This document shows positions 1 to 64,000 of a DNA stretch of 64,000 nucleotides, piece after piece (positions within the stretch are counted from its first letter, which is position 1; each line of letters opens with the position of its first letter). Origin of the DNA: Escherichia coli (GTDB taxonomy: Bacteria > Pseudomonadota > Gammaproteobacteria > Enterobacterales > Enterobacteriaceae); the NCBI RefSeq assembly GCF_024700885.2, contig NZ_CP117016.1; one strand, given 5' to 3'. Under the pieces are notes generated by a model, which had not been told where the DNA came from, did not search any database, and was given only the letters and a program-made list of their open reading frames with translations. The translations under genes were made by a program, and so were the position numbers.

Positions 1-146
1 TGGTGAAGGGATAAGACAATTTAAAAGTATCGGATGGGGTCTGTGACATGATTGTGCTCCTGTGTAAGTTCAGGGCAGTATGTCGGGAGAAGCGCGTGAC
101 GGATATTAAAGGAGATTAAGAAGAAGGGGCCGGAGCCCCTGTGATG

Positions 147-395
147 TCAGCAAGTGCGAAACCCCTTGCAGTTACGCAGGAAAGCGATGAGAAGCGTCTT
201 TCCCTCAGATTTGCCGGTGCCGGAGAACCAGTGGTCGGGAGGCTCCCATGCTTCAATCAAATCCGCCAGTTTGCGGGCCTTTGAACGTGTGCAGTCAATC
301 GGGTCATTGGTTTTACGGGTATTAAAAAGGGTTTCCACCCCCCGGAATATCAAGGAGGGTAAACCACGTACCATTTGACATGCCCAGTGCCGCAC
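147..395 (-). CDS. hypothetical phage protein in tail region
   Basis: 82-aa ORF downstream of the tail tube gene in late-operon orientation; no recognisable motif. Confidence 0.3.
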   Translation of the reverse strand: MRHWACQMVRGLPSLIFRGVETLFNTRKTNDPIDCTRSKARKLADLIEAWEPPDHWFSGTGKSEGKTLLIAFLRNCKGFRTC

Positions 396-431
396 ATCGT
401 CTTCCTTTATCCGTCAGTTCAACACTCATCG

Positions 432-953
432 TCAGCCCCCGATATTGATACGGTAGTCAGTCAGTTGATCAACACCGCCGACCCGGAAGATGTTGGCCAG
501 ATAGTCCAGTTGCAGCAGCTCTTCACCATCCAGTACCTGTCTGATATACGTGCAGGTGAAGCTACTGGAGAACTCGGCGTTCTCGTGCTGTTTGAACGTC
601 CCCAGAGGGTTCTTCTTGAACATAATCGTCAGGAAGGTGACCAGCGGGATTTCGTCAATCAGCCCCTGCGAGCTGTAGCGCTGGACGCTGGAACGACACT
701 GCAGTGCCAGCGACCTGTACGGGTTAGCGGCAGACAGCATCGCATCGCGGTAAAAGCTGTTCCATTTGATTTCGCCTTCCAGTTTGTCAAAACCAGCCGG
801 GAGTTCCACCTTACCCACCATCCCCAGCGCCTTGTGTTCCTGCATAATCATGGAGACATCGGGGAGTTTAACTTCCTCAGCCCGTCCCAGCAGGTTAGTA
901 CCATCCAGATAGATGTTGGCATTCGTGATGCGGTTTATCTCAATCTTTGACAT
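432..953 (-). CDS. phage tail tube protein (Mu M-like)
   Basis: 173 aa, immediately downstream of the sheath gene with stop/start abutting; size and position typical of contractile-tail tube protein. Confidence 0.65.
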   Translation of the reverse strand: MSKIEINRITNANIYLDGTNLLGRAEEVKLPDVSMIMQEHKALGMVGKVELPAGFDKLEGEIKWNSFYRDAMLSAANPYRSLALQCRSSVQRYSSQGLIDEIPLVTFLTIMFKKNPLGTFKQHENAEFSSSFTCTYIRQVLDGEELLQLDYLANIFRVGGVDQLTDYRINIGG

Positions 954-2380
954 CAGTTGCCCCCTTTCAGGGTTAACAGGTATTCCGAGGTGATCTCAGT
1001 CTCAAACGTCAGTCGCTCCAGCGGCGGTGGTGGCGTATATTTGTAGCTCAGCAACAGGTGCCCGGCGGCCAGCTCCGTCTCCGGATTGCGGGCCGGATCA
1101 AACCAGCAACGGAAGCCCAGTACCGCACCATCACCAGTCATTTTGCGACCGTAGGCGTTGACCGACTCCGTCAGTGCATCAATCAGCGCCTGAGTAATCG
1201 GCATGTCGATGTACTGCTGGCTGAAATAACGAATGGACTCGTTGATCACATCACCGGTGCGGCGAACGTTCTCAAAGTTACGCATATGGGTGACCGTTGG
1301 CCATGCTGCCGTCCGGTTACCCCACAGACGAAGGCCGCTGCCGTAACTGCTGAATACCGTGGTGATCCCCTGTTCGTTAAGCAGGTTTACCTCACTCTGC
1401 GGGTCATCAATCATCGCGGACAGCTGGCGCTCCACGCCGGTGATCCCCAGAATCTCCTGATTGGAGGATGACCACCAGTAGCCCTTGTCCAGATCGACTC
1501 TGGCACGCAGACCTGCTGCACGCTGGCTGAGCGGCTCCAGACGCTCTGTGTTTGTCACCGGGTCATATACCTTCACATGCGGATAGCACAGACGGACGCG
1601 GTCGGAGCTGGTATTGAAGTTGATGGTGCCTTCCGGGCCACGACCTGCCAGAGCCTGTGCAAAGGTGGTACCGACAGGCGCATCAATGTAGGTTACCGCG
1701 CCCAGCTTCTCTGCCATGGCGATAAGCTCAACTGCGACACTCTTCTGGGTGCAGAACACCGGCGCAATCAGAATTTTGGCGAAATAGCCGTACAGGTTGA
1801 AGCTGTCGTTAAGCAGCTTCATGCCGGTTCGGTTTCCGGCGCTGTTCACCCCGCCGATGATGTCCGCCGCAGTCACCTTCGACGGGTCCGCGTACTCATA
1901 GCTCACCTTCACGCTGCCACCGGCCTCAATAGCCTTGCCCAGGTTCGTGAGCACACCCGCCTGCGCATCAACACGGTAGTCCGTGTTCGCCGTGTGGGTG
2001 GTGCTGCCTTCACTGTTTTTCACCACCACATTAGCGACAACCGGATGCGCCAGTCTGGCCTGCCCTGTCGATTTGTCAAAGGTAACCACCTCATCCTCGA
2101 TCGCCGTTTTATGTTTCGCCGGGTCGAGGACGTTAATGACCAGAACGGTGCCTGCACCATGGTCATAAATCGCATCCAGCGCCTGCGGAATGGTAAAGCC
2201 GGTGAACTGGCTGCCAAATGCCGCTGCGTCTTTCTCAGACAGGCACTGTACCAGCGTATTGACATCCCCCATCGGGGCGGTACCAATCAGGCCAATAACG
2301 GCAGATTTCACCGTTTTAACCGGGCGGGCTCCGTTTTCCACCTCAATGGTTTCGGGACCATGCAGATAGTTAGCTGCCAT
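953..2380 (-). CDS. phage tail sheath protein (Mu L-like)
   Basis: 475 aa, sheath-like size and position upstream of tube gene; family resemblance from memory. Confidence 0.75.
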   Translation of the reverse strand: MAANYLHGPETIEVENGARPVKTVKSAVIGLIGTAPMGDVNTLVQCLSEKDAAAFGSQFTGFTIPQALDAIYDHGAGTVLVINVLDPAKHKTAIEDEVVTFDKSTGQARLAHPVVANVVVKNSEGSTTHTANTDYRVDAQAGVLTNLGKAIEAGGSVKVSYEYADPSKVTAADIIGGVNSAGNRTGMKLLNDSFNLYGYFAKILIAPVFCTQKSVAVELIAMAEKLGAVTYIDAPVGTTFAQALAGRGPEGTINFNTSSDRVRLCYPHVKVYDPVTNTERLEPLSQRAAGLRARVDLDKGYWWSSSNQEILGITGVERQLSAMIDDPQSEVNLLNEQGITTVFSSYGSGLRLWGNRTAAWPTVTHMRNFENVRRTGDVINESIRYFSQQYIDMPITQALIDALTESVNAYGRKMTGDGAVLGFRCWFDPARNPETELAAGHLLLSYKYTPPPPLERLTFETEITSEYLLTLKGGN

Positions 2381-2624
2381 GGGCGTCCTCCGTTTTCACT
2401 TCGCTGTCACTGCTGCTTCTGCGCTTTGGTGACTGCACAGCCGGTGTGACGGCGGGTTTAGTATCTTCTGGTACCGGCGTCAGATGCTTCAGCGCCACCA
2501 GTACCTTCACGTAGTCATGCTCCTCCGGCAGGGAAACCGCCTTCCCCGGCCAGAGCAGGATTTCGGTTCCGTCCGACAGCGTGACGCCGCTGGCCGGGCC
2601 GGAATAGCGGTATGCTTTCATCAC
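2370..2624 (-). CDS. hypothetical small phage protein
   Basis: 84-aa ORF overlapping neighbours by a few nt in the late operon. Confidence 0.4.
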   Translation of the reverse strand: MMKAYRYSGPASGVTLSDGTEILLWPGKAVSLPEEHDYVKVLVALKHLTPVPEDTKPAVTPAVQSPKRRSSSDSEVKTEDAHGS

Positions 2625-3085
2625 TCGCTTTCCTCATAGTTCACTTCGGTTAACAGCGGGCCGGACGGTAAATCGCTGTCTTCGATAAAGATGCTTTCAG
2701 TCGCGAAGTCGAGGGCGTATTGCCACAGCCCCCTGACTTCACCGATAAACACCTCGCGGGTCAGCCAGATACGGCGGCGGCAGCCGGGCGGGGTGTGGCC
2801 ACCGAGAATGCGGCGGACAGCATCCAGGACATTAATCGCCCCTTTTTTACCGTTGAGCTGGCGGAAGACCACCGTGACGCAGAGCTGGATAGTCTGAGAC
2901 TGGATCACCGCACCGGTATCATCCGGCCTGTCAAAGCGCGAACCGGCATAGCTCAGCAGCAACGCGCCAACCGGATGGTTCAGGCGATATTCAGCCGGTT
3001 TCTCCGGGAAGTACTCCACCTGCAGTTGCGGCAGCTTCTCGCGTAACCGGGCCAGTACCGCATCAAGGACGGGCAGAACGTTCAT
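2621..3085 (-). CDS. phage virion protein (Mu gp37-like, head-tail joining region)
   Basis: 154 aa, translationally coupled to flanking late genes. Confidence 0.5.
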   Translation of the reverse strand: MNVLPVLDAVLARLREKLPQLQVEYFPEKPAEYRLNHPVGALLLSYAGSRFDRPDDTGAVIQSQTIQLCVTVVFRQLNGKKGAINVLDAVRRILGGHTPPGCRRRIWLTREVFIGEVRGLWQYALDFATESIFIEDSDLPSGPLLTEVNYEESE

Positions 3086-3531
3086 CAGTATTTCTCCAGT
3101 AAACCGTCACGACCGCCGAAAGTGGCCGGGCGACTGCGTACACGAAACTCGCCAGGCTCAGGCACATCTTTCTGAGTGGACGGCAGCCCCAGCGTGAGCC
3201 TGTTATCACGTAACTCCCTGAGTTGCCGCAGCGCTTCTTTGTGGTCATCCTTCACCGTATCCGGGAGGTCACCTTCCGGGCGGCGGGCGTAGAGCCGGTA
3301 ACGGACCAGCGTGATGGCAATGTCCCGCAGAACAGTCGGTATCTCTGCCAGTGGCAGGATATAGCGTCCGCGCAGATGGGCATCAATCAGCTCGTCGGCA
3401 TAGCGGATACAGCTGTCCACCACACGGGTATTCACTGTTGCAGGCGAGTCGAAGTCCATCTCTTCACTGGTGAGCTCGATAAGCGTCCGCTCCGGCACCT
3501 GCGCAAGCAAATCCTCCAGGGTGCAGTACAT
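3085..3531 (-). CDS. phage head-tail connector-like protein (Mu gp36-like); start trimmed to internal ATG at 3531
   Basis: ATG at 3531 sits 1 nt after the upstream gene's TGA; the longer track ORF would overlap the upstream gene. Confidence 0.5.
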   Translation of the reverse strand: MYCTLEDLLAQVPERTLIELTSEEMDFDSPATVNTRVVDSCIRYADELIDAHLRGRYILPLAEIPTVLRDIAITLVRYRLYARRPEGDLPDTVKDDHKEALRQLRELRDNRLTLGLPSTQKDVPEPGEFRVRSRPATFGGRDGLLEKY

Positions 3532-3532
3532 G

Positions 3533-3871
3533 TCACACCCCGCGCAGGATACGAATGACGTCGCCTTCACCCCCGGCTTCATCAAGTGCAATACCACAGG
3601 ATTTACCGTCGCCGGACTGCGGCACGGCTCTGGCCTGAGCATCTGACTGAACAGCCACACCACGGCTGACAGCGGCCCCGGCCTCGACAGCAATAATGCC
3701 CAGAACGCTCACCGGCGTGCTGTCGCCGGTAACAGCATCCACTTCGGCAACCCCGAGCGCTGCGGCACCGGCTTTACAGGGGGTATTATCTGCCCCGACA
3801 AAACGCTGCTGTGCCAGTGCTGCCCCTGCCGTTACGGTTGTGATCAGAATGACCTGCTGAGTGGTTCCCAT
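3533..3871 (-). CDS. Ala/Gly-rich hypothetical head protein
   Basis: 112-aa ORF between major head gene and gp36-like gene, in operon frame. Confidence 0.4.
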   Translation of the reverse strand: MGTTQQVILITTVTAGAALAQQRFVGADNTPCKAGAAALGVAEVDAVTGDSTPVSVLGIIAVEAGAAVSRGVAVQSDAQARAVPQSGDGKSCGIALDEAGGEGDVIRILRGV

Positions 3872-3880
3872 AACGCCTCC

Positions 3881-4834
3881 TTATTTACTGATACCGGTAA
3901 TGAGATACCCGGCATCGCCACCAACCACGGCGACTTTGTAGATATCGGTATAACGGCAGTACTTCACCTTGCCACCGGCTCCGTCGTATTTGTCGGCAAC
4001 AGGCATCCCCTTACGACGCAGGGTGTAGCCGAAGGACGGCTCGTTCTCGTCCGCGCTGTCCGCCCCCGGCTGCGGTTTGCCGACATAGTGCAGCATCAGA
4101 TTGTCTCCCCAGATATCCGCCGGCACGCTGTTCTTATCCATTGCCGCTTTCATGGACGGCAGGGAGACTGGGGCACCGATGACGATCTCTTCGATCTGAA
4201 AGAGGTCCTGCAGGATTTCTGTGGTGATGCGCTTGCGTTCGTTGGCTCCGATGGCGGCCTGAATCGCCGGGTGGAACTTCAGCAGCGCCATCACGCCGGC
4301 CCCCATGGTCATCAGGTTAGGACGCAGCCCCGTGGCCGTACGGACCGCTTCCATACCGGCTTCAATCACCCCGATGGGGTCCCCCTTACCACCGACCCAG
4401 CGATCACTGGCTGTCAGTTTTTTGACGTGCCCGGTACGGTAGACCTTTTCATCCTGAGCCAGACGGGCAGCGATAAGTTCACGGCGCAGGTTCACGCCAT
4501 TCGTGGCGCGACGGATGGCCTTGCTCTCTTCGTTAAACATGGACTCCGCCTGCTCGCGATAGTCCACCGGCGCAGCCAGATCGTGTTCACCCAGCACCAG
4601 GTCCAGCGTGCCTGTTTTTTCACGAACCAGAACATTGCTGTCCGCCCCGACGGCACGCTCGGTGTCATATTCCACAAAGGCGGTTTTCCCGAAGGTCGGT
4701 ACACGCACGCCTTCCTTGTCCGTCAGCACGACGGGGAAAATACGTTCGCCGATGAATGCGGCATTTTTATAGCCACGGGCGATACTGGTCAGTACCGGAT
4801 CAACGACACGTTTACCTTTTAAGTAATCAGACAT
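3881..4834 (-). CDS. phage major head subunit (Mu T-like)
   Basis: 317 aa directly downstream of the protease/scaffold gene; Mu-type order. Confidence 0.7.
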   Translation of the reverse strand: MSDYLKGKRVVDPVLTSIARGYKNAAFIGERIFPVVLTDKEGVRVPTFGKTAFVEYDTERAVGADSNVLVREKTGTLDLVLGEHDLAAPVDYREQAESMFNEESKAIRRATNGVNLRRELIAARLAQDEKVYRTGHVKKLTASDRWVGGKGDPIGVIEAGMEAVRTATGLRPNLMTMGAGVMALLKFHPAIQAAIGANERKRITTEILQDLFQIEEIVIGAPVSLPSMKAAMDKNSVPADIWGDNLMLHYVGKPQPGADSADENEPSFGYTLRRKGMPVADKYDGAGGKVKYCRYTDIYKVAVVGGDAGYLITGISK

Positions 4835-4848
4835 GCTCTCTCCTTAAA

Positions 4849-5964
4849 TTACAGGCAGCGTGCGACAGCAGCCTCATAGCTGATGCCTTCTTTTTTGGAC
4901 AGGGCCACTGCTTTCTGATGCAGGGCCAGACGCTCAGGATCGGCTTCCGCAAACTCTGCCACATCCACCTTCACCGTGTCGCCGACACGCTCTTTTGTGG
5001 CCTGTTCGGCGAAATTCATCACCGGCTCCCCGTCGGAGAGCAATGAACGAAAGGCGGTGGCCAGCGGTGTGCGGCTTTCCCCCTCAGCAAACTCCACCGG
5101 CTTGTCGCCACCGGCGACGGCATCCAGCAGGGCAACCACCACGGAGGAGGCGCGGGGAGCCAGACGGCCCTCTGCGACCAGTTTTTCTGCAAAGGCCACA
5201 TTGTCCTTATGCAGTTGCTCCTGTCTGACCTGTGCATCACGCGCATCGCGATCAGCAGCCTGCTGCTTCAGGCGGCGGTTCTCCTCCTGAAGGGCTTCAA
5301 TCTCTTCTTTTGTCATCGATGATTCCTCGTTACTTGCGGAAGACGGCACCTGGCCTGTCTCACTGAATTGCGCACCTGCTGCATCCTGCGACGGTGTGTC
5401 GCGGTACGCCTCTTCGCGCAGATTGTTGAGCTGCCATTCCGGCAGGACTTTTTCTGCTTCGTCCAGACTGAAGCGGGCGATCAGAAAATCGCGCAGCTTT
5501 CCCCACAGGGAGGCATTCGTGATGGCCTGCCAGTCGGCGAACTCCACCACACCTTCTTCCTGCTCACTGAAGGACACCTGTTTCAGCCCCTTGACGGAAG
5601 GTGGCTGTGCCCCGAGAAAGCCCACATGGCGCAGGTAGAGCACGCCGGGCTTCGGATTGGACGGTGAATCCGGGAGGTAGAAAGAGGCGGACACTTTTTT
5701 GAATCGTCCGTCGGTGACCATCTCAGCAAACTGCGGGTCCAGCTGGGCAGGCTCTGCCATCAGATCGACGCCGCTGAGCGACAGGGCTTTCACCCAGCCC
5801 CACGCCGGGTCTTCCGTTCTGGGATGACCAATCACGAGTGGTGCTTCATGGACGGACGGGTCATAGGCTTTCACGCAGGCGGCAAGATCGTCTGGCGTGA
5901 ACGGCAGTTTTTTGCCGTGCATATCGGTATGAGTACCGGCTTTAAAAATGTGAATGGCTGACAT
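4849..5964 (-). CDS. phage head maturation protease/scaffold (Mu I-like)
   Basis: 371 aa with acidic, Glu/Ala-rich coiled C-terminal half typical of I/Z scaffold; position upstream of major head gene. Confidence 0.7.
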   Translation of the reverse strand: MSAIHIFKAGTHTDMHGKKLPFTPDDLAACVKAYDPSVHEAPLVIGHPRTEDPAWGWVKALSLSGVDLMAEPAQLDPQFAEMVTDGRFKKVSASFYLPDSPSNPKPGVLYLRHVGFLGAQPPSVKGLKQVSFSEQEEGVVEFADWQAITNASLWGKLRDFLIARFSLDEAEKVLPEWQLNNLREEAYRDTPSQDAAGAQFSETGQVPSSASNEESSMTKEEIEALQEENRRLKQQAADRDARDAQVRQEQLHKDNVAFAEKLVAEGRLAPRASSVVVALLDAVAGGDKPVEFAEGESRTPLATAFRSLLSDGEPVMNFAEQATKERVGDTVKVDVAEFAEADPERLALHQKAVALSKKEGISYEAAVARCL

Positions 5965-6178
5965 TTTGCTGTCCCGCGTTATGTTGTCGGAGACAGTTTG
6001 TGAGAAATGCAGGCCCGGCGATTTTAATCTGCTTTAGAAAACATCAGGGGAGAAGGACAGGGAAAGCAATACGGTGAACCGGAGGCGGTTATAAAACAGA
6101 GGCTGTAAAGCCTTTATAAAGGTAATACAGCCCCTCATTCGCTGGCAATGATAAATCACCCGCCTGAAGAGAGAAAAC

Positions 6179-6637
6179 TCAGCGACGGGCCGCTGATTCA
6201 AGATGGCGGACAATGGTATCGAGGATGGGGATTACCACTTCAGGCTGTAGTTCTCCATCCCCCGTCACCGGCAGGAACGGGCGGGCCGGAAGTTCAACAG
6301 ACTCATTACGCCCCGTTTTACCCCCGAACTGGTGAATGGCACCGTAAACAACGTTGGTCCCCACAACAGCCTGCCGGTCGTCATGGTCGGTTGATACTGA
6401 CCCCATCAGACGCCCGGTATCCTGCAGTGTCTGCCCGTCACGCTCTTCCGCTGCCAGCGAGGGCATCCACCCCGGACGCCCCTCATCAAGAAAGTTAAAC
6501 TGTGTTTCCGCCAGCAGGGTTCCGGCAATTTTGCGCATCGCGGGCTCCAGGTCTGTGGCAGCAAGATCCAGCGCACGGAGGCTCCGGCGCAGGGATTTAT
6601 CGTTAATGGTGATACTGACCAGGTTATCGGAAGCCAT
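6179..6637 (-). CDS. phage virion morphogenesis protein (Mu G-like)
   Basis: 152 aa immediately downstream of the F-like gene. Confidence 0.6.
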   Translation of the reverse strand: MASDNLVSITINDKSLRRSLRALDLAATDLEPAMRKIAGTLLAETQFNFLDEGRPGWMPSLAAEERDGQTLQDTGRLMGSVSTDHDDRQAVVGTNVVYGAIHQFGGKTGRNESVELPARPFLPVTGDGELQPEVVIPILDTIVRHLESAARR

Positions 6638-6639
6638 TG

Positions 6640-7461
6640 TTATCCTCTCAGTTCCTGTTGTGCCAGTGGCTGAAGCGTACCCTGATAGCGGGCCAGGTCG
6701 GGACGGTATGCTGCCCCCGGTGCATAAGACCAGCCGACGTCGGTGATCACCTTCGTGGTGCCGGTATTAAAGGTGGCCACGTTCCGCATTTCGCCGGTTT
6801 TCTCTGAGACCAGTTTCAGTTCCTGGCCCATGGCAGAGCCGGAGCTGATAACCTTCAGGCCACGGGCACGTACATCCGCCGCACTCAGGGCAATCACACT
6901 ACAGCGGCAGCGCCAGCCGTTCGGCGGGTAAAATGCCTGCCAGAACGGGTCATCCCAGCGCAGCACCAGACCATGCAGCGCCAGATGGCTCCTGCGGGTA
7001 TGGCTGTCGTTGATGCCGGTATACATCCAGTACGGCCTGTCGTCGACGTTTTCCATCTGTTCCGCCCAACGACCGGCGCTGTAGAGTACGGACATATTGG
7101 TGCGAAAGATGGTATCGAGCCGCCACGGACTGCCCTGCTGAATGGTGACTGGCTCACCCGTTACCGGGTCAGTCGTGTCACGTGGTCCCCACCATCCCTT
7201 ACGCTTCAGCACCGGCTCCAGCTCCTGCCGGAACCAGCGATCGGTTTTTCCTTCATCGACAGCCTGCTGCAGTGCCCCGCGAATATCTTCCAGGATATCC
7301 AGGCGGGTCACTTTAGCAACGGTAAAGGCGCGGGCATGGGCCTCCTGCCACATTTCTTCCCAGTCCCAGGTAATCTGATACCCTTTGGACTTCAGGTAGT
7401 TGATTGCCCGCTTCGGGGGAAGCGTCATGCAGTACGCCAGTTCAGCCGTTGTCACGCTCAT
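6640..7461 (-). CDS. phage head morphogenesis protein (Mu F-like minor head protein)
   Basis: 273 aa; contains NGWRCRC-type motif typical of Mu F / SPP1 gp7 family; follows portal gene. Confidence 0.7.
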   Translation of the reverse strand: MSVTTAELAYCMTLPPKRAINYLKSKGYQITWDWEEMWQEAHARAFTVAKVTRLDILEDIRGALQQAVDEGKTDRWFRQELEPVLKRKGWWGPRDTTDPVTGEPVTIQQGSPWRLDTIFRTNMSVLYSAGRWAEQMENVDDRPYWMYTGINDSHTRRSHLALHGLVLRWDDPFWQAFYPPNGWRCRCSVIALSAADVRARGLKVISSGSAMGQELKLVSEKTGEMRNVATFNTGTTKVITDVGWSYAPGAAYRPDLARYQGTLQPLAQQELRG

Positions 7462-8938
7462 GCAGACGCCCCCGGATATTTGTCACAAAGAGAATGCGGG
7501 CCAGCCGCTCCTGCAGATCGTCCGTGTTCATCTGAGGGTAGAGCTCCGCCAGTTCGCCCAGCAGCTCAGACGGGTTAACCCCATTTTCGACCCGCCTGAA
7601 CAGAGGTGCCAGGACGGGTTCCAGCGTGCCATTTAACGCGCCTCCGTTCATCAGAATGTCCAGCGCGTCGTCAAGCTGCTGCTGAGCCTGAATATCAGCA
7701 TCAATCGCCTCGGCAAATGACAGCGGCAGCATGTTATTCTGTCGTTCCGACGGTGGTGTCTCGTCAATATCGCCGTCCTGCAGTTGGTACTCACGCTTGA
7801 AGTACTGCGGGGTCAGACGCAGACCCGCCCGGGTGAGTTTTTCGTCGCGGGTGGCACGGGTGTCATCAATGGCCTCCTGTTCCCACATGGCCCAGACCGG
7901 ACACGGCACATCGCCGAAGTTCAGGGTGACCACCGTTCTGATGACCTGATTCACTGCCGCCTGAATGATGTCCGCATCCGCATCGCGGATATCAGCCGTT
8001 ACCTCCAGCCCGGCCTGTGCAGAGGCCTTGTTACTGTTCGCTTCCGTGGTCTGATTCTGACCGAGTAATGCAATGGAGATCTCACTGCGTGACAGTGTGA
8101 TCAGCTCGCGGAATACCTCGCTGCTGTCCGCCTTACCATCCGCGGCTTTGAGTTCGATGCTGCTGTCATCGGGGATGGCGGCCACCGCGTCCTCCACCAT
8201 CTGCTCCATGGAGTCCAGCAGTTTTTCAATCTCTGCATCATTTGCACCCCTCGGGTGCTTACCGATCACCCACGGGGAGCCAAACTTTTCGGCAAAGCGG
8301 AGCCAGAATTTCATCCCGCCTTTCTTGAAGGCGACCGGCCAGAAGCACATGGACAGGTCCGGGAAACCGTAAGGATTGTCATACGAGGCATCCTGTGCCG
8401 GCACCACGAATTTTGACGGTGACAGCAGCTCACCCTCCACACCCGCATCACGCGCCCGGAAGCGCAGGCAGTTGTCCGTATCAAACTGAAACCACTCAGG
8501 CGGTTTGCCGACAATATCCGTCACCGCCCACGACCTGACCGAACGGCCCCACATGATTTCACAGGGCTGATACCCGTAGAGCACGGCATCGCTCATTTCA
8601 CCGATGATGCGGGACAGATCCAGATCGTCGAGCATGTCGCGGATGAAACGGAAGACCCGGGCAGAGGCGTGACCACGCTCCAGTCCACGCTCCAGCGATT
8701 TAAGCGCTGCTTTACGTCTGCGGATACAGCCCCCGACCAGCGGGTCGGTGCGCAGTTCGCGGTAGATACGGATATCCCGTCCCTGAGCCTTGAGAATGGG
8801 ATCAGGATTGGGCAGATACATGCCCAGTCCGTAAAAGTCGATCGCGCGGCTGCGGGAGGCAATCTGCGCGGTCAGTGATTTCTGAGGCTCAGAAAAAGCA
8901 ACAAATTCATCGGGTGAAACCCAGATACCCCTCGCCAT
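7442..8938 (-). CDS. phage portal protein (Mu gp29-like)
   Basis: 498 aa between terminase large subunit and F-like gene. Confidence 0.75.
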   Translation of the reverse strand: MARGIWVSPDEFVAFSEPQKSLTAQIASRSRAIDFYGLGMYLPNPDPILKAQGRDIRIYRELRTDPLVGGCIRRRKAALKSLERGLERGHASARVFRFIRDMLDDLDLSRIIGEMSDAVLYGYQPCEIMWGRSVRSWAVTDIVGKPPEWFQFDTDNCLRFRARDAGVEGELLSPSKFVVPAQDASYDNPYGFPDLSMCFWPVAFKKGGMKFWLRFAEKFGSPWVIGKHPRGANDAEIEKLLDSMEQMVEDAVAAIPDDSSIELKAADGKADSSEVFRELITLSRSEISIALLGQNQTTEANSNKASAQAGLEVTADIRDADADIIQAAVNQVIRTVVTLNFGDVPCPVWAMWEQEAIDDTRATRDEKLTRAGLRLTPQYFKREYQLQDGDIDETPPSERQNNMLPLSFAEAIDADIQAQQQLDDALDILMNGGALNGTLEPVLAPLFRRVENGVNPSELLGELAELYPQMNTDDLQERLARILFVTNIRGRLHERDNG

Positions 8939-10533
8939 CAGAATCCCTCCAGCATACGGGCCGCCTGACGACGACGGCGTGAGCTTGCCTTCACCGGCCC
9001 TTTGTTAATTTCACGGCTGGCGAAATACGCCAGCGCCAGTGCGATGGCTGAATCCCCGTGGCGTTTACCACCGTCAGCCTTTGCTTTTGAGCGTTGCTCC
9101 GGTACGCGGGGGACACCGTTCACCACCTGAACGGCCCGCAGGTCATCCAGTGTGTCTTCATCCTTTGGTAAGTCCACCAGGTTGCCGTCTTCCAGTGCAG
9201 CTTTGACCGGAGGCATATGCTCCCGGTACCAGCCTTCGGTTGGCATCACCTGCTGAACCCGGCCGGAGCCGTAGCGCTGCATGGCGTATTCAGCCAGATA
9301 GGCACCATTACCACGGGCATCAAACGCTGCACCCAGCAGACCGGGCAGGCCATCCATCAGATACCAGGTGATTTGCTCCTGCTGTCTGAACGGCACGTTA
9401 CGCAGCTCCAGTACGAATGGCACGCGTCGTACCAGGTTCTTCTCCTGCAGCAGGGGATAGTCCACCGACAAATCACCGCTACGGCCAAAGTCGCGCCCCA
9501 GGAAAGAGCGGGCATCAGTGGGGAGTGCCTCCAGCAATGGTTTCAGATACTCATCAAGCCAGTCCTGCGTCTCGCGGAAGCGAACCTCATCAGACAGCAG
9601 TTCATAACCTTCCTTGCAGGTCAGACGCAATACCGGCGTATCAGCGGACATGCGGGACTCTATCAGGGCACGGGACAGCCAGGCACCGCCACCGTTGGCC
9701 GGAATACAGTCAAGCTCTTCGGATGCGCCGGCACCGTAGAATTTGTACACCGATGCCATCCAGGCCTGCTCGGATGCCTCCGACCATTCCTTCCCGGTGC
9801 GCAGACAGACGCGCCGGAACAGCCCCTCAGATACGGCTTCCCGGAAAGTGATGCGATGTATGCTGCCTCCCTGACGTCCGGCACGGATATCCCCGATAAG
9901 CGTATTGAACGGATTGTCGTCACCGTCATGGGTGGAGATAACGCGTACCTTTCCCCCCCAGATAAGCATCGCCAGCGCCGCTTTCAGCAGTTCGTCCAGT
10001 TGCTCATGGAACGCCGCTTCGTCGATAACAATAATACCCTGACGGCCACGCAGGTTAGACGGGCGGCTGGAGAGCGCAACAATACGAAAGCCGGAGTCAG
10101 GAAATTTGATGGTGTAAGTCCTGATGTGTTTGTCGTCGTCGTCCTCTTCCCAGAATCCTTCTTCAATTTCACTGGCCGCATAGTTGAATGCCCGTGCCCA
10201 CATCGCACACGCCTGAATGTATTCGACGGTCATGTCCTGGTTATAAGCGATGTAATACACATTCATCCCGCCTGCTGGCGCAGAAGAGGCGGCGGTCAGT
10301 ACGTTATCGGATGCCTCAGCCCATGTAATACCGGTACGACGGCTCTTTTCTATCACCTTAAGCGGAGAGGTGTCTGCCACCCAGCGCTGCTGGTAAGGCA
10401 ACAGAACGGGAGGGGCATCCAGCGCCGAGGTATCAGGCAAAACGGGAGCAAGGTTATTCCTCCCGTCCATGGGACTCATCCCTTCGGGGCCGCCGCCAGC
10501 GGCGTTTAAAATCACTCCGGATGATTTTGTCAT
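8938..10533 (-). CDS. phage terminase large subunit (Mu gp28-like)
   Basis: 531 aa, position and size; N-terminal ATPase-like region. Confidence 0.75.
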   Translation of the reverse strand: MTKSSGVILNAAGGGPEGMSPMDGRNNLAPVLPDTSALDAPPVLLPYQQRWVADTSPLKVIEKSRRTGITWAEASDNVLTAASSAPAGGMNVYYIAYNQDMTVEYIQACAMWARAFNYAASEIEEGFWEEDDDDKHIRTYTIKFPDSGFRIVALSSRPSNLRGRQGIIVIDEAAFHEQLDELLKAALAMLIWGGKVRVISTHDGDDNPFNTLIGDIRAGRQGGSIHRITFREAVSEGLFRRVCLRTGKEWSEASEQAWMASVYKFYGAGASEELDCIPANGGGAWLSRALIESRMSADTPVLRLTCKEGYELLSDEVRFRETQDWLDEYLKPLLEALPTDARSFLGRDFGRSGDLSVDYPLLQEKNLVRRVPFVLELRNVPFRQQEQITWYLMDGLPGLLGAAFDARGNGAYLAEYAMQRYGSGRVQQVMPTEGWYREHMPPVKAALEDGNLVDLPKDEDTLDDLRAVQVVNGVPRVPEQRSKAKADGGKRHGDSAIALALAYFASREINKGPVKASSRRRRQAARMLEGF

Positions 10534-11075
10534 GTGGCAATCCCCAGAATCTCGCGACGAAGCGCCTGTACTGCGTCGCTTGACAGTCCCCCCTTACGGG
10601 CAATTTTCTCGGCGTTGCTGGCTGCCTGCTGCGCTCTGGCCCGTACTTCAGACTGGAACTTTTTGAGGTTGACGGACGCGCGGGACAGCGTAGCCACATT
10701 CTTCGCCACCTTCGACAGCAGGGCCACGCGTTCTTTAGGATCGACTTCGCCTTCTTCCGCCTCCTGCAACTGGACAATACTCTCGAACAGCTCGGTCTGA
10801 ATAAGGGCTATCACAGCCTCCGAACGCGCATCCTGATCGTCTGCTGCGCCTTCGGTCAGCATGCGGGCCGCTTCTGTTGCCGCACGGATAGCACCATAGC
10901 GGCGCTCAATCTTCTGTCCATAGCGATGGATAGCGGATTTGCTGATGACGTACCCCCGCTCACGCAACAGTGACTCCAGCTCGTTATACCCGCTGAAGCC
11001 GGATTCAGTCAGCGCCCGTTCAAGCCAGCGGCGCACGTCTTCCGGCAGCTTTTCTATTGTGCTGCGTCTGGCCAT
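10530..11075 (-). CDS. terminase small-subunit-like protein (Mu gp27-like)
   Basis: 181 aa directly upstream of and overlapping terminase large subunit start. Confidence 0.55.
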   Translation of the reverse strand: MARRSTIEKLPEDVRRWLERALTESGFSGYNELESLLRERGYVISKSAIHRYGQKIERRYGAIRAATEAARMLTEGAADDQDARSEAVIALIQTELFESIVQLQEAEEGEVDPKERVALLSKVAKNVATLSRASVNLKKFQSEVRARAQQAASNAEKIARKGGLSSDAVQALRREILGIAT

Positions 11076-11386
11076 TATTCACTCCAGTACTTTTCCGGGC
11101 GGGCAATACCCGGACCACATTCCACGGTGTATTCCACCAGGTCTACGCCGAGGCGGGTCAGGTCAGCAAACCAGTCGCCAGAAGGTTTTTTCTCCAGCTC
11201 AACCATTTTACGGTCAGCCAGATAATCCAGTTCGCGGCGCAGTTCCAGCGGTGTGGTGTCCGGGTAGATGGCACGGGACACATCCAGCAGCAGCGTCTCG
11301 CTGGCGGTGTAAGGGCGGGTCTTGTTCAGGGCAACCAGCAGACTCCAGCGCAGGGATTCGCGGCGTACCCGGGTAATATCGACCAT
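11075..11386 (-). CDS. hypothetical phage protein (Mu gp26 position)
   Basis: 103-aa ORF with stop/start coupling. Confidence 0.45.
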   Translation of the reverse strand: MVDITRVRRESLRWSLLVALNKTRPYTASETLLLDVSRAIYPDTTPLELRRELDYLADRKMVELEKKPSGDWFADLTRLGVDLVEYTVECGPGIARPEKYWSE

Positions 11387-11712
11387 TATTGACCTCCGGT
11401 ATTGCGGTACTGCTGTACCACTTCCAGTTTGTTATAAAGCGCGTCCAGTTTGGCCTCAATGACTGTCTGGCCACGGATATAATCCTCTCGACGGACATAA
11501 TTCAGCGGTAAATCCGCTTTAAATCGCATAAATTCTTTTTCCAGCTCGCCCCAGTTGGAGGCGGATTGTTGCAGGGCCTGTTCAAGGGAGGCGAATCGTG
11601 CCGCCTGGCGTTCTTCTGTTTTACTGAACAACCATTTGGCGAGCCCTCCCACAAACCCCATGAAGGTGAGCAGAAAACTCACCACCGTCCAGAATTCAAC
11701 CTGCAGTGTCAT
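11386..11712 (-). CDS. hypothetical membrane protein (one N-terminal TM)
   Basis: 108 aa, hydrophobic N-terminus FWTVVSFLLTFMGFVGGLA. Confidence 0.45.
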   Translation of the reverse strand: MTLQVEFWTVVSFLLTFMGFVGGLAKWLFSKTEERQAARFASLEQALQQSASNWGELEKEFMRFKADLPLNYVRREDYIRGQTVIEAKLDALYNKLEVVQQYRNTGGQ

Positions 11713-12359
11713 TTCTGTAATCCTTCCCGTTCATCCAGCAGCGCGTTTATCTGGTTCCGCCAGCGACGACATTGCCATGCGTTGTCGATGATGTTGGCGA
11801 GAACGTCACGCTGGGAGACACCCGAATCGCGTAACCGGGTGTCAGTGGTTTCAGGTTGCCCGGTCGCTGTGCCAGAGCGGGTGCCAGTGGCGGCAACTGA
11901 GTCTGAATGACCGGTGTCGACGGATGCGTTGTCATATCCGAGTGCGGCGTTGTACTGGCGCACGAAACCGCGAGTAAACACGCACTCAATGGGATGACTC
12001 TTACCTTTTTCATCAATCCAGCGCTGTGTGACATCGTTAATTTGCCCCTGTAGTTGTTTGTTCCGGCTCTCCAGTTGAGCAATCTGCTCAAGATAACCGG
12101 CTTCAGCCCGCTGCCCGGCGGCCACCTGCTCCTGATACCGTCTGGCCCAGGCCCGCAGCGCAGCATTCTCAAGCGTTGCCTGCTCCGTTTTGTACGCGTC
12201 AAATGCTGACTGCAACTGACTTAGCGCGGTATCACCGTCACGCTTTGCAGAGTCATGACCACTTCTGTATCCCATGGCATACAGGCCGACCAGAAAGGCA
12301 TTGATAAGAATGGCCAGCAGAATGCCGCGCCACGGCAGCTTTTTAACCAGATGCCACAC
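11709..12359 (-). CDS. i-spanin (Rz-like); GTG start at 12359 preferred, alternative ATG at 12461
   Basis: N-terminal TM (GILLAILINAFLVGLYAMGY) followed by coiled-coil region; directly after endolysin; contains an out-of-frame embedded lipoprotein ORF. Confidence 0.55.
   Translation of the reverse strand: MWHLVKKLPWRGILLAILINAFLVGLYAMGYRSGHDSAKRDGDTALSQLQSAFDAYKTEQATLENAALRAWARRYQEQVAAGQRAEAGYLEQIAQLESRNKQLQGQINDVTQRWIDEKGKSHPIECVFTRGFVRQYNAALGYDNASVDTGHSDSVAATGTRSGTATGQPETTDTRLRDSGVSQRDVLANIIDNAWQCRRWRNQINALLDEREGLQK
11747..12013 (-). CDS. o-spanin (Rz1-like outer-membrane lipoprotein), embedded in the i-spanin gene
   Basis: Alternate frame inside the i-spanin gene: MKKVRVIPLSACLLAVSC with lipobox AVSC, Pro-rich mature part. 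Confidence 0.6.
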   Translation of the reverse strand: MKKVRVIPLSACLLAVSCASTTPHSDMTTHPSTPVIQTQLPPLAPALAQRPGNLKPLTPGYAIRVSPSVTFSPTSSTTHGNVVAGGTR

Positions 12360-13083
12360 AACTGCTGCCTCCCCATGTGAGATATCGCGGTGCCAGTTCG
12401 CGCAGGATGCGCTGCGGATAATGGCGGTTCTCCCGCCAGCTGGCCGCATTGCGTCCGGCATTCACCGTGGCGACATGTCCGAACCAGCGGGTGCTGTCCA
12501 GACCTTTCTGTGATGCAAGCCGCCTGTCCCGTTGTACCCAGCCCAGACCACCGTTATAGCCCGACAGTGTCATGGCCATACGCTCGCAGTCACTGGCGGC
12601 GCTGACACGCTGCCACAGCCAGCGGTCATAGCTGACCAGCGCCCGGATAGCCCATGCCGGATTAAACGGCTCACGACTGCTCAGCATCGGTATCAACTGG
12701 CTTATCCAGTCGGCAGTGGCAGGCATGAACTGCGCCAGTCCCTGAGCGCCAGCCGGCGAGATCGCATCAGGTCGCCAGCCGCTTTCCTGATGCAGTTGCG
12801 CGGCGAAATCGGCCACCGGCGCAGACAGTCCCCATTCAAGCCGGGCATTACGGATCACATCATCGCGATACTGCAGCGCAGCCTGCGGAGGTTGTGCTGC
12901 GCATGCCTGGCTGAAAAAGCCGCCACACCAGAGCAACATTGCGACAAAGAATACCCATGCCATATGAACCAGAAAGGTCCCGGCGCGGACTGACAGGCGT
13001 TCGGTTCTGATGAAGACCCGAAAGGCTTCGAAAGCCAGTTTCAGGGACATGCATACAATCCAGGTGATCTGCGGCCAGTTCAT
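12343..13083 (-). CDS. endolysin, lytic transglycosylase (SLT domain) with N-terminal signal-anchor
   Basis: GLAQFMPATA motif and ES/GW transglycosylase signature; hydrophobic N-terminus; follows holin-like gene. Confidence 0.7.
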   Translation of the reverse strand: MNWPQITWIVCMSLKLAFEAFRVFIRTERLSVRAGTFLVHMAWVFFVAMLLWCGGFFSQACAAQPPQAALQYRDDVIRNARLEWGLSAPVADFAAQLHQESGWRPDAISPAGAQGLAQFMPATADWISQLIPMLSSREPFNPAWAIRALVSYDRWLWQRVSAASDCERMAMTLSGYNGGLGWVQRDRRLASQKGLDSTRWFGHVATVNAGRNAASWRENRHYPQRILRELAPRYLTWGGSSCVASG

Positions 13084-13085
13084 GA

Positions 13086-13436
13086 TTAAAGCCCCATCGC
13101 AACAGCCAGGCAGACCGCTGCAACAATCAGTGCACGGCGGATTAACGCAGCAGAAAACACCAGGTGAAGGCCGGTCTGTACCGGGAAACGCCCTTCAGCC
13201 ATCAGCCTGTCGTCATGTTTCAGGTACTGACCGGGACGGGCTTTGGGGAAGAGCGAACGGTCAAGCCAGTAACCCAGCACTGCTGCCAGCGTGATGAGTG
13301 CCAGCTTGTAGATCACAACAGGCAGCTGCTGTGGTGAGACCAGAGCGATGGTGCCCAGCAACAGCACTGAGGTCAGCAGCCAGCCGCTGAGGCGAGGTTT
13401 TTTAACAAGGGGAATGAATTTTTTCAGTTTTTTCAT
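13086..13436 (-). CDS. holin-like membrane protein (3 predicted TM); start set at ATG 13436
   Basis: AAGGAGA 5 nt upstream of ATG 13436; three hydrophobic segments; first gene of the lysis cassette. Confidence 0.5.
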   Translation of the reverse strand: MKKLKKFIPLVKKPRLSGWLLTSVLLLGTIALVSPQQLPVVIYKLALITLAAVLGYWLDRSLFPKARPGQYLKHDDRLMAEGRFPVQTGLHLVFSAALIRRALIVAAVCLAVAMGL

Positions 13437-13566
13437 GTGTGTCTCCTTATCTGGTGGAGACAGCATCACAAATACAGGGCGCGAAGGATTTTAAAGCGCG
13501 TTAAGAGAGCCGGGGATACGGGATGTGCAGGATAAACGATGAATTATTCACAGAGGAGAATACGAT
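13437..13566. promoter_or_regulatory. divergent intergenic region: putative late (lysis) promoter and promoter of the kinase-like gene
   Basis: 130-bp non-coding gap between divergently oriented genes that both have strong RBS. Confidence 0.4.
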
Positions 13567-14295
13567 ATGACGCAGACACTGAATCCGGTCATCACTGTCA
13601 CCGTGTCCGGTCCTGTGGGCAGCGGTAAAAGTTACGTACTGGCGCGAATAGAGGAAGTGGTGAAACAGGAATTCGGAAACAGCGTCATTGTCGACGCCGC
13701 AGACGTGGACGGTGAGCGCCGTATGAGTGGGGATGATCTGAGCACATGGCAGAAACCACGGGCTGGCACAGTGATCAGGCTGGAGGAATACACGGGACAG
13801 GGCCTGTTGTCATACGGCGAGGAGCGTATCTGTCGGACGAATGAGCTGCTGGATGTTATATGCCCCACGGGCCGGCAACCCTGGATACTGCCCGATGCAC
13901 TGCATGCCACCATTGCGGCACTGATGACAGTTTACGATCAGGAGCTGCTCATGAAGGAGTTACGTAAACTCACTGGTCAGTCAACAGAATGTTGTTCGTC
14001 CCCGAAGTACGGCAAACAGGAACACATCCCGATTAACCAGCCTCCCCGGTTCTTCGACGAATACCTTCTGACACCGGAAAATAAAGCTGAGCATGAAGAG
14101 ATCAAAGCGGCGTTGTTCCGGGAAATCAGGAAGATTGCTGAAATGCAACTGGAGGGCGGGCTGGACAGAGTGATGGCGAGAGGAGAATGGGCATCGCTGT
14201 TTGAAAGAGTTTCCCCGGAATTACTTCCCCTCGCACTGGCTATCGGGATTATGCAGACAGCGGATAAACCTCACTTACGTTCATTAAACACGTAA
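13567..14295 (+). CDS. P-loop kinase-like protein (Walker A GPVGSGKS followed by hhhDAAD, as in small-molecule/nucleotide kinases)
   Basis: GAGGAGA RBS 7 nt upstream; motif VTVSGPVGSGKSYV ... SVIVDAADVD; 242 aa. Confidence 0.6.
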   Translation: MTQTLNPVITVTVSGPVGSGKSYVLARIEEVVKQEFGNSVIVDAADVDGERRMSGDDLSTWQKPRAGTVIRLEEYTGQGLLSYGEERICRTNELLDVICPTGRQPWILPDALHATIAALMTVYDQELLMKELRKLTGQSTECCSSPKYGKQEHIPINQPPRFFDEYLLTPENKAEHEEIKAALFREIRKIAEMQLEGGLDRVMARGEWASLFERVSPELLPLALAIGIMQTADKPHLRSLNT

Positions 14296-14675
14296 CGCAT
14301 AATCCGGGATACGCATTCAGCGATGACTGCATTTTCACCGGTTTTTACTGCATCCAGAAGTGACTCTTTAAATGGTACGGGCCGGGGCTGCAGAAAGGTC
14401 GGCATGGCATTGAGCAGACAGAGCGTTTTTTCCGTGAGGACGACATCAGCCGCTCCCACAGCCAGCAACTGAGAGTAACGAATATAGCTGTTATCCCGAA
14501 GCCATATCAGCGTATCAATAAAACACCGGCACTTTTTCTGGTCGTGATCAACCTGGTCCGGGATATCGAAAAAACCAGAATAAATCAAAACCTGAGGTGC
14601 CGGATGCGTGTTCAGTAATCGGCAGAATATTTTGCCGGTGAGTACATAAAAATCATCATTTAAGGAGTGCATCAT
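14271..14675 (-). CDS. hypothetical 134-aa protein, convergent with and overlapping the 3' end of the kinase-like gene by 25 bp
   Basis: Only long ORF covering 14296-14673; E. coli-like codon usage by eye; no recognisable motif. Confidence 0.45.
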   Translation of the reverse strand: MMHSLNDDFYVLTGKIFCRLLNTHPAPQVLIYSGFFDIPDQVDHDQKKCRCFIDTLIWLRDNSYIRYSQLLAVGAADVVLTEKTLCLLNAMPTFLQPRPVPFKESLLDAVKTGENAVIAECVSRIMRYVFNERK

Positions 14676-14889
14676 GAATCCCCGATTAACGTTAACAGAA
14701 CATCAGCGCCGTGCTGAAGCAGTGAACAATGTTCTGGAAGATATTATCCGGTTATACCGCGGAGAACTGAGTGTCTGTCGTGCCGCTTTTCATTTTCAGG
14801 GAATACAAAAGCAGTTTGATACTTCTGTTTTTGCAGAAGGTATTACTTATGCCCTGGACCGGATAAGGTCAGAAAATCGCCCCGGATAA
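14674..14889 (+). CDS. hypothetical 71-aa protein
   Basis: AAGGAG 6 nt upstream of ATG; start codon overlaps the start codon of the 134-aa ORF on the opposite strand. Confidence 0.5.
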   Translation: MNPRLTLTEHQRRAEAVNNVLEDIIRLYRGELSVCRAAFHFQGIQKQFDTSVFAEGITYALDRIRSENRPG

Positions 14890-15079
14890 TCCCTAAACCA
14901 CATTAACAGAAATCCCGCCATCCCTGCCGCATCATGAAAGAACGACCAGCCCGGCACCCGAAAGCCGGGCTGGTCATCGCCCCACAGGAATGCGCTGTGA
15001 GCCGACCAAGGTTCAGTCAGTCTCGCGAGACCTGACCAGACTGCCATATTTTTTAATAATTGTAAAAGGCTTGCAGATT

Positions 15080-15844
15080 ATGAAAATGCAGACATTACCC
15101 ATCGTGCCGTGGATTGGTGGCAAACGCCGCCTTGCAAAACACATTCTGCCGCTGTTTCCGGCGCATGAATGTTATGTGGAGCCGTTTTGTGGGGCAGCAG
15201 CGCTCTATTTTCTTAAGACACCCGGCAAGATCGAAGTCATCAATGATATCAACGGTGAACTGGTGAATCTGTACCGGGTGGTAAAGCATCACCTGGAAGA
15301 ATTTGTCCGCCAGTTCAAATGGGCGCTGGTCAGCCGTCAGATCTACAAATGGCTGCAGATCACCCCGGAAGAAACACTGACGGATATCCAGCGTGCGGCA
15401 CGGTTCTACTACCTTCAGAAGCAGGCGTTTGGCGGCAAGGTGGCAGAGCACAGCTTCGGTACCTCCACCACATCCCCGCCACGCTTCAACCTGCTACGTA
15501 TTGAAGAAGAACTGTCAGCGGCACACCTGCGGCTTTCCAGAACAGTCATAGAACACATGGACTGGCAACAGTGCATTGAGCGTTATGATCGTCCGCACAC
15601 GCTGTTCTACTGCGACCCACCGTACCTGGGTACGGAAGGCTATGGTGTGGATTTTCCTGAAGGGAACTACTCGCGGCTGGCAGAGCTGGCCCGGTGCATC
15701 AGAGGAAAAATGATAATTTCGGTGAACGACATCCCGCAGATGCGCGAGGTGTTCACTGGACTGAACATACAGACAGTGAATATCAACTACAGTCTGGCGG
15801 GTAAACCCACGCCGCGCCGTGAACTGCTAATCTGCAACTTCTGA
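15080..15844 (+). CDS. DNA N6-adenine methyltransferase, Dam family (orphan)
   Basis: DPPY catalytic motif (FYCDPPYLG) and N-terminal PWIGGKRRL motif typical of Dam-family enzymes; no adjacent restriction endonuclease. Confidence 0.8.
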   Translation: MKMQTLPIVPWIGGKRRLAKHILPLFPAHECYVEPFCGAAALYFLKTPGKIEVINDINGELVNLYRVVKHHLEEFVRQFKWALVSRQIYKWLQITPEETLTDIQRAARFYYLQKQAFGGKVAEHSFGTSTTSPPRFNLLRIEEELSAAHLRLSRTVIEHMDWQQCIERYDRPHTLFYCDPPYLGTEGYGVDFPEGNYSRLAELARCIRGKMIISVNDIPQMREVFTGLNIQTVNINYSLAGKPTPRRELLICNF

Positions 15845-15874
15845 AACAAAACCGGAAAGCACAATGCTTTCCGG
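15844..15874 (-). terminator. putative rho-independent terminator downstream of the repressor gene
   Basis: 9-bp perfect stem CCGGAAAGC/GCTTTCCGG, followed on the minus strand by a T-rich tract. Confidence 0.4.
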
Positions 15875-15960
15875 TAAACCAAACAACTTCCACTATGTCA
15901 CTGGCGATGTTTTCTGAAAGCATCCAGATCAACCACCTGTCCTTTGTGTCCGGGTCAGTA

Positions 15961-16317
15961 TCAGCCTGCGATTTTTCCTGGTTTTGGCTGAGTATAGAAT
16001 CGCCCAATCTCAAGAAATGAGCGTTGTTGGTCTGGTGTCATGTCGTCAAAAGTATCTATTAGTTTTTGTTTTTCTGGGGAAATTTGATTCTGGTTTCTAG
16101 TCATACCATCTGTGCTCATTCCAGTGAGCAACCAATTTACATCAACATTAAACTCTTGATGCATCTTTAACAGAAACTCCCCTCCAGGCATCGCCTTTCC
16201 ATTTTCAATCTGACTGATACCACCATTAGAAATACCTAAACGAGCTGCAAATTCTCTCTGGTTCAACCCTGCTTTCTTCCTCACAGAAATAACGCGCTCT
16301 CCTATATCTTTGCTCAT
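15961..16317 (-). CDS. phage repressor, XRE-family HTH (Mu c analogue)
   Basis: HTH LNQREFAARLGISNGGISQIENGK; divergent from ner-like gene. Confidence 0.7.
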   Translation of the reverse strand: MSKDIGERVISVRKKAGLNQREFAARLGISNGGISQIENGKAMPGGEFLLKMHQEFNVDVNWLLTGMSTDGMTRNQNQISPEKQKLIDTFDDMTPDQQRSFLEIGRFYTQPKPGKIAG

Positions 16318-16340
16318 AAAAGTGAATCTCTATCTTGATA

Positions 16341-16358
16341 TGCTCATAATTATGAGCA
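16341..16358. promoter_or_regulatory. 18-bp perfect palindrome TGCTCATAATTATGAGCA in c/ner intergenic region (candidate operator)
   Basis: Seen directly; lies between divergent repressor and ner-like genes. Confidence 0.5.
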
Positions 16359-16410
16359 ATAATCTAACACATATAAGGCAAACATCATTGCATCAACAAA
16401 GGAGACAACG

Positions 16411-16599
16411 ATGACTGCAGAACAAGTCAAAGCTCTCTTCCGCCAGCGCGGGATCACTTTCACCCGCTGGGCAGAAGAAAACGGCTACAACCGCAATGAG
16501 GTATACCGCGTTCTCAACGGGCAGACCAAAGCCCGTTACGGTAAATCCCATGAAATCGCCGTGAAGTTGGGACTGAAATCAACAGCTCAGGCGGCCTAA
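16411..16599 (+). CDS. ner: Ner-like DNA-binding protein
   Basis: 62 aa, Ner/Nlp-like sequence; AAAGGAGA RBS; first gene of early operon. Confidence 0.7.
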   Translation: MTAEQVKALFRQRGITFTRWAEENGYNRNEVYRVLNGQTKARYGKSHEIAVKLGLKSTAQAA

Positions 16600-16645
16600 A
16601 TATTTTGAGTCTTTGTAAAAGGTTATCACATATCGCAAAAGAGGT

Positions 16646-16960
16646 ATGCAGATGAGTAAGACGAATGTTTCAAGCTCCGGCAGTCGCATCCTCCGGGTAC
16701 TCAAAGCGCTGCGCGGTCATGCCCTGAACGGTATTTCTAACGGTGAACTGGCGACAGCACTGCACGAGTCACCGGCAAACATCAACCGGGCACTCAACAC
16801 CCTCATTGAAGAAGGGCTGGCTCTGAAACTGGAGAACGGACGTTTTGCACCGGGCATCCAGTTACTGCAGATCGCCATGGCCCACAGTAACGAGATGGCA
16901 CGTGCACAGGATCGTATTAACGAAATTAACCAACGTGTCATTTCAGGTAGTCGTTTGTAA
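16646..16960 (+). CDS. winged-helix DNA-binding protein (hypothetical regulator)
   Basis: 104 aa; HTH-like segment ISNGELATALHESPANINRALNTLIEEGLA. Confidence 0.5.
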   Translation: MQMSKTNVSSSGSRILRVLKALRGHALNGISNGELATALHESPANINRALNTLIEEGLALKLENGRFAPGIQLLQIAMAHSNEMARAQDRINEINQRVISGSRL

Positions 16961-16970
16961 GGAGTAATCA

Positions 16971-17891
16971 ATGGGACGTACCAAATCACCGATTAACACT
17001 GAACTGAACGCCGATGTACCGCTGTCGGATGATCTCAACGTCAGCCTGAATGCCATGACACAGCATCGCATGGAGATCATGCAGCAGTTTGGTGATGGAC
17101 TGCCTTATGAACGTGAACGCATCGTTCACGAAGCACGTTTTTATATGGCGCAGAGTGCTGAATCTATGTTGGAAGCGGGTAAGCGGCTGATCATCTTAAA
17201 AGAAAATGAACCGCATGGTGATTTCACAAATATTCTGGAAAACGACCTCGGATTAGCACCACAGGTAGCTCGTCGCATGATGCAGGCCAGCGTGAAATTT
17301 CTCGGCAATGGAGATGAACAGCCAAAACGCTCAGCGCTGAGCGTTTTGGGAAAAACCAAGTTATATGAACTGATGGTTCTGGATGACGAAGAACTCGACG
17401 CATTAGCTGATGGTGGAACCGTCGCCGGTGCAACGCTTGATGATATTGATCGCATGACCAGCCGCGAACTGAAGGCCGCCCTGCGTGAAGCGCGCGAAAC
17501 CAACGCAGCTCAGCAACAGGTGCTTGCCGGAAAGGACGAAAAAATCAACGAACTGGCCACAAAACTGGAGAAGAAATCGCGCCTGCAACCTCCGCCGCCA
17601 GACGAAGAACTGAAAAAATTGCGGGCGGAAGTGACGGCATTAGCGGTTGAGGCCGAATCGGCTATCGCCGTCCGGCTGTCCAGTGTTTTTGAGACCCTGT
17701 GTGAATACTGCACCAAAAACATGATCGATACCCCCAGAGATTTCATGGCCGGTCTGGTCTGCCAGATTGAACGCAGTGTTCATGCATTACGTGAGACGTT
17801 TGACCTTGAGGCCGCTCCATCGGGTAACGATGCCCCCGCCTGGCTGACCGAACCGGAACCTGAAATCAACCGACCGGAGGATATGCAGTAA
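16971..17891 (+). CDS. hypothetical early protein, acidic with coiled-coil region
   Basis: 306-aa ORF, RBS-coupled in early operon. Confidence 0.5.
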   Translation: MGRTKSPINTELNADVPLSDDLNVSLNAMTQHRMEIMQQFGDGLPYERERIVHEARFYMAQSAESMLEAGKRLIILKENEPHGDFTNILENDLGLAPQVARRMMQASVKFLGNGDEQPKRSALSVLGKTKLYELMVLDDEELDALADGGTVAGATLDDIDRMTSRELKAALREARETNAAQQQVLAGKDEKINELATKLEKKSRLQPPPPDEELKKLRAEVTALAVEAESAIAVRLSSVFETLCEYCTKNMIDTPRDFMAGLVCQIERSVHALRETFDLEAAPSGNDAPAWLTEPEPEINRPEDMQ

Positions 17892-18208
17892 TGAATACGA
17901 ATAACACACAAAATACCCTGATGGACAGCCCGGAGGCACTGGGGCACGCACTGTGTAATCTGCTGCCGGAGATGGTGCAGGGTTTCCGCGTGGTGACCCC
18001 TTCCGGTGAAATCTGCGTACCCGCACAGGAGACGCACCCGTTTGTACTGACGATGGAGGTGATGCTGATGCAGCAGATAAGACGTCTGCAGAATCAGTCA
18101 GCATTACGCCCGGTAGTTGCACCGCAACCGGTAAATACCGTGGTGAAAACCTGCGATGGCGAAACACTGTGCGACCTCGCCAGAAAAATTGCCGCCAGAA
18201 TCGGATAA
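17891..18208 (+). CDS. hypothetical early protein
   Basis: 105 aa, ATGA stop/start overlap with upstream gene. Confidence 0.45.
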   Translation: MNTNNTQNTLMDSPEALGHALCNLLPEMVQGFRVVTPSGEICVPAQETHPFVLTMEVMLMQQIRRLQNQSALRPVVAPQPVNTVVKTCDGETLCDLARKIAARIG

Positions 18209-18223
18209 CAGGGAAGACAAGCT

Positions 18224-19993
18224 ATGACCCCGGCACTGACTGAAAAACTGGTTGAAACAGCCCGCGCGGCACGTGACGCGGGGCATGGTAAACGCGGTGC
18301 AATATACGACGCTGCCTGTGCTGAACTTGGCATGTCCCGCGCCACTCTGCTGCGCAGGCTGAAGGAGGTATCTGTGACTGATAAACGCAAAAAACGCGCC
18401 GATGCCGGGCGCAGCGCCCTGACCCGCGACGAAGCCGCGCTGATATCTGCCACACTGCGTGAGGCCACCCGCAAGAACGGTAAGCGTCTCTATTCCATCG
18501 CAGATGCAGTGGAAACCCTGCGGGCTAACGGCTTTATCACCGCAGGCAGAACAGATGAAACCACCAGTGAGTTTTTCCCGTTGTCTGAAGATGCCATCAG
18601 CCGTGCTCTGCGTAACTATGGCCTGCACCCGGAACAACTGGATGCCCCTGCACCACATACCGAAGTGGCCAGTCTGCATCCCAATCATGTCTGGCAGATT
18701 GACGCCTCACTCTGCACGCTTTACTACCTGAGCAATGGACATAAAGGGCTGCAGGTGATGGACAGCGCGAAGTTCTACAAGAACAAGCCCGCTAACCTTG
18801 CCCGTATCGCCAGTGACCGCGTGTGGAGTTACGAGATTACCGACCATGCCAGCGGCTGGATTTACGTTGAGTATGTGACGGGCGCGGAATCAGGTGAGAA
18901 CCTGTGTTCTGTGCTTATCAACGCCATGCAGGAGCGTGGCGGCGCAGACGTGCTGCACGGCGTGCCGAAAATACTCTATCTCGACCCCGGCTCGGCAAAC
19001 ACCGCGGGTATGACGAAAAACATGTGCCGCTCACTGGGCATCGACCTGATAGCGCACAAGCCGCATAACGCCCGCGCCACCGGACAGGTGGAAAAGGCGC
19101 GTGACATTATCGAACGCAAGCTGGAGCCGGGTCTGAAGTTCCGGCCGGTTCACAGTCTGGAAGAACTCAACGCGCTGGCCGCGAAATGGCGCAGCCACTT
19201 TAACGCCACGGCTGTTCACAGCCGCCACGGTAAAACCCGCACGGATATCTGGCTGAAGATTACTGCTGAGCAGCTGAAAAAAGCGCCTTCCGTTGAGGTA
19301 TGTCGTGAACTGGCTGTGGCGGCACCAGAACTCCGCAAAGTCACGCCAAAACTTCGTGTCTCGTTCCGGGGCACTGAATTTGACGTATCAACGGTACCGG
19401 GCGTACTGGTTGGTGAAAAACTGATGATTACCCGTAACCCATGGCGCAGCGATGTGGCACAGGTGGTTCTGACCGGTGAGGACGGCCACGAGACGTTCTT
19501 CCTGGTCGAAGAGGTCAGAAAGAACGAGTTTGGCTTTGCTGAAGGCGCGGCGGTATTTGGCGAAAGTTACAAAGCCCTGCCGGAAACCCCGGCACAGATG
19601 GCGGCAAAAGAAACCGAAGCGCTGGTTACCGGTACAGACAACGCCGCAGATGCAGCCGCCGCACGCAAGGCGAAGGCGCTGCCGTTCGGCGGGCGGCTTG
19701 ACCCGTATAAACATATCGACGACACCACACTTCCGGCCTATATGCCGAAGCGTGGTCAGGCCTCTGACGTACGCGGGCCGCGCACTGAACAACGTCCCAT
19801 GACTCATGTGGAGGCCGCGAAAGCCCTGCGCGATAAGTTCAGCGCCGACGGCCTTACCTGGACGCCGGAACATTACCGCCAGTTAACGGCACAGTACCCG
19901 GACGGCGTACCGGAAGCCGCACTGGATGAAGTCATGGCCACGCTGACCACACCGGCCCGCAGCAGTGTTATCAGCATTGTTAACGGCAACTGA
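18224..19993 (+). CDS. DDE transposase (Mu A analogue, integrase-core type)
   Basis: 589 aa; N-terminal HTH, WQIDAS and LYLDPGSANT DDE-type motifs; followed by ATPase partner. Confidence 0.8.
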   Translation: MTPALTEKLVETARAARDAGHGKRGAIYDAACAELGMSRATLLRRLKEVSVTDKRKKRADAGRSALTRDEAALISATLREATRKNGKRLYSIADAVETLRANGFITAGRTDETTSEFFPLSEDAISRALRNYGLHPEQLDAPAPHTEVASLHPNHVWQIDASLCTLYYLSNGHKGLQVMDSAKFYKNKPANLARIASDRVWSYEITDHASGWIYVEYVTGAESGENLCSVLINAMQERGGADVLHGVPKILYLDPGSANTAGMTKNMCRSLGIDLIAHKPHNARATGQVEKARDIIERKLEPGLKFRPVHSLEELNALAAKWRSHFNATAVHSRHGKTRTDIWLKITAEQLKKAPSVEVCRELAVAAPELRKVTPKLRVSFRGTEFDVSTVPGVLVGEKLMITRNPWRSDVAQVVLTGEDGHETFFLVEEVRKNEFGFAEGAAVFGESYKALPETPAQMAAKETEALVTGTDNAADAAAARKAKALPFGGRLDPYKHIDDTTLPAYMPKRGQASDVRGPRTEQRPMTHVEAAKALRDKFSADGLTWTPEHYRQLTAQYPDGVPEAALDEVMATLTTPARSSVISIVNGN

Positions 19994-20003
19994 GGAGGGA
20001 AAC

Positions 20004-21170
20004 ATGCTGGTACTGAAGCAGCAACTGAAAGAGGCCCGTATTCCACAGGCGGTGGTGGCGAGAGCTGTCGATGTTTCTGAGGCCACGCTGGCCCAGATTG
20101 TGAATCATAACGCGTGGCCCCGCACCAGCCCCGGAGAAGTGCGCCGGCGTCTTGCGTCCTGGCTGGAAAGTCAGGGGATTGATACAACGAAGAGTTTTGA
20201 TGCTGTACAGGGCGCGGCCACGCCCCGTACAGCGGGTACCACAGATAAAACGAGCCTCAGTGAGGAAGAGAATATGTTACTCAAAAAACAGGTGTTATTT
20301 CCAGCAACCAAAAAAGCGTTTGGTCTTTTCCGTGACCCGTTCGCCGACGAAGCCATGCAGGGTTCTGATGATGTGTTCACCACCCCGGATATTCGCTACG
20401 TGCGTGAGGCGTTGTACCAGACAGCCCGTCATGGTGGGTTTATGGCCGTCATCGGTGAGTCCGGTGCGGGTAAATCCACGCTGCGCCGCGACCTGACTGA
20501 ACGTATCAACCGCGAGAATGCGCCGGTAATTGTTATCGAGCCATACATCATCGCTATGGAAGACAACGATGTGAAAGGGAAAACCCTGAAGGCAGCAGCG
20601 ATTGCCGAAGCCATTATCAGTACCATCGCACCACTGGAAAGCATCAGACGCAGTCAGGACGCCCGCTTTCGCCAGTTGCATCGCGTCCTGAAAGACAGCA
20701 GCCAGGCGGGGTTCAGCCACGTTCTGGTGATTGAGGAGGCCCACAGTCTGCCCATTCCGACACTGAAACACCTCAAACGCTTTTTTGAGCTGGAGTCCGG
20801 TTTCAAAAAACTGCTGTCCATCGTGCTGATTGGCCAGCCGGAACTGGCGACAAAACTGTCTGAACGCAATATGGAAGTCCGTGAAGTCGTTCAGCGCTGT
20901 GAGGTGGTCGAACTTCTGCCTCTGGACAATAACCTTGAAGAGTTTCTGACGTTCAAACTGCAACGGGCCGGTAAACAACTGACGGACATTATGGACGCCA
21001 GCGCAGTGGATGCCATACGTGCCCGCCTGAGCAATCCGGGAAGTCATCGTAAAAATATGGTCAGCCTGCTGTATCCGCTGGCCGTCAGTAACCTGGTAAT
21101 AGCCGCCATGAATCTGGCCGCTGAAATCGGGGTTCCACAGGTCAACGCTGACGTTGTCAAAGGGGTTTAA
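20004..21170 (+). CDS. transposition ATPase (MuB-like, Walker A GESGAGKST); start set at ATG 20004
   Basis: GAGGAGG RBS before ATG 20004; N-terminal HTH-like segment plus P-loop. Confidence 0.7.
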   Translation: MLVLKQQLKEARIPQAVVARAVDVSEATLAQIVNHNAWPRTSPGEVRRRLASWLESQGIDTTKSFDAVQGAATPRTAGTTDKTSLSEEENMLLKKQVLFPATKKAFGLFRDPFADEAMQGSDDVFTTPDIRYVREALYQTARHGGFMAVIGESGAGKSTLRRDLTERINRENAPVIVIEPYIIAMEDNDVKGKTLKAAAIAEAIISTIAPLESIRRSQDARFRQLHRVLKDSSQAGFSHVLVIEEAHSLPIPTLKHLKRFFELESGFKKLLSIVLIGQPELATKLSERNMEVREVVQRCEVVELLPLDNNLEEFLTFKLQRAGKQLTDIMDASAVDAIRARLSNPGSHRKNMVSLLYPLAVSNLVIAAMNLAAEIGVPQVNADVVKGV

Positions 21171-21172
21171 TA

Positions 21173-21442
21173 ATGAAATCCACCACAGGTATCAACCAGC
21201 AAATCAGCAAAGTGCAGTCAGCCATTATGGCGCTTAAGGCGACGAACACGGATGTACAAAGCATCACCATCAGGGGTAACAAACCTGTCATCCGCGTTTC
21301 CCGGAGTGCGCATTGCATGCGCATGCTTGAGCAGGGAAAGGCCTGTTATCTGTATACCGGTCATGACCACAGGGGACATTTCCGTCAGGGCGTTTTCGAA
21401 CTGCACGGCTGTCGCGTCGTGTGGCCGGAATCTTTGTGGTAA
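21173..21442 (+). CDS. hypothetical small early protein (kil position)
   Basis: 89 aa immediately after the ATPase gene. Confidence 0.4.
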   Translation: MKSTTGINQQISKVQSAIMALKATNTDVQSITIRGNKPVIRVSRSAHCMRMLEQGKACYLYTGHDHRGHFRQGVFELHGCRVVWPESLW

Positions 21443-21469
21443 TCAGCACAACAGGAGGAGTCATAAAAT

Positions 21470-22000
21470 ATGGCAAAAAGTACAAAAGGGGCAAAACGTA
21501 TCAAAGCCGCAGCAGCACTCTGGGTGCCGGGGACACGCGAAGAGGTCATTGAGGGAATCAGACTGCTTGGTGACGCGCAACGTGAACTGGTCAGGGCTGA
21601 AACAGAAATGAATGACACCATTGGCGACATCACTGCACGTTATGCCCCGCTCACCGAGAGCCTGAAAAAACGCATGGCCGAACTGCAGTCCGGTATCCAG
21701 ACATGGTGTGAGGCGCACCGTGATGAACTGACCGGCAACGGGAAGGTGAAGTTCGCTAACCTCACCACCGGCGAGGTGCAGTGGCGAAACCGTCCGCCGT
21801 CAGTCAGCATTCGCGGGGCGGATAATGTCATTGAACTGCTGAGACGTCTGGGGCTTGAGCGCTTTATTCGTGTAAAAGAGGAAATAAATAAAGACGCTAT
21901 CCTGAATGAAAAAGAGGCCGTGAAAAATATTCCCGGTATTTCCATTAAAAGCGACATTGAGGATTTTTCAATAATTCCTTTTGAGCAGGATGTGCAGTAA
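21470..22000 (+). CDS. gam: Gam-like host-nuclease inhibitor (DNA-end binding)
   Basis: 176 aa; sequence strongly reminiscent of Mu Gam family. Confidence 0.75.
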   Translation: MAKSTKGAKRIKAAAALWVPGTREEVIEGIRLLGDAQRELVRAETEMNDTIGDITARYAPLTESLKKRMAELQSGIQTWCEAHRDELTGNGKVKFANLTTGEVQWRNRPPSVSIRGADNVIELLRRLGLERFIRVKEEINKDAILNEKEAVKNIPGISIKSDIEDFSIIPFEQDVQ

Positions 22001-22097
22001 ACACACCACGTTAATTATTTAATAAAAACATTTTCTTTTTTATTCCGACGTCAGCGCCGCGGGCTTCTGCACGCCGGAAACAGAGGAGAATTAAATC

Positions 22098-22292
22098 ATG
22101 ATATTTAAATGTATTCAGTGCGAGAGGGATATAACAGCCCTGCGTTTTCACAGCGCCATCGCCGTGATGTCCGGTAAATACCACATCCCTGCGGTACGCG
22201 TCACCCTGGTCTGCCCGTACTGCAGCCAGCATTTTTCGGCAGACGTGCCCGTCATGGAATTCTCCCGCCCTGACAGGGAGGACTCGCAATGA
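22098..22292 (+). CDS. small zinc-ribbon protein
   Basis: 64 aa with CIQC ... CPYC. Confidence 0.45.
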   Translation: MIFKCIQCERDITALRFHSAIAVMSGKYHIPAVRVTLVCPYCSQHFSADVPVMEFSRPDREDSQ

Positions 22293-22561
22293 TTACCCCA
22301 CAGGAAGCACGACAGCGCACCCGAACCCTTGTTGAACACTATGTCAACGAGTGTGAATGCCGCGACCTCACCGATGTGAAGCACGTCCTGACGGCGCTAA
22401 TCAGCATGACCGCTCAAGCCATTGTGGCGACCAACGGAAAGGCGGCTGCCCTGCAGGTACTGGTGAACACACTAACCCACACGGCAGCGCATGAGGTGCC
22501 GTACCGGATGGAAACCACTGCAGAAGGCGGCCTGCACATCACCGTCAGCCGGAAGCACTGA
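22289..22561 (+). CDS. hypothetical protein
   Basis: 90 aa, start overlaps upstream stop. Confidence 0.4.
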   Translation: MITPQEARQRTRTLVEHYVNECECRDLTDVKHVLTALISMTAQAIVATNGKAAALQVLVNTLTHTAAHEVPYRMETTAEGGLHITVSRKH

Positions 22562-22570
22562 GGGCGCGGC

Positions 22571-22867
22571 ATGACACGGAACACCATACTCACCCGCACC
22601 GCCCTCTACCGTCTGGCCCTGCAGCGTTTCGGGCCGGACGCACAGGCCCTGAAACTGACAGAAGAGGCCGCTGAACTGGCGGCCAGTGCTGCCCGCAATC
22701 TGAACGGACAGGGCAGCGAAAGCGACCTCGCGGCAGAGCTGGCAGACGTGGAAATCATGACAGAGCAATTGCGCCTTCAGGGGATGGACCGGCTGATTGA
22801 CTTCCACAAACAGAAAAAACTGGAACGTCTGGCTGCACGACTGGGCGTGATTTACACGAACGAGTAA
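22571..22867 (+). CDS. MazG-like nucleotide pyrophosphohydrolase domain protein
   Basis: 98 aa; EEAAEL ... AAELADVEIM matches the EExxE...ExxD all-alpha NTP-PPase pattern. Confidence 0.5.
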   Translation: MTRNTILTRTALYRLALQRFGPDAQALKLTEEAAELAASAARNLNGQGSESDLAAELADVEIMTEQLRLQGMDRLIDFHKQKKLERLAARLGVIYTNE

Positions 22868-22881
22868 CCGGGAGGCATTCA

Positions 22882-23097
22882 ATGGCTGACATACTCAGGG
22901 AAATCACCGCATGGATACTGATTCTTACTGGCCTGGCGACATGCCTCAGTGCGGGGGCAGCCCTGGCTGCCCTGCTGATGCACATAACAACACAGTGGTT
23001 ATGGGAAAAGCTTAAAGCAGCATACAGCCTGAAAGAGCTGTCCGACGCTGTCCGGGCATGGAAACGGCAGAAAAATACCGGAGATACAGAACAATGA
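22882..23097 (+). CDS. small membrane protein
   Basis: 71 aa, one hydrophobic segment. Confidence 0.4.
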   Translation: MADILREITAWILILTGLATCLSAGAALAALLMHITTQWLWEKLKAAYSLKELSDAVRAWKRQKNTGDTEQ

Positions 23098-23777
23098 CAG
23101 ACCAGAATAAACACATTGAGAAACTGAAAAAGTTGCTGGCGCTGGCCGCATCCGGCAACCCGCACGAGGCCGCTCTGGCACTGTGCCGAGCCCGTAAACT
23201 GATGGATGTTCACGGCATCACACATTCCGACATTGCTATGAGTGATATTGATGAAACCATCAGTCACTACTGGCCGACAGGCAGTCTCCGTCCACCGCGC
23301 TACATGCTGGGCCTGATGAACATCATCCGCGAGGTATTTGGTGTTAACTCCATCATTCACCCCGGCACGCATCCGTCTGTGGGGTTCTACGGCAACCGGG
23401 AACGTGCGGCACTGGCTGCATACACCTGGGAAGTGCTGGCCCGTCAGCTGAAAAAGGCGCGTCAGCAGTATATCAGTGCACAGAACAAAAGAATAAAAAC
23501 CGCCACCCGCACCAGCCGTGGAGACCAGTTTGCCGAAGGCTGGGTGCTGGCCGTTATCAGTGAAATACAGTCCTTTGCCCTGACCGATGATGAGCGTGAA
23601 CTGATGCAGCAGTGGCTGGAACATAAATACCCGCAGACGCAAACCACCAGGGCGCGTAAACCGGGAAGAAGCCGCAATGGCGACGCCTCGCGCTATGCGG
23701 GGTTTCGTGAAGGGCAGAACGTCAGACTGCACCGCCCGGTCAGTGGGCAGGAACAACAGAAACTGGAGGCCAGATGA
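23094..23777 (+). CDS. DUF2786-like phage protein; start set at ATG 23094
   Basis: N-terminal IEKLKKLLALAASGNPHEAALA motif. Confidence 0.5.
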   Translation: MTDQNKHIEKLKKLLALAASGNPHEAALALCRARKLMDVHGITHSDIAMSDIDETISHYWPTGSLRPPRYMLGLMNIIREVFGVNSIIHPGTHPSVGFYGNRERAALAAYTWEVLARQLKKARQQYISAQNKRIKTATRTSRGDQFAEGWVLAVISEIQSFALTDDERELMQQWLEHKYPQTQTTRARKPGRSRNGDASRYAGFREGQNVRLHRPVSGQEQQKLEAR

Positions 23778-24004
23778 TTACGCTATCAGGTAAAAGCCGG
23801 AAATTAAAAGCCTGCCGAATATCTGCCAGATACCTTTTTGCCCGCGCCTTTTTTAAGAACGTCAGGCCGGGGATCACAATTGGTGTTATTGCCGGACGCG
23901 AACAGGTTGAAAAATACATGTCAGGTGCATGGTGGAATAACGACCCTGTCATTGCTGCCCGTAATATTCATATCGAATGGGGAGGTATTCAGAATGACTA
24001 CTGA
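23774..24004 (+). CDS. hypothetical small protein
   Basis: 76 aa, overlapping start with upstream stop. Confidence 0.35.
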   Translation: MITLSGKSRKLKACRISARYLFARAFFKNVRPGITIGVIAGREQVEKYMSGAWWNNDPVIAARNIHIEWGGIQNDY

Positions 24005-24200
24005 AACCATTGTCTGTTTTCTTTTCTGGTATATGTACGCAGGATCATGCAGCGCAAGACTTCATCGTTCCCTGGGCTATGGCAGGCACTACGACACCGC
24101 GCATTACATCCTGTACATGACCGCCGTCATGTTGTTCTGGCCAGTCACCCTGCCAGCTGCAACCGACATTGTTGCCGACAGACTGAAAAAAAGGAGATGA
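23994..24200 (+). CDS. small membrane protein (2 TM)
   Basis: GGAGG RBS 8 nt upstream of ATG 23994; hydrophobic segments. Confidence 0.4.
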   Translation: MTTETIVCFLFWYMYAGSCSARLHRSLGYGRHYDTAHYILYMTAVMLFWPVTLPAATDIVADRLKKRR

Positions 24201-24201
24201 T

Positions 24202-24651
24202 ATGCAGAAAAAACGCCTGATACAGCTTATCCATATTGCCCGTAATGAACTGGGTATGGATGAAGACACCTACCGCCAGATGTTACAGGGGCTGACCGGT
24301 AAAGCCTCAACCAAAGGAATGGATACCACACAACTAAACTGCGTGCTGGAATCCATGAAAAAGAAAGGCTTTCGCGTTAAACCAGCCAGAAAAGCCAGCT
24401 CCGGTTTACCGCTGGATAACCATCCGCAGTCCAGGAAAATTCGTGCGCTATGGCTTGAAATGGCTGCTGCCGGCATTGTTCGTGACCGTTCAGAAAATGC
24501 ATTAGCGAGGTGGATCAAGCGGGAAACGGGCATCAGCGCCCTGCGCTGGCTCAGTACTGAACAGGCAAGCAGTGTTATTGAGAAACTGAAGAAGTGGCAG
24601 CGCAGAGCTGCGGGAGTCAAACATGAGCGACCTGAATCAGTTTCGAAGTAA
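24202..24651 (+). CDS. GemA-like (Mu gp16-like) regulatory protein
   Basis: 149 aa immediately upstream of mor, as in Mu. Confidence 0.5.
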   Translation: MQKKRLIQLIHIARNELGMDEDTYRQMLQGLTGKASTKGMDTTQLNCVLESMKKKGFRVKPARKASSGLPLDNHPQSRKIRALWLEMAAAGIVRDRSENALARWIKRETGISALRWLSTEQASSVIEKLKKWQRRAAGVKHERPESVSK

Positions 24652-25012
24652 GGGGCCGGAACTCCTGGTGGAACTGGCACAGCATACCTCTGAGACCGTT
24701 CGCGAGATTATTGATATTGAGCCCGAAGTTGCCGACCAGATTGGTCAGGCCGTCGCGAACCGAATGATGCAGGTCTGGGGCGGGCAAAACGTTTATTTCC
24801 CGATGGGCATGGTATGGAAGGTCAGTCAGCGCGACCGGGAAATCTTCAGGGAGTTTAACGGACGCAACCACCACGAACTGGCCCGCAAATTTGGTGTTTC
24901 GCTTCAGTGGGTCTACAGCGTGGTTAAGCGGGTAAGAAAAGAAGAACTGGATCGGATGCAGGGCAAGCTATTTGCTGATGAACCCGATGCAGATACGGAG
25001 AAAAAAGAGTAA
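24623..25012 (+). CDS. mor: Mor/C-family transcriptional activator
   Basis: 129 aa with C-terminal HTH HHELARKFGVSLQWVYSVVKRV. Confidence 0.7.
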   Translation: MSDLNQFRSKGPELLVELAQHTSETVREIIDIEPEVADQIGQAVANRMMQVWGGQNVYFPMGMVWKVSQRDREIFREFNGRNHHELARKFGVSLQWVYSVVKRVRKEELDRMQGKLFADEPDADTEKKE

Positions 25013-25041
25013 TATCTGCAATCAGGCTGGCGCGAGTTCTG

Positions 25042-25098
<57 letters not shown>

Positions 25099-25099
25099 A

Positions 25100-25174
<75 letters not shown>

Positions 25175-25363
25175 GTGAACTTTCTCGTGGAAAAATACGC
25201 GCTGGTGCGTACCGACCAGCCGGGATTCAGCGCCTGTACCCGCTCTCAGTTAATAAACAGCATCGATATCCTCCGGGCTCGCAGGGCGACCGGCCTGATG
25301 ACCCGCGACAATTACAGAACGGTAAATAACATTACCCTGGGTAAGTATCCGGAGGCGAAATGA
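25175..25363 (+). pseudogene. cbtA: 3' fragment of cbtA/ykfI/ypjF-family toxin gene (truncated by prophage insertion)
   Basis: Translation NFLVEKYALVRTDQPGFSA...ILRARRATGLMTRDNYRTVNNITLGK matches my recollection of the CbtA C-terminal half; GTG start with no RBS and in-frame stop 2 codons upstream. Confidence 0.5.
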
Positions 25364-25554
25364 TGACACTGGAAGCCGACAGCGTTAACGTACAGGCGCT
25401 GGATATGGGGCACATTGTCGTTGACATTGATGGTGTTAATATCACTGAACTGATTAATAAGGCCGCTGAAAACGGTTATTCACTCCGCGTGGTGGATGAC
25501 CGTGACTCTACCGAAACACCGGCAACTTATGCCAGCCCTCACCAGTTGCTGTAA
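25360..25554 (+). CDS. yeeW: YeeW-like small protein (CP4-44-type island)
   Basis: 64 aa, GGAGG RBS, ATGA-coupled to cbtA remnant as in CP4-44-type islands. Confidence 0.5.
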   Translation: MMTLEADSVNVQALDMGHIVVDIDGVNITELINKAAENGYSLRVVDDRDSTETPATYASPHQLL

Positions 25555-25838
25555 GACAATGCAGTGATACAGGGTATAGTGCCATTAACCACAGAAACAG
25601 CACTGTTGTCCTGTATTAAGCAGGCAAGAGAAGATGTCCTTACCCTGCGCCATCTGCAGCTTCTGAACCAGAACCGGTGAATCTCACTCAACAGGCTTCA
25701 TTTCTCCTGACGCCAGCCTGAATACAGCTGGCGTTTTCATTTATAAACAGAAAGGAAAACCGATAATAATGGAATGGACGCCCCGACCATGAAGCAACGG
25801 TAGGATATTACTGATAAACCTTCCAGTGGAGGTGCGTT

Positions 25839-25919
25839 ATGGCCGTTTTAACGATTAGCATTGACCTGACAAAAAATGAATTCCAAATCCACGGTCTGGG
25901 TAGGAACAGAAAAATCTAA
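25839..25919 (+). pseudogene. 26-codon stub with strong RBS, possible transposase 5' fragment (yoeD-like)
   Basis: GGAGG 6 nt upstream of ATG; MAVLTISIDLTKNEFQIHG then stop. Confidence 0.25.
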
Positions 25920-25994
25920 GCTCAGAAAACGGATTAAAGTAAGCGTCAACGGAGCACCGTATTGACGCTTATTTATTGGTGAGAACTACGTTCC

Positions 25995-26351
25995 ATGGCA
26001 GGAGTTCGTCAACACGGTTGGAGGGCCATTCCGGCAGTATGCTCAGAATATGGCGCAGATACGCTTCCGGATCGATACCGTTCAGACGGCAGGTGCCTGC
26101 TTTTCTGGCAACAAGCAGGAATCTCAGCGCTGAAGCAGGAATTAGAGGTAAAAACGCCCTACCGGGCCATGAATCACCCGGTCATTGGAGTAGTAACCAA
26201 AGCAGATTTAGCCAGCATGGAACAAATATCTTTGGTGAAAAGTTGGTTACGGGAAGCTGGAGCGCACAACGTGTTAGTAACCAGTGCAGTTAATAACAAT
26301 GGAGTTACAGAACTTTTTGCCTTGCTGCATACAGAAGAAGGTTGTTGTTAA
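25995..26351 (+). pseudogene. yoeF: EutP/PduV-family GTPase fragment (yoeF-like)
   Basis: C-terminal half carries the VVTKADL G4-like motif; N-terminal P-loop absent. Confidence 0.45.
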
Positions 26352-26410
26352 TTTCGATTGGTTCTCGGATGAGAATGATGACGGTGATACACAGATAAGA
26401 ATCAATGAGC

Positions 26411-26437
26411 AATGAGGGTTGCCGGGCAACCCTCATT
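26411..26437 (-). terminator. hairpin downstream of yeeX (putative terminator)
   Basis: Long inverted repeat AATGAGGGTTG..CAACCCTCATT just past the yeeX stop. Confidence 0.35.
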
Positions 26438-26451
26438 GAATAAAACGGGAA

Positions 26452-26781
26452 TTACTTCGCTTCGCCGTTTTTCATTTCGCCCATAGCTTTCAGCTTTTTG
26501 GAGATATCGCGGCGTTCTTTGGAGAGCTCGGCATTTTTGATGATGTAATCGTCAACGCGATCTTCATAGTCACCTTTCATGCTGGCGATGATGCCCTGGA
26601 TTGCTTCAACGCTCATCCCCGGCTTGATGTAATCGCTCAGGTTGTCCAGCAGCAGGACGCGCTTCTGGTTGTCACGGATCTTTTTCTCAACGTCCTGAAT
26701 TTCACGTTGCAGTTTGTTCTTACGACGGAACAGACGAACAAATTCCAGTACGTCCTGGAATGAAGGCTTGGTAGTTTCCAT
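26452..26781 (-). CDS. yeeX: DUF496 protein YeeX
   Basis: [29 protein letters not shown]..., recognised E. coli protein; start trimmed to ATG 26781. Confidence 0.85.
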
Positions 26782-26952
26782 TTTTATACCCCTGATAATG
26801 TGAGAGTCGGATTCGTTTAAGCAACCGCTATTCGTTAGGGCCAACATTACTCATAGCTGCCGCAGATGACAATGCTTTTATCCCTTTTCACTATCATACC
26901 CTTTATCCTTGCTGAATCGAAGCAGCAGCAAGATGATTCTGAAGTTCAGGAA

Positions 26953-28011
26953 TTATTTGCGCAAGGCCCGGCAAATCAGATTCGATAGCAACTCAAGCTG
27001 ATGCGCCGTTTCCATGTTCAGCCACACATAACCATAGATTGGTGTTTCCACAACCTTCAGGTCATGGTGGTTATTGAGCAACTGACGCAGCTCTTCCACA
27101 GCATCGTTCAATTTTTCCGTATTGGCAAAAACCGGCTGCGGATTACCTTCGTACAGCGCATGAACAAGGCTCAGCAGTATTTGCTGCATCATGTGCTGGG
27201 TATCACGAAGTTTTTGCGCGTTCAATAACACGAAATGGCTGGGGCGCGTGGCCCAGTATGCATTGATTTGCAACTCCAGCATACAAACCAGATTGCGGTT
27301 AATGGTCTGGATACCTTCATATATCGATTTTGGAATACGGGTTTCTTTGCTGGCGGGCGCAATCAGTCCACGCATTTTCACGGCATCGGTCAGGAGTTTT
27401 TGTAGATGGCTTTCCAGACGTGGGCGTTCGAGTAAGTTCGGTGAGAATGCAGATTGATAGACCCGATTATACTCGGTCAGACTTTTCGCCAGTTGAATGC
27501 GCCAGTGGATGAACGCCCGTTGTGGCCAGATACCGGTAAACAACATTGCCAGTAAAGAGCCGAGGATCACATCGCCGCTTCGCCATAACGCCGTATCAAT
27601 TTCACCTGTCGGGGAACCCACAACAATTGCCAGCGTCACCCCAATCAATAAACCTTGATACGGTTTCTTGCCCAGCGCCAGCCAACCGCAAAGGAACATG
27701 GCCGCCGCGCACCAGACTAACATCAGCGGTAACGAGATTAACTCCAGTTGCAGAGCGATAAGACCTAAAATCGAACCCAACACCGTACCGCCAATACGCT
27801 CAAAGGCGCGAGGGACAACGTTACCCCAGAACGAGATTGGCCCCATAATCACCACCATGGTGACCAGCGGCCAGGTGCTTTCCGGGATAGTAAACAGGCG
27901 GATAATGAGAAAAGTGAGCAGGAATGCCAGCGCGACCCGAGTACCATGCACAATGCGGTAATGGCGGTATACCCGGATTTCAAACGGGCTTAATGACTTA
28001 TCGGCACGCAC
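26953..28011 (-). CDS. yeeA: inner membrane protein YeeA
   Basis: 352 aa, multi-TM N-terminal half, recognised E. coli order next to sbmC. Confidence 0.8.
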   Translation of the reverse strand: MRADKSLSPFEIRVYRHYRIVHGTRVALAFLLTFLIIRLFTIPESTWPLVTMVVIMGPISFWGNVVPRAFERIGGTVLGSILGLIALQLELISLPLMLVWCAAAMFLCGWLALGKKPYQGLLIGVTLAIVVGSPTGEIDTALWRSGDVILGSLLAMLFTGIWPQRAFIHWRIQLAKSLTEYNRVYQSAFSPNLLERPRLESHLQKLLTDAVKMRGLIAPASKETRIPKSIYEGIQTINRNLVCMLELQINAYWATRPSHFVLLNAQKLRDTQHMMQQILLSLVHALYEGNPQPVFANTEKLNDAVEELRQLLNNHHDLKVVETPIYGYVWLNMETAHQLELLSNLICRALRK

Positions 28012-28208
28012 GCAGAAACTCCGTAATGAGATTAAAAGCGCTCATAACTCATCTGTCGGCCAGAAGGCGCGCCTCTGAATTATCCGACGGACAAACCGGG
28101 AACAGTGTAATTTCCCGGCAGGAGCGAAAAAATTGAAAGGCGCATCTTACTCTTTTCGCTTTCAAAAAAAAGAGTGGTCATCGCGTTAACACACCGCCCT
28201 GAGATGAA

Positions 28209-28682
28209 TTAGTGATGTTTTGGCTGCACCGCAACATACATTTCGATATCCCAGTACCCATCTTCCGCGCCATTGTTCAAATAAACCTCGAAGCAGGGCT
28301 TTGGTAACATTTCATAAGCACTGTCCTGCAAGAGACTATTAAAGAACTGATACCAGGGTTTAGCAAAATCATCACCGACTACACGAGCTACCGCCACCGC
28401 ATACTGACCACCTGTAATTTCTGTCAGAATGACGCCCTCACTGTTTTCGGGAAGCGTAAAGTAACCCGGCACCGTCACGACGGTGTCGCAGCGTAATTTT
28501 TCGGCGGGTGTTTCATCTGGATTGTCGTAATAGACAGCAACCCACTCCTTCGGCACAATATTTTTGCTATCTACCCACATCATCAACTGCTCAAAGCCTT
28601 TCTTTACCGTCTGTTCCCACGGGCCAACGAGATGGAAACCTGCAACGGTACGTTTCTCTTCCTGCTTAATCTCGTAGTTCAT
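28209..28682 (-). CDS. sbmC: DNA gyrase inhibitor SbmC (GyrI)
   Basis: 157 aa, recognised sequence [24 protein letters not shown]. Confidence 0.85.
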
Positions 28683-28800
28683 GACGCCTCCATTGATACT
28701 GTTTTTATATACAGTATAGTTGCAAAATTAAAACCACAAGGAATGAGTGTTGATTATGCGAGCAGACTCGCACTCCTGCCAGTCTGCTGCAAAAGAAAGG

Positions 28801-29973
28801 TCAGGCCTTATGGTGGAAATAATCACTCAGGCGAGAAAACATGCTGCCTTCCCCGACAGATTCCAGGGTAACCAGCGGCCAGTGCGCCACCTGTTTATCA
28901 CGGTCGTAAAGTTCAATTTCCCCTACCCGCTGATGGGCGCTAATTGGCGCGGTGAGTTCTTTACCATCAAGGGTATATTTGGCTTTGATATGTGGAATTT
29001 CGGCTTTCGGTAGCACCATCCAGAACTCTTGTTCCGTTCCCAGGTCGATATTTTCTTTATCGCCATACCAGATGCGTTCCGTTCCGACCTTTTTCCCACG
29101 GTGCAAAATTTGCACCGTAGTAAAGTTTTGTTGCCCCCAACGCAGTAATTTTCTTGCCTCTTCCTCACGACCTTTTGCACTGTCAGCCCCCATTACCACT
29201 GCAATGAGACGACGCTGCCCATCTACAGCCGAAGCAATGAGATTAAACCCGGCACCAGAAGTATGACCCGTTTTCAGGCCGTCAACATTCATGGTTTTAT
29301 CCCACAACAACCCGTTACGGTTTTGCTGGGTGATACCGTTCCAGGTGAGACTTTTCTCACTGTACATATGATAAAACTCGGGCTCGCCGTGGATGATAGC
29401 ACGAGAAAGCACAACTAAATCATAAGCCGAGCTATGCTGGCCAGGTGCATCCAGACCATGCACTGTTTCAAAATGCGTATCCTTGAGATGCAGCTTCTCG
29501 GCATAGTTGTTCATCATTTCAACAAACTGCCGTTGCCCACCGGCAATATAGTCAGCCAGAGCAACACAAGCGTCATTTCCGGAATCCACAATTAAACCAC
29601 GGCTTAAATCACGTACCGATACGCGATCGCCCTCTTTCAAAAACATCAGTGAAGAACCGACAAACACCGGATTATCTTTCGCCCACGCATCGCGCCCCAC
29701 GGTGACAATATCGTCTGGCGTAATGCGATGACTATCGATAGCGCGATCCACGACATAACCCGTCATCAGCTTTGTCAGGCTGGCGGGATTGCGCTGTTGA
29801 TGCTCATTACCCGCGGTGAGGATCTGACCGGTGGTGTAATCCATCAATACCCAGGACCCGGCATGAATCTCTGGAGGCTGAGGTGAAAAAGGAATGTTTT
29901 CCGCCGCAAAACCAGACGATAAGTTAAAAACGAACAAAGAAGCAGCAATAATAAGACGGCGTTTCAACAGCAA
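28801..29973 (-). CDS. dacD: D-alanyl-D-alanine carboxypeptidase DacD (PBP6b)
   Basis: Signal peptide, SxxK motif (ASLTKLM), 390 aa. Confidence 0.85.
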   Translation of the reverse strand: MLLKRRLIIAASLFVFNLSSGFAAENIPFSPQPPEIHAGSWVLMDYTTGQILTAGNEHQQRNPASLTKLMTGYVVDRAIDSHRITPDDIVTVGRDAWAKDNPVFVGSSLMFLKEGDRVSVRDLSRGLIVDSGNDACVALADYIAGGQRQFVEMMNNYAEKLHLKDTHFETVHGLDAPGQHSSAYDLVVLSRAIIHGEPEFYHMYSEKSLTWNGITQQNRNGLLWDKTMNVDGLKTGHTSGAGFNLIASAVDGQRRLIAVVMGADSAKGREEEARKLLRWGQQNFTTVQILHRGKKVGTERIWYGDKENIDLGTEQEFWMVLPKAEIPHIKAKYTLDGKELTAPISAHQRVGEIELYDRDKQVAHWPLVTLESVGEGSMFSRLSDYFHHKA

Positions 29974-30175
29974 ACCCTCAGGAGTTTCAAATAGCTGTTC
30001 TTTTTACGGAAATACTTATGAACTGGCTGGAATAAAGTGCAAGAAAATGTGACTACCCTCTCATTTTTATCTGACATGATCTGTTGCCACTCGCTGCCAA
30101 ATTGTGGCGCTAAAGCTGATTAGCACGGTGATATTTGATACTCTGGCAGACAGCAGAAATAACGGATTTAACCTA

Positions 30176-31603
30176 ATGATGAATGACGGTAAGCAACAAT
30201 CTACCTTTTTGTTTCACGATTACGAAACCTTTGGCACGCACCCCGCGTTAGATCGCCCTGCACAGTTCGCAGCCATTCGCACCGATAGCGAATTCAATGT
30301 CATCGGCGAACCCGAAGTCTTTTACTGCAAGCCCGCTGATGACTATTTACCCCAGCCTGGAGCAGTATTAATTACCGGTATTACCCCGCAGGAAGCACGG
30401 TCGAAAGGAGAAAACGAAGCCGCGTTTGCCGCCCGTATTCACTCGCTTTTTACCGTACCGAAGACCTGTATTCTGGGCTACAACAATGTGCGTTTCGACG
30501 ACGAAGTCACACGCAACGTTTTTTATCGTAATTTCTACGATCCTTACGCCTGGAGCTGGCAGCATGATAACTCGCGCTGGGATTTACTGGATGTTATGCG
30601 TGCCTGTTATGCCCTGCGCCCGGAAGGAATAAACTGGCCTGAAAATGATGACGGTCTACCGAGCTTTCGCCTTGAGCATTTAACCAAAGCGAATGGTATT
30701 GAACATAGCAACGCCCACGATGCGATGGCTGATGTGTACGCCACTATTGCGATGGCAAAGCTGGTAAAAACGCGTCAGCCACGCCTGTTTGATTATCTCT
30801 TTACCCATCGTAATAAACACAAACTGATGGCGTTGATTGATGTTCCGCAGATGAAACCCCTGGTGCACGTTTCCGGAATGTTTGGGGCATGGCGCGGCAA
30901 CACCAGCTGGGTGGCACCGCTGGCGTGGCATCCTGAAAATCGCAATGCCGTAATTATGGTGGATTTGGCAGGAGACATTTCGCCATTACTGGAACTGGAT
31001 AGCGACACATTGCGCGAGCGTTTATATACCGCAAAAACCGATCTTGGCGATAACGCCGCCGTTCCGGTTAAGCTGGTGCACATCAATAAATGTCCGGTGC
31101 TGGCCCAGGCGAATACGCTACGCCCGGAAGATGCCGACCGACTGGGAATTAATCGTCAGCATTGCCTCGATAACCTGAAAATTCTGCGTGAAAATCCGCA
31201 AGTGCGCGAAAAAGTGGTGGCGATATTCGCGGAAGCCGAACCGTTTACGCCTTCAGATAACGTGGATGCACAGCTTTATAACGGCTTTTTCAGTGACGCC
31301 GATCGTGCAGCAATGAAAATTGTGCTGGAAACCGAGCCGCGTAATTTACCGGCACTGGATATCACTTTTGTCGATAAACGGATTGAAAAGCTGTTGTTCA
31401 ATTATCGGGCGCGCAACTTCCCGGGGACGCTGGATTATGCCGAGCAGCAACGCTGGCTGGAGCACCGCCGCCAGGTATTCACACCCGAGTTTTTACAAGG
31501 CTATGCAGAAGAGATTCAGATGCTGGCGCAGCAGTATGCCGACGATAAAGAAAAAGTGGCGCTGTTAAAAGCGCTTTGGCAGTACGCGGAAGAGATTGTC
31601 TAG
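30176..31603 (+). CDS. sbcB: exodeoxyribonuclease I
   Basis: MMNDGKQQSTFLFHDYETFG N-terminus recognised; start trimmed from the track ORF. Confidence 0.9.
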   Translation: MMNDGKQQSTFLFHDYETFGTHPALDRPAQFAAIRTDSEFNVIGEPEVFYCKPADDYLPQPGAVLITGITPQEARSKGENEAAFAARIHSLFTVPKTCILGYNNVRFDDEVTRNVFYRNFYDPYAWSWQHDNSRWDLLDVMRACYALRPEGINWPENDDGLPSFRLEHLTKANGIEHSNAHDAMADVYATIAMAKLVKTRQPRLFDYLFTHRNKHKLMALIDVPQMKPLVHVSGMFGAWRGNTSWVAPLAWHPENRNAVIMVDLAGDISPLLELDSDTLRERLYTAKTDLGDNAAVPVKLVHINKCPVLAQANTLRPEDADRLGINRQHCLDNLKILRENPQVREKVVAIFAEAEPFTPSDNVDAQLYNGFFSDADRAAMKIVLETEPRNLPALDITFVDKRIEKLLFNYRARNFPGTLDYAEQQRWLEHRRQVFTPEFLQGYAEEIQMLAQQYADDKEKVALLKALWQYAEEIV

Positions 31604-31610
31604 TTTGAAG

Positions 31611-31634
31611 CCTCCGCCGCTGATACGGCGGAGG
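31611..31634. terminator. hairpin between convergent sbcB and yeeD
   Basis: 9-bp stem CCTCCGCCG/CGGCGGAGG. Confidence 0.35.
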
Positions 31635-31645
31635 ACAATGTTGGG

Positions 31646-31873
31646 TCAGGCTTTTTGAACGGTGATGCTCCACGCAGCATCGCCAATCTGCTGATAATCG
31701 GTGATGGCATGTCCTTCTTCTGCCGCCCATTGTGGGATTGCTTCTGTTGCCTGGGTGCAATCAAACTCAATTACCAACTCATCGCCGCTGGTCATTTCTG
31801 CCAGTGCTGCTTTTGCTTCTATGAGTGGAAACGGACAGACCTGCGTCACCACATCCAGCTTTTTAATCGCCAT
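31646..31873 (-). CDS. yeeD: TusA-like sulfur carrier protein YeeD
   Basis: 75 aa with CPFP motif. Confidence 0.85.
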   Translation of the reverse strand: MAIKKLDVVTQVCPFPLIEAKAALAEMTSGDELVIEFDCTQATEAIPQWAAEEGHAITDYQQIGDAAWSITVQKA

Positions 31874-31886
31874 CTTTACACCTTAC

Positions 31887-32945
31887 TTAATTTGCCGCAG
31901 CAGTCGCCAGTCGCGCCTTACGCTGCGGTCGAACATACACAAGCCAGGACGCAGTCCAGACACCGAGAATCATAAATACAAGGCCAACCCAGCCCTGCCA
32001 GGTCATCATTGCAGTCATAACCAGTCCATTACCGATAGAGCAACCACCTGCAATACTGGCACCGAAGCCCATCAGTACACCACCTAACCCGCTACGTAAT
32101 GTTGTTTGTGCATCAGCTGCGCGAACGCGGAACTCACGGCTCCCTTTGGCTGCAATAAATGACCCCACGAAGATCCCTAACACCAGGAAAACGCCCCAGT
32201 TAATGTATTTCACGTCACCCGCGACCAGAAATTGCAGAATATTGGCCGTTGGGGAAGTGATTCCTAACCCAAACATGCGTCCGGTTGCTTCACTCAGGGG
32301 CCAGGCTAAAAGCGCAATCAAACCGATGAGTACAGCAGTGACAAAGGGATGCCAGCGTTTTTCAAACAGAATATGAGCGATCCCGGTTCGGCGCGGCGGT
32401 AAGGTCGCGACTTTGAGTTTTGGCTTCTTCAACTCTTTCATCACCACCCAGAGCGTTATCACCAGCAAAACGGTAACCAACGGCCACACAGACAAATTAA
32501 AAGTCTCAGCAATAGAGTTATGTTCAGTACTGTAGTGCTGCAAGGTTTGATTTAAACCACTGGCATGTGGAGAACGCATCACCGCACTCATCACCATATA
32601 AGTGAAAAGCGCGATCCAACTGCCGATCAATCCCTCCCCCGCGCGATACCAGGTCCCGGTGGCACATCCACCCGCCAGAACAATTCCCAGCCCGAAGATA
32701 TACCCACCTATAACAGTACCAAGCCACGGGAACGCCCCGGCTTCGTAAGTCAGTAGGCCCGCCTGAATTAACGCAAAAACACCCACGCTTTGTACCGAAA
32801 TTGCAATCAGCAGGGCATAAAACATGCGATTATTTTTCGCGATATACATATCGCGAAAACCACCAGTCAGGCAAAAACGCCCACGCTGCATGACAAATCC
32901 CAGCAGAGCACCACAAATTAGCCCGCTTAATATCATTGAAAACAT
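31887..32945 (-). CDS. yeeE: YeeE/YedE-family membrane transporter (thiosulfate uptake)
   Basis: 352 aa polytopic membrane protein next to yeeD. Confidence 0.85.
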   Translation of the reverse strand: MFSMILSGLICGALLGFVMQRGRFCLTGGFRDMYIAKNNRMFYALLIAISVQSVGVFALIQAGLLTYEAGAFPWLGTVIGGYIFGLGIVLAGGCATGTWYRAGEGLIGSWIALFTYMVMSAVMRSPHASGLNQTLQHYSTEHNSIAETFNLSVWPLVTVLLVITLWVVMKELKKPKLKVATLPPRRTGIAHILFEKRWHPFVTAVLIGLIALLAWPLSEATGRMFGLGITSPTANILQFLVAGDVKYINWGVFLVLGIFVGSFIAAKGSREFRVRAADAQTTLRSGLGGVLMGFGASIAGGCSIGNGLVMTAMMTWQGWVGLVFMILGVWTASWLVYVRPQRKARLATAAAN

Positions 32946-33123
32946 AAATTAATTAACCAGATGAATGTTAATAGGGAAATTATTCATGACTGGTGGAATG
33001 CAGACCAATAACCAAATTCTCTAAATTAGAACAAATGGTTATTAATGAGGATGTCGATAAAAAAGAATAAAAAAACCGGAGCCCAATATTCATTCGACTC
33101 CGGTTTATTATTACAAAAGATGA

Positions 33124-34488
33124 TTACGCTACGTCTTCGTACTGCGGAACCGGATTACGGAAACTCTTGGTGACGCAAGCCAGGTAAATCAGACCGATAG
33201 CCGCCCAGATCAGACCCAGAACCATTGAGCTTTCTTCCAGGTTAACCCACAGCGCACCAACGGTCAGCGCACCACACATCGGCAGGAACAGATACTGGAA
33301 GTGATCTTTCAGCGTCTTGTTACGCTTCTCACGGATCCAGAACTGCGAGATGACCGACAGGTTAACGAAGGTGAACGCCACCAACGCACCAAAGTTGATC
33401 AGCGCTGTAGCCATTACCAGGTCGAAGTTGATTGCCAGCAAGGCAATCGCGCCAACCAGGATGATGTTCATCGCCGGAGTACGCCATTTCGGGTGTACAT
33501 AACCGAAGAAGCTTTTCGGGAATACGCCGTCACGCCCCATTACGTACATCAGACGCGCAACGCCTGCATGCGCCGCCATACCGGACGCCAGTACGGTAAT
33601 GGTGGAGAAGATCAGCGCACCAACCTGGAATGCTTTACCTGCAACATACAGCATGATTTCAGGCTGTGACGCATCCGGATCTTTAAAGCGAGAGATATCC
33701 GGGAAGTACAGCTGCAGGAAGTAAGTTGCAAAGATGAAGATCATGCCGCCAATCAGCGCGGTCAGGAAAATCGCACGCGGGATCACGCGCTCTGCATCTT
33801 TGGTTTCTTCCGACAGGTTGCTGATGCCGTCAAAGCCGGTAAAGGAGAAGCACAGGATTGTCGCCCCGGTAATCATCGGGATAACATGCGCATCGCCAGA
33901 CCAGAATGGACGAGTGCTCGCCAGCGTACCAGCGCCTTCACCTTCAAATACGCCATAAACAACCATGCCCAGAATCACCGCGATCAGCACTACCTGCAAC
34001 ACGACGATTACAGTGTTGAAGTTCGCTACGGATTTCAGACTACGCAGGTTAAAGGCGGTCATAAAGGCCACCAGCGCCACCACAAACATCCACGATGGGA
34101 TGGAAGGCACCAGAGCTTCAAAATAAATTTTCGCCAGCAGAATGTTGATCATCGGCGCGAACAGATAGTCGAGCAGAGAAGACCAACCCACCATAAAGCC
34201 GACAGTCGGGCTAATGGATTTCTGGGCGTAAGTGTATGCAGAGCCAGCAGAAGGATAGCGGCGAACCAGCTTCCCGTAGCTCAGAGCCGTAAACAGGATC
34301 GCAATCAATGCGAACGCATAGGCTGTCGGCACATGACCATCCGTGAGGCCTGAAACGATACCAAAAGTATCAAACAGCGTCATCGGCTGCATATAGGCAA
34401 GACCCATCATTACAACCGGAACTAACGTAAGCGTTTTACGCAATTCCACGCGAGAGGTGTTTGGAGTAACGTTATGCGACATGGTCAT
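33124..34488 (-). CDS. plaP: putrescine importer PlaP (YeeF), APC family
   Basis: 454 aa, 12-TM amino acid/polyamine permease. Confidence 0.85.
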
Positions 34489-34748
34489 TCTCCTTTACGG
34501 TGATAACCGTCGCGTAAGCAAAAAATTGCCCCATTTTTTTGGATTCCTCAGCGACAACAACTGTCGATTTTTAGTAAATATCTATCCGGTACGAAGCCCG
34601 GCCTCTTGGTATGAATGATTGGTTTGAAGCAAAAAATAACCGACGCTGATGAAACGTCGGTTTTTAGTCATTTTTTGACAGCGGCGCATTGTGCCTAAAT
34701 GGGGGGGAAATGACAAGAGAATGAGAGGCTTGTCATAATAATTTTTCT

Positions 34749-35678
34749 TTAAATGGCTGATTTTCCGTCATCAGATTTTGCATAAACACCGGCGATCGCA
34801 CTATTTGCTAAAATTTCATCCCGCCACCAGCCGCTGGCAAGCCCTGCGGTCTGTTCATTCCAGCCAATCCAGACGGGTTCAAAGAGAGTTTGGGCGACCA
34901 CTTTCTTCTCGATTAACGCGCCACTATCGAGAAACCGTTGCGCCAGATAACGGGGTAAATAGCCGCAGCCGAGGCCGCTAATTTGCAGCTCCAGCTTGGT
35001 TTTAAAATCGAAAACGGTAATGGCTTCTTGTTCGTCGAGAAGTTGTGAGGCCGTAGAAGCGCCTGCCTGCGCAGTATCCCCCACCACAATCGCCCGATAT
35101 CGCTTAATAATACGACGGTTTAACGGCTCTTCTTCCAGAGCTAACGGATGATGAGGCGCGACCGCAAAGACTTGTTCCAGATCGCCCAACCGTGAAAAAC
35201 CAAACTCACTGGAAGATGGTGGCTCATGCATCGCGCCAACAATAATATCCGCTCGCCCCTGAGTCAGGGCATCCCAGGAACCACCGAGTACGCCATTGAT
35301 AAACTTCAGGCGCGTCACGCTATGATGTTGATAAAAAGCTTCAATCAGTGGCGCAAGCAGAGAAAAAGGAAACGTGTCGTCCACGCCAATCACCAGCTCG
35401 TTTTCCCAGCCTTCATGCAGTTTGATCGCCTGCTTTTCCAGTTCTCGCACGGTATGCAGAACTTCCCGCCCTTTCTCTAATAACATTTTTCCGGTACGGG
35501 TGAATTTAGCGCGGTGACCGCTACGATCAAGCAATTGAATATTAAGGTCGCTTTCCAGCTTGTGAACGGTGTAACTCAGAGCGGACGGCGTCTTATAGAG
35601 TTTGGCCGACGCCGCCGCAAAACTGCCTTCTTTTTCTAAGGCATCGAGGATCATCAACACATCCAGCAGTGGTTTCAT
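34749..35678 (-). CDS. yeeY: LysR-family transcriptional regulator YeeY
   Basis: N-terminal HTH, LysR substrate domain; start trimmed to MKPLLDVL. Confidence 0.8.
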   Translation of the reverse strand: MKPLLDVLMILDALEKEGSFAAASAKLYKTPSALSYTVHKLESDLNIQLLDRSGHRAKFTRTGKMLLEKGREVLHTVRELEKQAIKLHEGWENELVIGVDDTFPFSLLAPLIEAFYQHHSVTRLKFINGVLGGSWDALTQGRADIIVGAMHEPPSSSEFGFSRLGDLEQVFAVAPHHPLALEEEPLNRRIIKRYRAIVVGDTAQAGASTASQLLDEQEAITVFDFKTKLELQISGLGCGYLPRYLAQRFLDSGALIEKKVVAQTLFEPVWIGWNEQTAGLASGWWRDEILANSAIAGVYAKSDDGKSAI

Positions 35679-35723
35679 ACACGCCCCCTTGCAGTGCATG
35701 CGGCGTCCTGCTGGCGTGATCGT

Positions 35724-36548
35724 TTACTCCAGCGGCATTACCAGCGGATCGGGATACTGGTATTCAAATCCCAGTTCATTACAAATCCGACTGCCATCAA
35801 TAATCTTACCTTTGCCGCTGTCCAGACTATTTCTGAACTGCGGAGGCTCCAGCCCCAGTAAACGGGCCATCTGCGGATAGAAAACATTACGCGCAGGGTG
35901 AGCTGGCGCGCATATATTATAGATGTGTCCGCCTTTAGGTGCCTGTAACAACAGAGTGATAGCGCCAATAACATCTTCTAAATGGACTAAATTAACACCA
36001 TGTTCACCATCAGGCGCGGTTTTTCCGGCAAAGAAGCGTCCGGGATGACGTCCCGGTCCGACCAGCCCCGCAAGACGCAGAATATCGACCGAAGTACCGG
36101 GTAAATTGTGCAGCCAGTCTTCGAGTTCTTCTAATACTCGTCCACTGTTGGTTACCGGATTACGCGGGGTAGTTTCTTTCACCGTGCCTTGCGCGTCGCC
36201 ATAGACAGATGTTGAGCTGGTAAAAATAATGCGGGGAATACGATGGGCCAGCGCGCTATCCACTAACTCTTGTACCGCTTGTAAATAGAACTCATCGCCG
36301 GGGCCGCTACGACGTGCCGGAAGCGTAATGACCAGCGCATCGACATCCATCAGGGCATCCAGATCGTCAGAATCGCAAACTAACTCAGGCTCCATGCGAA
36401 GCAGATAGCTATCAATGCCACTCATTCGGGCCGCTTCGACACCATCTTGTGTGGTTTTACTCCCGGTGACTTGCCAGCCTCGCGCTGAAAGTGACATCGC
36501 CAGCGGCATGCCTAACCACCCTAACCCGACAATTGCGACCTTTTTCAT
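35724..36548 (-). CDS. yeeZ: NAD-dependent epimerase/dehydratase-family protein YeeZ
   Basis: MKKVAIVGLGWLGMPLA Rossmann N-terminus, 274 aa. Confidence 0.8.
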   Translation of the reverse strand: MKKVAIVGLGWLGMPLAMSLSARGWQVTGSKTTQDGVEAARMSGIDSYLLRMEPELVCDSDDLDALMDVDALVITLPARRSGPGDEFYLQAVQELVDSALAHRIPRIIFTSSTSVYGDAQGTVKETTPRNPVTNSGRVLEELEDWLHNLPGTSVDILRLAGLVGPGRHPGRFFAGKTAPDGEHGVNLVHLEDVIGAITLLLQAPKGGHIYNICAPAHPARNVFYPQMARLLGLEPPQFRNSLDSGKGKIIDGSRICNELGFEYQYPDPLVMPLE

Positions 36549-36630
36549 CCGTTATCTCCTGATACACCTTAGATCTATAAGGCTACGCTAGCGTATCAAA
36601 ACTGACAATTCATTCTATGAATGAATCTGT

Positions 36631-36885
36631 TCAATAATGATAACGACATGCTGCAATGAGCAGTGAATCGTCGGTAACCGCGTATACCAGACGGTGCTCC
36701 TCTGTAATGCGTCGGGACCAGAAACCTGACAAATTATGTTTCAGGGGTTCTGGCTTCCCCTTACCTTCAAATGGCGTTCTGCGGGTATCTTTGATAAGTT
36801 CATTGATCTTTTTAACAATTCGCTTATCTGTTTCCTGCCAGTACAGATAATCGTCCCATGATTCCTCAGACCAGATTAGTTTCAC
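36631..36885 (-). CDS. yoeB: toxin YoeB (ribosome-dependent mRNA interferase)
   Basis: 84 aa, recognised sequence; overlaps yefM stop. Confidence 0.85.
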
Positions 36886-37133
36886 TCAATGATGTCCTTT
36901 TCCGTTCCTTTGCCTGATTTCAGGCTATCGATTGAGTCCATCAATCTCCGGGCGTTAGCGGGGGAGCGCAGTAGATAAGCCGTCTCTTCCAGCGAGTTGT
37001 ATTCTTCGAGTGACATCAGAACACAAGCCTCTCCATTCTGACGAGTAATAAGGATCGGGGCATGATCTTCAACGGCTTTCATCATTGTTGCCGACAAATT
37101 CTGACGCGCTTCGCTGTAGCTAATTGTACGCAT
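36882..37133 (-). CDS. yefM: antitoxin YefM
   Basis: [36 protein letters not shown] recognised; start trimmed. Confidence 0.85.
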
Positions 37134-37146
37134 GTCAATCTCCTCT

Positions 37147-37164
37147 TTTGTACAGTTCATTGTA
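37147..37164. promoter_or_regulatory. yefM-yoeB operator (TGTACA repeats)
   Basis: TGTACAgttcatTGTACA immediately upstream of yefM. Confidence 0.6.
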
Positions 37165-37415
37165 CAATGATGAGCGTTAATTAACTATTTATTAATTAGT
37201 TTGTAGATCAAGGTATTGTCAGTGAGACGAAAATCCAGGCTTCGCTATTTTTGGTGCCATCAGCTTAGAGGACAGTCCTCTTAGCCCCCTCCTTTCCCCG
37301 CTCATTCATTAAACAAATCCATTGCCATAAAATATATAAAAAAGCCCTTGCTTTCTAACGTGAAAGTGGTTTAGGTTAAAAGACATCAGTTGAATAAACA
37401 TTCACAGAGACTTTT

Positions 37416-37466
37416 ATGACACGCGTTCAATTTAAACACCACCATCATCACCATCATCCTGACTAG
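37416..37466 (+). CDS. hisL: his operon leader peptide
   Basis: MTRVQFKHHHHHHHPD with seven consecutive His codons. Confidence 0.85.
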   Translation: MTRVQFKHHHHHHHPD

Positions 37467-37528
37467 TCTTTCAGGCGATGTGTGCTGGAAGACATTCAGA
37501 TCTTCCAGTGGTGCATGAACGCATGAGA

Positions 37529-37565
37529 AAGCCCCCGGAAGATCACCTTCCGGGGGCTTTTTTAT
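37529..37565 (+). terminator. his attenuator terminator
   Basis: GCCCCCGGAAG..CTTCCGGGGGC stem followed by TTTTTTT. Confidence 0.8.
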
Positions 37566-37611
37566 TGCGCGGTTGATAACGGTTCAGACAGGTTTAAAGA
37601 GGAATAAGAAA

Positions 37612-38511
37612 ATGACAGACAACACTCGTTTACGCATAGCTATGCAGAAATCCGGCCGTTTAAGTGATGACTCACGCGAATTGCTGGCGCGCTGTGGCAT
37701 TAAAATCAATCTTCACACCCAGCGCCTGATCGCGATGGCAGAAAACATGCCGATTGATATTCTGCGCGTGCGTGACGACGACATTCCCGGTCTGGTAATG
37801 GATGGCGTGGTAGACCTTGGGATTATCGGCGAAAACGTGCTGGAAGAAGAGCTGCTTAACCGCCGCGCCCAGGGTGAAGATCCACGCTACTTTACCCTGC
37901 GTCGTCTGGATTTCGGCGGCTGCCGTCTTTCGCTGGCAACGCCAGTTGATGAAGCCTGGGACGGCCCGCTCTCCTTAAACGGTAAACGTATCGCCACCTC
38001 TTATCCTCACCTGCTCAAGCGTTATCTCGACCAGAAAGGCATCTCTTTTAAATCCTGCTTACTGAACGGTTCTGTTGAAGTCGCCCCGCGTGCCGGACTG
38101 GCGGATGCGATTTGCGATCTGGTTTCCACCGGTGCCACGCTGGAAGCTAACGGCCTGCGCGAAGTCGAAGTTATCTACCGCTCGAAAGCCTGCCTGATCC
38201 AGCGCGATGGCGAAATGGAAGAATCCAAACAGCAACTGATCGACAAACTGCTGACCCGTATTCAGGGTGTGATCCAGGCGCGCGAATCAAAATACATCAT
38301 GATGCACGCACCGACCGAACGTCTGGATGAAGTCATCGCCCTGCTGCCAGGTGCCGAACGCCCAACTATTCTACCGCTGGCGGGTGATCAACAGCGCGTA
38401 GCGATGCACATGGTCAGTAGCGAAACCCTGTTCTGGGAAACCATGGAAAAACTGAAAGCGCTGGGTGCCAGTTCAATCCTGGTCCTGCCGATTGAGAAGA
38501 TGATGGAGTGA
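37612..38511 (+). CDS. hisG: ATP phosphoribosyltransferase
   Basis: [17 protein letters not shown] recognised; start trimmed. Confidence 0.9.
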
Positions 38512-38516
38512 TCGCC

Positions 38517-40887
<2,371 letters not shown>

Positions 40888-40888
<1 letters not shown>

Positions 40889-41954
40889 TGAGTCAGAAGT
40901 ATCTTTTTATCGATCGCGATGGAACCCTGATTAGCGAACCGCCGAGTGATTTTCAGGTGGACCGTTTTGACAAACTCGCCTTTGAACCGGGCGTGATCCC
41001 GGAGCTACTGAAGCTGCAAAAAGCGGGCTACAAGCTGGTGATGATCACTAATCAGGATGGTCTGGGAACACAAAGTTTCCCGCAGGCGGATTTTGATGGC
41101 CCGCACAACCTGATGATGCAGATCTTCACCTCGCAAGGCGTGCAGTTTGATGAAGTGCTGATTTGTCCGCACCTGCCCGCCGATGAGTGCGACTGCCGTA
41201 AGCCGAAAGTAAAACTGGTAGAGCGTTATCTGGCTGAGCAAGCGATGGACCGTGCCAACAGTTATGTGATTGGCGATCGCGCGACCGACATTCAACTGGC
41301 GGAAAACATGGGCATTAATGGTTTACGCTATGACCGCGAAACCCTGAACTGGCCAATGATTGGCGAGCAGCTCACTAAACGAGACCGTTACGCCCATGTG
41401 GTGCGCAACACCAAAGAGACGCAAATTGACGTCCAGGTGTGGCTGGATCGCGAAGGTGGCAGCAAGATTAACACCGGCGTTGGCTTCTTTGATCACATGC
41501 TGGATCAGATCGCCACCCACGGCGGTTTCCGGATGGAAATCAACGTCAAAGGCGACCTCTATATCGACGATCACCACACCGTCGAAGATACCGGCCTGGC
41601 GCTGGGCGAAGCGTTAAAAATTGCTCTTGGCGACAAACGCGGTATTTGCCGCTTTGGTTTTGTGCTGCCGATGGACGAATGCCTTGCCCGCTGCGCACTG
41701 GATATCTCTGGTCGCCCGCACCTGGAATATAAAGCTGAATTTACCTACCAGCGCGTGGGCGATCTCAGCACTGAAATGATCGAGCACTTCTTCCGTTCGC
41801 TCTCTTACACCATGGGCGTGACGTTGCACCTGAAAACCAAAGGTAAAAACGATCATCACCGTGTAGAGAGCCTGTTCAAAGCTTTTGGTCGCACCCTGCG
41901 CCAGGCCATCCGCGTGGAAGGCGATACCCTGCCCTCGTCGAAAGGAGTGCTGTA

Positions 41955-41955
<1 letters not shown>
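40888..41955 (+). CDS. hisB: bifunctional imidazoleglycerol-phosphate dehydratase / histidinol-phosphatase
   Basis: [18 protein letters not shown]-type N-terminus. Confidence 0.9.
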
Positions 41956-44033
<2,078 letters not shown>

Positions 44034-44040
<7 letters not shown>

Positions 44041-44645
44041 CAGAACAACTACGTCGCGAACTGGACTGGGAAAAAACCGACGGACTTATGCCGGTGATTG
44101 TGCAACACGCGGTATCTGGCGAAGTGTTAATGCTGGGCTATATGAACCCGGAAGCTCTGGACAAAACCATCGAAAGCGGCAAAGTCACCTTCTTCTCGCG
44201 CACTAAACAGCGACTGTGGACCAAAGGCGAAACGTCGGGCAATTTCCTCAACGTAGTAAATATTGCGCCGGACTGCGACAACGACACGTTACTGGTGCTG
44301 GCGAATCCCATCGGCCCGACCTGCCACAAAGGCACCAGCAGTTGCTTCGGCGACACCGCTCACCAGTGGCTGTTCCTGTATCAACTGGAACAACTGCTCG
44401 CCGAGCGCAAATCTGCCGATCCGGAAACCTCCTACACCGCCAAACTGTATGCCAGCGGCACCAAACGCATTGCGCAGAAAGTGGGTGAAGAAGGCGTGGA
44501 AACCGCGCTGGCCGCGACGGTCAATGACCGCTTCGAATTAACCAACGAAGCCTCTGATTTGATGTATCACCTGCTGGTGCTGTTACAGGATCAGGATCTG
44601 GATTTAACGACGGTAATTGAGAACCTGCGTAAACGACATCAGTGA
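44034..44645 (+). CDS. hisI: bifunctional phosphoribosyl-AMP cyclohydrolase / phosphoribosyl-ATP pyrophosphatase
   Basis: 203 aa, last gene of his operon. Confidence 0.9.
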
Positions 44646-44686
44646 GTTGCGGGGTAAGCGGATGCGATATTGTTGTCGCATCCGGC

Positions 44687-44729
44687 AAAAAAAACGGGCA
44701 AGGTGTCACCACCCTGCCCTTTTTCTTTA
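44687..44729. terminator. bidirectional terminator between hisI and wzzB
   Basis: GC-rich hairpin flanked by an A-run on the left and a T-run on the right. Confidence 0.55.
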
Positions 44730-44741
44730 AAACTGCAAAGA

Positions 44742-45722
44742 TTACTTCGCGTTGTAATTACGCAGAGCGTTACGCCCCAACACAATCCCCGCGCCAACCA
44801 TGCCGCCCAGCAGCACTGCCAGAATCAAGGTAATTGCCTTTTTCGGACTATCGCGACGAATAGGTAACGTCGGTTTCATCACATAACGGTAAGCATGAAT
44901 ATCAAGATCATCAACCTTTAAGCTTTCGATATCCAGCAGGTTTTGACGAGTCTGATAGTAGTTTGGCGAGAACACCAACGGACGGGTCGCCTCGTGCTTA
45001 ATCATCGACTCCAGCGCTTCGCTCCCCAAAAGGAACAACGTATCTTGTGTGATATCTTCGCCAGTCTGTTGAATCTGCGGTTTTGTCACCTGCGCCTGAT
45101 TCGCATACTGCAACGCTTCCTGAATCTGACGGATACGCAGATCTTTCTGCTCCTGCGCGACTACTTCCTGCGTTCTTAAAGAGTCCTGCAAGTTTTTCCG
45201 TCCCAGAGCAATGTTGTCTTTGAGATCCTTTTCTAGCTCTTGATTCACTTTATCGTCAACTTGCTGAATGTATTGGGCCAACTTCATTTGTGCGCCCTCT
45301 GCAGTTTGCCCAACATAAGAAACAGTCAATGGTAATTGCTGGTTCTTAACAGAAGGTTCGATGGTAAGTTTTTCTCGTTCTTCCTGATTATCCAGCGTTT
45401 CTGCTAATGCAGAGAAGGCAGAACTGAAGCGACCAATTAACGTCTCCTGCAAATCCGATACTTTCGGTGCAGCCTGACCATAGATAACATTCATGGCATT
45501 GTTATAGCCAGCAATTTGCCCCACGTCGGGCTGAGTGATAATTGCTGTTGACGTCCATTTCTCCTTCGCTACTGCCAAATATCCAATAGCCAGGGCAATA
45601 GCCACAATGACGGAAATGATGATTGTCATCTTGCCACGCCACAACTGCACTAGTAAATCAATCAAATCAATCTGTTCCGGGTCATGGTTTTGCCCAGAAA
45701 CATTATTATTTTCTACTCTCAT
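44742..45722 (-). CDS. wzzB: O-antigen chain length determinant (Wzz/Cld)
   Basis: MRVENNNVSGQNHDPEQIDLIDLL recognised; TM helices at both ends. Confidence 0.85.
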   Translation of the reverse strand: MRVENNNVSGQNHDPEQIDLIDLLVQLWRGKMTIIISVIVAIALAIGYLAVAKEKWTSTAIITQPDVGQIAGYNNAMNVIYGQAAPKVSDLQETLIGRFSSAFSALAETLDNQEEREKLTIEPSVKNQQLPLTVSYVGQTAEGAQMKLAQYIQQVDDKVNQELEKDLKDNIALGRKNLQDSLRTQEVVAQEQKDLRIRQIQEALQYANQAQVTKPQIQQTGEDITQDTLFLLGSEALESMIKHEATRPLVFSPNYYQTRQNLLDIESLKVDDLDIHAYRYVMKPTLPIRRDSPKKAITLILAVLLGGMVGAGIVLGRNALRNYNAK

Positions 45723-45867
45723 CATTACCCTAACTGACGGAAATTTCCAAGTCCGCATAGTTTAGCGATAATCCTCGTGAATGCTATAGGATAAGTGATA
45801 AAAATAATGAATTGTTGTGTAAGTAACAAAAGACAATCAGGGCGTAAATAGCCCTGATAACAAGATG

Positions 45868-47043
<1,176 letters not shown>

Positions 47044-47282
47044 TCAGAATTAACTTAACTGTGAATCATGATGTTTTTAGCATCCTGATAAGAGCTAAAA
47101 GTTTTAACGCTACGTTGTTCGATGGTCAACGCAACGAAAAACAATTCAGATTTTCTTTATAAGAATAGCTGATATTTATTAAGTTAATATTAAGCAGTGA
47201 AATTTAGTCTATAAGATATTTGGCAAAAAAAAGCCCGGTGCAATATACGCCGGGCCTCAATTTTATTGTTGGTTAAATCAGA

Positions 47283-48689
47283 TTAATCCAGCCATTCGGT
47301 ATGGAACACACCTTCTTTATCAATACGCTTATAAGTATGCGCACCAAAATAGTCACGCTGTGCCTGGATCAGGTTCGCAGGCAGAACAGCAGCACGGTAG
47401 CTGTCGTAATAGGCAACCGCTGCGGAGAAGGTCGGAACCGGAATACCGTTCTGTACTGCATAAGCAACGACATCACGCAGCGCCTGCTGGTAGTCATCGG
47501 CAATTTGCTTGAAGTACGGAGCCAGCAGCAGGTTAGCGATCTGCGGATTTTCGGCATAAGCATCGGTGATTTTCTGCAGGAACTGCGCACGGATGATGCA
47601 GCCAGCACGGAAAATCTTCGCGATTTCGCCGTAGTTCAGATCCCAGTTGTACTCTTCAGACGCAGCACGCAGCTGAGAGAAGCCCTGGGCGTAAGAAACG
47701 ATTTTGCCCAGATACAGCGCACGACGAACTTTTTCGATGAACTCAGCCTTGTCGCCTGCTGGCTGTGCTTGCGGACCAGAGAGAACTTTAGATGCGGCAA
47801 CACGCTGATCTTTCAGAGAAGAGATATAACGTGCAAACACAGACTCGGTAATCAGCGACAGCGGTTCGCCGAGATCCAGCGCGCTCTGGCTGGTCCATTT
47901 ACCGGTACCTTTGTTAGCCGCTTCATCCAGGATCACATCAACCAGGTAGTTACCGTCTTCATCTTTTTTGGTGAAGATATCTTTGGTGATGTCGATCAGG
48001 TAACTGCTCAGTTCACCGTTATTCCACTCGGTAAAGGTCTGCGCCAGTTCTTCGTTGGTGAGGTTCAGGCCACCTTTAAGCAGAGAATAGGCTTCAGCAA
48101 TCAGTTGCATATCACCGTATTCGATACCGTTGTGAACCATCTTCACATAATGGCCTGCGCCATCGGCACCAATATAGGTAACGCATGGCTCCCCGTCTTC
48201 AGCTACTGCGGCGATTTTGGTCAGGATTGGTGCAACCAGTTCATAGGCTTCTTTCTGCCCACCAGGCATAATAGAAGGACCTTTCAGCGCGCCTTCTTCA
48301 CCACCGGAGACACCGGTACCAATGAAGTTAAAGCCTTCGGCAGAAAGTTCACGGTTACGACGAATGGTGTCCTGGAAGAAGGTATTGCCACCATCAATGA
48401 TGATGTCACCTTTATCGAGATATGGTTTGAGGGAATCAATAGCAGCATCCGTGCCTGCACCTGCTTTCACCATTAACAGGATGCGACGAGGCGTTTCCAG
48501 AGATTCAACAAACTCTTTCACCGTATAGTAAGGAACCAGTTTCTTGCCTGGATTTTCGGCAATCACTTCTTCCGTCTTTTCACGGGAACGGTTGAAAATA
48601 GAGACGGTATAACCACGGCTTTCGATGTTGAGCGCAAGGTTGCGCCCCATCACTGCCATACCGACTACGCCGATCTGTTGCTTTGACAT
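47283..48689 (-). CDS. gnd: 6-phosphogluconate dehydrogenase (decarboxylating)
   Basis: [21 protein letters not shown], 468 aa. Confidence 0.9.
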
Positions 48690-48806
48690 TGTTTACTCCT
48701 GTCAGGGGGTGGTCACCGCGCAAGATATGCGCAGCTTGAAATATGGTATGGATGTTAACTCAGGTTTAGCTTGGGTAGATAGCAGAAGATGTACTTTAGA
48801 CAAGCA

Positions 48807-49205
48807 TCACACGAACGATTTTGCAAAAGAAGGGTCAAATGGCCCCTCCTTAACTTCCACCATAAGAGCACGCGGAGATAGGCATTCGACACTGTGTATA
48901 TCGCCCGGAGAAAACTCCACAATGCTCATTCCAGTATTATCTCCTGCTATAAATTGCTTTATAACCTCACCATTTCTACCATACAAACAAACCTGAAGTT
49001 GCCCCTCCATAACAATGAACATTTCCCACTGATGAGGAAGTTCGTGATAATGCGGTTCAACATAGCTGCCCTTTACTAATGCAATAAGTAAACGCTGTAC
49101 CTTTTCTTGATGCGAGCCGTGCATCATAAGGTGGGAACGTAAACGTTCCGATTGCCCGGCTTGATCATATAATTCGTCGAGTTGGTCATTATCAATTAAT
49201 CGCAT
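48807..49205 (-). CDS. wbuC: WbuC-like cupin protein of L-FucNAc O-antigen clusters
   Basis: 132 aa, last gene before gnd, overlapping the upstream GT stop. Confidence 0.5.
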   Translation of the reverse strand: MRLIDNDQLDELYDQAGQSERLRSHLMMHGSHQEKVQRLLIALVKGSYVEPHYHELPHQWEMFIVMEGQLQVCLYGRNGEVIKQFIAGDNTGMSIVEFSPGDIHSVECLSPRALMVEVKEGPFDPSFAKSFV

Positions 49206-50406
49206 TGCATGCCTCCAACCTCATTTCTATCGTCTGTGCCGCAGACTCAACGGAGAATTGTTCTTTCAACAATATATTCGCCCCCGAACCAAGTTGCCGG
49301 CGCACATCAATATCATGCAACATTAATAGCGCAGATTGACATAATTTATCGTCCTCACCATTGACATGGATTAATCCCGCATTATTTTGATTGACAATGT
49401 CGAGCAAATCATTTCCGGCATTTACGCTACCTAAAATAGGTAGCGACTGAACCATATAGCCTAATAACTTACCAGGAAAATTATGGGAAGAGTGTCTAGC
49501 GGAAAGAGAAAACAAGCCGATATCCATTTCCGACAAAATGAACTTAAATTCATCTTGGTTAACCGAGGGCAAATAGGTGAAATTCGTCAATGCCCACTCA
49601 GATGCTAATGAATTAATTAATTCAACTTCATCCCCCTGGCCAATAAATAGGAAATGAGCTTGAGGATATGCTGCCATGTTTCTCACAAGTCGCATCAAGT
49701 TTGTCATGTCCTGTGCATGACCTATGTTTCCACCATAGAAGAAAATGGTTTTATCCTCTAGGCCAAGTCGCTTACGTAGTGGTATATAATCCTTGGGTAT
49801 GATCGTTGGTGTTAGGGATGCCCAATTACGCAAAACTTCGCACGGATAGCCTTTATTATCTTTCCGAAAAACATCAAGATTCTTATCAGACATAAGTCCA
49901 ATACGATTTGCCTGACGATAAGATATTTTTTCAAAAAGACGAAAGTAGCGTTCTATTGGGGAACCAGCATTAAGCATTCCTGCATCAATTACCCATTGTG
50001 GAAACATATCTCTTAAAATAAGATAAGCAGGACATTGGCAACGAGCTTTAATTTTTTTAACTAAAGGCCCCCAGAATATGGAAGGTGAATAATAAATCAC
50101 CCCCTCAAAGGTCTCTTTTTTTACCCATTTTTTGATGGCTTTCCACGCCCGATAGGACAAAAGCGTTTCATTGACCGCTCGCTGAATTTTACTTACATCC
50201 TTGAGCGGCCCGCTTTTAAAACGCCATGTTTTTACCCCCTGAAAGGTATCAAAAGAAATCTCTTCTTGCATGCCCGTACCAGGAGTAATTACCGTAACAT
50301 CGTGCCCACGCTGGATAAATTCTTGAGCAAGTTCATGAAACATTTTTGCACCAACACGAGTACTGTTGGGCAGGTAATCATCTATGATTAAAGCAAGTTT
50401 CATCAA
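49192..50406 (-). CDS. wbuB: glycosyltransferase family 4 (putative L-FucNAc transferase WbuB-like)
   Basis: 404 aa directly after fnlC. Confidence 0.65.
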   Translation of the reverse strand: MMKLALIIDDYLPNSTRVGAKMFHELAQEFIQRGHDVTVITPGTGMQEEISFDTFQGVKTWRFKSGPLKDVSKIQRAVNETLLSYRAWKAIKKWVKKETFEGVIYYSPSIFWGPLVKKIKARCQCPAYLILRDMFPQWVIDAGMLNAGSPIERYFRLFEKISYRQANRIGLMSDKNLDVFRKDNKGYPCEVLRNWASLTPTIIPKDYIPLRKRLGLEDKTIFFYGGNIGHAQDMTNLMRLVRNMAAYPQAHFLFIGQGDEVELINSLASEWALTNFTYLPSVNQDEFKFILSEMDIGLFSLSARHSSHNFPGKLLGYMVQSLPILGSVNAGNDLLDIVNQNNAGLIHVNGEDDKLCQSALLMLHDIDVRRQLGSGANILLKEQFSVESAAQTIEMRLEACNAIN

Positions 50407-51533
50407 TATTCTTTCCAGACGACTCTCTTAACATAATCTGTGTAAGAGTGAACAATTCTGACAACTTTATCCGACACATTTGGCATGCTGTAATCACTAA
50501 CCTGACGTAAAAGACGGACTTCACCTCGCGGTTGTGTTGCCAGAATATCCAGCGCTTGTAATACGCGTTCACACTCTAACCCCACCATCATGACGGATGC
50601 TTCCTCAAAGCCTTCCGGACGCTCATGCGCTTCCCGGATGTTTACCGCTGGGAAATTCATGATGGATGACTCTTCAGTGATAGTACCGCTATCTGAAAGC
50701 ACAGCTCGTGAGTTCTTCTGCAAGTGGTTATAATCATGGAAACCCAATGGTTTCAGTAGATTTATATTTGAATGAAATTCAATTCCTTGCTCACGGATTC
50801 GGTTACGTGTCCTTGGGTGTGTGGAGACAATAACTGGAAGATTATATTTTTCAGCAACAGTATTTAGAATGTTCGCAAGCTTTACGAGCTGTTTTGGAGA
50901 ATCAACATTCTCTTCACGATGCGCACTTACTACAAAAAACTCACCAGACTGTAGATTCAAACGCGATAGCACATCTGAACCATCAATTTGGGGCATATAA
51001 TATGAAAGAACCTCAAACATAGGGCTACCAGTTTTTATGATCCGATCAGCTGGGATACCTTCAGCCAAGAGATATTCACGAGCAATATCACTGTAGGTCA
51101 TATTGATATCAGCCGTATGGTCAACAATACGTCTGTTGGTTTCTTCAGGCACGCGTTGATCGAAACAACGGTTACCTGCTTCCATATGAAATATAGGCAC
51201 TTTACGGCGTTTGGCCGGAATGGCAGAAATACATGAATTCGTATCGCCCAATACCAGTATTGCTTCAGGTTTTTCGATTTCTAATACTTCATCTACCTTA
51301 ATAATAACCTGACCAATGGTTTCCGCCGCATTTTTACCCGCTGCATTTAAAAAATAATCAGGTTTTCGAACACCCAAGTCATTGAAGAACACTTCATTTA
51401 ATTCGTAATCATAATTTTGACCAGTATGGACAATAATATGCTCGCAGTATTCATCAAACTTAGCAAGAACCCTCGACAAACGGATAATCTCAGGACGGGT
51501 TCCAACAACAGACATAACTTTTAATTTTTTCAT
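50403..51533 (-). CDS. fnlC: UDP-N-acetylglucosamine 2-epimerase (FnlC)
   Basis: 376 aa non-hydrolysing 2-epimerase signature. Confidence 0.8.
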   Translation of the reverse strand: MKKLKVMSVVGTRPEIIRLSRVLAKFDEYCEHIIVHTGQNYDYELNEVFFNDLGVRKPDYFLNAAGKNAAETIGQVIIKVDEVLEIEKPEAILVLGDTNSCISAIPAKRRKVPIFHMEAGNRCFDQRVPEETNRRIVDHTADINMTYSDIAREYLLAEGIPADRIIKTGSPMFEVLSYYMPQIDGSDVLSRLNLQSGEFFVVSAHREENVDSPKQLVKLANILNTVAEKYNLPVIVSTHPRTRNRIREQGIEFHSNINLLKPLGFHDYNHLQKNSRAVLSDSGTITEESSIMNFPAVNIREAHERPEGFEEASVMMVGLECERVLQALDILATQPRGEVRLLRQVSDYSMPNVSDKVVRIVHSYTDYVKRVVWKEY

Positions 51534-52636
51534 TATAGAGGTCTCGCAATAGTATCGGGCTCATCACGGTTGAAAATTTCATTTGCCCAGAGCATGACTA
51601 TTAATTCATCAGTTCCAATATTTGTAATGTCATGTGTCCAACCAGGAACTGTTTCAACAATCTTAAACTCACCCGATGAAACTTTCAGTTCATATCGCTC
51701 ACCGGTAATCACATGTTCAAATTTAAAGCATGCCTGACCTCGAATGACCAAAAACTTCTCATTTTTACTGTGATGGTAATGTCCGCCACGCGTAATACCA
51801 GGGTGAGCAGTAAAAAATGAAAACTGCCCCGCTGAAGGCGTTTTCAACATCTCACAAAAGACTCCGCGGGCATCCCCATAAAAAGGTACCTTGTACGCAA
51901 ACTTCTCTGCTGGTAAATAACTCAGCCATGTAGAATACAATGCACGGGTAAATCCCGCCCCGACAGCCTCTGTGATCAGGGTGGAACGGCTATTTTTGAA
52001 GCTATAAATTAATTCTGCAACTTCACCAACTGTTGTTGAATAAATTGGTGCAACAACTTTATATCCACTTTCAACCGTCCCAGAGAGAAGAGCTATAGCA
52101 TCAGTACAAACATCATCAATATAGACCAGATTGACTGGCGCTGCTGCATCATTGATAGTAATCTCAATATCATTGGAAATATTGTAGCAAAAAGTTGCTA
52201 TAAAAGAATTATAGTTTGGCTTACACCATTTACCAAAAACGTTTGGATATCTGAAAATATAATACGAAGAACCACTAGCAGCAGCATATTTTTCGACATA
52301 GCTTTCAGCTACAGCTTTGCTAACCCCATAAGCATTATTAAGTTCAGCTTGTATCGAAGAACTTAGCATAATTGGTGTATTCTTACCAATAGAAAGGAGA
52401 TACTCAACTATATGCTTTGTTAAATCACTGTTTCCAGAAATAAACTCATCATCAGTCTTAGGTCTATTGATACCAGCTAAGTGATAAATAAAATCGGCAT
52501 CCTGTAAGCCTTGTTCAAGATCTTGCTTCGTTGATTCTCGATCAATTCTAATAAGATCTTTATAACCAAGTTCCTCAAGCCTCAAACATAAATTACGACC
52601 AATAAAACCATTTGCACCAGTAACTAATATTTTCAT
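51533..52636 (-). CDS. fnlB: FnlB-like reductase/epimerase (Cap5F-like)
   Basis: MKILVTGANGFIG Rossmann start; track ORF trimmed. Confidence 0.75.
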   Translation of the reverse strand: MKILVTGANGFIGRNLCLRLEELGYKDLIRIDRESTKQDLEQGLQDADFIYHLAGINRPKTDDEFISGNSDLTKHIVEYLLSIGKNTPIMLSSSIQAELNNAYGVSKAVAESYVEKYAAASGSSYYIFRYPNVFGKWCKPNYNSFIATFCYNISNDIEITINDAAAPVNLVYIDDVCTDAIALLSGTVESGYKVVAPIYSTTVGEVAELIYSFKNSRSTLITEAVGAGFTRALYSTWLSYLPAEKFAYKVPFYGDARGVFCEMLKTPSAGQFSFFTAHPGITRGGHYHHSKNEKFLVIRGQACFKFEHVITGERYELKVSSGEFKIVETVPGWTHDITNIGTDELIVMLWANEIFNRDEPDTIARPL

Positions 52637-52637
52637 A

Positions 52638-53672
52638 TCATGAATCCAGATTATATTTTTCACCAGCACGAATTGCTCGAATAAAGGCTAATTTTAGCAA
52701 GAGCTCTTTCATGCCTTCAACATCTAACCGTTGAGTATTATGAGAGTTATAATCTTCTATTTCAGATATTCGGCTATCACCTTGCTCAACATATTTGCCA
52801 TAATTAAGGTCACGAAGATCTGGCGGGACACGGTAATAATCGCCCATATCTATAGCAGCGATCATTTCCTCACGACTAAGTAGAGCTTCATATAATTTCT
52901 CGCCATGACGCGTTCCAATGACATTTACCGGATGGTCAGGAACATTTAGTAATTCCTTTAAAGCAATAGCTAATGTGTCAATAGTTGCTGCAGGTGCTTT
53001 TTGCACAAAGATATCACCATTATTACCATGTTCAAACGCATAAAGAACTAAATCTACCGCATCCTCAAGAGTCATCATAAAGCGGGTCATATTAGGATCA
53101 GTTATTGTGAGTGGCTTGCCCGCTCTAATAAGATCAACAAATAATGGAATAACTGAACCGCGAGATGCCATAACATTCCCATAACGGGTACCACATATTA
53201 CTGTTTTATTGCGATCAACATTACGGGATTTCGCGACCATGACCTTTTCCATCATAGCTTTTGAAATACCCATTGCGTTAATCGGGTATACAGCTTTATC
53301 AGTACTTAGGCATACAACCCTCTTCACTTCATTCGCTATAGCTGCTTCAAGAACATTTTCCGTACCAAGGATATTAGTTTTAACGGCTTCCATAGGATGA
53401 AATTCACATGATGGAACTTGCTTAAGTGCCGCTGCATGATATATAAAATCAACACCGCGAGTCGCATTCAAAATACTACGGTAATCTCTGACATCACCAA
53501 TATAGAACTTTAATTTTTGATTATTGTATTTTTTCCGCATATCATCTTGTTTTTTTTCATCACGACTAAATATACGGATTTCTGCAATATCTGTATCAAG
53601 AAATCTATTTAATACAGCATTCCCGAAAGAGCCAGTACCACCAGTAATTAACAGTGTTTTAGATGAAAACAT
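52638..53672 (-). CDS. fnlA: UDP-GlcNAc 4,6-dehydratase/5-epimerase (FnlA/CapE-like)
   Basis: TGGTGSFG motif, 344 aa. Confidence 0.85.
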   Translation of the reverse strand: MFSSKTLLITGGTGSFGNAVLNRFLDTDIAEIRIFSRDEKKQDDMRKKYNNQKLKFYIGDVRDYRSILNATRGVDFIYHAAALKQVPSCEFHPMEAVKTNILGTENVLEAAIANEVKRVVCLSTDKAVYPINAMGISKAMMEKVMVAKSRNVDRNKTVICGTRYGNVMASRGSVIPLFVDLIRAGKPLTITDPNMTRFMMTLEDAVDLVLYAFEHGNNGDIFVQKAPAATIDTLAIALKELLNVPDHPVNVIGTRHGEKLYEALLSREEMIAAIDMGDYYRVPPDLRDLNYGKYVEQGDSRISEIEDYNSHNTQRLDVEGMKELLLKLAFIRAIRAGEKYNLDS

Positions 53673-53713
53673 AATAACCGAACCTCAAATCATTGACAAA
53701 TATACTCTGGAAG

Positions 53714-54892
53714 CTATTTACTTACTTGACCTAACTTATTAGTAATTGAACTCTGTCCACTAAGTGTTACTCTATTCAAAAACATATATATAAAAGATAG
53801 AAAGAAATAGCCGTTAGATCCTAAAACTAAACCTTTGGTATTGAAAATTATCCCAATTAACATCCATATAATTGCTTGATATGTCATTCCAAATGTCGCA
53901 ATAGAAATAGTAAAGATTAAAAATAAAAAGAGTGTAATAAATGTTAACCCACCGTAATTAAACAGTATAACCCAGCCCATATCCGAACTTTGTTTAATAT
54001 CGGGGATTGATGAAGATATGTTTTGCTGTAATCCAAATATAATATTAAAAAAATCTAAATTACCTACAACAAACACATGTTGCTGTAATAAGATATCCAG
54101 AGTTCTTGTGCCATCTCCAGAAACGAACTCATCATAAAATCGAGGAAAGAACACTGCTCCTAAGCTATAAACTAAAACTCCCAAAATCAATACTGTTGCA
54201 ATTTTTATATTAATATTAAGTCTAGAGCAACCGATACCAATAATGGCTGCAATCACAGCCATGTTAGAATTTACGATTTGAGTCAGACAAATTAAAGTAA
54301 TTAAAGCATAACGCCTTTTCATCATAAAAAATGACATATAGATCATCAAAAATGGTGTCATGAAATTTATTTCACCCGACAACCCAAATCCTCTTACTTT
54401 AGCATTTTGTTCCCAAAGATTAACAGAGTCAGACATACCAAAGAAAGTATATAACAATCTTTTTAACTCTGGACTTATATACATACCAAAAAAAATAACT
54501 ATTTGAACCCAGAGAGAATACACTAATATTCGCTCCATTAATTTCAAGTCACCCTTTATGAATCTATTTACTAAATAATACGCAGGAACAAATGAAAATA
54601 AAAACAACATAAATAATCTAACGGTAAAATAACTTTGAAAAGAATGGCTTTTTTGAAACAAATCGAAAACCAAACAAAATAAAAAAATAATTATGAATAT
54701 AGATAACAGCAACAAATTTTTACGATCTATAGATACCAATCCATTGCCCATAGTAATCATAAAATTACGCACTAAATACATAATACCAAAAAATGCAGGA
54801 ATAAATGCCAAATATAAGAAAGGTATTATCAGCGACAATCTAAAAAAAACAACAAAAAATAATAAAAAAGCCATCAATGCATTATACTTCAT
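53714..54892 (-). CDS. wzy: O-antigen polymerase (Wzy-like)
   Basis: 392 aa polytopic membrane protein, very AT-rich gene. Confidence 0.55.
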   Translation of the reverse strand: MKYNALMAFLLFFVVFFRLSLIIPFLYLAFIPAFFGIMYLVRNFMITMGNGLVSIDRKNLLLLSIFIIIFLFCLVFDLFQKSHSFQSYFTVRLFMLFLFSFVPAYYLVNRFIKGDLKLMERILVYSLWVQIVIFFGMYISPELKRLLYTFFGMSDSVNLWEQNAKVRGFGLSGEINFMTPFLMIYMSFFMMKRRYALITLICLTQIVNSNMAVIAAIIGIGCSRLNINIKIATVLILGVLVYSLGAVFFPRFYDEFVSGDGTRTLDILLQQHVFVVGNLDFFNIIFGLQQNISSSIPDIKQSSDMGWVILFNYGGLTFITLFLFLIFTISIATFGMTYQAIIWMLIGIIFNTKGLVLGSNGYFFLSFIYMFLNRVTLSGQSSITNKLGQVSK

Positions 54893-54941
54893 TGTTTTTT
54901 ACCTTCCATACAAATGTCTTAATAAATGAAGATAGCATCAT

Positions 54942-55928
54942 CTATATATACCAGTTCTTAAGCAAATCATCTGTTTTTGAGGTGCCACGCTCTCCAATAC
55001 CATGTATATATGCCGAAATCAACACATATCTGTAAAGAATTGGGAAATAGAGTTTTTTATTTGCATCTGTTTTTTTTAAAAATTGTATTATTTTTTTAAA
55101 AATAAATTTATTGAAAAATATTGATTGGCATATTTTACTAAACGTTTTGTGTTTACTAAATATTTTCTCAACTAGGAATAATTTTTTATTAGTAGAAAAC
55201 ATTTCAGGCCTTACTTTGCTTAATACATTCATACCATCACGTGCTGTAGCACGAATTTTTTTTGTATATCCTTCTATATCGCCACTGTATTCGTGATGTA
55301 ATATTTTAAAATCAGCAAAAATAATTTTGAAGTCATTTTTTTCAAGTTGCCACCCAAACTCATGATCTTCACAACCATAACCAATAAAATTTTCATTATA
55401 TGAAACTATACCTGATGAAAATGCCTTTCTATCAAGAACACAATTCATTGCGACAAAAGTCCAGGCATTCATAGAGATATCAGGACTATCACTAAACTTA
55501 GGGTGTAAAGAGTTCCTGTAGCGATAGTAATTGCTGGTCTCAATGAGTTCATTTTCGAATCTAACTTCCCCACATAAAACGCTTTTACTATTCATTTTTT
55601 TTAAATAGTTCAGCAACGATGATATATATCCACTTGCGGGTATACAATCATCATCAAGAAATATTAAATAATCCCCATGGGCTAGGGATGCTCCGAAATT
55701 GCGCTTAGCGGAGAGTATATTTTTAGTATGTTGATGGATAATATTAATATTTTTCTTTTTATGAATATTATCAGCAACTACATCATCAATTTCTTTACCA
55801 CTATGACTATCGGAAACAATTACTTCTAGGTGTAGACTATTGTCTTTAGCCTGAGAATCGAGCTCAGAGAGAATCAATTCTAATTGAACTGGGCGTTTCC
55901 AAACAGATATTATTACCGAGATATTCAT
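54942..55928 (-). CDS. glycosyltransferase family 2
   Basis: 328 aa, LIFLDDDCIP DxD region. Confidence 0.7.
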   Translation of the reverse strand: MNISVIISVWKRPVQLELILSELDSQAKDNSLHLEVIVSDSHSGKEIDDVVADNIHKKKNINIIHQHTKNILSAKRNFGASLAHGDYLIFLDDDCIPASGYISSLLNYLKKMNSKSVLCGEVRFENELIETSNYYRYRNSLHPKFSDSPDISMNAWTFVAMNCVLDRKAFSSGIVSYNENFIGYGCEDHEFGWQLEKNDFKIIFADFKILHHEYSGDIEGYTKKIRATARDGMNVLSKVRPEMFSTNKKLFLVEKIFSKHKTFSKICQSIFFNKFIFKKIIQFLKKTDANKKLYFPILYRYVLISAYIHGIGERGTSKTDDLLKNWYI

Positions 55929-57169
55929 AATTTATGAGGCCTACATACGGTTTTATTTACTTTAATGAATTGTTTAAGCATTCCCATGCCAACGAAAATT
56001 TCAGCTACAATAAGACTCACAATCGCACCCGTTGCTCCATAATATTTACATGCTGGATAAACTATGCTTAAACAAGTAATAGTTCCTAGGAAAATAGATT
56101 TGAAATACTGTTTTTGCATCCCATTAGGTACTAATACAAGTAACCCGACAACTGTATTAAAACCTATGAATATAGGAAGCAATGTCATTAATTGCATTGC
56201 ACCTGCAATTACTTCACCTTTCATGCCGAATATTAATAATGATAATTGGTTGGCAAAAAGTAAAAATGGTATTGCTAAAGCCATGTAAAAAACAAGCAAG
56301 TATTTAAGAATCATTCTAGATTTTAAGTTTGCAATATATGGATTCTCTCTTTGCAAAATGTTAATTCTTGGATAAAAAGCTTGGACTAATGGTGATGCAA
56401 GTCCAGCCAAACCTTGTTTGATCATGTTAGCTGAGTTAAAGATGCCTACATCAAACTTTCCAGATACGCCACCCAATACAAGAGGGGTCAACATTGTGTA
56501 TGCACTAGTCGCAAGTGTTGAACAAAAAAAATGAAATCCATTTTTTAAAATTACTTGAATTTTCTTTATCGGTGGCCTACATAAAAAAATCTCCTTGATA
56601 ATAAGTAAGTAGGCAACGCCACAGAATGAATACAAAATATATGGCATGCTCAATAATAAGGCACTGATGTACATCGGCGTTGCGGGTTTTATAATTAGAT
56701 AAACTGCAACGACTGCTATGCCTCGTGAAAATAGTGACAGCACAGCCATCACACTCATCATTTCCTTACCTTGCAAAAACCAATTTGGATTGAAAACACC
56801 TGCAATTACGGACAGAAAACCAACACATAACAAAGACTTAACGTCGTTAAAAACATAAAAAAAACAGAGTATTATGAGTATTATAGCTGCAATTAGCATT
56901 AATATAAAACGAGCAAGCACCACACCGCAAAAAAATTCAGAATGGTATTTTTTATCGTTATTTAGTGCTATTTCTCTTGTCCCACTATATCCAAAACCAT
57001 ATTCAACAACCATTAACAACACTTGTATAGTTATCAATGAAAAACTCAGATCACCAAAATTCGATACACCAATGACTCTAACAAGATAAGGAAAAATTAA
57101 TAATGGCAGTAGGTAATTGGCACCCTGACTTATTGCAAGGTAAAGAACATTTAGTTTAGTTTTGCTCAA
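55925..57169 (-). CDS. wzx: O-antigen flippase (Wzx)
   Basis: 414 aa, 12-TM polysaccharide exporter; first gene of the cluster. Confidence 0.75.
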   Translation of the reverse strand: MSKTKLNVLYLAISQGANYLLPLLIFPYLVRVIGVSNFGDLSFSLITIQVLLMVVEYGFGYSGTREIALNNDKKYHSEFFCGVVLARFILMLIAAIILIILCFFYVFNDVKSLLCVGFLSVIAGVFNPNWFLQGKEMMSVMAVLSLFSRGIAVVAVYLIIKPATPMYISALLLSMPYILYSFCGVAYLLIIKEIFLCRPPIKKIQVILKNGFHFFCSTLATSAYTMLTPLVLGGVSGKFDVGIFNSANMIKQGLAGLASPLVQAFYPRINILQRENPYIANLKSRMILKYLLVFYMALAIPFLLFANQLSLLIFGMKGEVIAGAMQLMTLLPIFIGFNTVVGLLVLVPNGMQKQYFKSIFLGTITCLSIVYPACKYYGATGAIVSLIVAEIFVGMGMLKQFIKVNKTVCRPHKL

Positions 57170-57237
57170 TGAAGTGCCCCATATACAACAGATATCATTC
57201 GAGTAACTTATTCACATGAATCAATAAGTTGTTTATT

Positions 57238-58335
57238 CAGGGCAAGATTACGAAAGCCCGCTCCCCGCAAGAACTGACGCCAGATAGTTTCTGTCCATGG
57301 CTGCTTTTCGCATCTTACGTCTTAACCCTGCCTTGAATACCTTATCATTCGTCAAAATATTAATAGCAATGTGCCGTATCCCTGAAAATAAATCTGCTGC
57401 ATTTCCTCTTCTTATTTTGCAGTCGTCTTCATTCATTACCACGTCCAGACGCCAGTGCAGCTTATTCTCCACGTGCCAGTGGTTTCGGATTGCTGTGGCG
57501 AACTTCTCTGCGGTTAAATCAGCAGAACTGATATAATATCTGACCGTCATTTCTGGCTCTTTCTTTTGTTCTGCTATTATTGACCGAAAGGAGACTGCCA
57601 CGCATAATTTCTTCAGACCTTTCCATTCAAACGTGAAATCAAAAAGTTCATCAGGGACATCGCAAACAATATGAAGACGGATTTCGTCTCTGCCGTGACT
57701 CTTTTCACTCATTGCGTAACTGTCATGCTCTGGATTATTTAATTCTTTCAGTGGAAATTTTTCCTCAAAGGCTTTATTAAGCCGCCCCTGATTTCCTTTT
57801 ACAGCGAATAAATAATCACCGCCCTGTTTTTGTATCTTCTCTGCAATATCTTTCTGGCAACCCATCGCATCAGTTGTGATGATTTTTCCTTTAATATCCA
57901 GCATGTTAAGAAGTTCAGGGATAGCTGTAATTTCATTGGATTTCTCATCCGTCCTGATCTGTCCGATGACCAGACTGTGCATTGTTGAGAACGCACTAAT
58001 GACATGAATCGCTCCCTTGCGGCGACTCTTGTCATAAGAATGCCGGAGTGTTTTTCCATCAATTGCGATGAAGTCTTTATCATCTGAAGAATGGCAGTCA
58101 CGCATCCAGTTAATAAAGCACTCGTGAAATTTTGCAGGACTGATACAGGATACAACTCTGGCAATGGTATCGTGAACAGGAATACCATTTTCAAAATCAC
58201 CATATTGCTTCAAAAAATCGAGATGTGTTTCCCCAAAATCCTCTATATCTTCCCAGCCTTCTGCACCCGAAATAACGGCACAAATAGTCAACAGTAGAAT
58301 ATCCGACAATTTATGTTCCACTTTCCAGGCTTGTC
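57238..58335 (-). mobile_element. ISAs1-family (H-repeat-like) element, outer copy body, interrupted at 58335 by a nested copy
   Basis: Begins with CAGGGCAAGATTACG terminus; 1097-bp periodicity with the next copy; the missing 5' part reappears at 59626-59829. Confidence 0.75.
57248..58321 (-). pseudogene. ISAs1-family transposase lacking its first ~20 codons (split by nested IS)
   Basis: About 95% identical by eye to the intact downstream copy; N-terminal codons found at 59626-59685. Confidence 0.7.
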
Positions 58336-59625
58336 AGGGAAAGATTACGAAAGCCCGCACCCCGCAAGGACTGACGCCAGATAGTTTCTGTCCATGGCTG
58401 CTTTTCGCATCTTACGTCTTAACCCTGCCTTGAATACCTTATCATTCGTCAAAATATTAATAGCGATGTGCCGTATCCCTGAAAATAATTCTGCTGCATT
58501 TCCTCTTCTTATTTTGCAGTCGTCTTCATTCATTACCACGTCCAGACGCCAGTGCAGCTTATTCTCCACGTGCCAGTGATTTCGGATCGCTGTGGCGAAC
58601 TTTTCTGCGGTTAAATCAGCAGAACTGATATAATATCTGACCGTCATTTCTAGCTCTTTCTTTTGTTCTGCTATTATGGACCGAAAGGAGACTGCCACGC
58701 ATAATTTCTTCAGTCCTTTCCATTCAAACGTGAAACCAATAAGTTCATCAGGGACATCGCAAACAATATGAAGACGGATTTCTTCTCTGCCGTGATTTTT
58801 TTCACTAATTGCGTAACTGTCATGCTCTGGATTATTTAATTCTTTCAGTGGAAATTTTTCCTCAAAGGCTTTATTAAGCCGCCCCTGATTTCCTTTTACA
58901 GTGAATAAATAATCACCGCCCTGTTTTTGTATCTTCTCTGCAATATCTTTCTGGCAACCCATCGCATCAGTTGTGATGATTTTTCCTTTAATATCCAGCA
59001 TGTTAAGAAGTTCAGGGATAGCTGTAATGTCATTGGATTTCTCATCCGTCCTGATCTGTCCGTTGACCAGACTGTGCATTGTTGAGAACGCACTAATGAC
59101 ATGAATCGCTCCCCTGCGGCGACTCTTGTCATAAGAATGCCGGAGTGTTTTTCCATCAATTGCGATGACGTCTTTATCATCTGAAGTATGGCAATCTCGC
59201 ATCCAGTTAATAAAGCACTCGTGAAATTTTGCAGGACTGATACAGGATACAACTCTGGCGATGGTATCGTGAACAGGAATACCATTTTCAATATCACCGT
59301 ATTGTTTTAAAAAATCGAGATGTGTTTCCCCAAAATCCTCTATATCTTCCCAACCTTCTGCACCAGAAATAACGGCACAAATAGTCAACAGTAGAATATC
59401 CGATAATTTATGTTCCACTTTCCAGGCTTGTCTGTAATCGGGGATAATAGAAATATGTTCCATCAATTTTTTAAGTTCCATTTTGTTCTCCTTAATTATG
59501 TAAGGAGTATTTGATCATGTATAAGCAATAAAAAACAGCTTTATGTAATGAGGAATATCTCAATTTTTAAACATAAAATGCGAATTGTTTAGTACAAAAA
59601 AGCAGCATTACGTGATCTTTCCCTG
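58336..59625 (-). mobile_element. ISAs1-family element, complete nested copy (1290 bp)
   Basis: Terminal inverted repeats CAGGGAAAGA / TCTTTCCCTG; flanked by the direct repeat CCAGGCTTGT. Confidence 0.8.
58345..59481 (-). CDS. ISAs1-family transposase (H-repeat-associated protein), intact
   Basis: 378 aa, [26 protein letters not shown]... Confidence 0.85.
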
Positions 59626-59829
59626 CCAGGCTTGTCTGTAATCGGGAATAACAGAAATATGTTCCATCAATTTTTTAAGTTCCATTTTGTTCTCCTTATT
59701 TAAGCAAGGAGTATTTGATCATATATAAGCTGTGAAAAACAGTTTTAGGTAATGAGGGATATCTCAATTTTTGAACATAAAATGCGAATTATTTAGTACA
59801 AAAAGTGTACTTCTGATAATCTTTCCCTG
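59626..59829 (-). mobile_element. 5' end of the outer ISAs1-family copy (first ~20 codons, leader, terminal IR)
   Basis: Starts with the 10-bp duplication CCAGGCTTGT and ends with IR TCTTTCCCTG at 59820-59829. Confidence 0.75.
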
Positions 59830-59837
59830 CCCCTAGA

Positions 59838-59876
59838 CACGCTACCGCCCCTGGCTTTACAGCTACCAGAGCACTG
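59838..59876 (-). promoter_or_regulatory. JUMPstart element with ops (GGCGGTAGCGTG) for RfaH-dependent antitermination
   Basis: Reverse complement reads CAGTGCTCTGGTAGCTGTAAAGCCAGGGGCGGTAGCGTG. Confidence 0.85.
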
Positions 59877-60134
59877 CATGCATGCCTACGATGTAGCGAG
59901 CGTTACCCACTCGCGCTAAACCCGAAAAATTCAAACGCTAATTGTCTTACCAATCCGCTCTGGAAACAAGGAAAATCCTGGAAAACTTTGACTAAAATCC
60001 TATTGCTAACTCGTTGTTATTCTGATTGTTTATATAAAACAACGGCAGGAAAATTCGCAGCAAATTACTTTCGCCACGAATCTTCACTGCCGTTATAATT
60101 TTCTTATCAACCGTTACATTCGGTCAGATTTTCA

Positions 60135-61028
60135 TTATTCGCTTAACAGCTTCTCAATCCCTTTACGGAACTTCGCCCCTTCTTTCAGGTTGCGTAGTCC
60201 ATACTTCACAAATGCCTGCATATACCCCATTTTTTTACCGCAGTCGTAGCTGTCACCTGTCATCAGCATGGCATCAACGGACTGTTTTTTCGCCAGTTCA
60301 GCGATGGCATCAGTCAGCTGAATACGCCCCCATGCACCAGGCTGAGTGCGTTCAAGTTCCGGCCAAATATCTGCAGAAAGCACATAGCGACCAACGGCCA
60401 TGATGTCTGAGTCCAGCGTCTGCGGCTGATCCGGTTTTTCGATGAATTCAACAATGCGGCTGACTTTACCTTCACGGTCCAGTGGTTCTTTGGTCTGGAT
60501 GACCGAGTATTCAGAGAGGTCACCCGGCATACGTTTTGCCAGCACCTGGCTACGGCCCGTTTCATTGAAACGCGCAATCATGGCAGCAAGGTTGTAGCGC
60601 AGCGGGTCGGCACTGGCGTCGTCGATCACAACGTCCGGCAGTACCACGACAAATGGATTGTCACCAATGGCGGGTCGTGCACACAAAATGGAGTGGCCTA
60701 AACCTAAAGGTTCGCCCTGACGCACGTTCATAATGGTCACGCCCGGCGGACAGATGGACTGCACTTCCGCCAGTAGTTGACGCTTCACGCGCTGTTCAAG
60801 GAGAGATTCTAATTCATAAGAGGTGTCGAAGTGGTTTTCGACCGCGTTCTTGGACGCGTGAGTTACCAGGAGGATTTCTTTGATCCCTGCAGCCACAATC
60901 TCGTCAACGATGTACTGAATCATTGGCTTGTCGACGATCGGTAGCATCTCTTTGGGAATCGCCTTAGTGGCAGGCAACATATGCATCCCAAGACCCGCTA
61001 CAGGAATAACTGCTTTTAAATTCGTCAT
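60135..61028 (-). CDS. galF: UTP-glucose-1-phosphate uridylyltransferase regulatory subunit GalF
   Basis: [32 protein letters not shown]; start trimmed. Confidence 0.85.
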
Positions 61029-61202
61029 TATTTCATCCACCTGTAAAATGGTTGCTGAATTATAGCTTGTTCGATTTTTTTCGCCAGCATCAATTACCCT
61101 GAATTGATTACTGAATTACTTGTGATGTTACGCCGCTTCGTTGTGGATTGCAGTAGCATTGTTCCTAAGTATGGCTCCATTTTTCCAGGAATGGTCGCAA
61201 AT

Positions 61203-62597
61203 CTACTCCCTCCGTTCTGGCAATCTAAAGTTAATCTTCTCCACATTAACAATATGGTGATTAATCCTGTCGATATCGACGGAGATTTGTCCTTTTTCAT
61301 TCACCGCATGAACATTTGCAAGAGACAGCAGTGTTTCTTTTTTCGCCATAAACACGCCGCGAACGTCTTTGCGCATGTCAAAGTTCATGCTCAATGCGGG
61401 TCCAACTGAGGATTCCTGCATCACATTGATATTTCGCATAAAAAGATGTTGCGGTTTGTTGTGTAACTCCAGCGACGCACGCTTCATCTCAATGTTAGTC
61501 AGCGCCACAAAGGAGACAGCATTCCCGGCGGAGATTTGGATGCCGCGCAATTTATAAGCAAGATGAGTATTATCCAGTTGAATATCATTCACTCGGAAAT
61601 TCTGCGGTATCGAGAGATATTTGCCTTTAATTACCCCATAGCCGATTAACATCCCGGCACTATTAATCATTTCAATATTATCAATCACAAAGTTGTCACA
61701 ACCATAAATAGCAACTGTGGCGTTATCAATACCTGCTTTCTTACTGAAATCCGGCGTGATATTACGAGCTTTGATATTACGGATAACAAAATGTTTACCA
61801 TTTTCAACATGGATCAGTTGCCGACAATCTGATCCCGTGATATTCGCAACGACAAAGTTTTTCACTGCCTGGTTTTCCGGATAATTATTATCGTAAGTAC
61901 TTCCTGCCAGTCCTATGCCAATACCCCAGTTGATTTTGCCGTTAGTACAGTTGATGCGCTCGATGACATGGTCGGATATCAAAATGTCGCGATCATTGAT
62001 TGCTACATTCCATTCAATGGCGTCGCCCTGTAAGTCGCTGAACTTACAATTGGTGATGTTGGCACCGATAATCTGGTTATGAAATCCCTGGCGTAAAATG
62101 GCGTAATTAGCGTGGCTGACGGTCAGGTTATCGATGGTCAAGTTGCGCATGACGCGTTTATTTTTGCCGCCGATATAAATCTGCGTTACCGGGCCAAAAC
62201 CGCTCATCGCCAACCCTTTGATGATGCAGTCAGAACCGCGCACATCCAGGGTGATGTTATGCATACGGCCGCCCTTCTCCCCTGTCACCTGGCTGCCGTC
62301 TTGTAAGACAAAACGCCCTCTGCCGTTGCCGCGCAGGCTTCCAAGGATGTGCAACGTTTTGCCAGGAGGAATGAAGATGCCGGTGTTGATATTTTCACAA
62401 ACGAATCCGGCAGGCACGACGACCGTTTGCCCTTCGCTGAAGGCTTGTTTAAATGAGGCGATCCAGTCGTGTGGGTTGTAGTCGTTAATGTTAACGATTT
62501 GTCGGGCGGGAAGTGCACGGGCGAAAGGGGTATGGAGGAAGGCAAGCGCCGAGCTTGCCGTCAGGAAGGTGCGTCGGGAGAGTTTTTTAAATGGCAT
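61203..62597 (-). CDS. wcaM: colanic acid biosynthesis protein WcaM
   Basis: 464 aa, recognised N-terminus [20 protein letters not shown]. Confidence 0.85.
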
Positions 62598-62607
62598 ACG
62601 TTCTCCT

Positions 62608-63828
62608 CTATAAAGCCTGCAGCAAGCTGGCGAGTTCTCGATTGATCACCTGCTGGTTAAAATCGTGTTCGACTTTTTCGCGCGCACGTTTGACAACCGT
62701 AGTAAGTTCGTCGGTGTCCAGTTGGCTAAACGCCGCCAGTCGTTGCGCCAGTGCACAGGCATCGTTCTCAGGCACCAGCCAACCGGATTTATCGGCCTCC
62801 ACCAGTTCCGGTATTCCGCTGTGCAGAGTAGAAACAACCGGAATGCCAACCGCCATCGCTTCCATTAGCGCCACCGGAATACCTTCCATATCGCCATCCG
62901 CACCTGTAACCGATGGCAACAGGAAGACATCCGCGTCATCGAGCATCGCTTTCACTTCATGGCTCGGTTTAAAGCCCGGCATCTCTATCACATCTTCCAG
63001 TTGATATTGTTCGATGAGGGTGCGCAGGCGTCGTTCCCACGGGCCAATGCCGAGGATGCGATAGCGAAATGCCACGCCCTGCTCTTTCAACTGGCGGCAG
63101 GCTTCAATCGCCACATGCAGGCCTTTTTTCTCGGTTAAGCGTGCGACGGAGATGATTTCCAGCGGCGTTGCGGGCGCTTTCACCGGACGCGGGCTAAAAC
63201 GCGTCATGTCCACGCCCATGCGCGATACGGCGATTTTTTCCCTCGGGCAGCCCATTTTTTGCAGCCTTCCGGCCCACAGATTGCTTATTGGTAACATCAG
63301 GTCGCCACGGCGAAACAGTTGTTGATATTCGGGAGTGTAGTGGTTGAGCACTTCCCGACTGGAGATATCAATACCGTGGAAGATAGTGGCAATTTTGCCG
63401 CGAATGACACCCAGTTCGCGTAGTTTTGCCGCGGTTACCCCAGCAGGGCCAAAATGAGCGATAAACACATCGGCATGAAACGGTGTTGCGACCTGGCCGC
63501 AAATGGCAGACAAAATCAGGTTCCGCGACTCAGCACCATAGCGTTTGAGGTTAAGCGCCTGCCAGGTATTTTTACGATGAATACCGCGCAACGTCTGGCT
63601 GGCGCGGTGGCGCAGTTTCGCCACTTTGCCTTGTGGCTCGTCCTGTAACCAGCGGGTTCTGGCGGCAAGGTTATATTTTGTCCATGCCGCGTGGGTGTTT
63701 TGTGTGTCGCCTTTTTGCAGCGCGACAATCTCCACCTCAAAGCCCATATCAATAAACGCGGTAATTTGATTGAGGACGAAGGTTTCCGACGACAGTGGAA
63801 ATTTCAGTAAAAAGAAGCCGACCTTCAT
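62608..63828 (-). CDS. wcaL: colanic acid glycosyltransferase WcaL
   Basis: 406 aa GT4-family, position upstream of wcaM. Confidence 0.85.
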
Positions 63829-64000
63829 TTCGCCTCCCCGATGCGTTCAAGCACAGATTTCACCATCTGCATTCCCGTCTGACGTTCGCGACTGACGGCT
63901 TCGTTAAGTCGCGTGTTCAGTGCCGGAAGCTGGCCTAAGGTATCCGCAACCATCGCTTGCAGGCTGCCGTCTAATAAATGACGGATATCAATTGCCATCT
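63825..64000 (-). CDS. wcaK: colanic acid biosynthesis protein WcaK, 3' end only (truncated by window edge)
   Basis: In-frame C-terminus ...LERIGEAK with TGA overlapping the wcaL ATG. Confidence 0.65.
   Translation of the reverse strand, partial: MAIDIRHLLDGSLQAMVADTLGQLPALNTRLNEAVSRERQTGMQMVKSVLERIGEAK

Follow-up and report, generated by a model that had tools for sequence, protein, structure and literature searches.

The galF–gnd locus of an Escherichia coli genome is very probably the serogroup O15 O-antigen gene cluster

Which O antigen is specified by the genes between gnd and galF in the stretch of Escherichia coli DNA studied here (the window, 64,000 nucleotides), and is the cluster whole, given that insertion sequences stand in front of its first gene? 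The initial annotation had described an L-FucNAc-type cluster and left its serogroup unassigned. Here, we compared the locus with profile libraries, solved structures and complete genomes, and weighed the readings that its upstream region invites.

Layout and composition of the galF–gnd interval

The cluster consists of eight ORFs, all intact and on the minus strand, which lie at 48807–57169 where the initial annotation had placed them and which abut or overlap by 1–14 nt in an operon-like manner (Table 1). The ORFs and the profile matches agree with the order proposed before (wzx, GT2, wzy, fnlA, fnlB, fnlC, wbuB-like, wbuC-like), and they bear out that just two genes in the galF–gnd interval encode glycosyltransferases and that fnlABC are its only precursor genes, with rml absent. 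The rest of the interval is only ISAs1 sequence (57238–59829) and the JUMPstart (59838–59876). By established knowledge, the sequence matching CAGTGCTCTGGTAGCTGTAAAGCCAGGGGCGGTAGCGTG is the JUMPstart/ops element, which recruits RfaH and signals where the untranslated 5′ part of the O-antigen operon starts. The limits 48807–57169 thus hold for the genes; as a transcription unit they do not, because the right end reaches the JUMPstart at 59876.

The cluster had also been called AT-rich compared with the flanking his and gnd genes, and base composition is in line with this: the GC content of its genes is 29–43% compared with 50–53% in gnd, galF and his. It is lowest in wzy (0.288), followed by the GT2 gene (0.310) and wzx (0.337), and ranges from 0.376 to 0.431 between fnlA and wbuC. 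Outside the cluster, the values are 0.502 for gnd, 0.515 for galF and 0.525–0.533 for hisF/hisIE, with a window mean of 0.498.

The hallmarks of the Wzx/Wzy pathway were found, in that wzx and wzy are in the cluster and wzzB is nearby, and no Wzm/Wzt ABC-transporter ORF is present among the ORFs of the galF–gnd interval. The wzx and wzy products have eight and nine hydrophobic segments, respectively, as polytopic membrane proteins. The wzx product had no match among the NCBIfam HMMs, and the wzy product had none in a search of the NCBIfam and Pfam profiles. In the GT2-family enzyme no membrane segments were predicted, and its match to Glyco_transf_7C (galactosyltransferase domain) stayed below threshold (21.3 bits compared with 23).

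Table 1. Features of the locus, in window coordinates
Feature	Position	Strand	Description	Support
wzzB	44742..45722	minus	O-antigen chain-length regulator, partner of Wzy	ORF list and RefSeq annotation
ugd	45868..47034		Between wzzB and gnd	
gnd	47283..48689	minus	Conserved downstream flank	ORF list and RefSeq annotation
wbuC	48807..49205	minus	Small cupin-fold protein, step not assigned; 14-nt overlap with wbuB	TIGR04366, 143 bits (cut-off 42)
wbuB	49192..50403	minus	GT-B fold (GT4-type) glycosyltransferase	PF13439 and PF00534
fnlC (wbjD/capG type)	50403..51533	minus	Non-hydrolysing UDP-sugar 2-epimerase; third step, giving UDP-L-FucNAc	TIGR00236, 220.8 bits (cut-off 210)
fnlB (wbjC/capF type)	51533..52636	minus	UDP-2-acetamido-2,6-dideoxy-beta-L-arabino-hexul-4-ose reductase; second step	NF047837, 550.7 bits (cut-off 500)
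fnlA	52638..53672	minus	UDP-GlcNAc 4,6-dehydratase/5-epimerase; first step to UDP-L-FucNAc	TIGR04130, 757.6 bits (cut-off 730)
wzy	53714..54892	minus	O-antigen polymerase, 392 aa	RefSeq name 'O15 family O-antigen polymerase'
GT2 gene	54942..55928	minus	GT2-family glycosyltransferase, 328 aa	PF00535, E=7e-19
wzx	55925..57169	minus	O-unit flippase, 414 aa, TTG start	PF01943, E=6e-33
ISAs1/ISEc1 copy A, 3′ part	57238..58334	minus	Outer copy; includes the duplicated 10 bp	NF033564, 414 bits
ISAs1/ISEc1 copy B	58335..59625	minus	Inner copy, 1291 bp, inserted into copy A	NF033564, 404 bits
ISAs1/ISEc1 (H-repeat) copy A, 5′ part	59626..59829	minus	Outer copy; IS coordinates 1–204, left inverted repeat CAGGGAAAGAT	
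JUMPstart	59838..59876	minus	39 bp, holds the ops motif GGCGGTAGCGTG	Exact match to CAGTGCTCTGGTAGCTGTAAAGCCAGGGGCGGTAGCGTG
galF	60135..61028	minus	Conserved upstream flank	ORF list; RefSeq annotation of MLI114 (identical strain)

Probable identity with serogroup O15

A serogroup can now be given to the locus. All 8363 of the 8363 nucleotides at 48807–57169 match 99 complete E. coli genomes at 100% identity, a direct observation, and the matches are chromosomal throughout, at a single place per genome. In these 99 genomes RefSeq names wzx 'O15 family O-antigen flippase' and wzy 'O15 family O-antigen polymerase'; the O15 call rests on these RefSeq/PGAP names, carried by identical sequences. The locus is therefore very probably the E. 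coli serogroup O15 O-antigen gene cluster, Wzx/Wzy-dependent and lying in the galF–gnd interval. Over the whole 64-kb window, strain MLI114 is 99.998–100% identical.

In the RefSeq-annotated O15 genomes the order is, as here, galF, ISAs1, wzx, GT2, wzy, fnlA, fnlB, fnlC, wbuB, wbuC, gnd. The biosynthetic genes show no difference from those genomes; within the paired insertion sequences, positions 261–724 are exchanged relative to Ecol_316 and THO-008. A further 11 genomes (TUM1886 type) carry a variant O15 allele with the same eight genes in identical order, the same IS site and the same flanks, 99.2% identical over 9.6 kb. In this allele the IS is a single uninterrupted element of 1291 bp, 98.0% identical to the outer copy of the window; of the two alleles, only that of the window has the nested second copy. 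One gene content is thus found across all 110 complete genomes with the cluster (99 identical and 11 variant), and the same locus organisation was seen in MLI114, Ecol_316, THO-008, ATCC 8739 and TUM1886.

The biosynthetic cluster is already known and ordinary, and no novel reading of it is left. The initial annotation had stated that a serogroup already well characterised and with the same genes would overturn it; such a serogroup, O15, was found, in 99 identical complete genomes. Its interpretation was right, but the finding is not new. O15 has long been known, and the literature cites a sequence of its cluster (Beutin et al. 2005, J Clin Microbiol 43:703; GenBank AY647261; O-genotype Og15) and a structure of its O-polysaccharide (Perepelov et al. 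2011). Among extraintestinal pathogenic E. coli, where O15 is an established serogroup, it is the O type of the O15:K52:H1/ST393 clonal group (PMC3695789); a bioconjugate vaccine candidate with a phase III listing includes the O15 antigen (PMC9614730). The value of the result as a discovery is small; its practical use lies in annotation, as the window can be given an O15 label and is essentially identical to strain MLI114.

A proposed route to the O15 repeat unit

The L-FucNAc-type assignment is upheld by the profile scores of FnlA, FnlB and FnlC and by their homologues of solved structure, namely PDB 4j2o (E=2e-190) and CapE 3vvb (E=2e-150) for FnlA, Cap5F 2zkl (E=2e-100) for FnlB and CapG 7ya2 (E=1e-125) for FnlC. 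As all three score above their equivalog cut-offs, the UDP-L-FucNAc route is predicted to be complete. The start of fnlB was corrected: the ORF list gave a 378-aa product from a GTG at 52669, which overlaps fnlA, and the RefSeq start is equivalent to 52636. The same three-enzyme route from UDP-GlcNAc is taken by Cap5E/F/G of Staphylococcus aureus and by WbjB/C/D of Pseudomonas aeruginosa O11, but these act in the making of a capsule or of another genus's O antigen, alongside transferases and polymerases that differ from those of O15.

Closer relatives are found within E. coli. In O145, fnlB-fnlC-wbuB-wbuC shows 96.5% identity across 3.9 kb and likewise adjoins gnd, and in O26, O4 and O25 the 3′ module fnlABC-wbuB-wbuC has the same order at 71.4–71.5% nucleotide identity. 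The last three serogroups also carry rmlBDAC and further transferases, with units containing L-Rha and/or Glc, while O15 has neither. They share with O15 the predicted L-FucNAc-(alpha1->3)-GlcNAc step (PMC7685785). The serogroup-specific half of O145 differs, in that it has sialic-acid synthesis genes and L-FucNAc is converted to its acetimidoyl form (L-FucNAm; PMC7685785).

That wbuB follows fnlC is a position kept in the O145, O29, O26, O4 and O25 modules. The gene encodes a GT-B protein between fnlC and wbuC that is homologous to WbuB of O26, O4, O25 and O145 (homology group 5 of Liu et al. 2020), and 13 E. coli WbuB proteins are assigned the L-FucpNAc-(alpha1->3)-D-GlcpNAc linkage in a review (PMC7685785). 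WbuB is thus likely to be the transferase of L-FucNAc onto GlcNAc-PP-undecaprenol. The GT2 enzyme, for which we infer both acceptor and donor, would attach the O unit's third sugar to L-FucNAc. WbuC also matches DUF6016 and cupin profiles.

Drawing on established knowledge for the individual steps, we propose the following pathway. The operon would be transcribed from upstream of JUMPstart/ops, and read-through of ∼2.6 kb of co-oriented, nested ISEc1 would be needed before wzx is reached. WecA, whose gene lies elsewhere, would transfer GlcNAc-1-P onto undecaprenyl phosphate; GlcNAc is favoured over GalNAc as the first sugar because gne is missing beside galF (there is none between galF and wcaM, and wcaM lies 174 nt further upstream of galF). 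FnlA, FnlB and FnlC would convert UDP-GlcNAc to UDP-L-FucNAc, from which WbuB could place alpha-L-FucNAc onto O-3 of GlcNAc, and the GT2 enzyme may then add beta-D-Gal from housekeeping UDP-Gal. The trisaccharide unit would be flipped by Wzx and polymerised by Wzy, with chain length set by WzzB and ligation to lipid A-core by WaaL.

The published O15 repeat unit is said to be ->2)-beta-D-Galp-(1->3)-alpha-L-FucpNAc-(1->3)-beta-D-GlcpNAc-(1->; a full-text literature search for a printed structure of the unit returned citations only. A third sugar of Gal from housekeeping UDP-Gal would explain why the locus lacks any other precursor gene. The short repeat unit suggested earlier, an initiator plus two transferases, is borne out to the extent that two glycosyltransferases and a housekeeping initiator fit a unit of three sugars. 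For the third sugar the initial annotation had offered two explanations. A housekeeping sugar is now favoured, and a loss of genes at the IS site is not, since the same content occurs in 110 genomes, the single-IS allele included.

The nested ISEc1 pair and rival explanations

At the IS site noted earlier stands a single ISAs1/ISEc1 element of 1291 bp (copy A), into which a second copy (copy B) is inserted. Copy B encodes an intact transposase of 378 aa (58345–59481) and is bounded by a 10-bp direct duplication, ACAAGCCTGG, at 59626–59635 and 58325–58334. When copy A is rejoined (59626–59829 and 57238–58324), it likewise measures 1291 bp and has an intact 378-aa transposase. The 3′ part of copy A is labelled in RefSeq as a transposase pseudogene 'missing N-terminus'; this 'truncated' ISAs1 transposase pseudogene would be better called a whole element that a second copy has split. 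The two copies are 95.5% identical. Their transposases (NF033564, cut-off 70), the terminal inverted repeats of ISEc1 (CAGGGAAAGAT / CAGGG(A/C)AAGAT) and the target-site duplication of the inner copy place them in the ISAs1 family. Around the outer copy no such duplication is seen, its left flank reading GTCTAGGGG and its right flank AATAAACAAC.

This missing duplication is compatible with a past IS-associated rearrangement, and O-antigen clusters are known to be remodelled by IS elements (PMC4379981). It could then be argued that the locus is a degraded remnant, in which an IS-mediated deletion beside galF took precursor or transferase genes (e.g. rmlBDAC) and left the O antigen altered or absent. 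We consider this extremely improbable. The eight ORFs are all intact, gene content and IS flanks are identical in 110 complete genomes whose two alleles are 0.8% apart, and a unit built by WecA and two transferases is complete provided that its third sugar comes from housekeeping metabolism. As both alleles have the same content and IS flanks, any rearrangement is older than the known O15 cluster and belongs to its normal form. A loss of genes at this site was rejected on the variant allele, where a single intact IS occupies the same site next to identical genes. Hardly more credible is an assignment to another, perhaps new, O group that has O15-like wzx and wzy, in which case the RefSeq 'O15 family' names would mislead. 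The names do follow a RefSeq rule, the two genes have no NCBIfam HMM match, and near-identical clusters are common to some E. coli serogroups (PMC4379981); on the other side, the identity to O15-named genes is 100% and extends to the whole cluster in 99 genomes, the fnlABC, wbuB and wbuC content suits an L-FucNAc O antigen, and serological differences at shared clusters usually come from genes outside, which would leave the identity of the locus unaffected.

An unlikely reading, too, is that the nested pair blocks transcription from the JUMPstart, so that the cluster is silent or is run from an IS-internal or IS-end promoter and not as a normal RfaH-dependent operon. The distance speaks for it, as ops and wzx are 2.6 kb of IS sequence apart, and a consensus scan found minus-strand promoter-like hexamers within the IS copies and one minus-strand terminator-like site at 57690–57674. 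The scan counts were not above expectation, however, with 11 promoter-like sites compared with 8.0 ± 3.1 in shuffled sequence, and the IS genes point the same way as wzx. Moreover, the arrangement is fixed in O15 genomes, clinically successful lineages serotyped O15 among them, which implies that the O antigen is expressed.

ISEc1 itself is widespread: a BLAST search with 57100–59900 found it in 5368 of 5426 genomes, with a median of six places per E. coli genome. Coverage counts are for this reason uninformative on the conservation of the nested arrangement, and loci were compared individually. Compared base by base with the nested-IS loci of Ecol_316 and THO-008, the assembled window shows a reciprocal exchange of IS positions 261–724 between the two copies. 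Such an exchange between otherwise identical O15 loci suggests that copies A and B recombine with each other. It is conceivable, but very unlikely in our estimate, that recombination of these directly repeated copies between ops/JUMPstart and wzx yields a variable spacer by which O15 expression is tuned or switched from lineage to lineage. The exchanged form of the window is also found in about 10 other genomes.

The O15 O-antigen locus

The initial annotation described an AT-rich O-antigen cluster between gnd and galF that it could not assign to a serogroup. Its gene order, strand and coordinates were borne out by eight closely packed minus-strand ORFs at exactly those positions, as was its AT-richness: GC content is 0.288-0.337 in wzx, the GT2 gene and wzy and 0.376-0.431 from fnlA to wbuC, against 0.50-0.53 in gnd, galF and the his genes. 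Downstream of the cluster are gnd, ugd, wzzB and the his operon, and upstream are galF, wcaM and wcaL. Two products of the ORF caller were discarded as artefacts, namely a 378-aa GTG-start version of fnlB (51533-52669) that overlaps fnlA by 32 nt, the RefSeq start being 52636, and an unsupported 391-aa plus-strand ORF (47301-48476) lying antisense and entirely within gnd.

Megablast of the 8363-base cluster against 5426 complete E. coli genomes returned a full-length, 100% identical copy in 99 genomes, chromosomal and one per genome. RefSeq names wzx in the matching genomes 'O15 family O-antigen flippase' and wzy 'O15 family O-antigen polymerase'. Another 11 genomes carry a variant allele, 99.2% identical across 9.6 kb, in which neither the genes nor their O15 names differ. 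These matches identify the cluster as the already known E. coli O15 locus. The initial annotation had named a match to a well-characterised serogroup of the same gene content as the outcome that would refute its interest, and this is what the comparison gave. The O15 cluster was reportedly sequenced by Beutin and colleagues in 2005 (J Clin Microbiol 43:703, AY647261), and the polysaccharide structure is said to have been published by Perepelov and colleagues in 2011 (Carbohydr Res 346:381). Over the entire window, strain MLI114, which comes from Mali, matches at 99.998-100% identity. ATCC 8739, a laboratory reference strain, also has the O15 cluster (13908-19674 of its locus, L005), with a variant Wzy protein accession and a frameshifted inner ISEc1 transposase. 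The uropathogenic clone O15:K52:H1/ST393 belongs to this O group (PMC3695789), and O15 is also among the components of an ExPEC bioconjugate vaccine candidate that is in phase III (PMC9614730).

Features of the O15 cluster and its upstream region
Feature	Coordinates	Strand	Remark
JUMPstart/ops, canonical 39-bp	59838-59876	-	first element met reading from galF
Outer ISAs1-family ISEc1 ('H-repeat') element, 1291-bp	59829 to 57238	-	starts eight bases past JUMPstart
Inner complete ISEc1-type copy, 1291-bp	59625-58335	-	splits outer copy after its base 204
wzx	55925-57169	-	ORF list
GT2 glycosyltransferase	54942-55928	-	ORF list
wzy	53714-54892	-	ORF list
fnlA	52638-53672	-	ORF list
fnlB	51533-52636	-	ORF list
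fnlC	50403-51533	-	ORF list
wbuB	49192-50403	-	ORF list
wbuC	48807-49205	-	ORF list

Module composition and proposed O-unit synthesis

Curated HMMs identified FnlA (TIGR04130, 757.6 against a cut-off of 730), FnlB (NF047837, 550.7 against 500), FnlC (TIGR00236, 220.8 against 210) and WbuC (TIGR04366, 143 against 42). The Fnl enzymes have solved homologues in Acinetobacter FnlA (4j2o) and S. aureus CapE, Cap5F and CapG, with E-values between 1e-100 and 1e-190. The Pfam search of the cluster proteins assigned Wzx to Polysacc_synt, the GT2 enzyme to Glycos_transf_2 and both GT-B half-domains to WbuB, and gave no match for Wzy, although that protein contains nine strongly hydrophobic segments, against eight in Wzx. 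The wbuC gene, which overlaps wbuB by 14 nt, encodes a cupin of 132 aa; it is present alongside the fnl-wbuB module in at least six serogroups, in about 400 of the 423 E. coli genomes that matched.

The fnlB-wbuC half is common to O145 (96.5% identity), and its counterparts are about 81% identical in an unnamed nonulosonic-acid cluster, 79.5% in O29 and 71.4-71.5% in O26, O4 and O25, whereas the wzx-GT2-wzy half matched only O15-annotated genomes among the 5426. The cluster thus has the usual E. coli modularity, a shared sugar-pathway module beside a low-GC serogroup-specific one.

Following established knowledge of Wzx/Wzy-dependent O antigens, WecA of the ECA locus would load the first sugar as GlcNAc-1-P. 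The ORF list contains no gne in the 174-nt gap between wcaM and galF, which argues for GlcNAc over GalNAc as this sugar. UDP-GlcNAc would be converted to UDP-L-FucNAc through FnlA, FnlB and FnlC, and WbuB would add the L-FucNAc; a review attributes the L-FucpNAc-(alpha1->3)-D-GlcpNAc linkage to 13 WbuB proteins of E. coli (PMC7685785). The GT2 enzyme would add the last sugar, after which the unit would be flipped by Wzx and polymerised by Wzy, with chain length set by WzzB. WecA and the two glycosyltransferases support the short, three-sugar repeat unit proposed initially. We take the O15 unit to be ->2)-beta-D-Galp-(1->3)-alpha-L-FucpNAc-(1->3)-beta-D-GlcpNAc-(1->. If this structure is right, the GT2 enzyme would be an inverting beta-1,3-galactosyltransferase using housekeeping UDP-Gal, and no additional precursor genes would be required. 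The sole hint of galactose in the sequence is a galactosyltransferase-domain score of 21.3 bits for the GT2 enzyme, under the Pfam cut-off of 23.

In four O15 genome records, of THO-008 (twice; 9300-10100 of L004), STN0717-11 and FDAARGOS_1291, fnlA is a pseudogene through an IS1 insertion; such strains have probably lost L-FucNAc synthesis and may be O-rough despite their O15 genotype. IS1 also lies within fnlA of the O29 strain AR_0019 (13452-14215 of L008).

A nested ISEc1 pair upstream of wzx

The two ISAs1 transposases annotated between galF and wzx (57238-59829), one of them as truncated, belong to one complete ISEc1-type element that is interrupted by another complete copy. The inner copy has the 10-bp duplication ACAAGCCTGG on both sides. 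When its halves are rejoined, the outer copy, 95.5% identical to the inner and ending 68 bases from wzx, encodes an intact 378-aa transposase, so that the RefSeq 'ISAs1 transposase, incomplete, missing N-terminus' is half of an interrupted complete element. In the variant-allele strain TUM1886, one uninterrupted 1291-bp ISAs1 (17431-18721 of L006) occupies the same site and flanks as the outer copy, to which it is 98.0% identical, against 95.1% to the inner; the JUMPstart of this allele differs by one base. The outer copy is therefore older than the allele split, with the inner inserted later, and the TUM1886 locus represents the state preceding the nested insertion.

The initial annotation had offered either a housekeeping third sugar or gene loss at the IS site in explanation of the missing precursor genes. 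Since gene content is identical in the nested and single-IS forms, gene loss is removed as an alternative, and the housekeeping sugar is favoured. The flanks of the outer copy carry no target duplication, so an old IS-associated rearrangement there is conceivable; if real, it belongs to the O15 cluster as known.

Relative to the O15 strains Ecol_316 and THO-008, the outer and inner copies have exchanged IS positions 261-724 reciprocally (window 57805-58268 and 58902-59365). Each copy has 15 diagnostic sites, which together make up 30 of the 34 mismatches across 3.1 kb, and the O-antigen genes are 100% identical; the window's IS version is matched at 99% or more in only 11 complete genomes. Either an intramolecular double crossover between direct repeats or mis-phasing of the repeats in some assemblies would account for this pattern. 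The nested structure and the apparent reciprocal exchange between its copies are the only details that are mildly new.

Elsewhere in the window, a Mu-like prophage extends from position 1 to about 25100, as mapped from the MLI114 annotation, and continues past the left edge. Its genes include a DDE transposase, an ExeA/MuB-like ATPase, Gam, Mor, a DNA adenine methylase and head, tail sheath and tail tube proteins, and it adjoins a truncated cbtA toxin gene and yeeW at about 25172-25555. A yefM-yoeB toxin-antitoxin pair at 36631-37133, between the his leader and yeeZ, is ordinary, as in other E. coli.

Follow-up and report, generated by a model that had tools for sequence, protein, structure and literature searches.

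The O15 O-antigen cluster and its operon head

The window, that is, the whole stretch of 64,000 nucleotides of Escherichia coli DNA that was analysed, carries between gnd (47283-48689) and galF (60135-61040) a group of genes that, judged by sequence, is the O15 O-antigen cluster (48807-57169, minus strand). In the direction of transcription, and all on the minus strand, it comprises wzx (55925-57169; TTG start, in agreement with the start in RefSeq, where the product is named 'O15 family O-antigen flippase'), a GT2 gene (54942-55928), wzy (53714-54892; the O15 family polymerase of RefSeq), fnlA (52638-53672; FnlA, 758 bits), fnlB (51533-52669; WbcJ-type reductase, 551 bits), fnlC (50403-51533; WecB-type epimerase, 221 bits), a wbuB-like GT4 gene (49192-50406), and wbuC (48807-49205; WbuC, 143 bits). 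All eight biosynthetic genes are intact, and no O-antigen gene is interrupted by an insertion sequence (IS). With fnlABC, two transferases, wzx, and wzy, the set is self-consistent for a FucNAc-containing unit; a structure of the O15 polysaccharide has been published, to go by a title cited in PMC7685785. The same set (wzx, GT2, wzy, fnlABC, GT4, and wbuC) makes up related, IS-free clusters in Salmonella enterica, where the gene order differs, and in another enterobacterium, where wzx is likewise the first gene of the module. Homology with the latter, a relative from another genus, sets in 26 bp before wzx. Its module shares 88% identity with that of O15, compared with only 73% for its galF/wca flank, suggesting that the O15 module has moved between genera.

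Upstream of the cluster lies a JUMPstart element (59838-59876, minus strand), which matches Rfam RF01707 over the full model length with 60 bits against a gathering threshold of 35 (E = 1.4e-12). It shows the conserved sequence and structure by which we recognized such elements, with the ops motif GGCGGTAGnnTG at the 3' end; the 12-nt ops of the window, GGCGGTAGCGTG (59849-59838, minus strand), is exact. By analogy with the JUMPstart/ops family, we infer that downstream transcription depends on RfaH. Between ops and wzx, there is a block of 2.6 kb of IS DNA, separated from ops by the 8 bp TCTAGGGG (operon strand; 59830-59837) and from wzx by a 68-bp leader (57170-57237, minus strand). The 26 bp of this leader adjoining wzx (57170-57195) are common to the related cluster of the other genus, while the 42 bp adjoining the IS (57196-57237) are specific to O15 and have no relative elsewhere in E. 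coli. The leader as a whole is 100% identical in 98 O15 genomes and absent from all other E. coli searched.

Anatomy and family of the nested insertion sequences

Direct reading and a reconstruction test both confirmed the original prediction that one ISAs1-family element is inserted into another, with a 10-bp direct repeat at the junctions. The outer copy spans 57238-59829 and consists of two parts (57238-58334 and 59626-59829), on the minus strand like the operon; its ends read CAGGGCAAGATT and AATCTTTCCCTG. Between the two parts lies a complete, ISEc1-like element (58335-59625, minus strand) with the ends CAGGGAAAGATT and GATCTTTCCCTG and an intact gene for a 378-aa transposase (58345-59481). 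This inner element had been predicted to be complete, which it is, and 1290 bp long, whereas its measured length is 1291 bp. It is flanked by the target-site duplication CCAGGCTTGT at 58325-58334 and 59626-59635, the second copy of which opens the promoter-proximal part of the outer element. When 58335-59635 is taken out, a 1291-bp element with an unbroken 378-aa transposase frame results. A CCAGGCTTGT repeat whose removal restores both an intact IS and its open reading frame is no chance feature. As had been foreseen, the outer transposase is split: the distal 1097 bp (57238-58334, minus strand) retain a truncated frame of 357 aa (57248-58321) that lacks the N-terminus, and the promoter-proximal 204 bp (59626-59829, minus strand) hold the terminal repeat, the leader, and the first 21 transposase codons.

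The inner copy and the reconstructed outer copy are 95.5% identical, with 58 differences and no gaps, and the transposase frames of both run on the minus strand, i.e., in operon orientation. In the terminal repeats of the inner copy, the first 11 of 11 bases agree, followed by about 15 of 22, and in those of the outer copy, 12 of the first 13 do. Of the two, the outer copy is the nearer to the single IS of the O15:H12 strain 2273-PO3, with 25 differences against 62 for the inner copy. The flanks of the outer copy, GTTGTTTATT and CCCCTAGACA, bear out the claim that it has no target duplication, and its position 8 bp after ops and 68 bp before wzx, in the orientation of the operon, was likewise found to be as described.

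Family membership is clear from the transposases, since NCBIfam NF033564 (ISAs1 family transposase equivalog; cut-off 70 bits) scores 404 bits with the inner 378 aa and 414 bits with the outer 357 aa. ISAs1 family elements encode a DDE transposase in a single frame, measure about 1.2-1.5 kb, and end in short terminal inverted repeats; both copies are 1291 bp long, with one long transposase frame each. Of the family's target-site duplications, which we took to be about 8-10 bp, the inner copy shows an example and the outer copy does not, a lack that we read as a later rearrangement. DNA identical to the inner element is annotated in RefSeq as an ISAs1 family transposase, some near-identical copies bear the label 'ISAs1-like element ISEc1 family transposase', and the copies of the window share 95-97% DNA identity with ydcC-linked and Rhs-linked copies. 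The isoform name ISEc1-like, which we give to the inner element, is drawn from these labels and from its identity to ydcC-type copies. The likeness to ISEc1, or the H-repeat (H-rpt; yhhI, ydcC, and ybfD in K-12), extends to the length of 1291 bp, the single gene for a transposase of about 378 aa matching NF033564, the CAGGG... terminal repeats, and the 10-bp target duplication, which also flanks an independent ISEc1-like copy elsewhere (TGTTTAACGC). In contrast to ISEc1, the window has a copy within a copy where an O-antigen operon begins, and of the two the outer is inactivated and without target duplication.

With regard to transcription through the block, a hairpin of the form CUCCUUA-loop-UAAGGAG covers the Shine-Dalgarno sequence of the inner transposase gene (59488-59507, minus strand), and a twin lies in the outer copy (59692-59711). 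Their folding energies are -8.0 and -7.6 kcal/mol (z = -2.3 and -1.65), with conserved stems and differing loops. A scan for a promoter that the IS might supply to wzx showed no promoter-like site facing outward close to the IS end next to wzx, the counts being at the level of shuffled sequence.

Distribution among O15 genomes

We surveyed 5,426 complete E. coli genomes, 98-99 of which contain the O15 wzx; the wzx region is 99.6-100% identical in the 98 RefSeq genomes labelled 'O15 family O-antigen flippase'. All 98-99 O15 genomes have an IS at exactly this place. Of the IS-free clusters of the same serogroup with which a comparison had been suggested alongside the original prediction, not one exists among the 5,426 genomes. 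The carriers come from a wide range of hosts and countries, and some were deposited as O15:H18 or O15:H12, although some of the serotypes in strain names may be in-silico assignments. Neither DebRoy 2016 nor Iguchi 2014 takes up the IS of O15 in the main text.

The locus occurs in several forms. In 38 O15 genomes the insert is no longer than 2 kb and is a single IS or a 1495-bp recombinant with identical flanks, whereas flank-only queries point to the nested form in about 60. As one alignment piece, at 98.6-100% identity, the nested structure was recovered from at least 40 independent complete genomes. The single-IS form is bounded by GTTGTTTATT and CCCCTAGACA, identical to the outer flanks of the window; precise excision of the inner copy would yield the same single-IS structure. 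Recombinant variants comprise, besides the 1495-bp form, one with an 11-bp duplication and a reciprocal swap of positions about 568-1042 and one whose outer part is truncated to 929 bp. In every strain cross-checked (about 20), the wzx allele was 99.9-100% identical to that of the window if the genome was nested and 99.7% identical if it had a single IS.

Two queries were set aside as counts. A 240-bp query over the left junction of the inner copy gave 1,745 'full' matches in which pieces from ordinary single IS copies had been joined, and the 34-nt query of ops plus 8 bp was uninformative, as other ops operons and partial alignments exceed the 80% mark. We also rejected strain PKF4 as a case of wzx deletion adjacent to the IS, because long poly-C and poly-G runs at that place mark an assembly artefact.

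Insertion sequences at other operon heads

The O3, O63, and O88 clusters, the last of them also in its reference strain NCTC9088, carry an ISAs1 element in operon orientation after ops. They share with O15 the IS family, the orientation, the upstream JUMPstart, and the first 8 bp after ops (TCTAGGGG); in contrast to O15, each has one, partly decayed copy, accompanied in O63 by a further fragment, and a conserved spacer of about 78-85 bp separates this copy from ops; of that spacer, O15 keeps only the first 8 bp. The O3/O63/O88 copies are 88-96% identical to the O15 copy. In O16, O18, O103, and O6, the sequences diverge directly after ops. Orthology of the O15 IS with the O3/O63/O88 copies may be proposed from the 8 shared bases and the context. 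We discarded the idea that the IS of O3 and that of O15 go back to the same insertion event, as the two are only 90% identical and the former lies 85 bp further from ops, which leaves deep orthology at most.

Mobile elements within the galF-gnd cluster are also represented by IS629 in O18ab, ISEc11 in O164, IS1 in O62, and IS5 in wbbL of K-12, where the insertion abolishes the O antigen. Such simple insertions set one member of a serogroup or a laboratory strain apart from its relatives, whereas the O15 IS is fixed across the serogroup and interrupts no gene. Several simple IS insertions in E. coli O-antigen clusters disrupt no gene either (PMC4379981). Of 178 E. coli O-antigen clusters, 23 contain mobile elements, which have been read as traces of earlier genetic events (PMC7685785). 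A closer parallel is the cluster of Salmonella enterica group D2, in which an H-repeat remnant lies at the recombination junction; as in O15, an ISAs1-family element stands at a boundary of DNA of different origin and is interpreted as a trace of cluster assembly (PMC3715488). The D2 remnant sits mid-cluster, between halves derived from D1 and E, whereas the O15 copies are complete, nested, and situated between JUMPstart and the first gene, with no donor/recipient pair identified.

Discussion

We consider it very probable that the window presents the normal 5' end of the O15 cluster, carrying the historical scar of two transposition events that left every O-antigen gene intact. An ISEc1-like element would have come to lie between JUMPstart/ops and wzx before the known O15 clusters diverged. 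Because the outer copy has no target duplication and only 8 bp of the spacer are left, its junctions would stem from an IS-associated rearrangement rather than from a simple insertion, whether by deletion of adjoining DNA or by a second insertion with later recombination between the copies. In one O15 sub-clade, a copy diverging by 4.5% would then have transposed into the first, generating the 10-bp duplication and splitting the resident transposase. This order, single form first and nested form later, is proposed from allele sharing in the about 20 cross-checked genomes. Recombination between the nested direct repeats would later have given rise to the several variants of length and sequence.

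RfaH makes RNA polymerase resistant to pausing, to Rho, and to intrinsic terminators. Loaded at ops, upstream of the insertion, it would carry polymerase in the sense direction across the 2.6 kb of IS and into the operon genes, and such read-through by the modified polymerase is the presumable reason why the IS is tolerated. The hairpin over the ribosome-binding site would in turn limit translation of the transposase from read-through RNA. From conservation and strain names, we infer both RfaH-dependent read-through and normal levels of O15 LPS. Present in every O15 strain examined, the insertion is old, fixed, and apparently harmless, an ordinary feature of a known kind.

A wider reading, which is conceivable though we would not favor it, holds that the ISAs1 element at the operon head is an ancient piece of portable homology, or a transposition vehicle, that moved the O3, O15, O63, and O88 modules behind a constant JUMPstart. 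Four serogroup clusters have such an operon-oriented element just after ops, three of them sharing spacer and junction; an ISAs1 end adjoins JUMPstart in 178 genomes; the copies differ by 4-12%, as expected of old cluster-linked DNA; and the O15 module itself seems to have crossed between genera. A precedent is the H-repeat of the Salmonella D2 cluster, at its recombination junction (PMC3715488), and replacement associated with IS elements has been noted for E. coli clusters (PMC4379981; PMC7685785). However, the related module of the other genus has no ISAs1 remnants next to it, and within the window there is no second IS at the gnd end of the O15 cluster (no ISAs1 frame in 44.7-57.2 kb). One ancestral operon head with ordinary recombination of the downstream genes could give the shared position as well, and we obtained no direct sign of IS-mediated transfer. 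Tentatively, and with some doubt, ISAs1 after ops may be viewed as an ancient orthologous fixture of O3, O15, O63, and O88 (about 3% of complete genomes), tolerated with the help of RfaH and acting as portable homology or vehicle, of which O15 would be a derivative with the spacer lost and a second copy nested.

It is improbable that the 2.6-kb foreign segment that separates ops from wzx acts as a polar insertion, lowering RfaH-dependent O-antigen expression and leaving strains semi-rough or low in O antigen. The IS pair does sit between the only recognizable ops and the first gene, and Rho would as a rule be expected to terminate transcripts over a lengthy region with little or no translation. 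There is also one terminator-like hairpin on the operon strand (57690-57674), albeit a weak one and the sole one there: terminator-like sites are not enriched (5 against 2.3 +/- 1.5 expected from shuffling), and four of the five lie on the other strand. In a published NCTC 86 stock, wzx and wbuS are gone from this locus because of a deletion linked to the IS (PMC5382810), which makes the IS a liability, though by deletion and not by polarity. Against polarity stand the occurrence of the IS in each of the 98-99 O15 genomes, which cover many hosts and countries and include none free of it, the intactness of all eight biosynthetic genes, and the similarly placed ISAs1 elements of O3, of O63, and of the O88 type strain. 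Moreover, RfaH, a known suppressor of Rho and of terminators, loads upstream of the IS. The original prediction had raised attenuation of RfaH-dependent O-antigen expression and had itself named a fixed, benign insertion as the finding that would speak against it; because this is largely what we found, the idea is unsupported, although a quantitative effect on expression is still conceivable.

Still less probable is the second possibility raised there, that the outer IS marks the deletion of biosynthetic genes from the 5' end of a once larger cluster. The missing target duplication, the 8 bp remaining of a spacer of about 80 bp in O3, O63, and O88, and the 42 bp next to the IS without relative elsewhere in E. 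coli would agree with a deletion, and IS-adjacent deletions do happen at this locus (PMC5382810). Yet the IS-free clusters of Salmonella enterica and the other enterobacterium consist of exactly these eight genes, with wzx first in the latter, the gene set is self-consistent for a FucNAc-containing unit, and the demonstrable loss is non-coding spacer. Gene loss is therefore not supported, whereas the weaker form of the idea, an IS-associated rearrangement of the junction, is borne out by the absent duplication and the shortened spacer.

Finally, that the nested structure arose in assembly, or by one IS being duplicated in tandem, has hardly any probability: although 1.3-kb repeats at 95% identity are hard to assemble and the public PKF4 genome has its poly-C/poly-G artefact exactly here, misassembly, which had been named as a possible objection, is ruled out by the at least 40 independent complete genomes with the same structure, the 58 differing sites argue against collapsed or duplicated reads, the reconstructed outer copy has its equal in a known single-IS form, and the three-part arrangement with its 10-bp overlap is the outcome of transposition, not of duplication.

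Striking as it looks, the nested IS ahead of this virulence-related operon is the standard, conserved state of serogroup O15, including the ST69 O15:H18 lineage, and no strain-specific lesion; the finding is of little weight in itself. The single, nested, and recombinant forms nevertheless offer ready markers for sub-lineages of the O15 cluster, and the 1.3-kb direct repeats make up a recombination-prone spot that can mislead assemblers and seed wzx deletions leading to rough variants. The ISAs1 position shared by O3, O15, O63, and O88 provides a small test case for the role of IS elements in O-antigen module exchange, and likewise for the extent to which antitermination by RfaH protects insertions that lie beyond ops.

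Structure of the nested ISAs1 pair in the O15 cluster

A megablast search of 5,426 complete E. coli genomes matched region 56900-60150 as a single piece, with 98.6-100% identity, in dozens of chromosomes, where RefSeq annotates wzx as 'O15 family O-antigen flippase' and adds two ISAs1 transposase features. Downstream of wzx follow genes for a GT2 transferase, wzy, fnlA, fnlB, fnlC, a WbuB-like GT4 transferase and wbuC, and the cluster then continues to gnd, ugd, wzz and the his operon. Based on the RefSeq wzx label and this gene content, the window therefore holds the O15 O-antigen cluster of E. coli plus flanking DNA. The longest ORF for fnlB (51533-52669) begins with GTG, encodes 378 aa and shares 32 bp with fnlA, whereas related loci annotate a protein of 367-368 aa starting just past fnlA, so the downstream start is probably the real one.

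On the minus strand, galF (61040-60135, from the ORF listing) is followed by a non-coding leader with JUMPstart (59876-59838; Rfam RF01707, 60 bits vs. a gathering score of 35), the IS pair (outer element, 57238-59829) and wzx (57169-55925; TTG start, 414 aa, same start as in RefSeq). The final 12 bases of JUMPstart are an exact ops motif, GGCGGTAGCGTG, from which only the 8 bases TCTAGGGG lead to an ISAs1-type terminal repeat. The inner IS (58335-59625, likewise minus strand) interrupts the outer element after outer position 1097 and has the 10-bp direct repeat CCAGGCTTGT on either side (58325-58334, 59626-59635). Removal of the inner IS and one repeat copy in silico restored an element of 1291 bp whose 378-aa frame is open; this element differs from the inner copy at 58 of 1291 positions without gaps (95.5% identity). 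Both transposase frames score against NCBIfam NF033564 ('ISAs1 family transposase'), at 404 and 414 bits (cut-off 70). The outer element, which ends 68 bp from the wzx start, is flanked by GTTGTTTATT and CCCCTAGACA and thus lacks a duplication. Direct reading and scripted boundary checks thereby confirmed the original prediction as to the nested insertion, its 10-bp repeat, the outer copy without duplication and the position; the inner element is complete as proposed, although it measures 1291 bp rather than 1290 bp.

Distribution of the single and nested forms

Among the 5,426 complete E. coli genomes, the wzx region and leader were found in 99, in 98 of them at full length. A synthetic 'empty site' query, in which the wzx leader was fused directly to JUMPstart, found both halves adjacent in none of the 5,426. 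A 3-kb flank-only query, designed to bridge inserts of up to 2 kb, was bridged in 38 genomes; in 19 of the 20 bridged genomes listed the insert is 1290-1291 bp, and in the remaining one 1495 bp. The other ~60 O15 genomes carry an insert bigger than this query allows, and single-piece alignment confirmed the nested form in at least 40 genomes. Misassembly as the origin of the nested structure is thus excluded.

The O15:H12 strain 2273-PO3 has a single IS with outer flanks exactly as in the window, which shows 25 differences from the reconstructed outer copy and 62 from the inner copy. Wherever strains could be cross-checked, wzx identity to the window is 100-99.9% for nested and 99.7% for single-IS genomes. 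On the simplest reading, the outer IS is older than any of the known O15 clusters, and a single insertion within one sub-clade accounts for the inner copy. The carriers were isolated from people, poultry, pigs, cattle, a wild bird and water; the historic strain NCTC86 is among them. The name E. coli ATCC 8739 is shared by two records whose O-antigen clusters differ: NZ_CP043852.1 has the O15 cluster with the nested IS, NC_010468.1 an O146 cluster. One of them is probably mislabelled or a different strain.

Recombination between ISAs1 copies

Strain PS1Phumofeces1 carries a chimeric IS plus a 204-bp fragment, 1495 bp in total, as expected if the outer-left part had crossed over with the inner copy. 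In an O15:H18 ST69 genome, the outer part contains a duplication of 11 bp (CAGGACTGATA), and at positions ~568-1042 the inner and outer alleles are exchanged reciprocally relative to the window, which argues for internal exchange between the nested repeats. In one NCTC86 assembly (CP019778.1) the outer-left part is shortened to 929 bp; this assembly also has fnlA annotated as frameshifted. For a published NCTC 86 genome, by contrast, an IS-linked loss of wzx and wbuS has been described (PMC5382810). Both outer junctions are unchanged in all variants examined.

A biological deletion in PKF4 (NZ_CP156662.1, ~4970-5070 of the extracted locus) was rejected, as the long poly-C/poly-G runs that replace wzx over its 5' two-thirds, together with the IS start, are an assembly artefact. 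In the ydcC and yafV regions of other E. coli strains, a decayed second copy often adjoins ISAs1 in tandem, and one right flank (TGTTTAACGC...) is joined to differing left flanks across strains, a pattern that implies rearrangements among ISAs1 copies at other chromosomal sites.

Gene content and operon read-through

The proposal that the IS marks a deletion of 5' cluster genes is not supported. Using O15 Wzx as the query, we located relatives and their contigs. Salmonella enterica has the identical set of eight genes between galF and gnd without any IS, albeit in a different order (fnlA-fnlB-fnlC-GT4-wbuC-wzx-GT2-wzy), and comparison with this cluster and that of a non-Escherichia enterobacterium gave no sign of a loss of 5' biosynthetic genes from O15. 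In the latter organism, 7.3 kb of the module starting at wzx show 88% identity with O15, whereas the wca-galF flank shares just 73% identity with E. coli; the module has therefore moved between genera. It is preceded there by an 82-aa rmlB remnant (4946-5194 of the extracted locus) and ~800 bp of non-coding DNA (5195-5975), suggesting that the O15-like module took the place of part of an rml-type cluster. The homology starts at window position 57195, 26 bp upstream of wzx, so that O15 and this enterobacterium share a module boundary at wzx, while the S. enterica gene order differs. The 42 bp from this boundary to the IS, and the 68-bp leader as a whole, occur in O15 genomes only. What is supported is a smaller, non-coding, IS-associated rearrangement at the junction.

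RfaH binds ops-paused polymerase, travels along with it and suppresses pausing as well as Rho and intrinsic terminators. With the IS pair in sense direction downstream of this loading site, the O15 operon would, on established knowledge, tolerate the insertion via the RfaH-modified polymerase. A single weak terminator-like hairpin was found on the operon strand (57690-57674), overall counts being at shuffle level. Before each transposase start, a 7-bp hairpin (CUCCUUA/UAAGGAG; -8.0 and -7.6 kcal/mol) pairs the Shine-Dalgarno sequence, with stems conserved and loops differing between the copies, and with modest statistical support (z = -2.3 and -1.65). Such masking hairpins are a known means by which IS elements avoid translation off read-through RNA. 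The suggestion that the pair attenuates O-antigen expression is disfavoured by a fixed insertion and an unchanged gene content. Strain serotype names, the same arrangement in the O88 type strain and the existence of a solved O15 structure, the title of which is cited in PMC7685785, suggest that O15 expression would be normal.

The operon head shared with O3, O63 and O88

Mobile elements were recorded in 23 of 178 E. coli O-antigen clusters (PMC7685785), IS-associated replacements have been described for such clusters (PMC4379981), and the Salmonella D2 cluster has an H-repeat remnant at its junction (PMC3715488). IS elements in O-antigen clusters, H-repeat/ISAs1 included, are thus well documented, the exact DNA of the window is already annotated in RefSeq, and the nested pair is a known kind of feature in a known place. 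Within limited literature coverage, we found no paper discussing the nested structure, which is not evidence of novelty, nor one discussing the ops-spacer-ISAs1 head shared by O3, O63, O88 and O15.

In O16, O18, O103 and O6, the sequence diverges directly after ops. In O3 (6130-6235 of the extracted locus), O63 and O88 (serogroup reference strain NCTC9088), by contrast, ops runs into TCTAGGGG plus a conserved ~78-85-bp spacer, after which comes ISAs1 in operon orientation, whereas O15 has the identical TCTAGGGG and then the IS at once, with no further spacer. The spacer opens with TCTAGGGGAAG(A/G)TCATCG, like a degenerate ISAs1 end, and in its start, AGGGGAAGATCATC, 13 of 14 positions agree with an ISAs1 terminal repeat; over window positions 59830-59849, O15 has just the first 8 bp of it in common. 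An ISAs1 end adjoins JUMPstart in 178 of the 5,426 genomes. Identity among the IS copies of the four serogroups is 88-96%, which marks them as old, cluster-linked DNA. An independent ISEc1-like copy at another site is flanked by a 10-bp duplication, so the absence of one around the O15 outer copy is meaningful. From the eight shared bases and the shared architecture, we infer that the O15 junctions may have arisen by an IS-associated event within an operon head of the O3/O63/O88 type, either by adjacent deletion or by insertion of a second copy at ops+8 that then recombined with the resident one. The one lead of mild interest is this shared operon-head IS.
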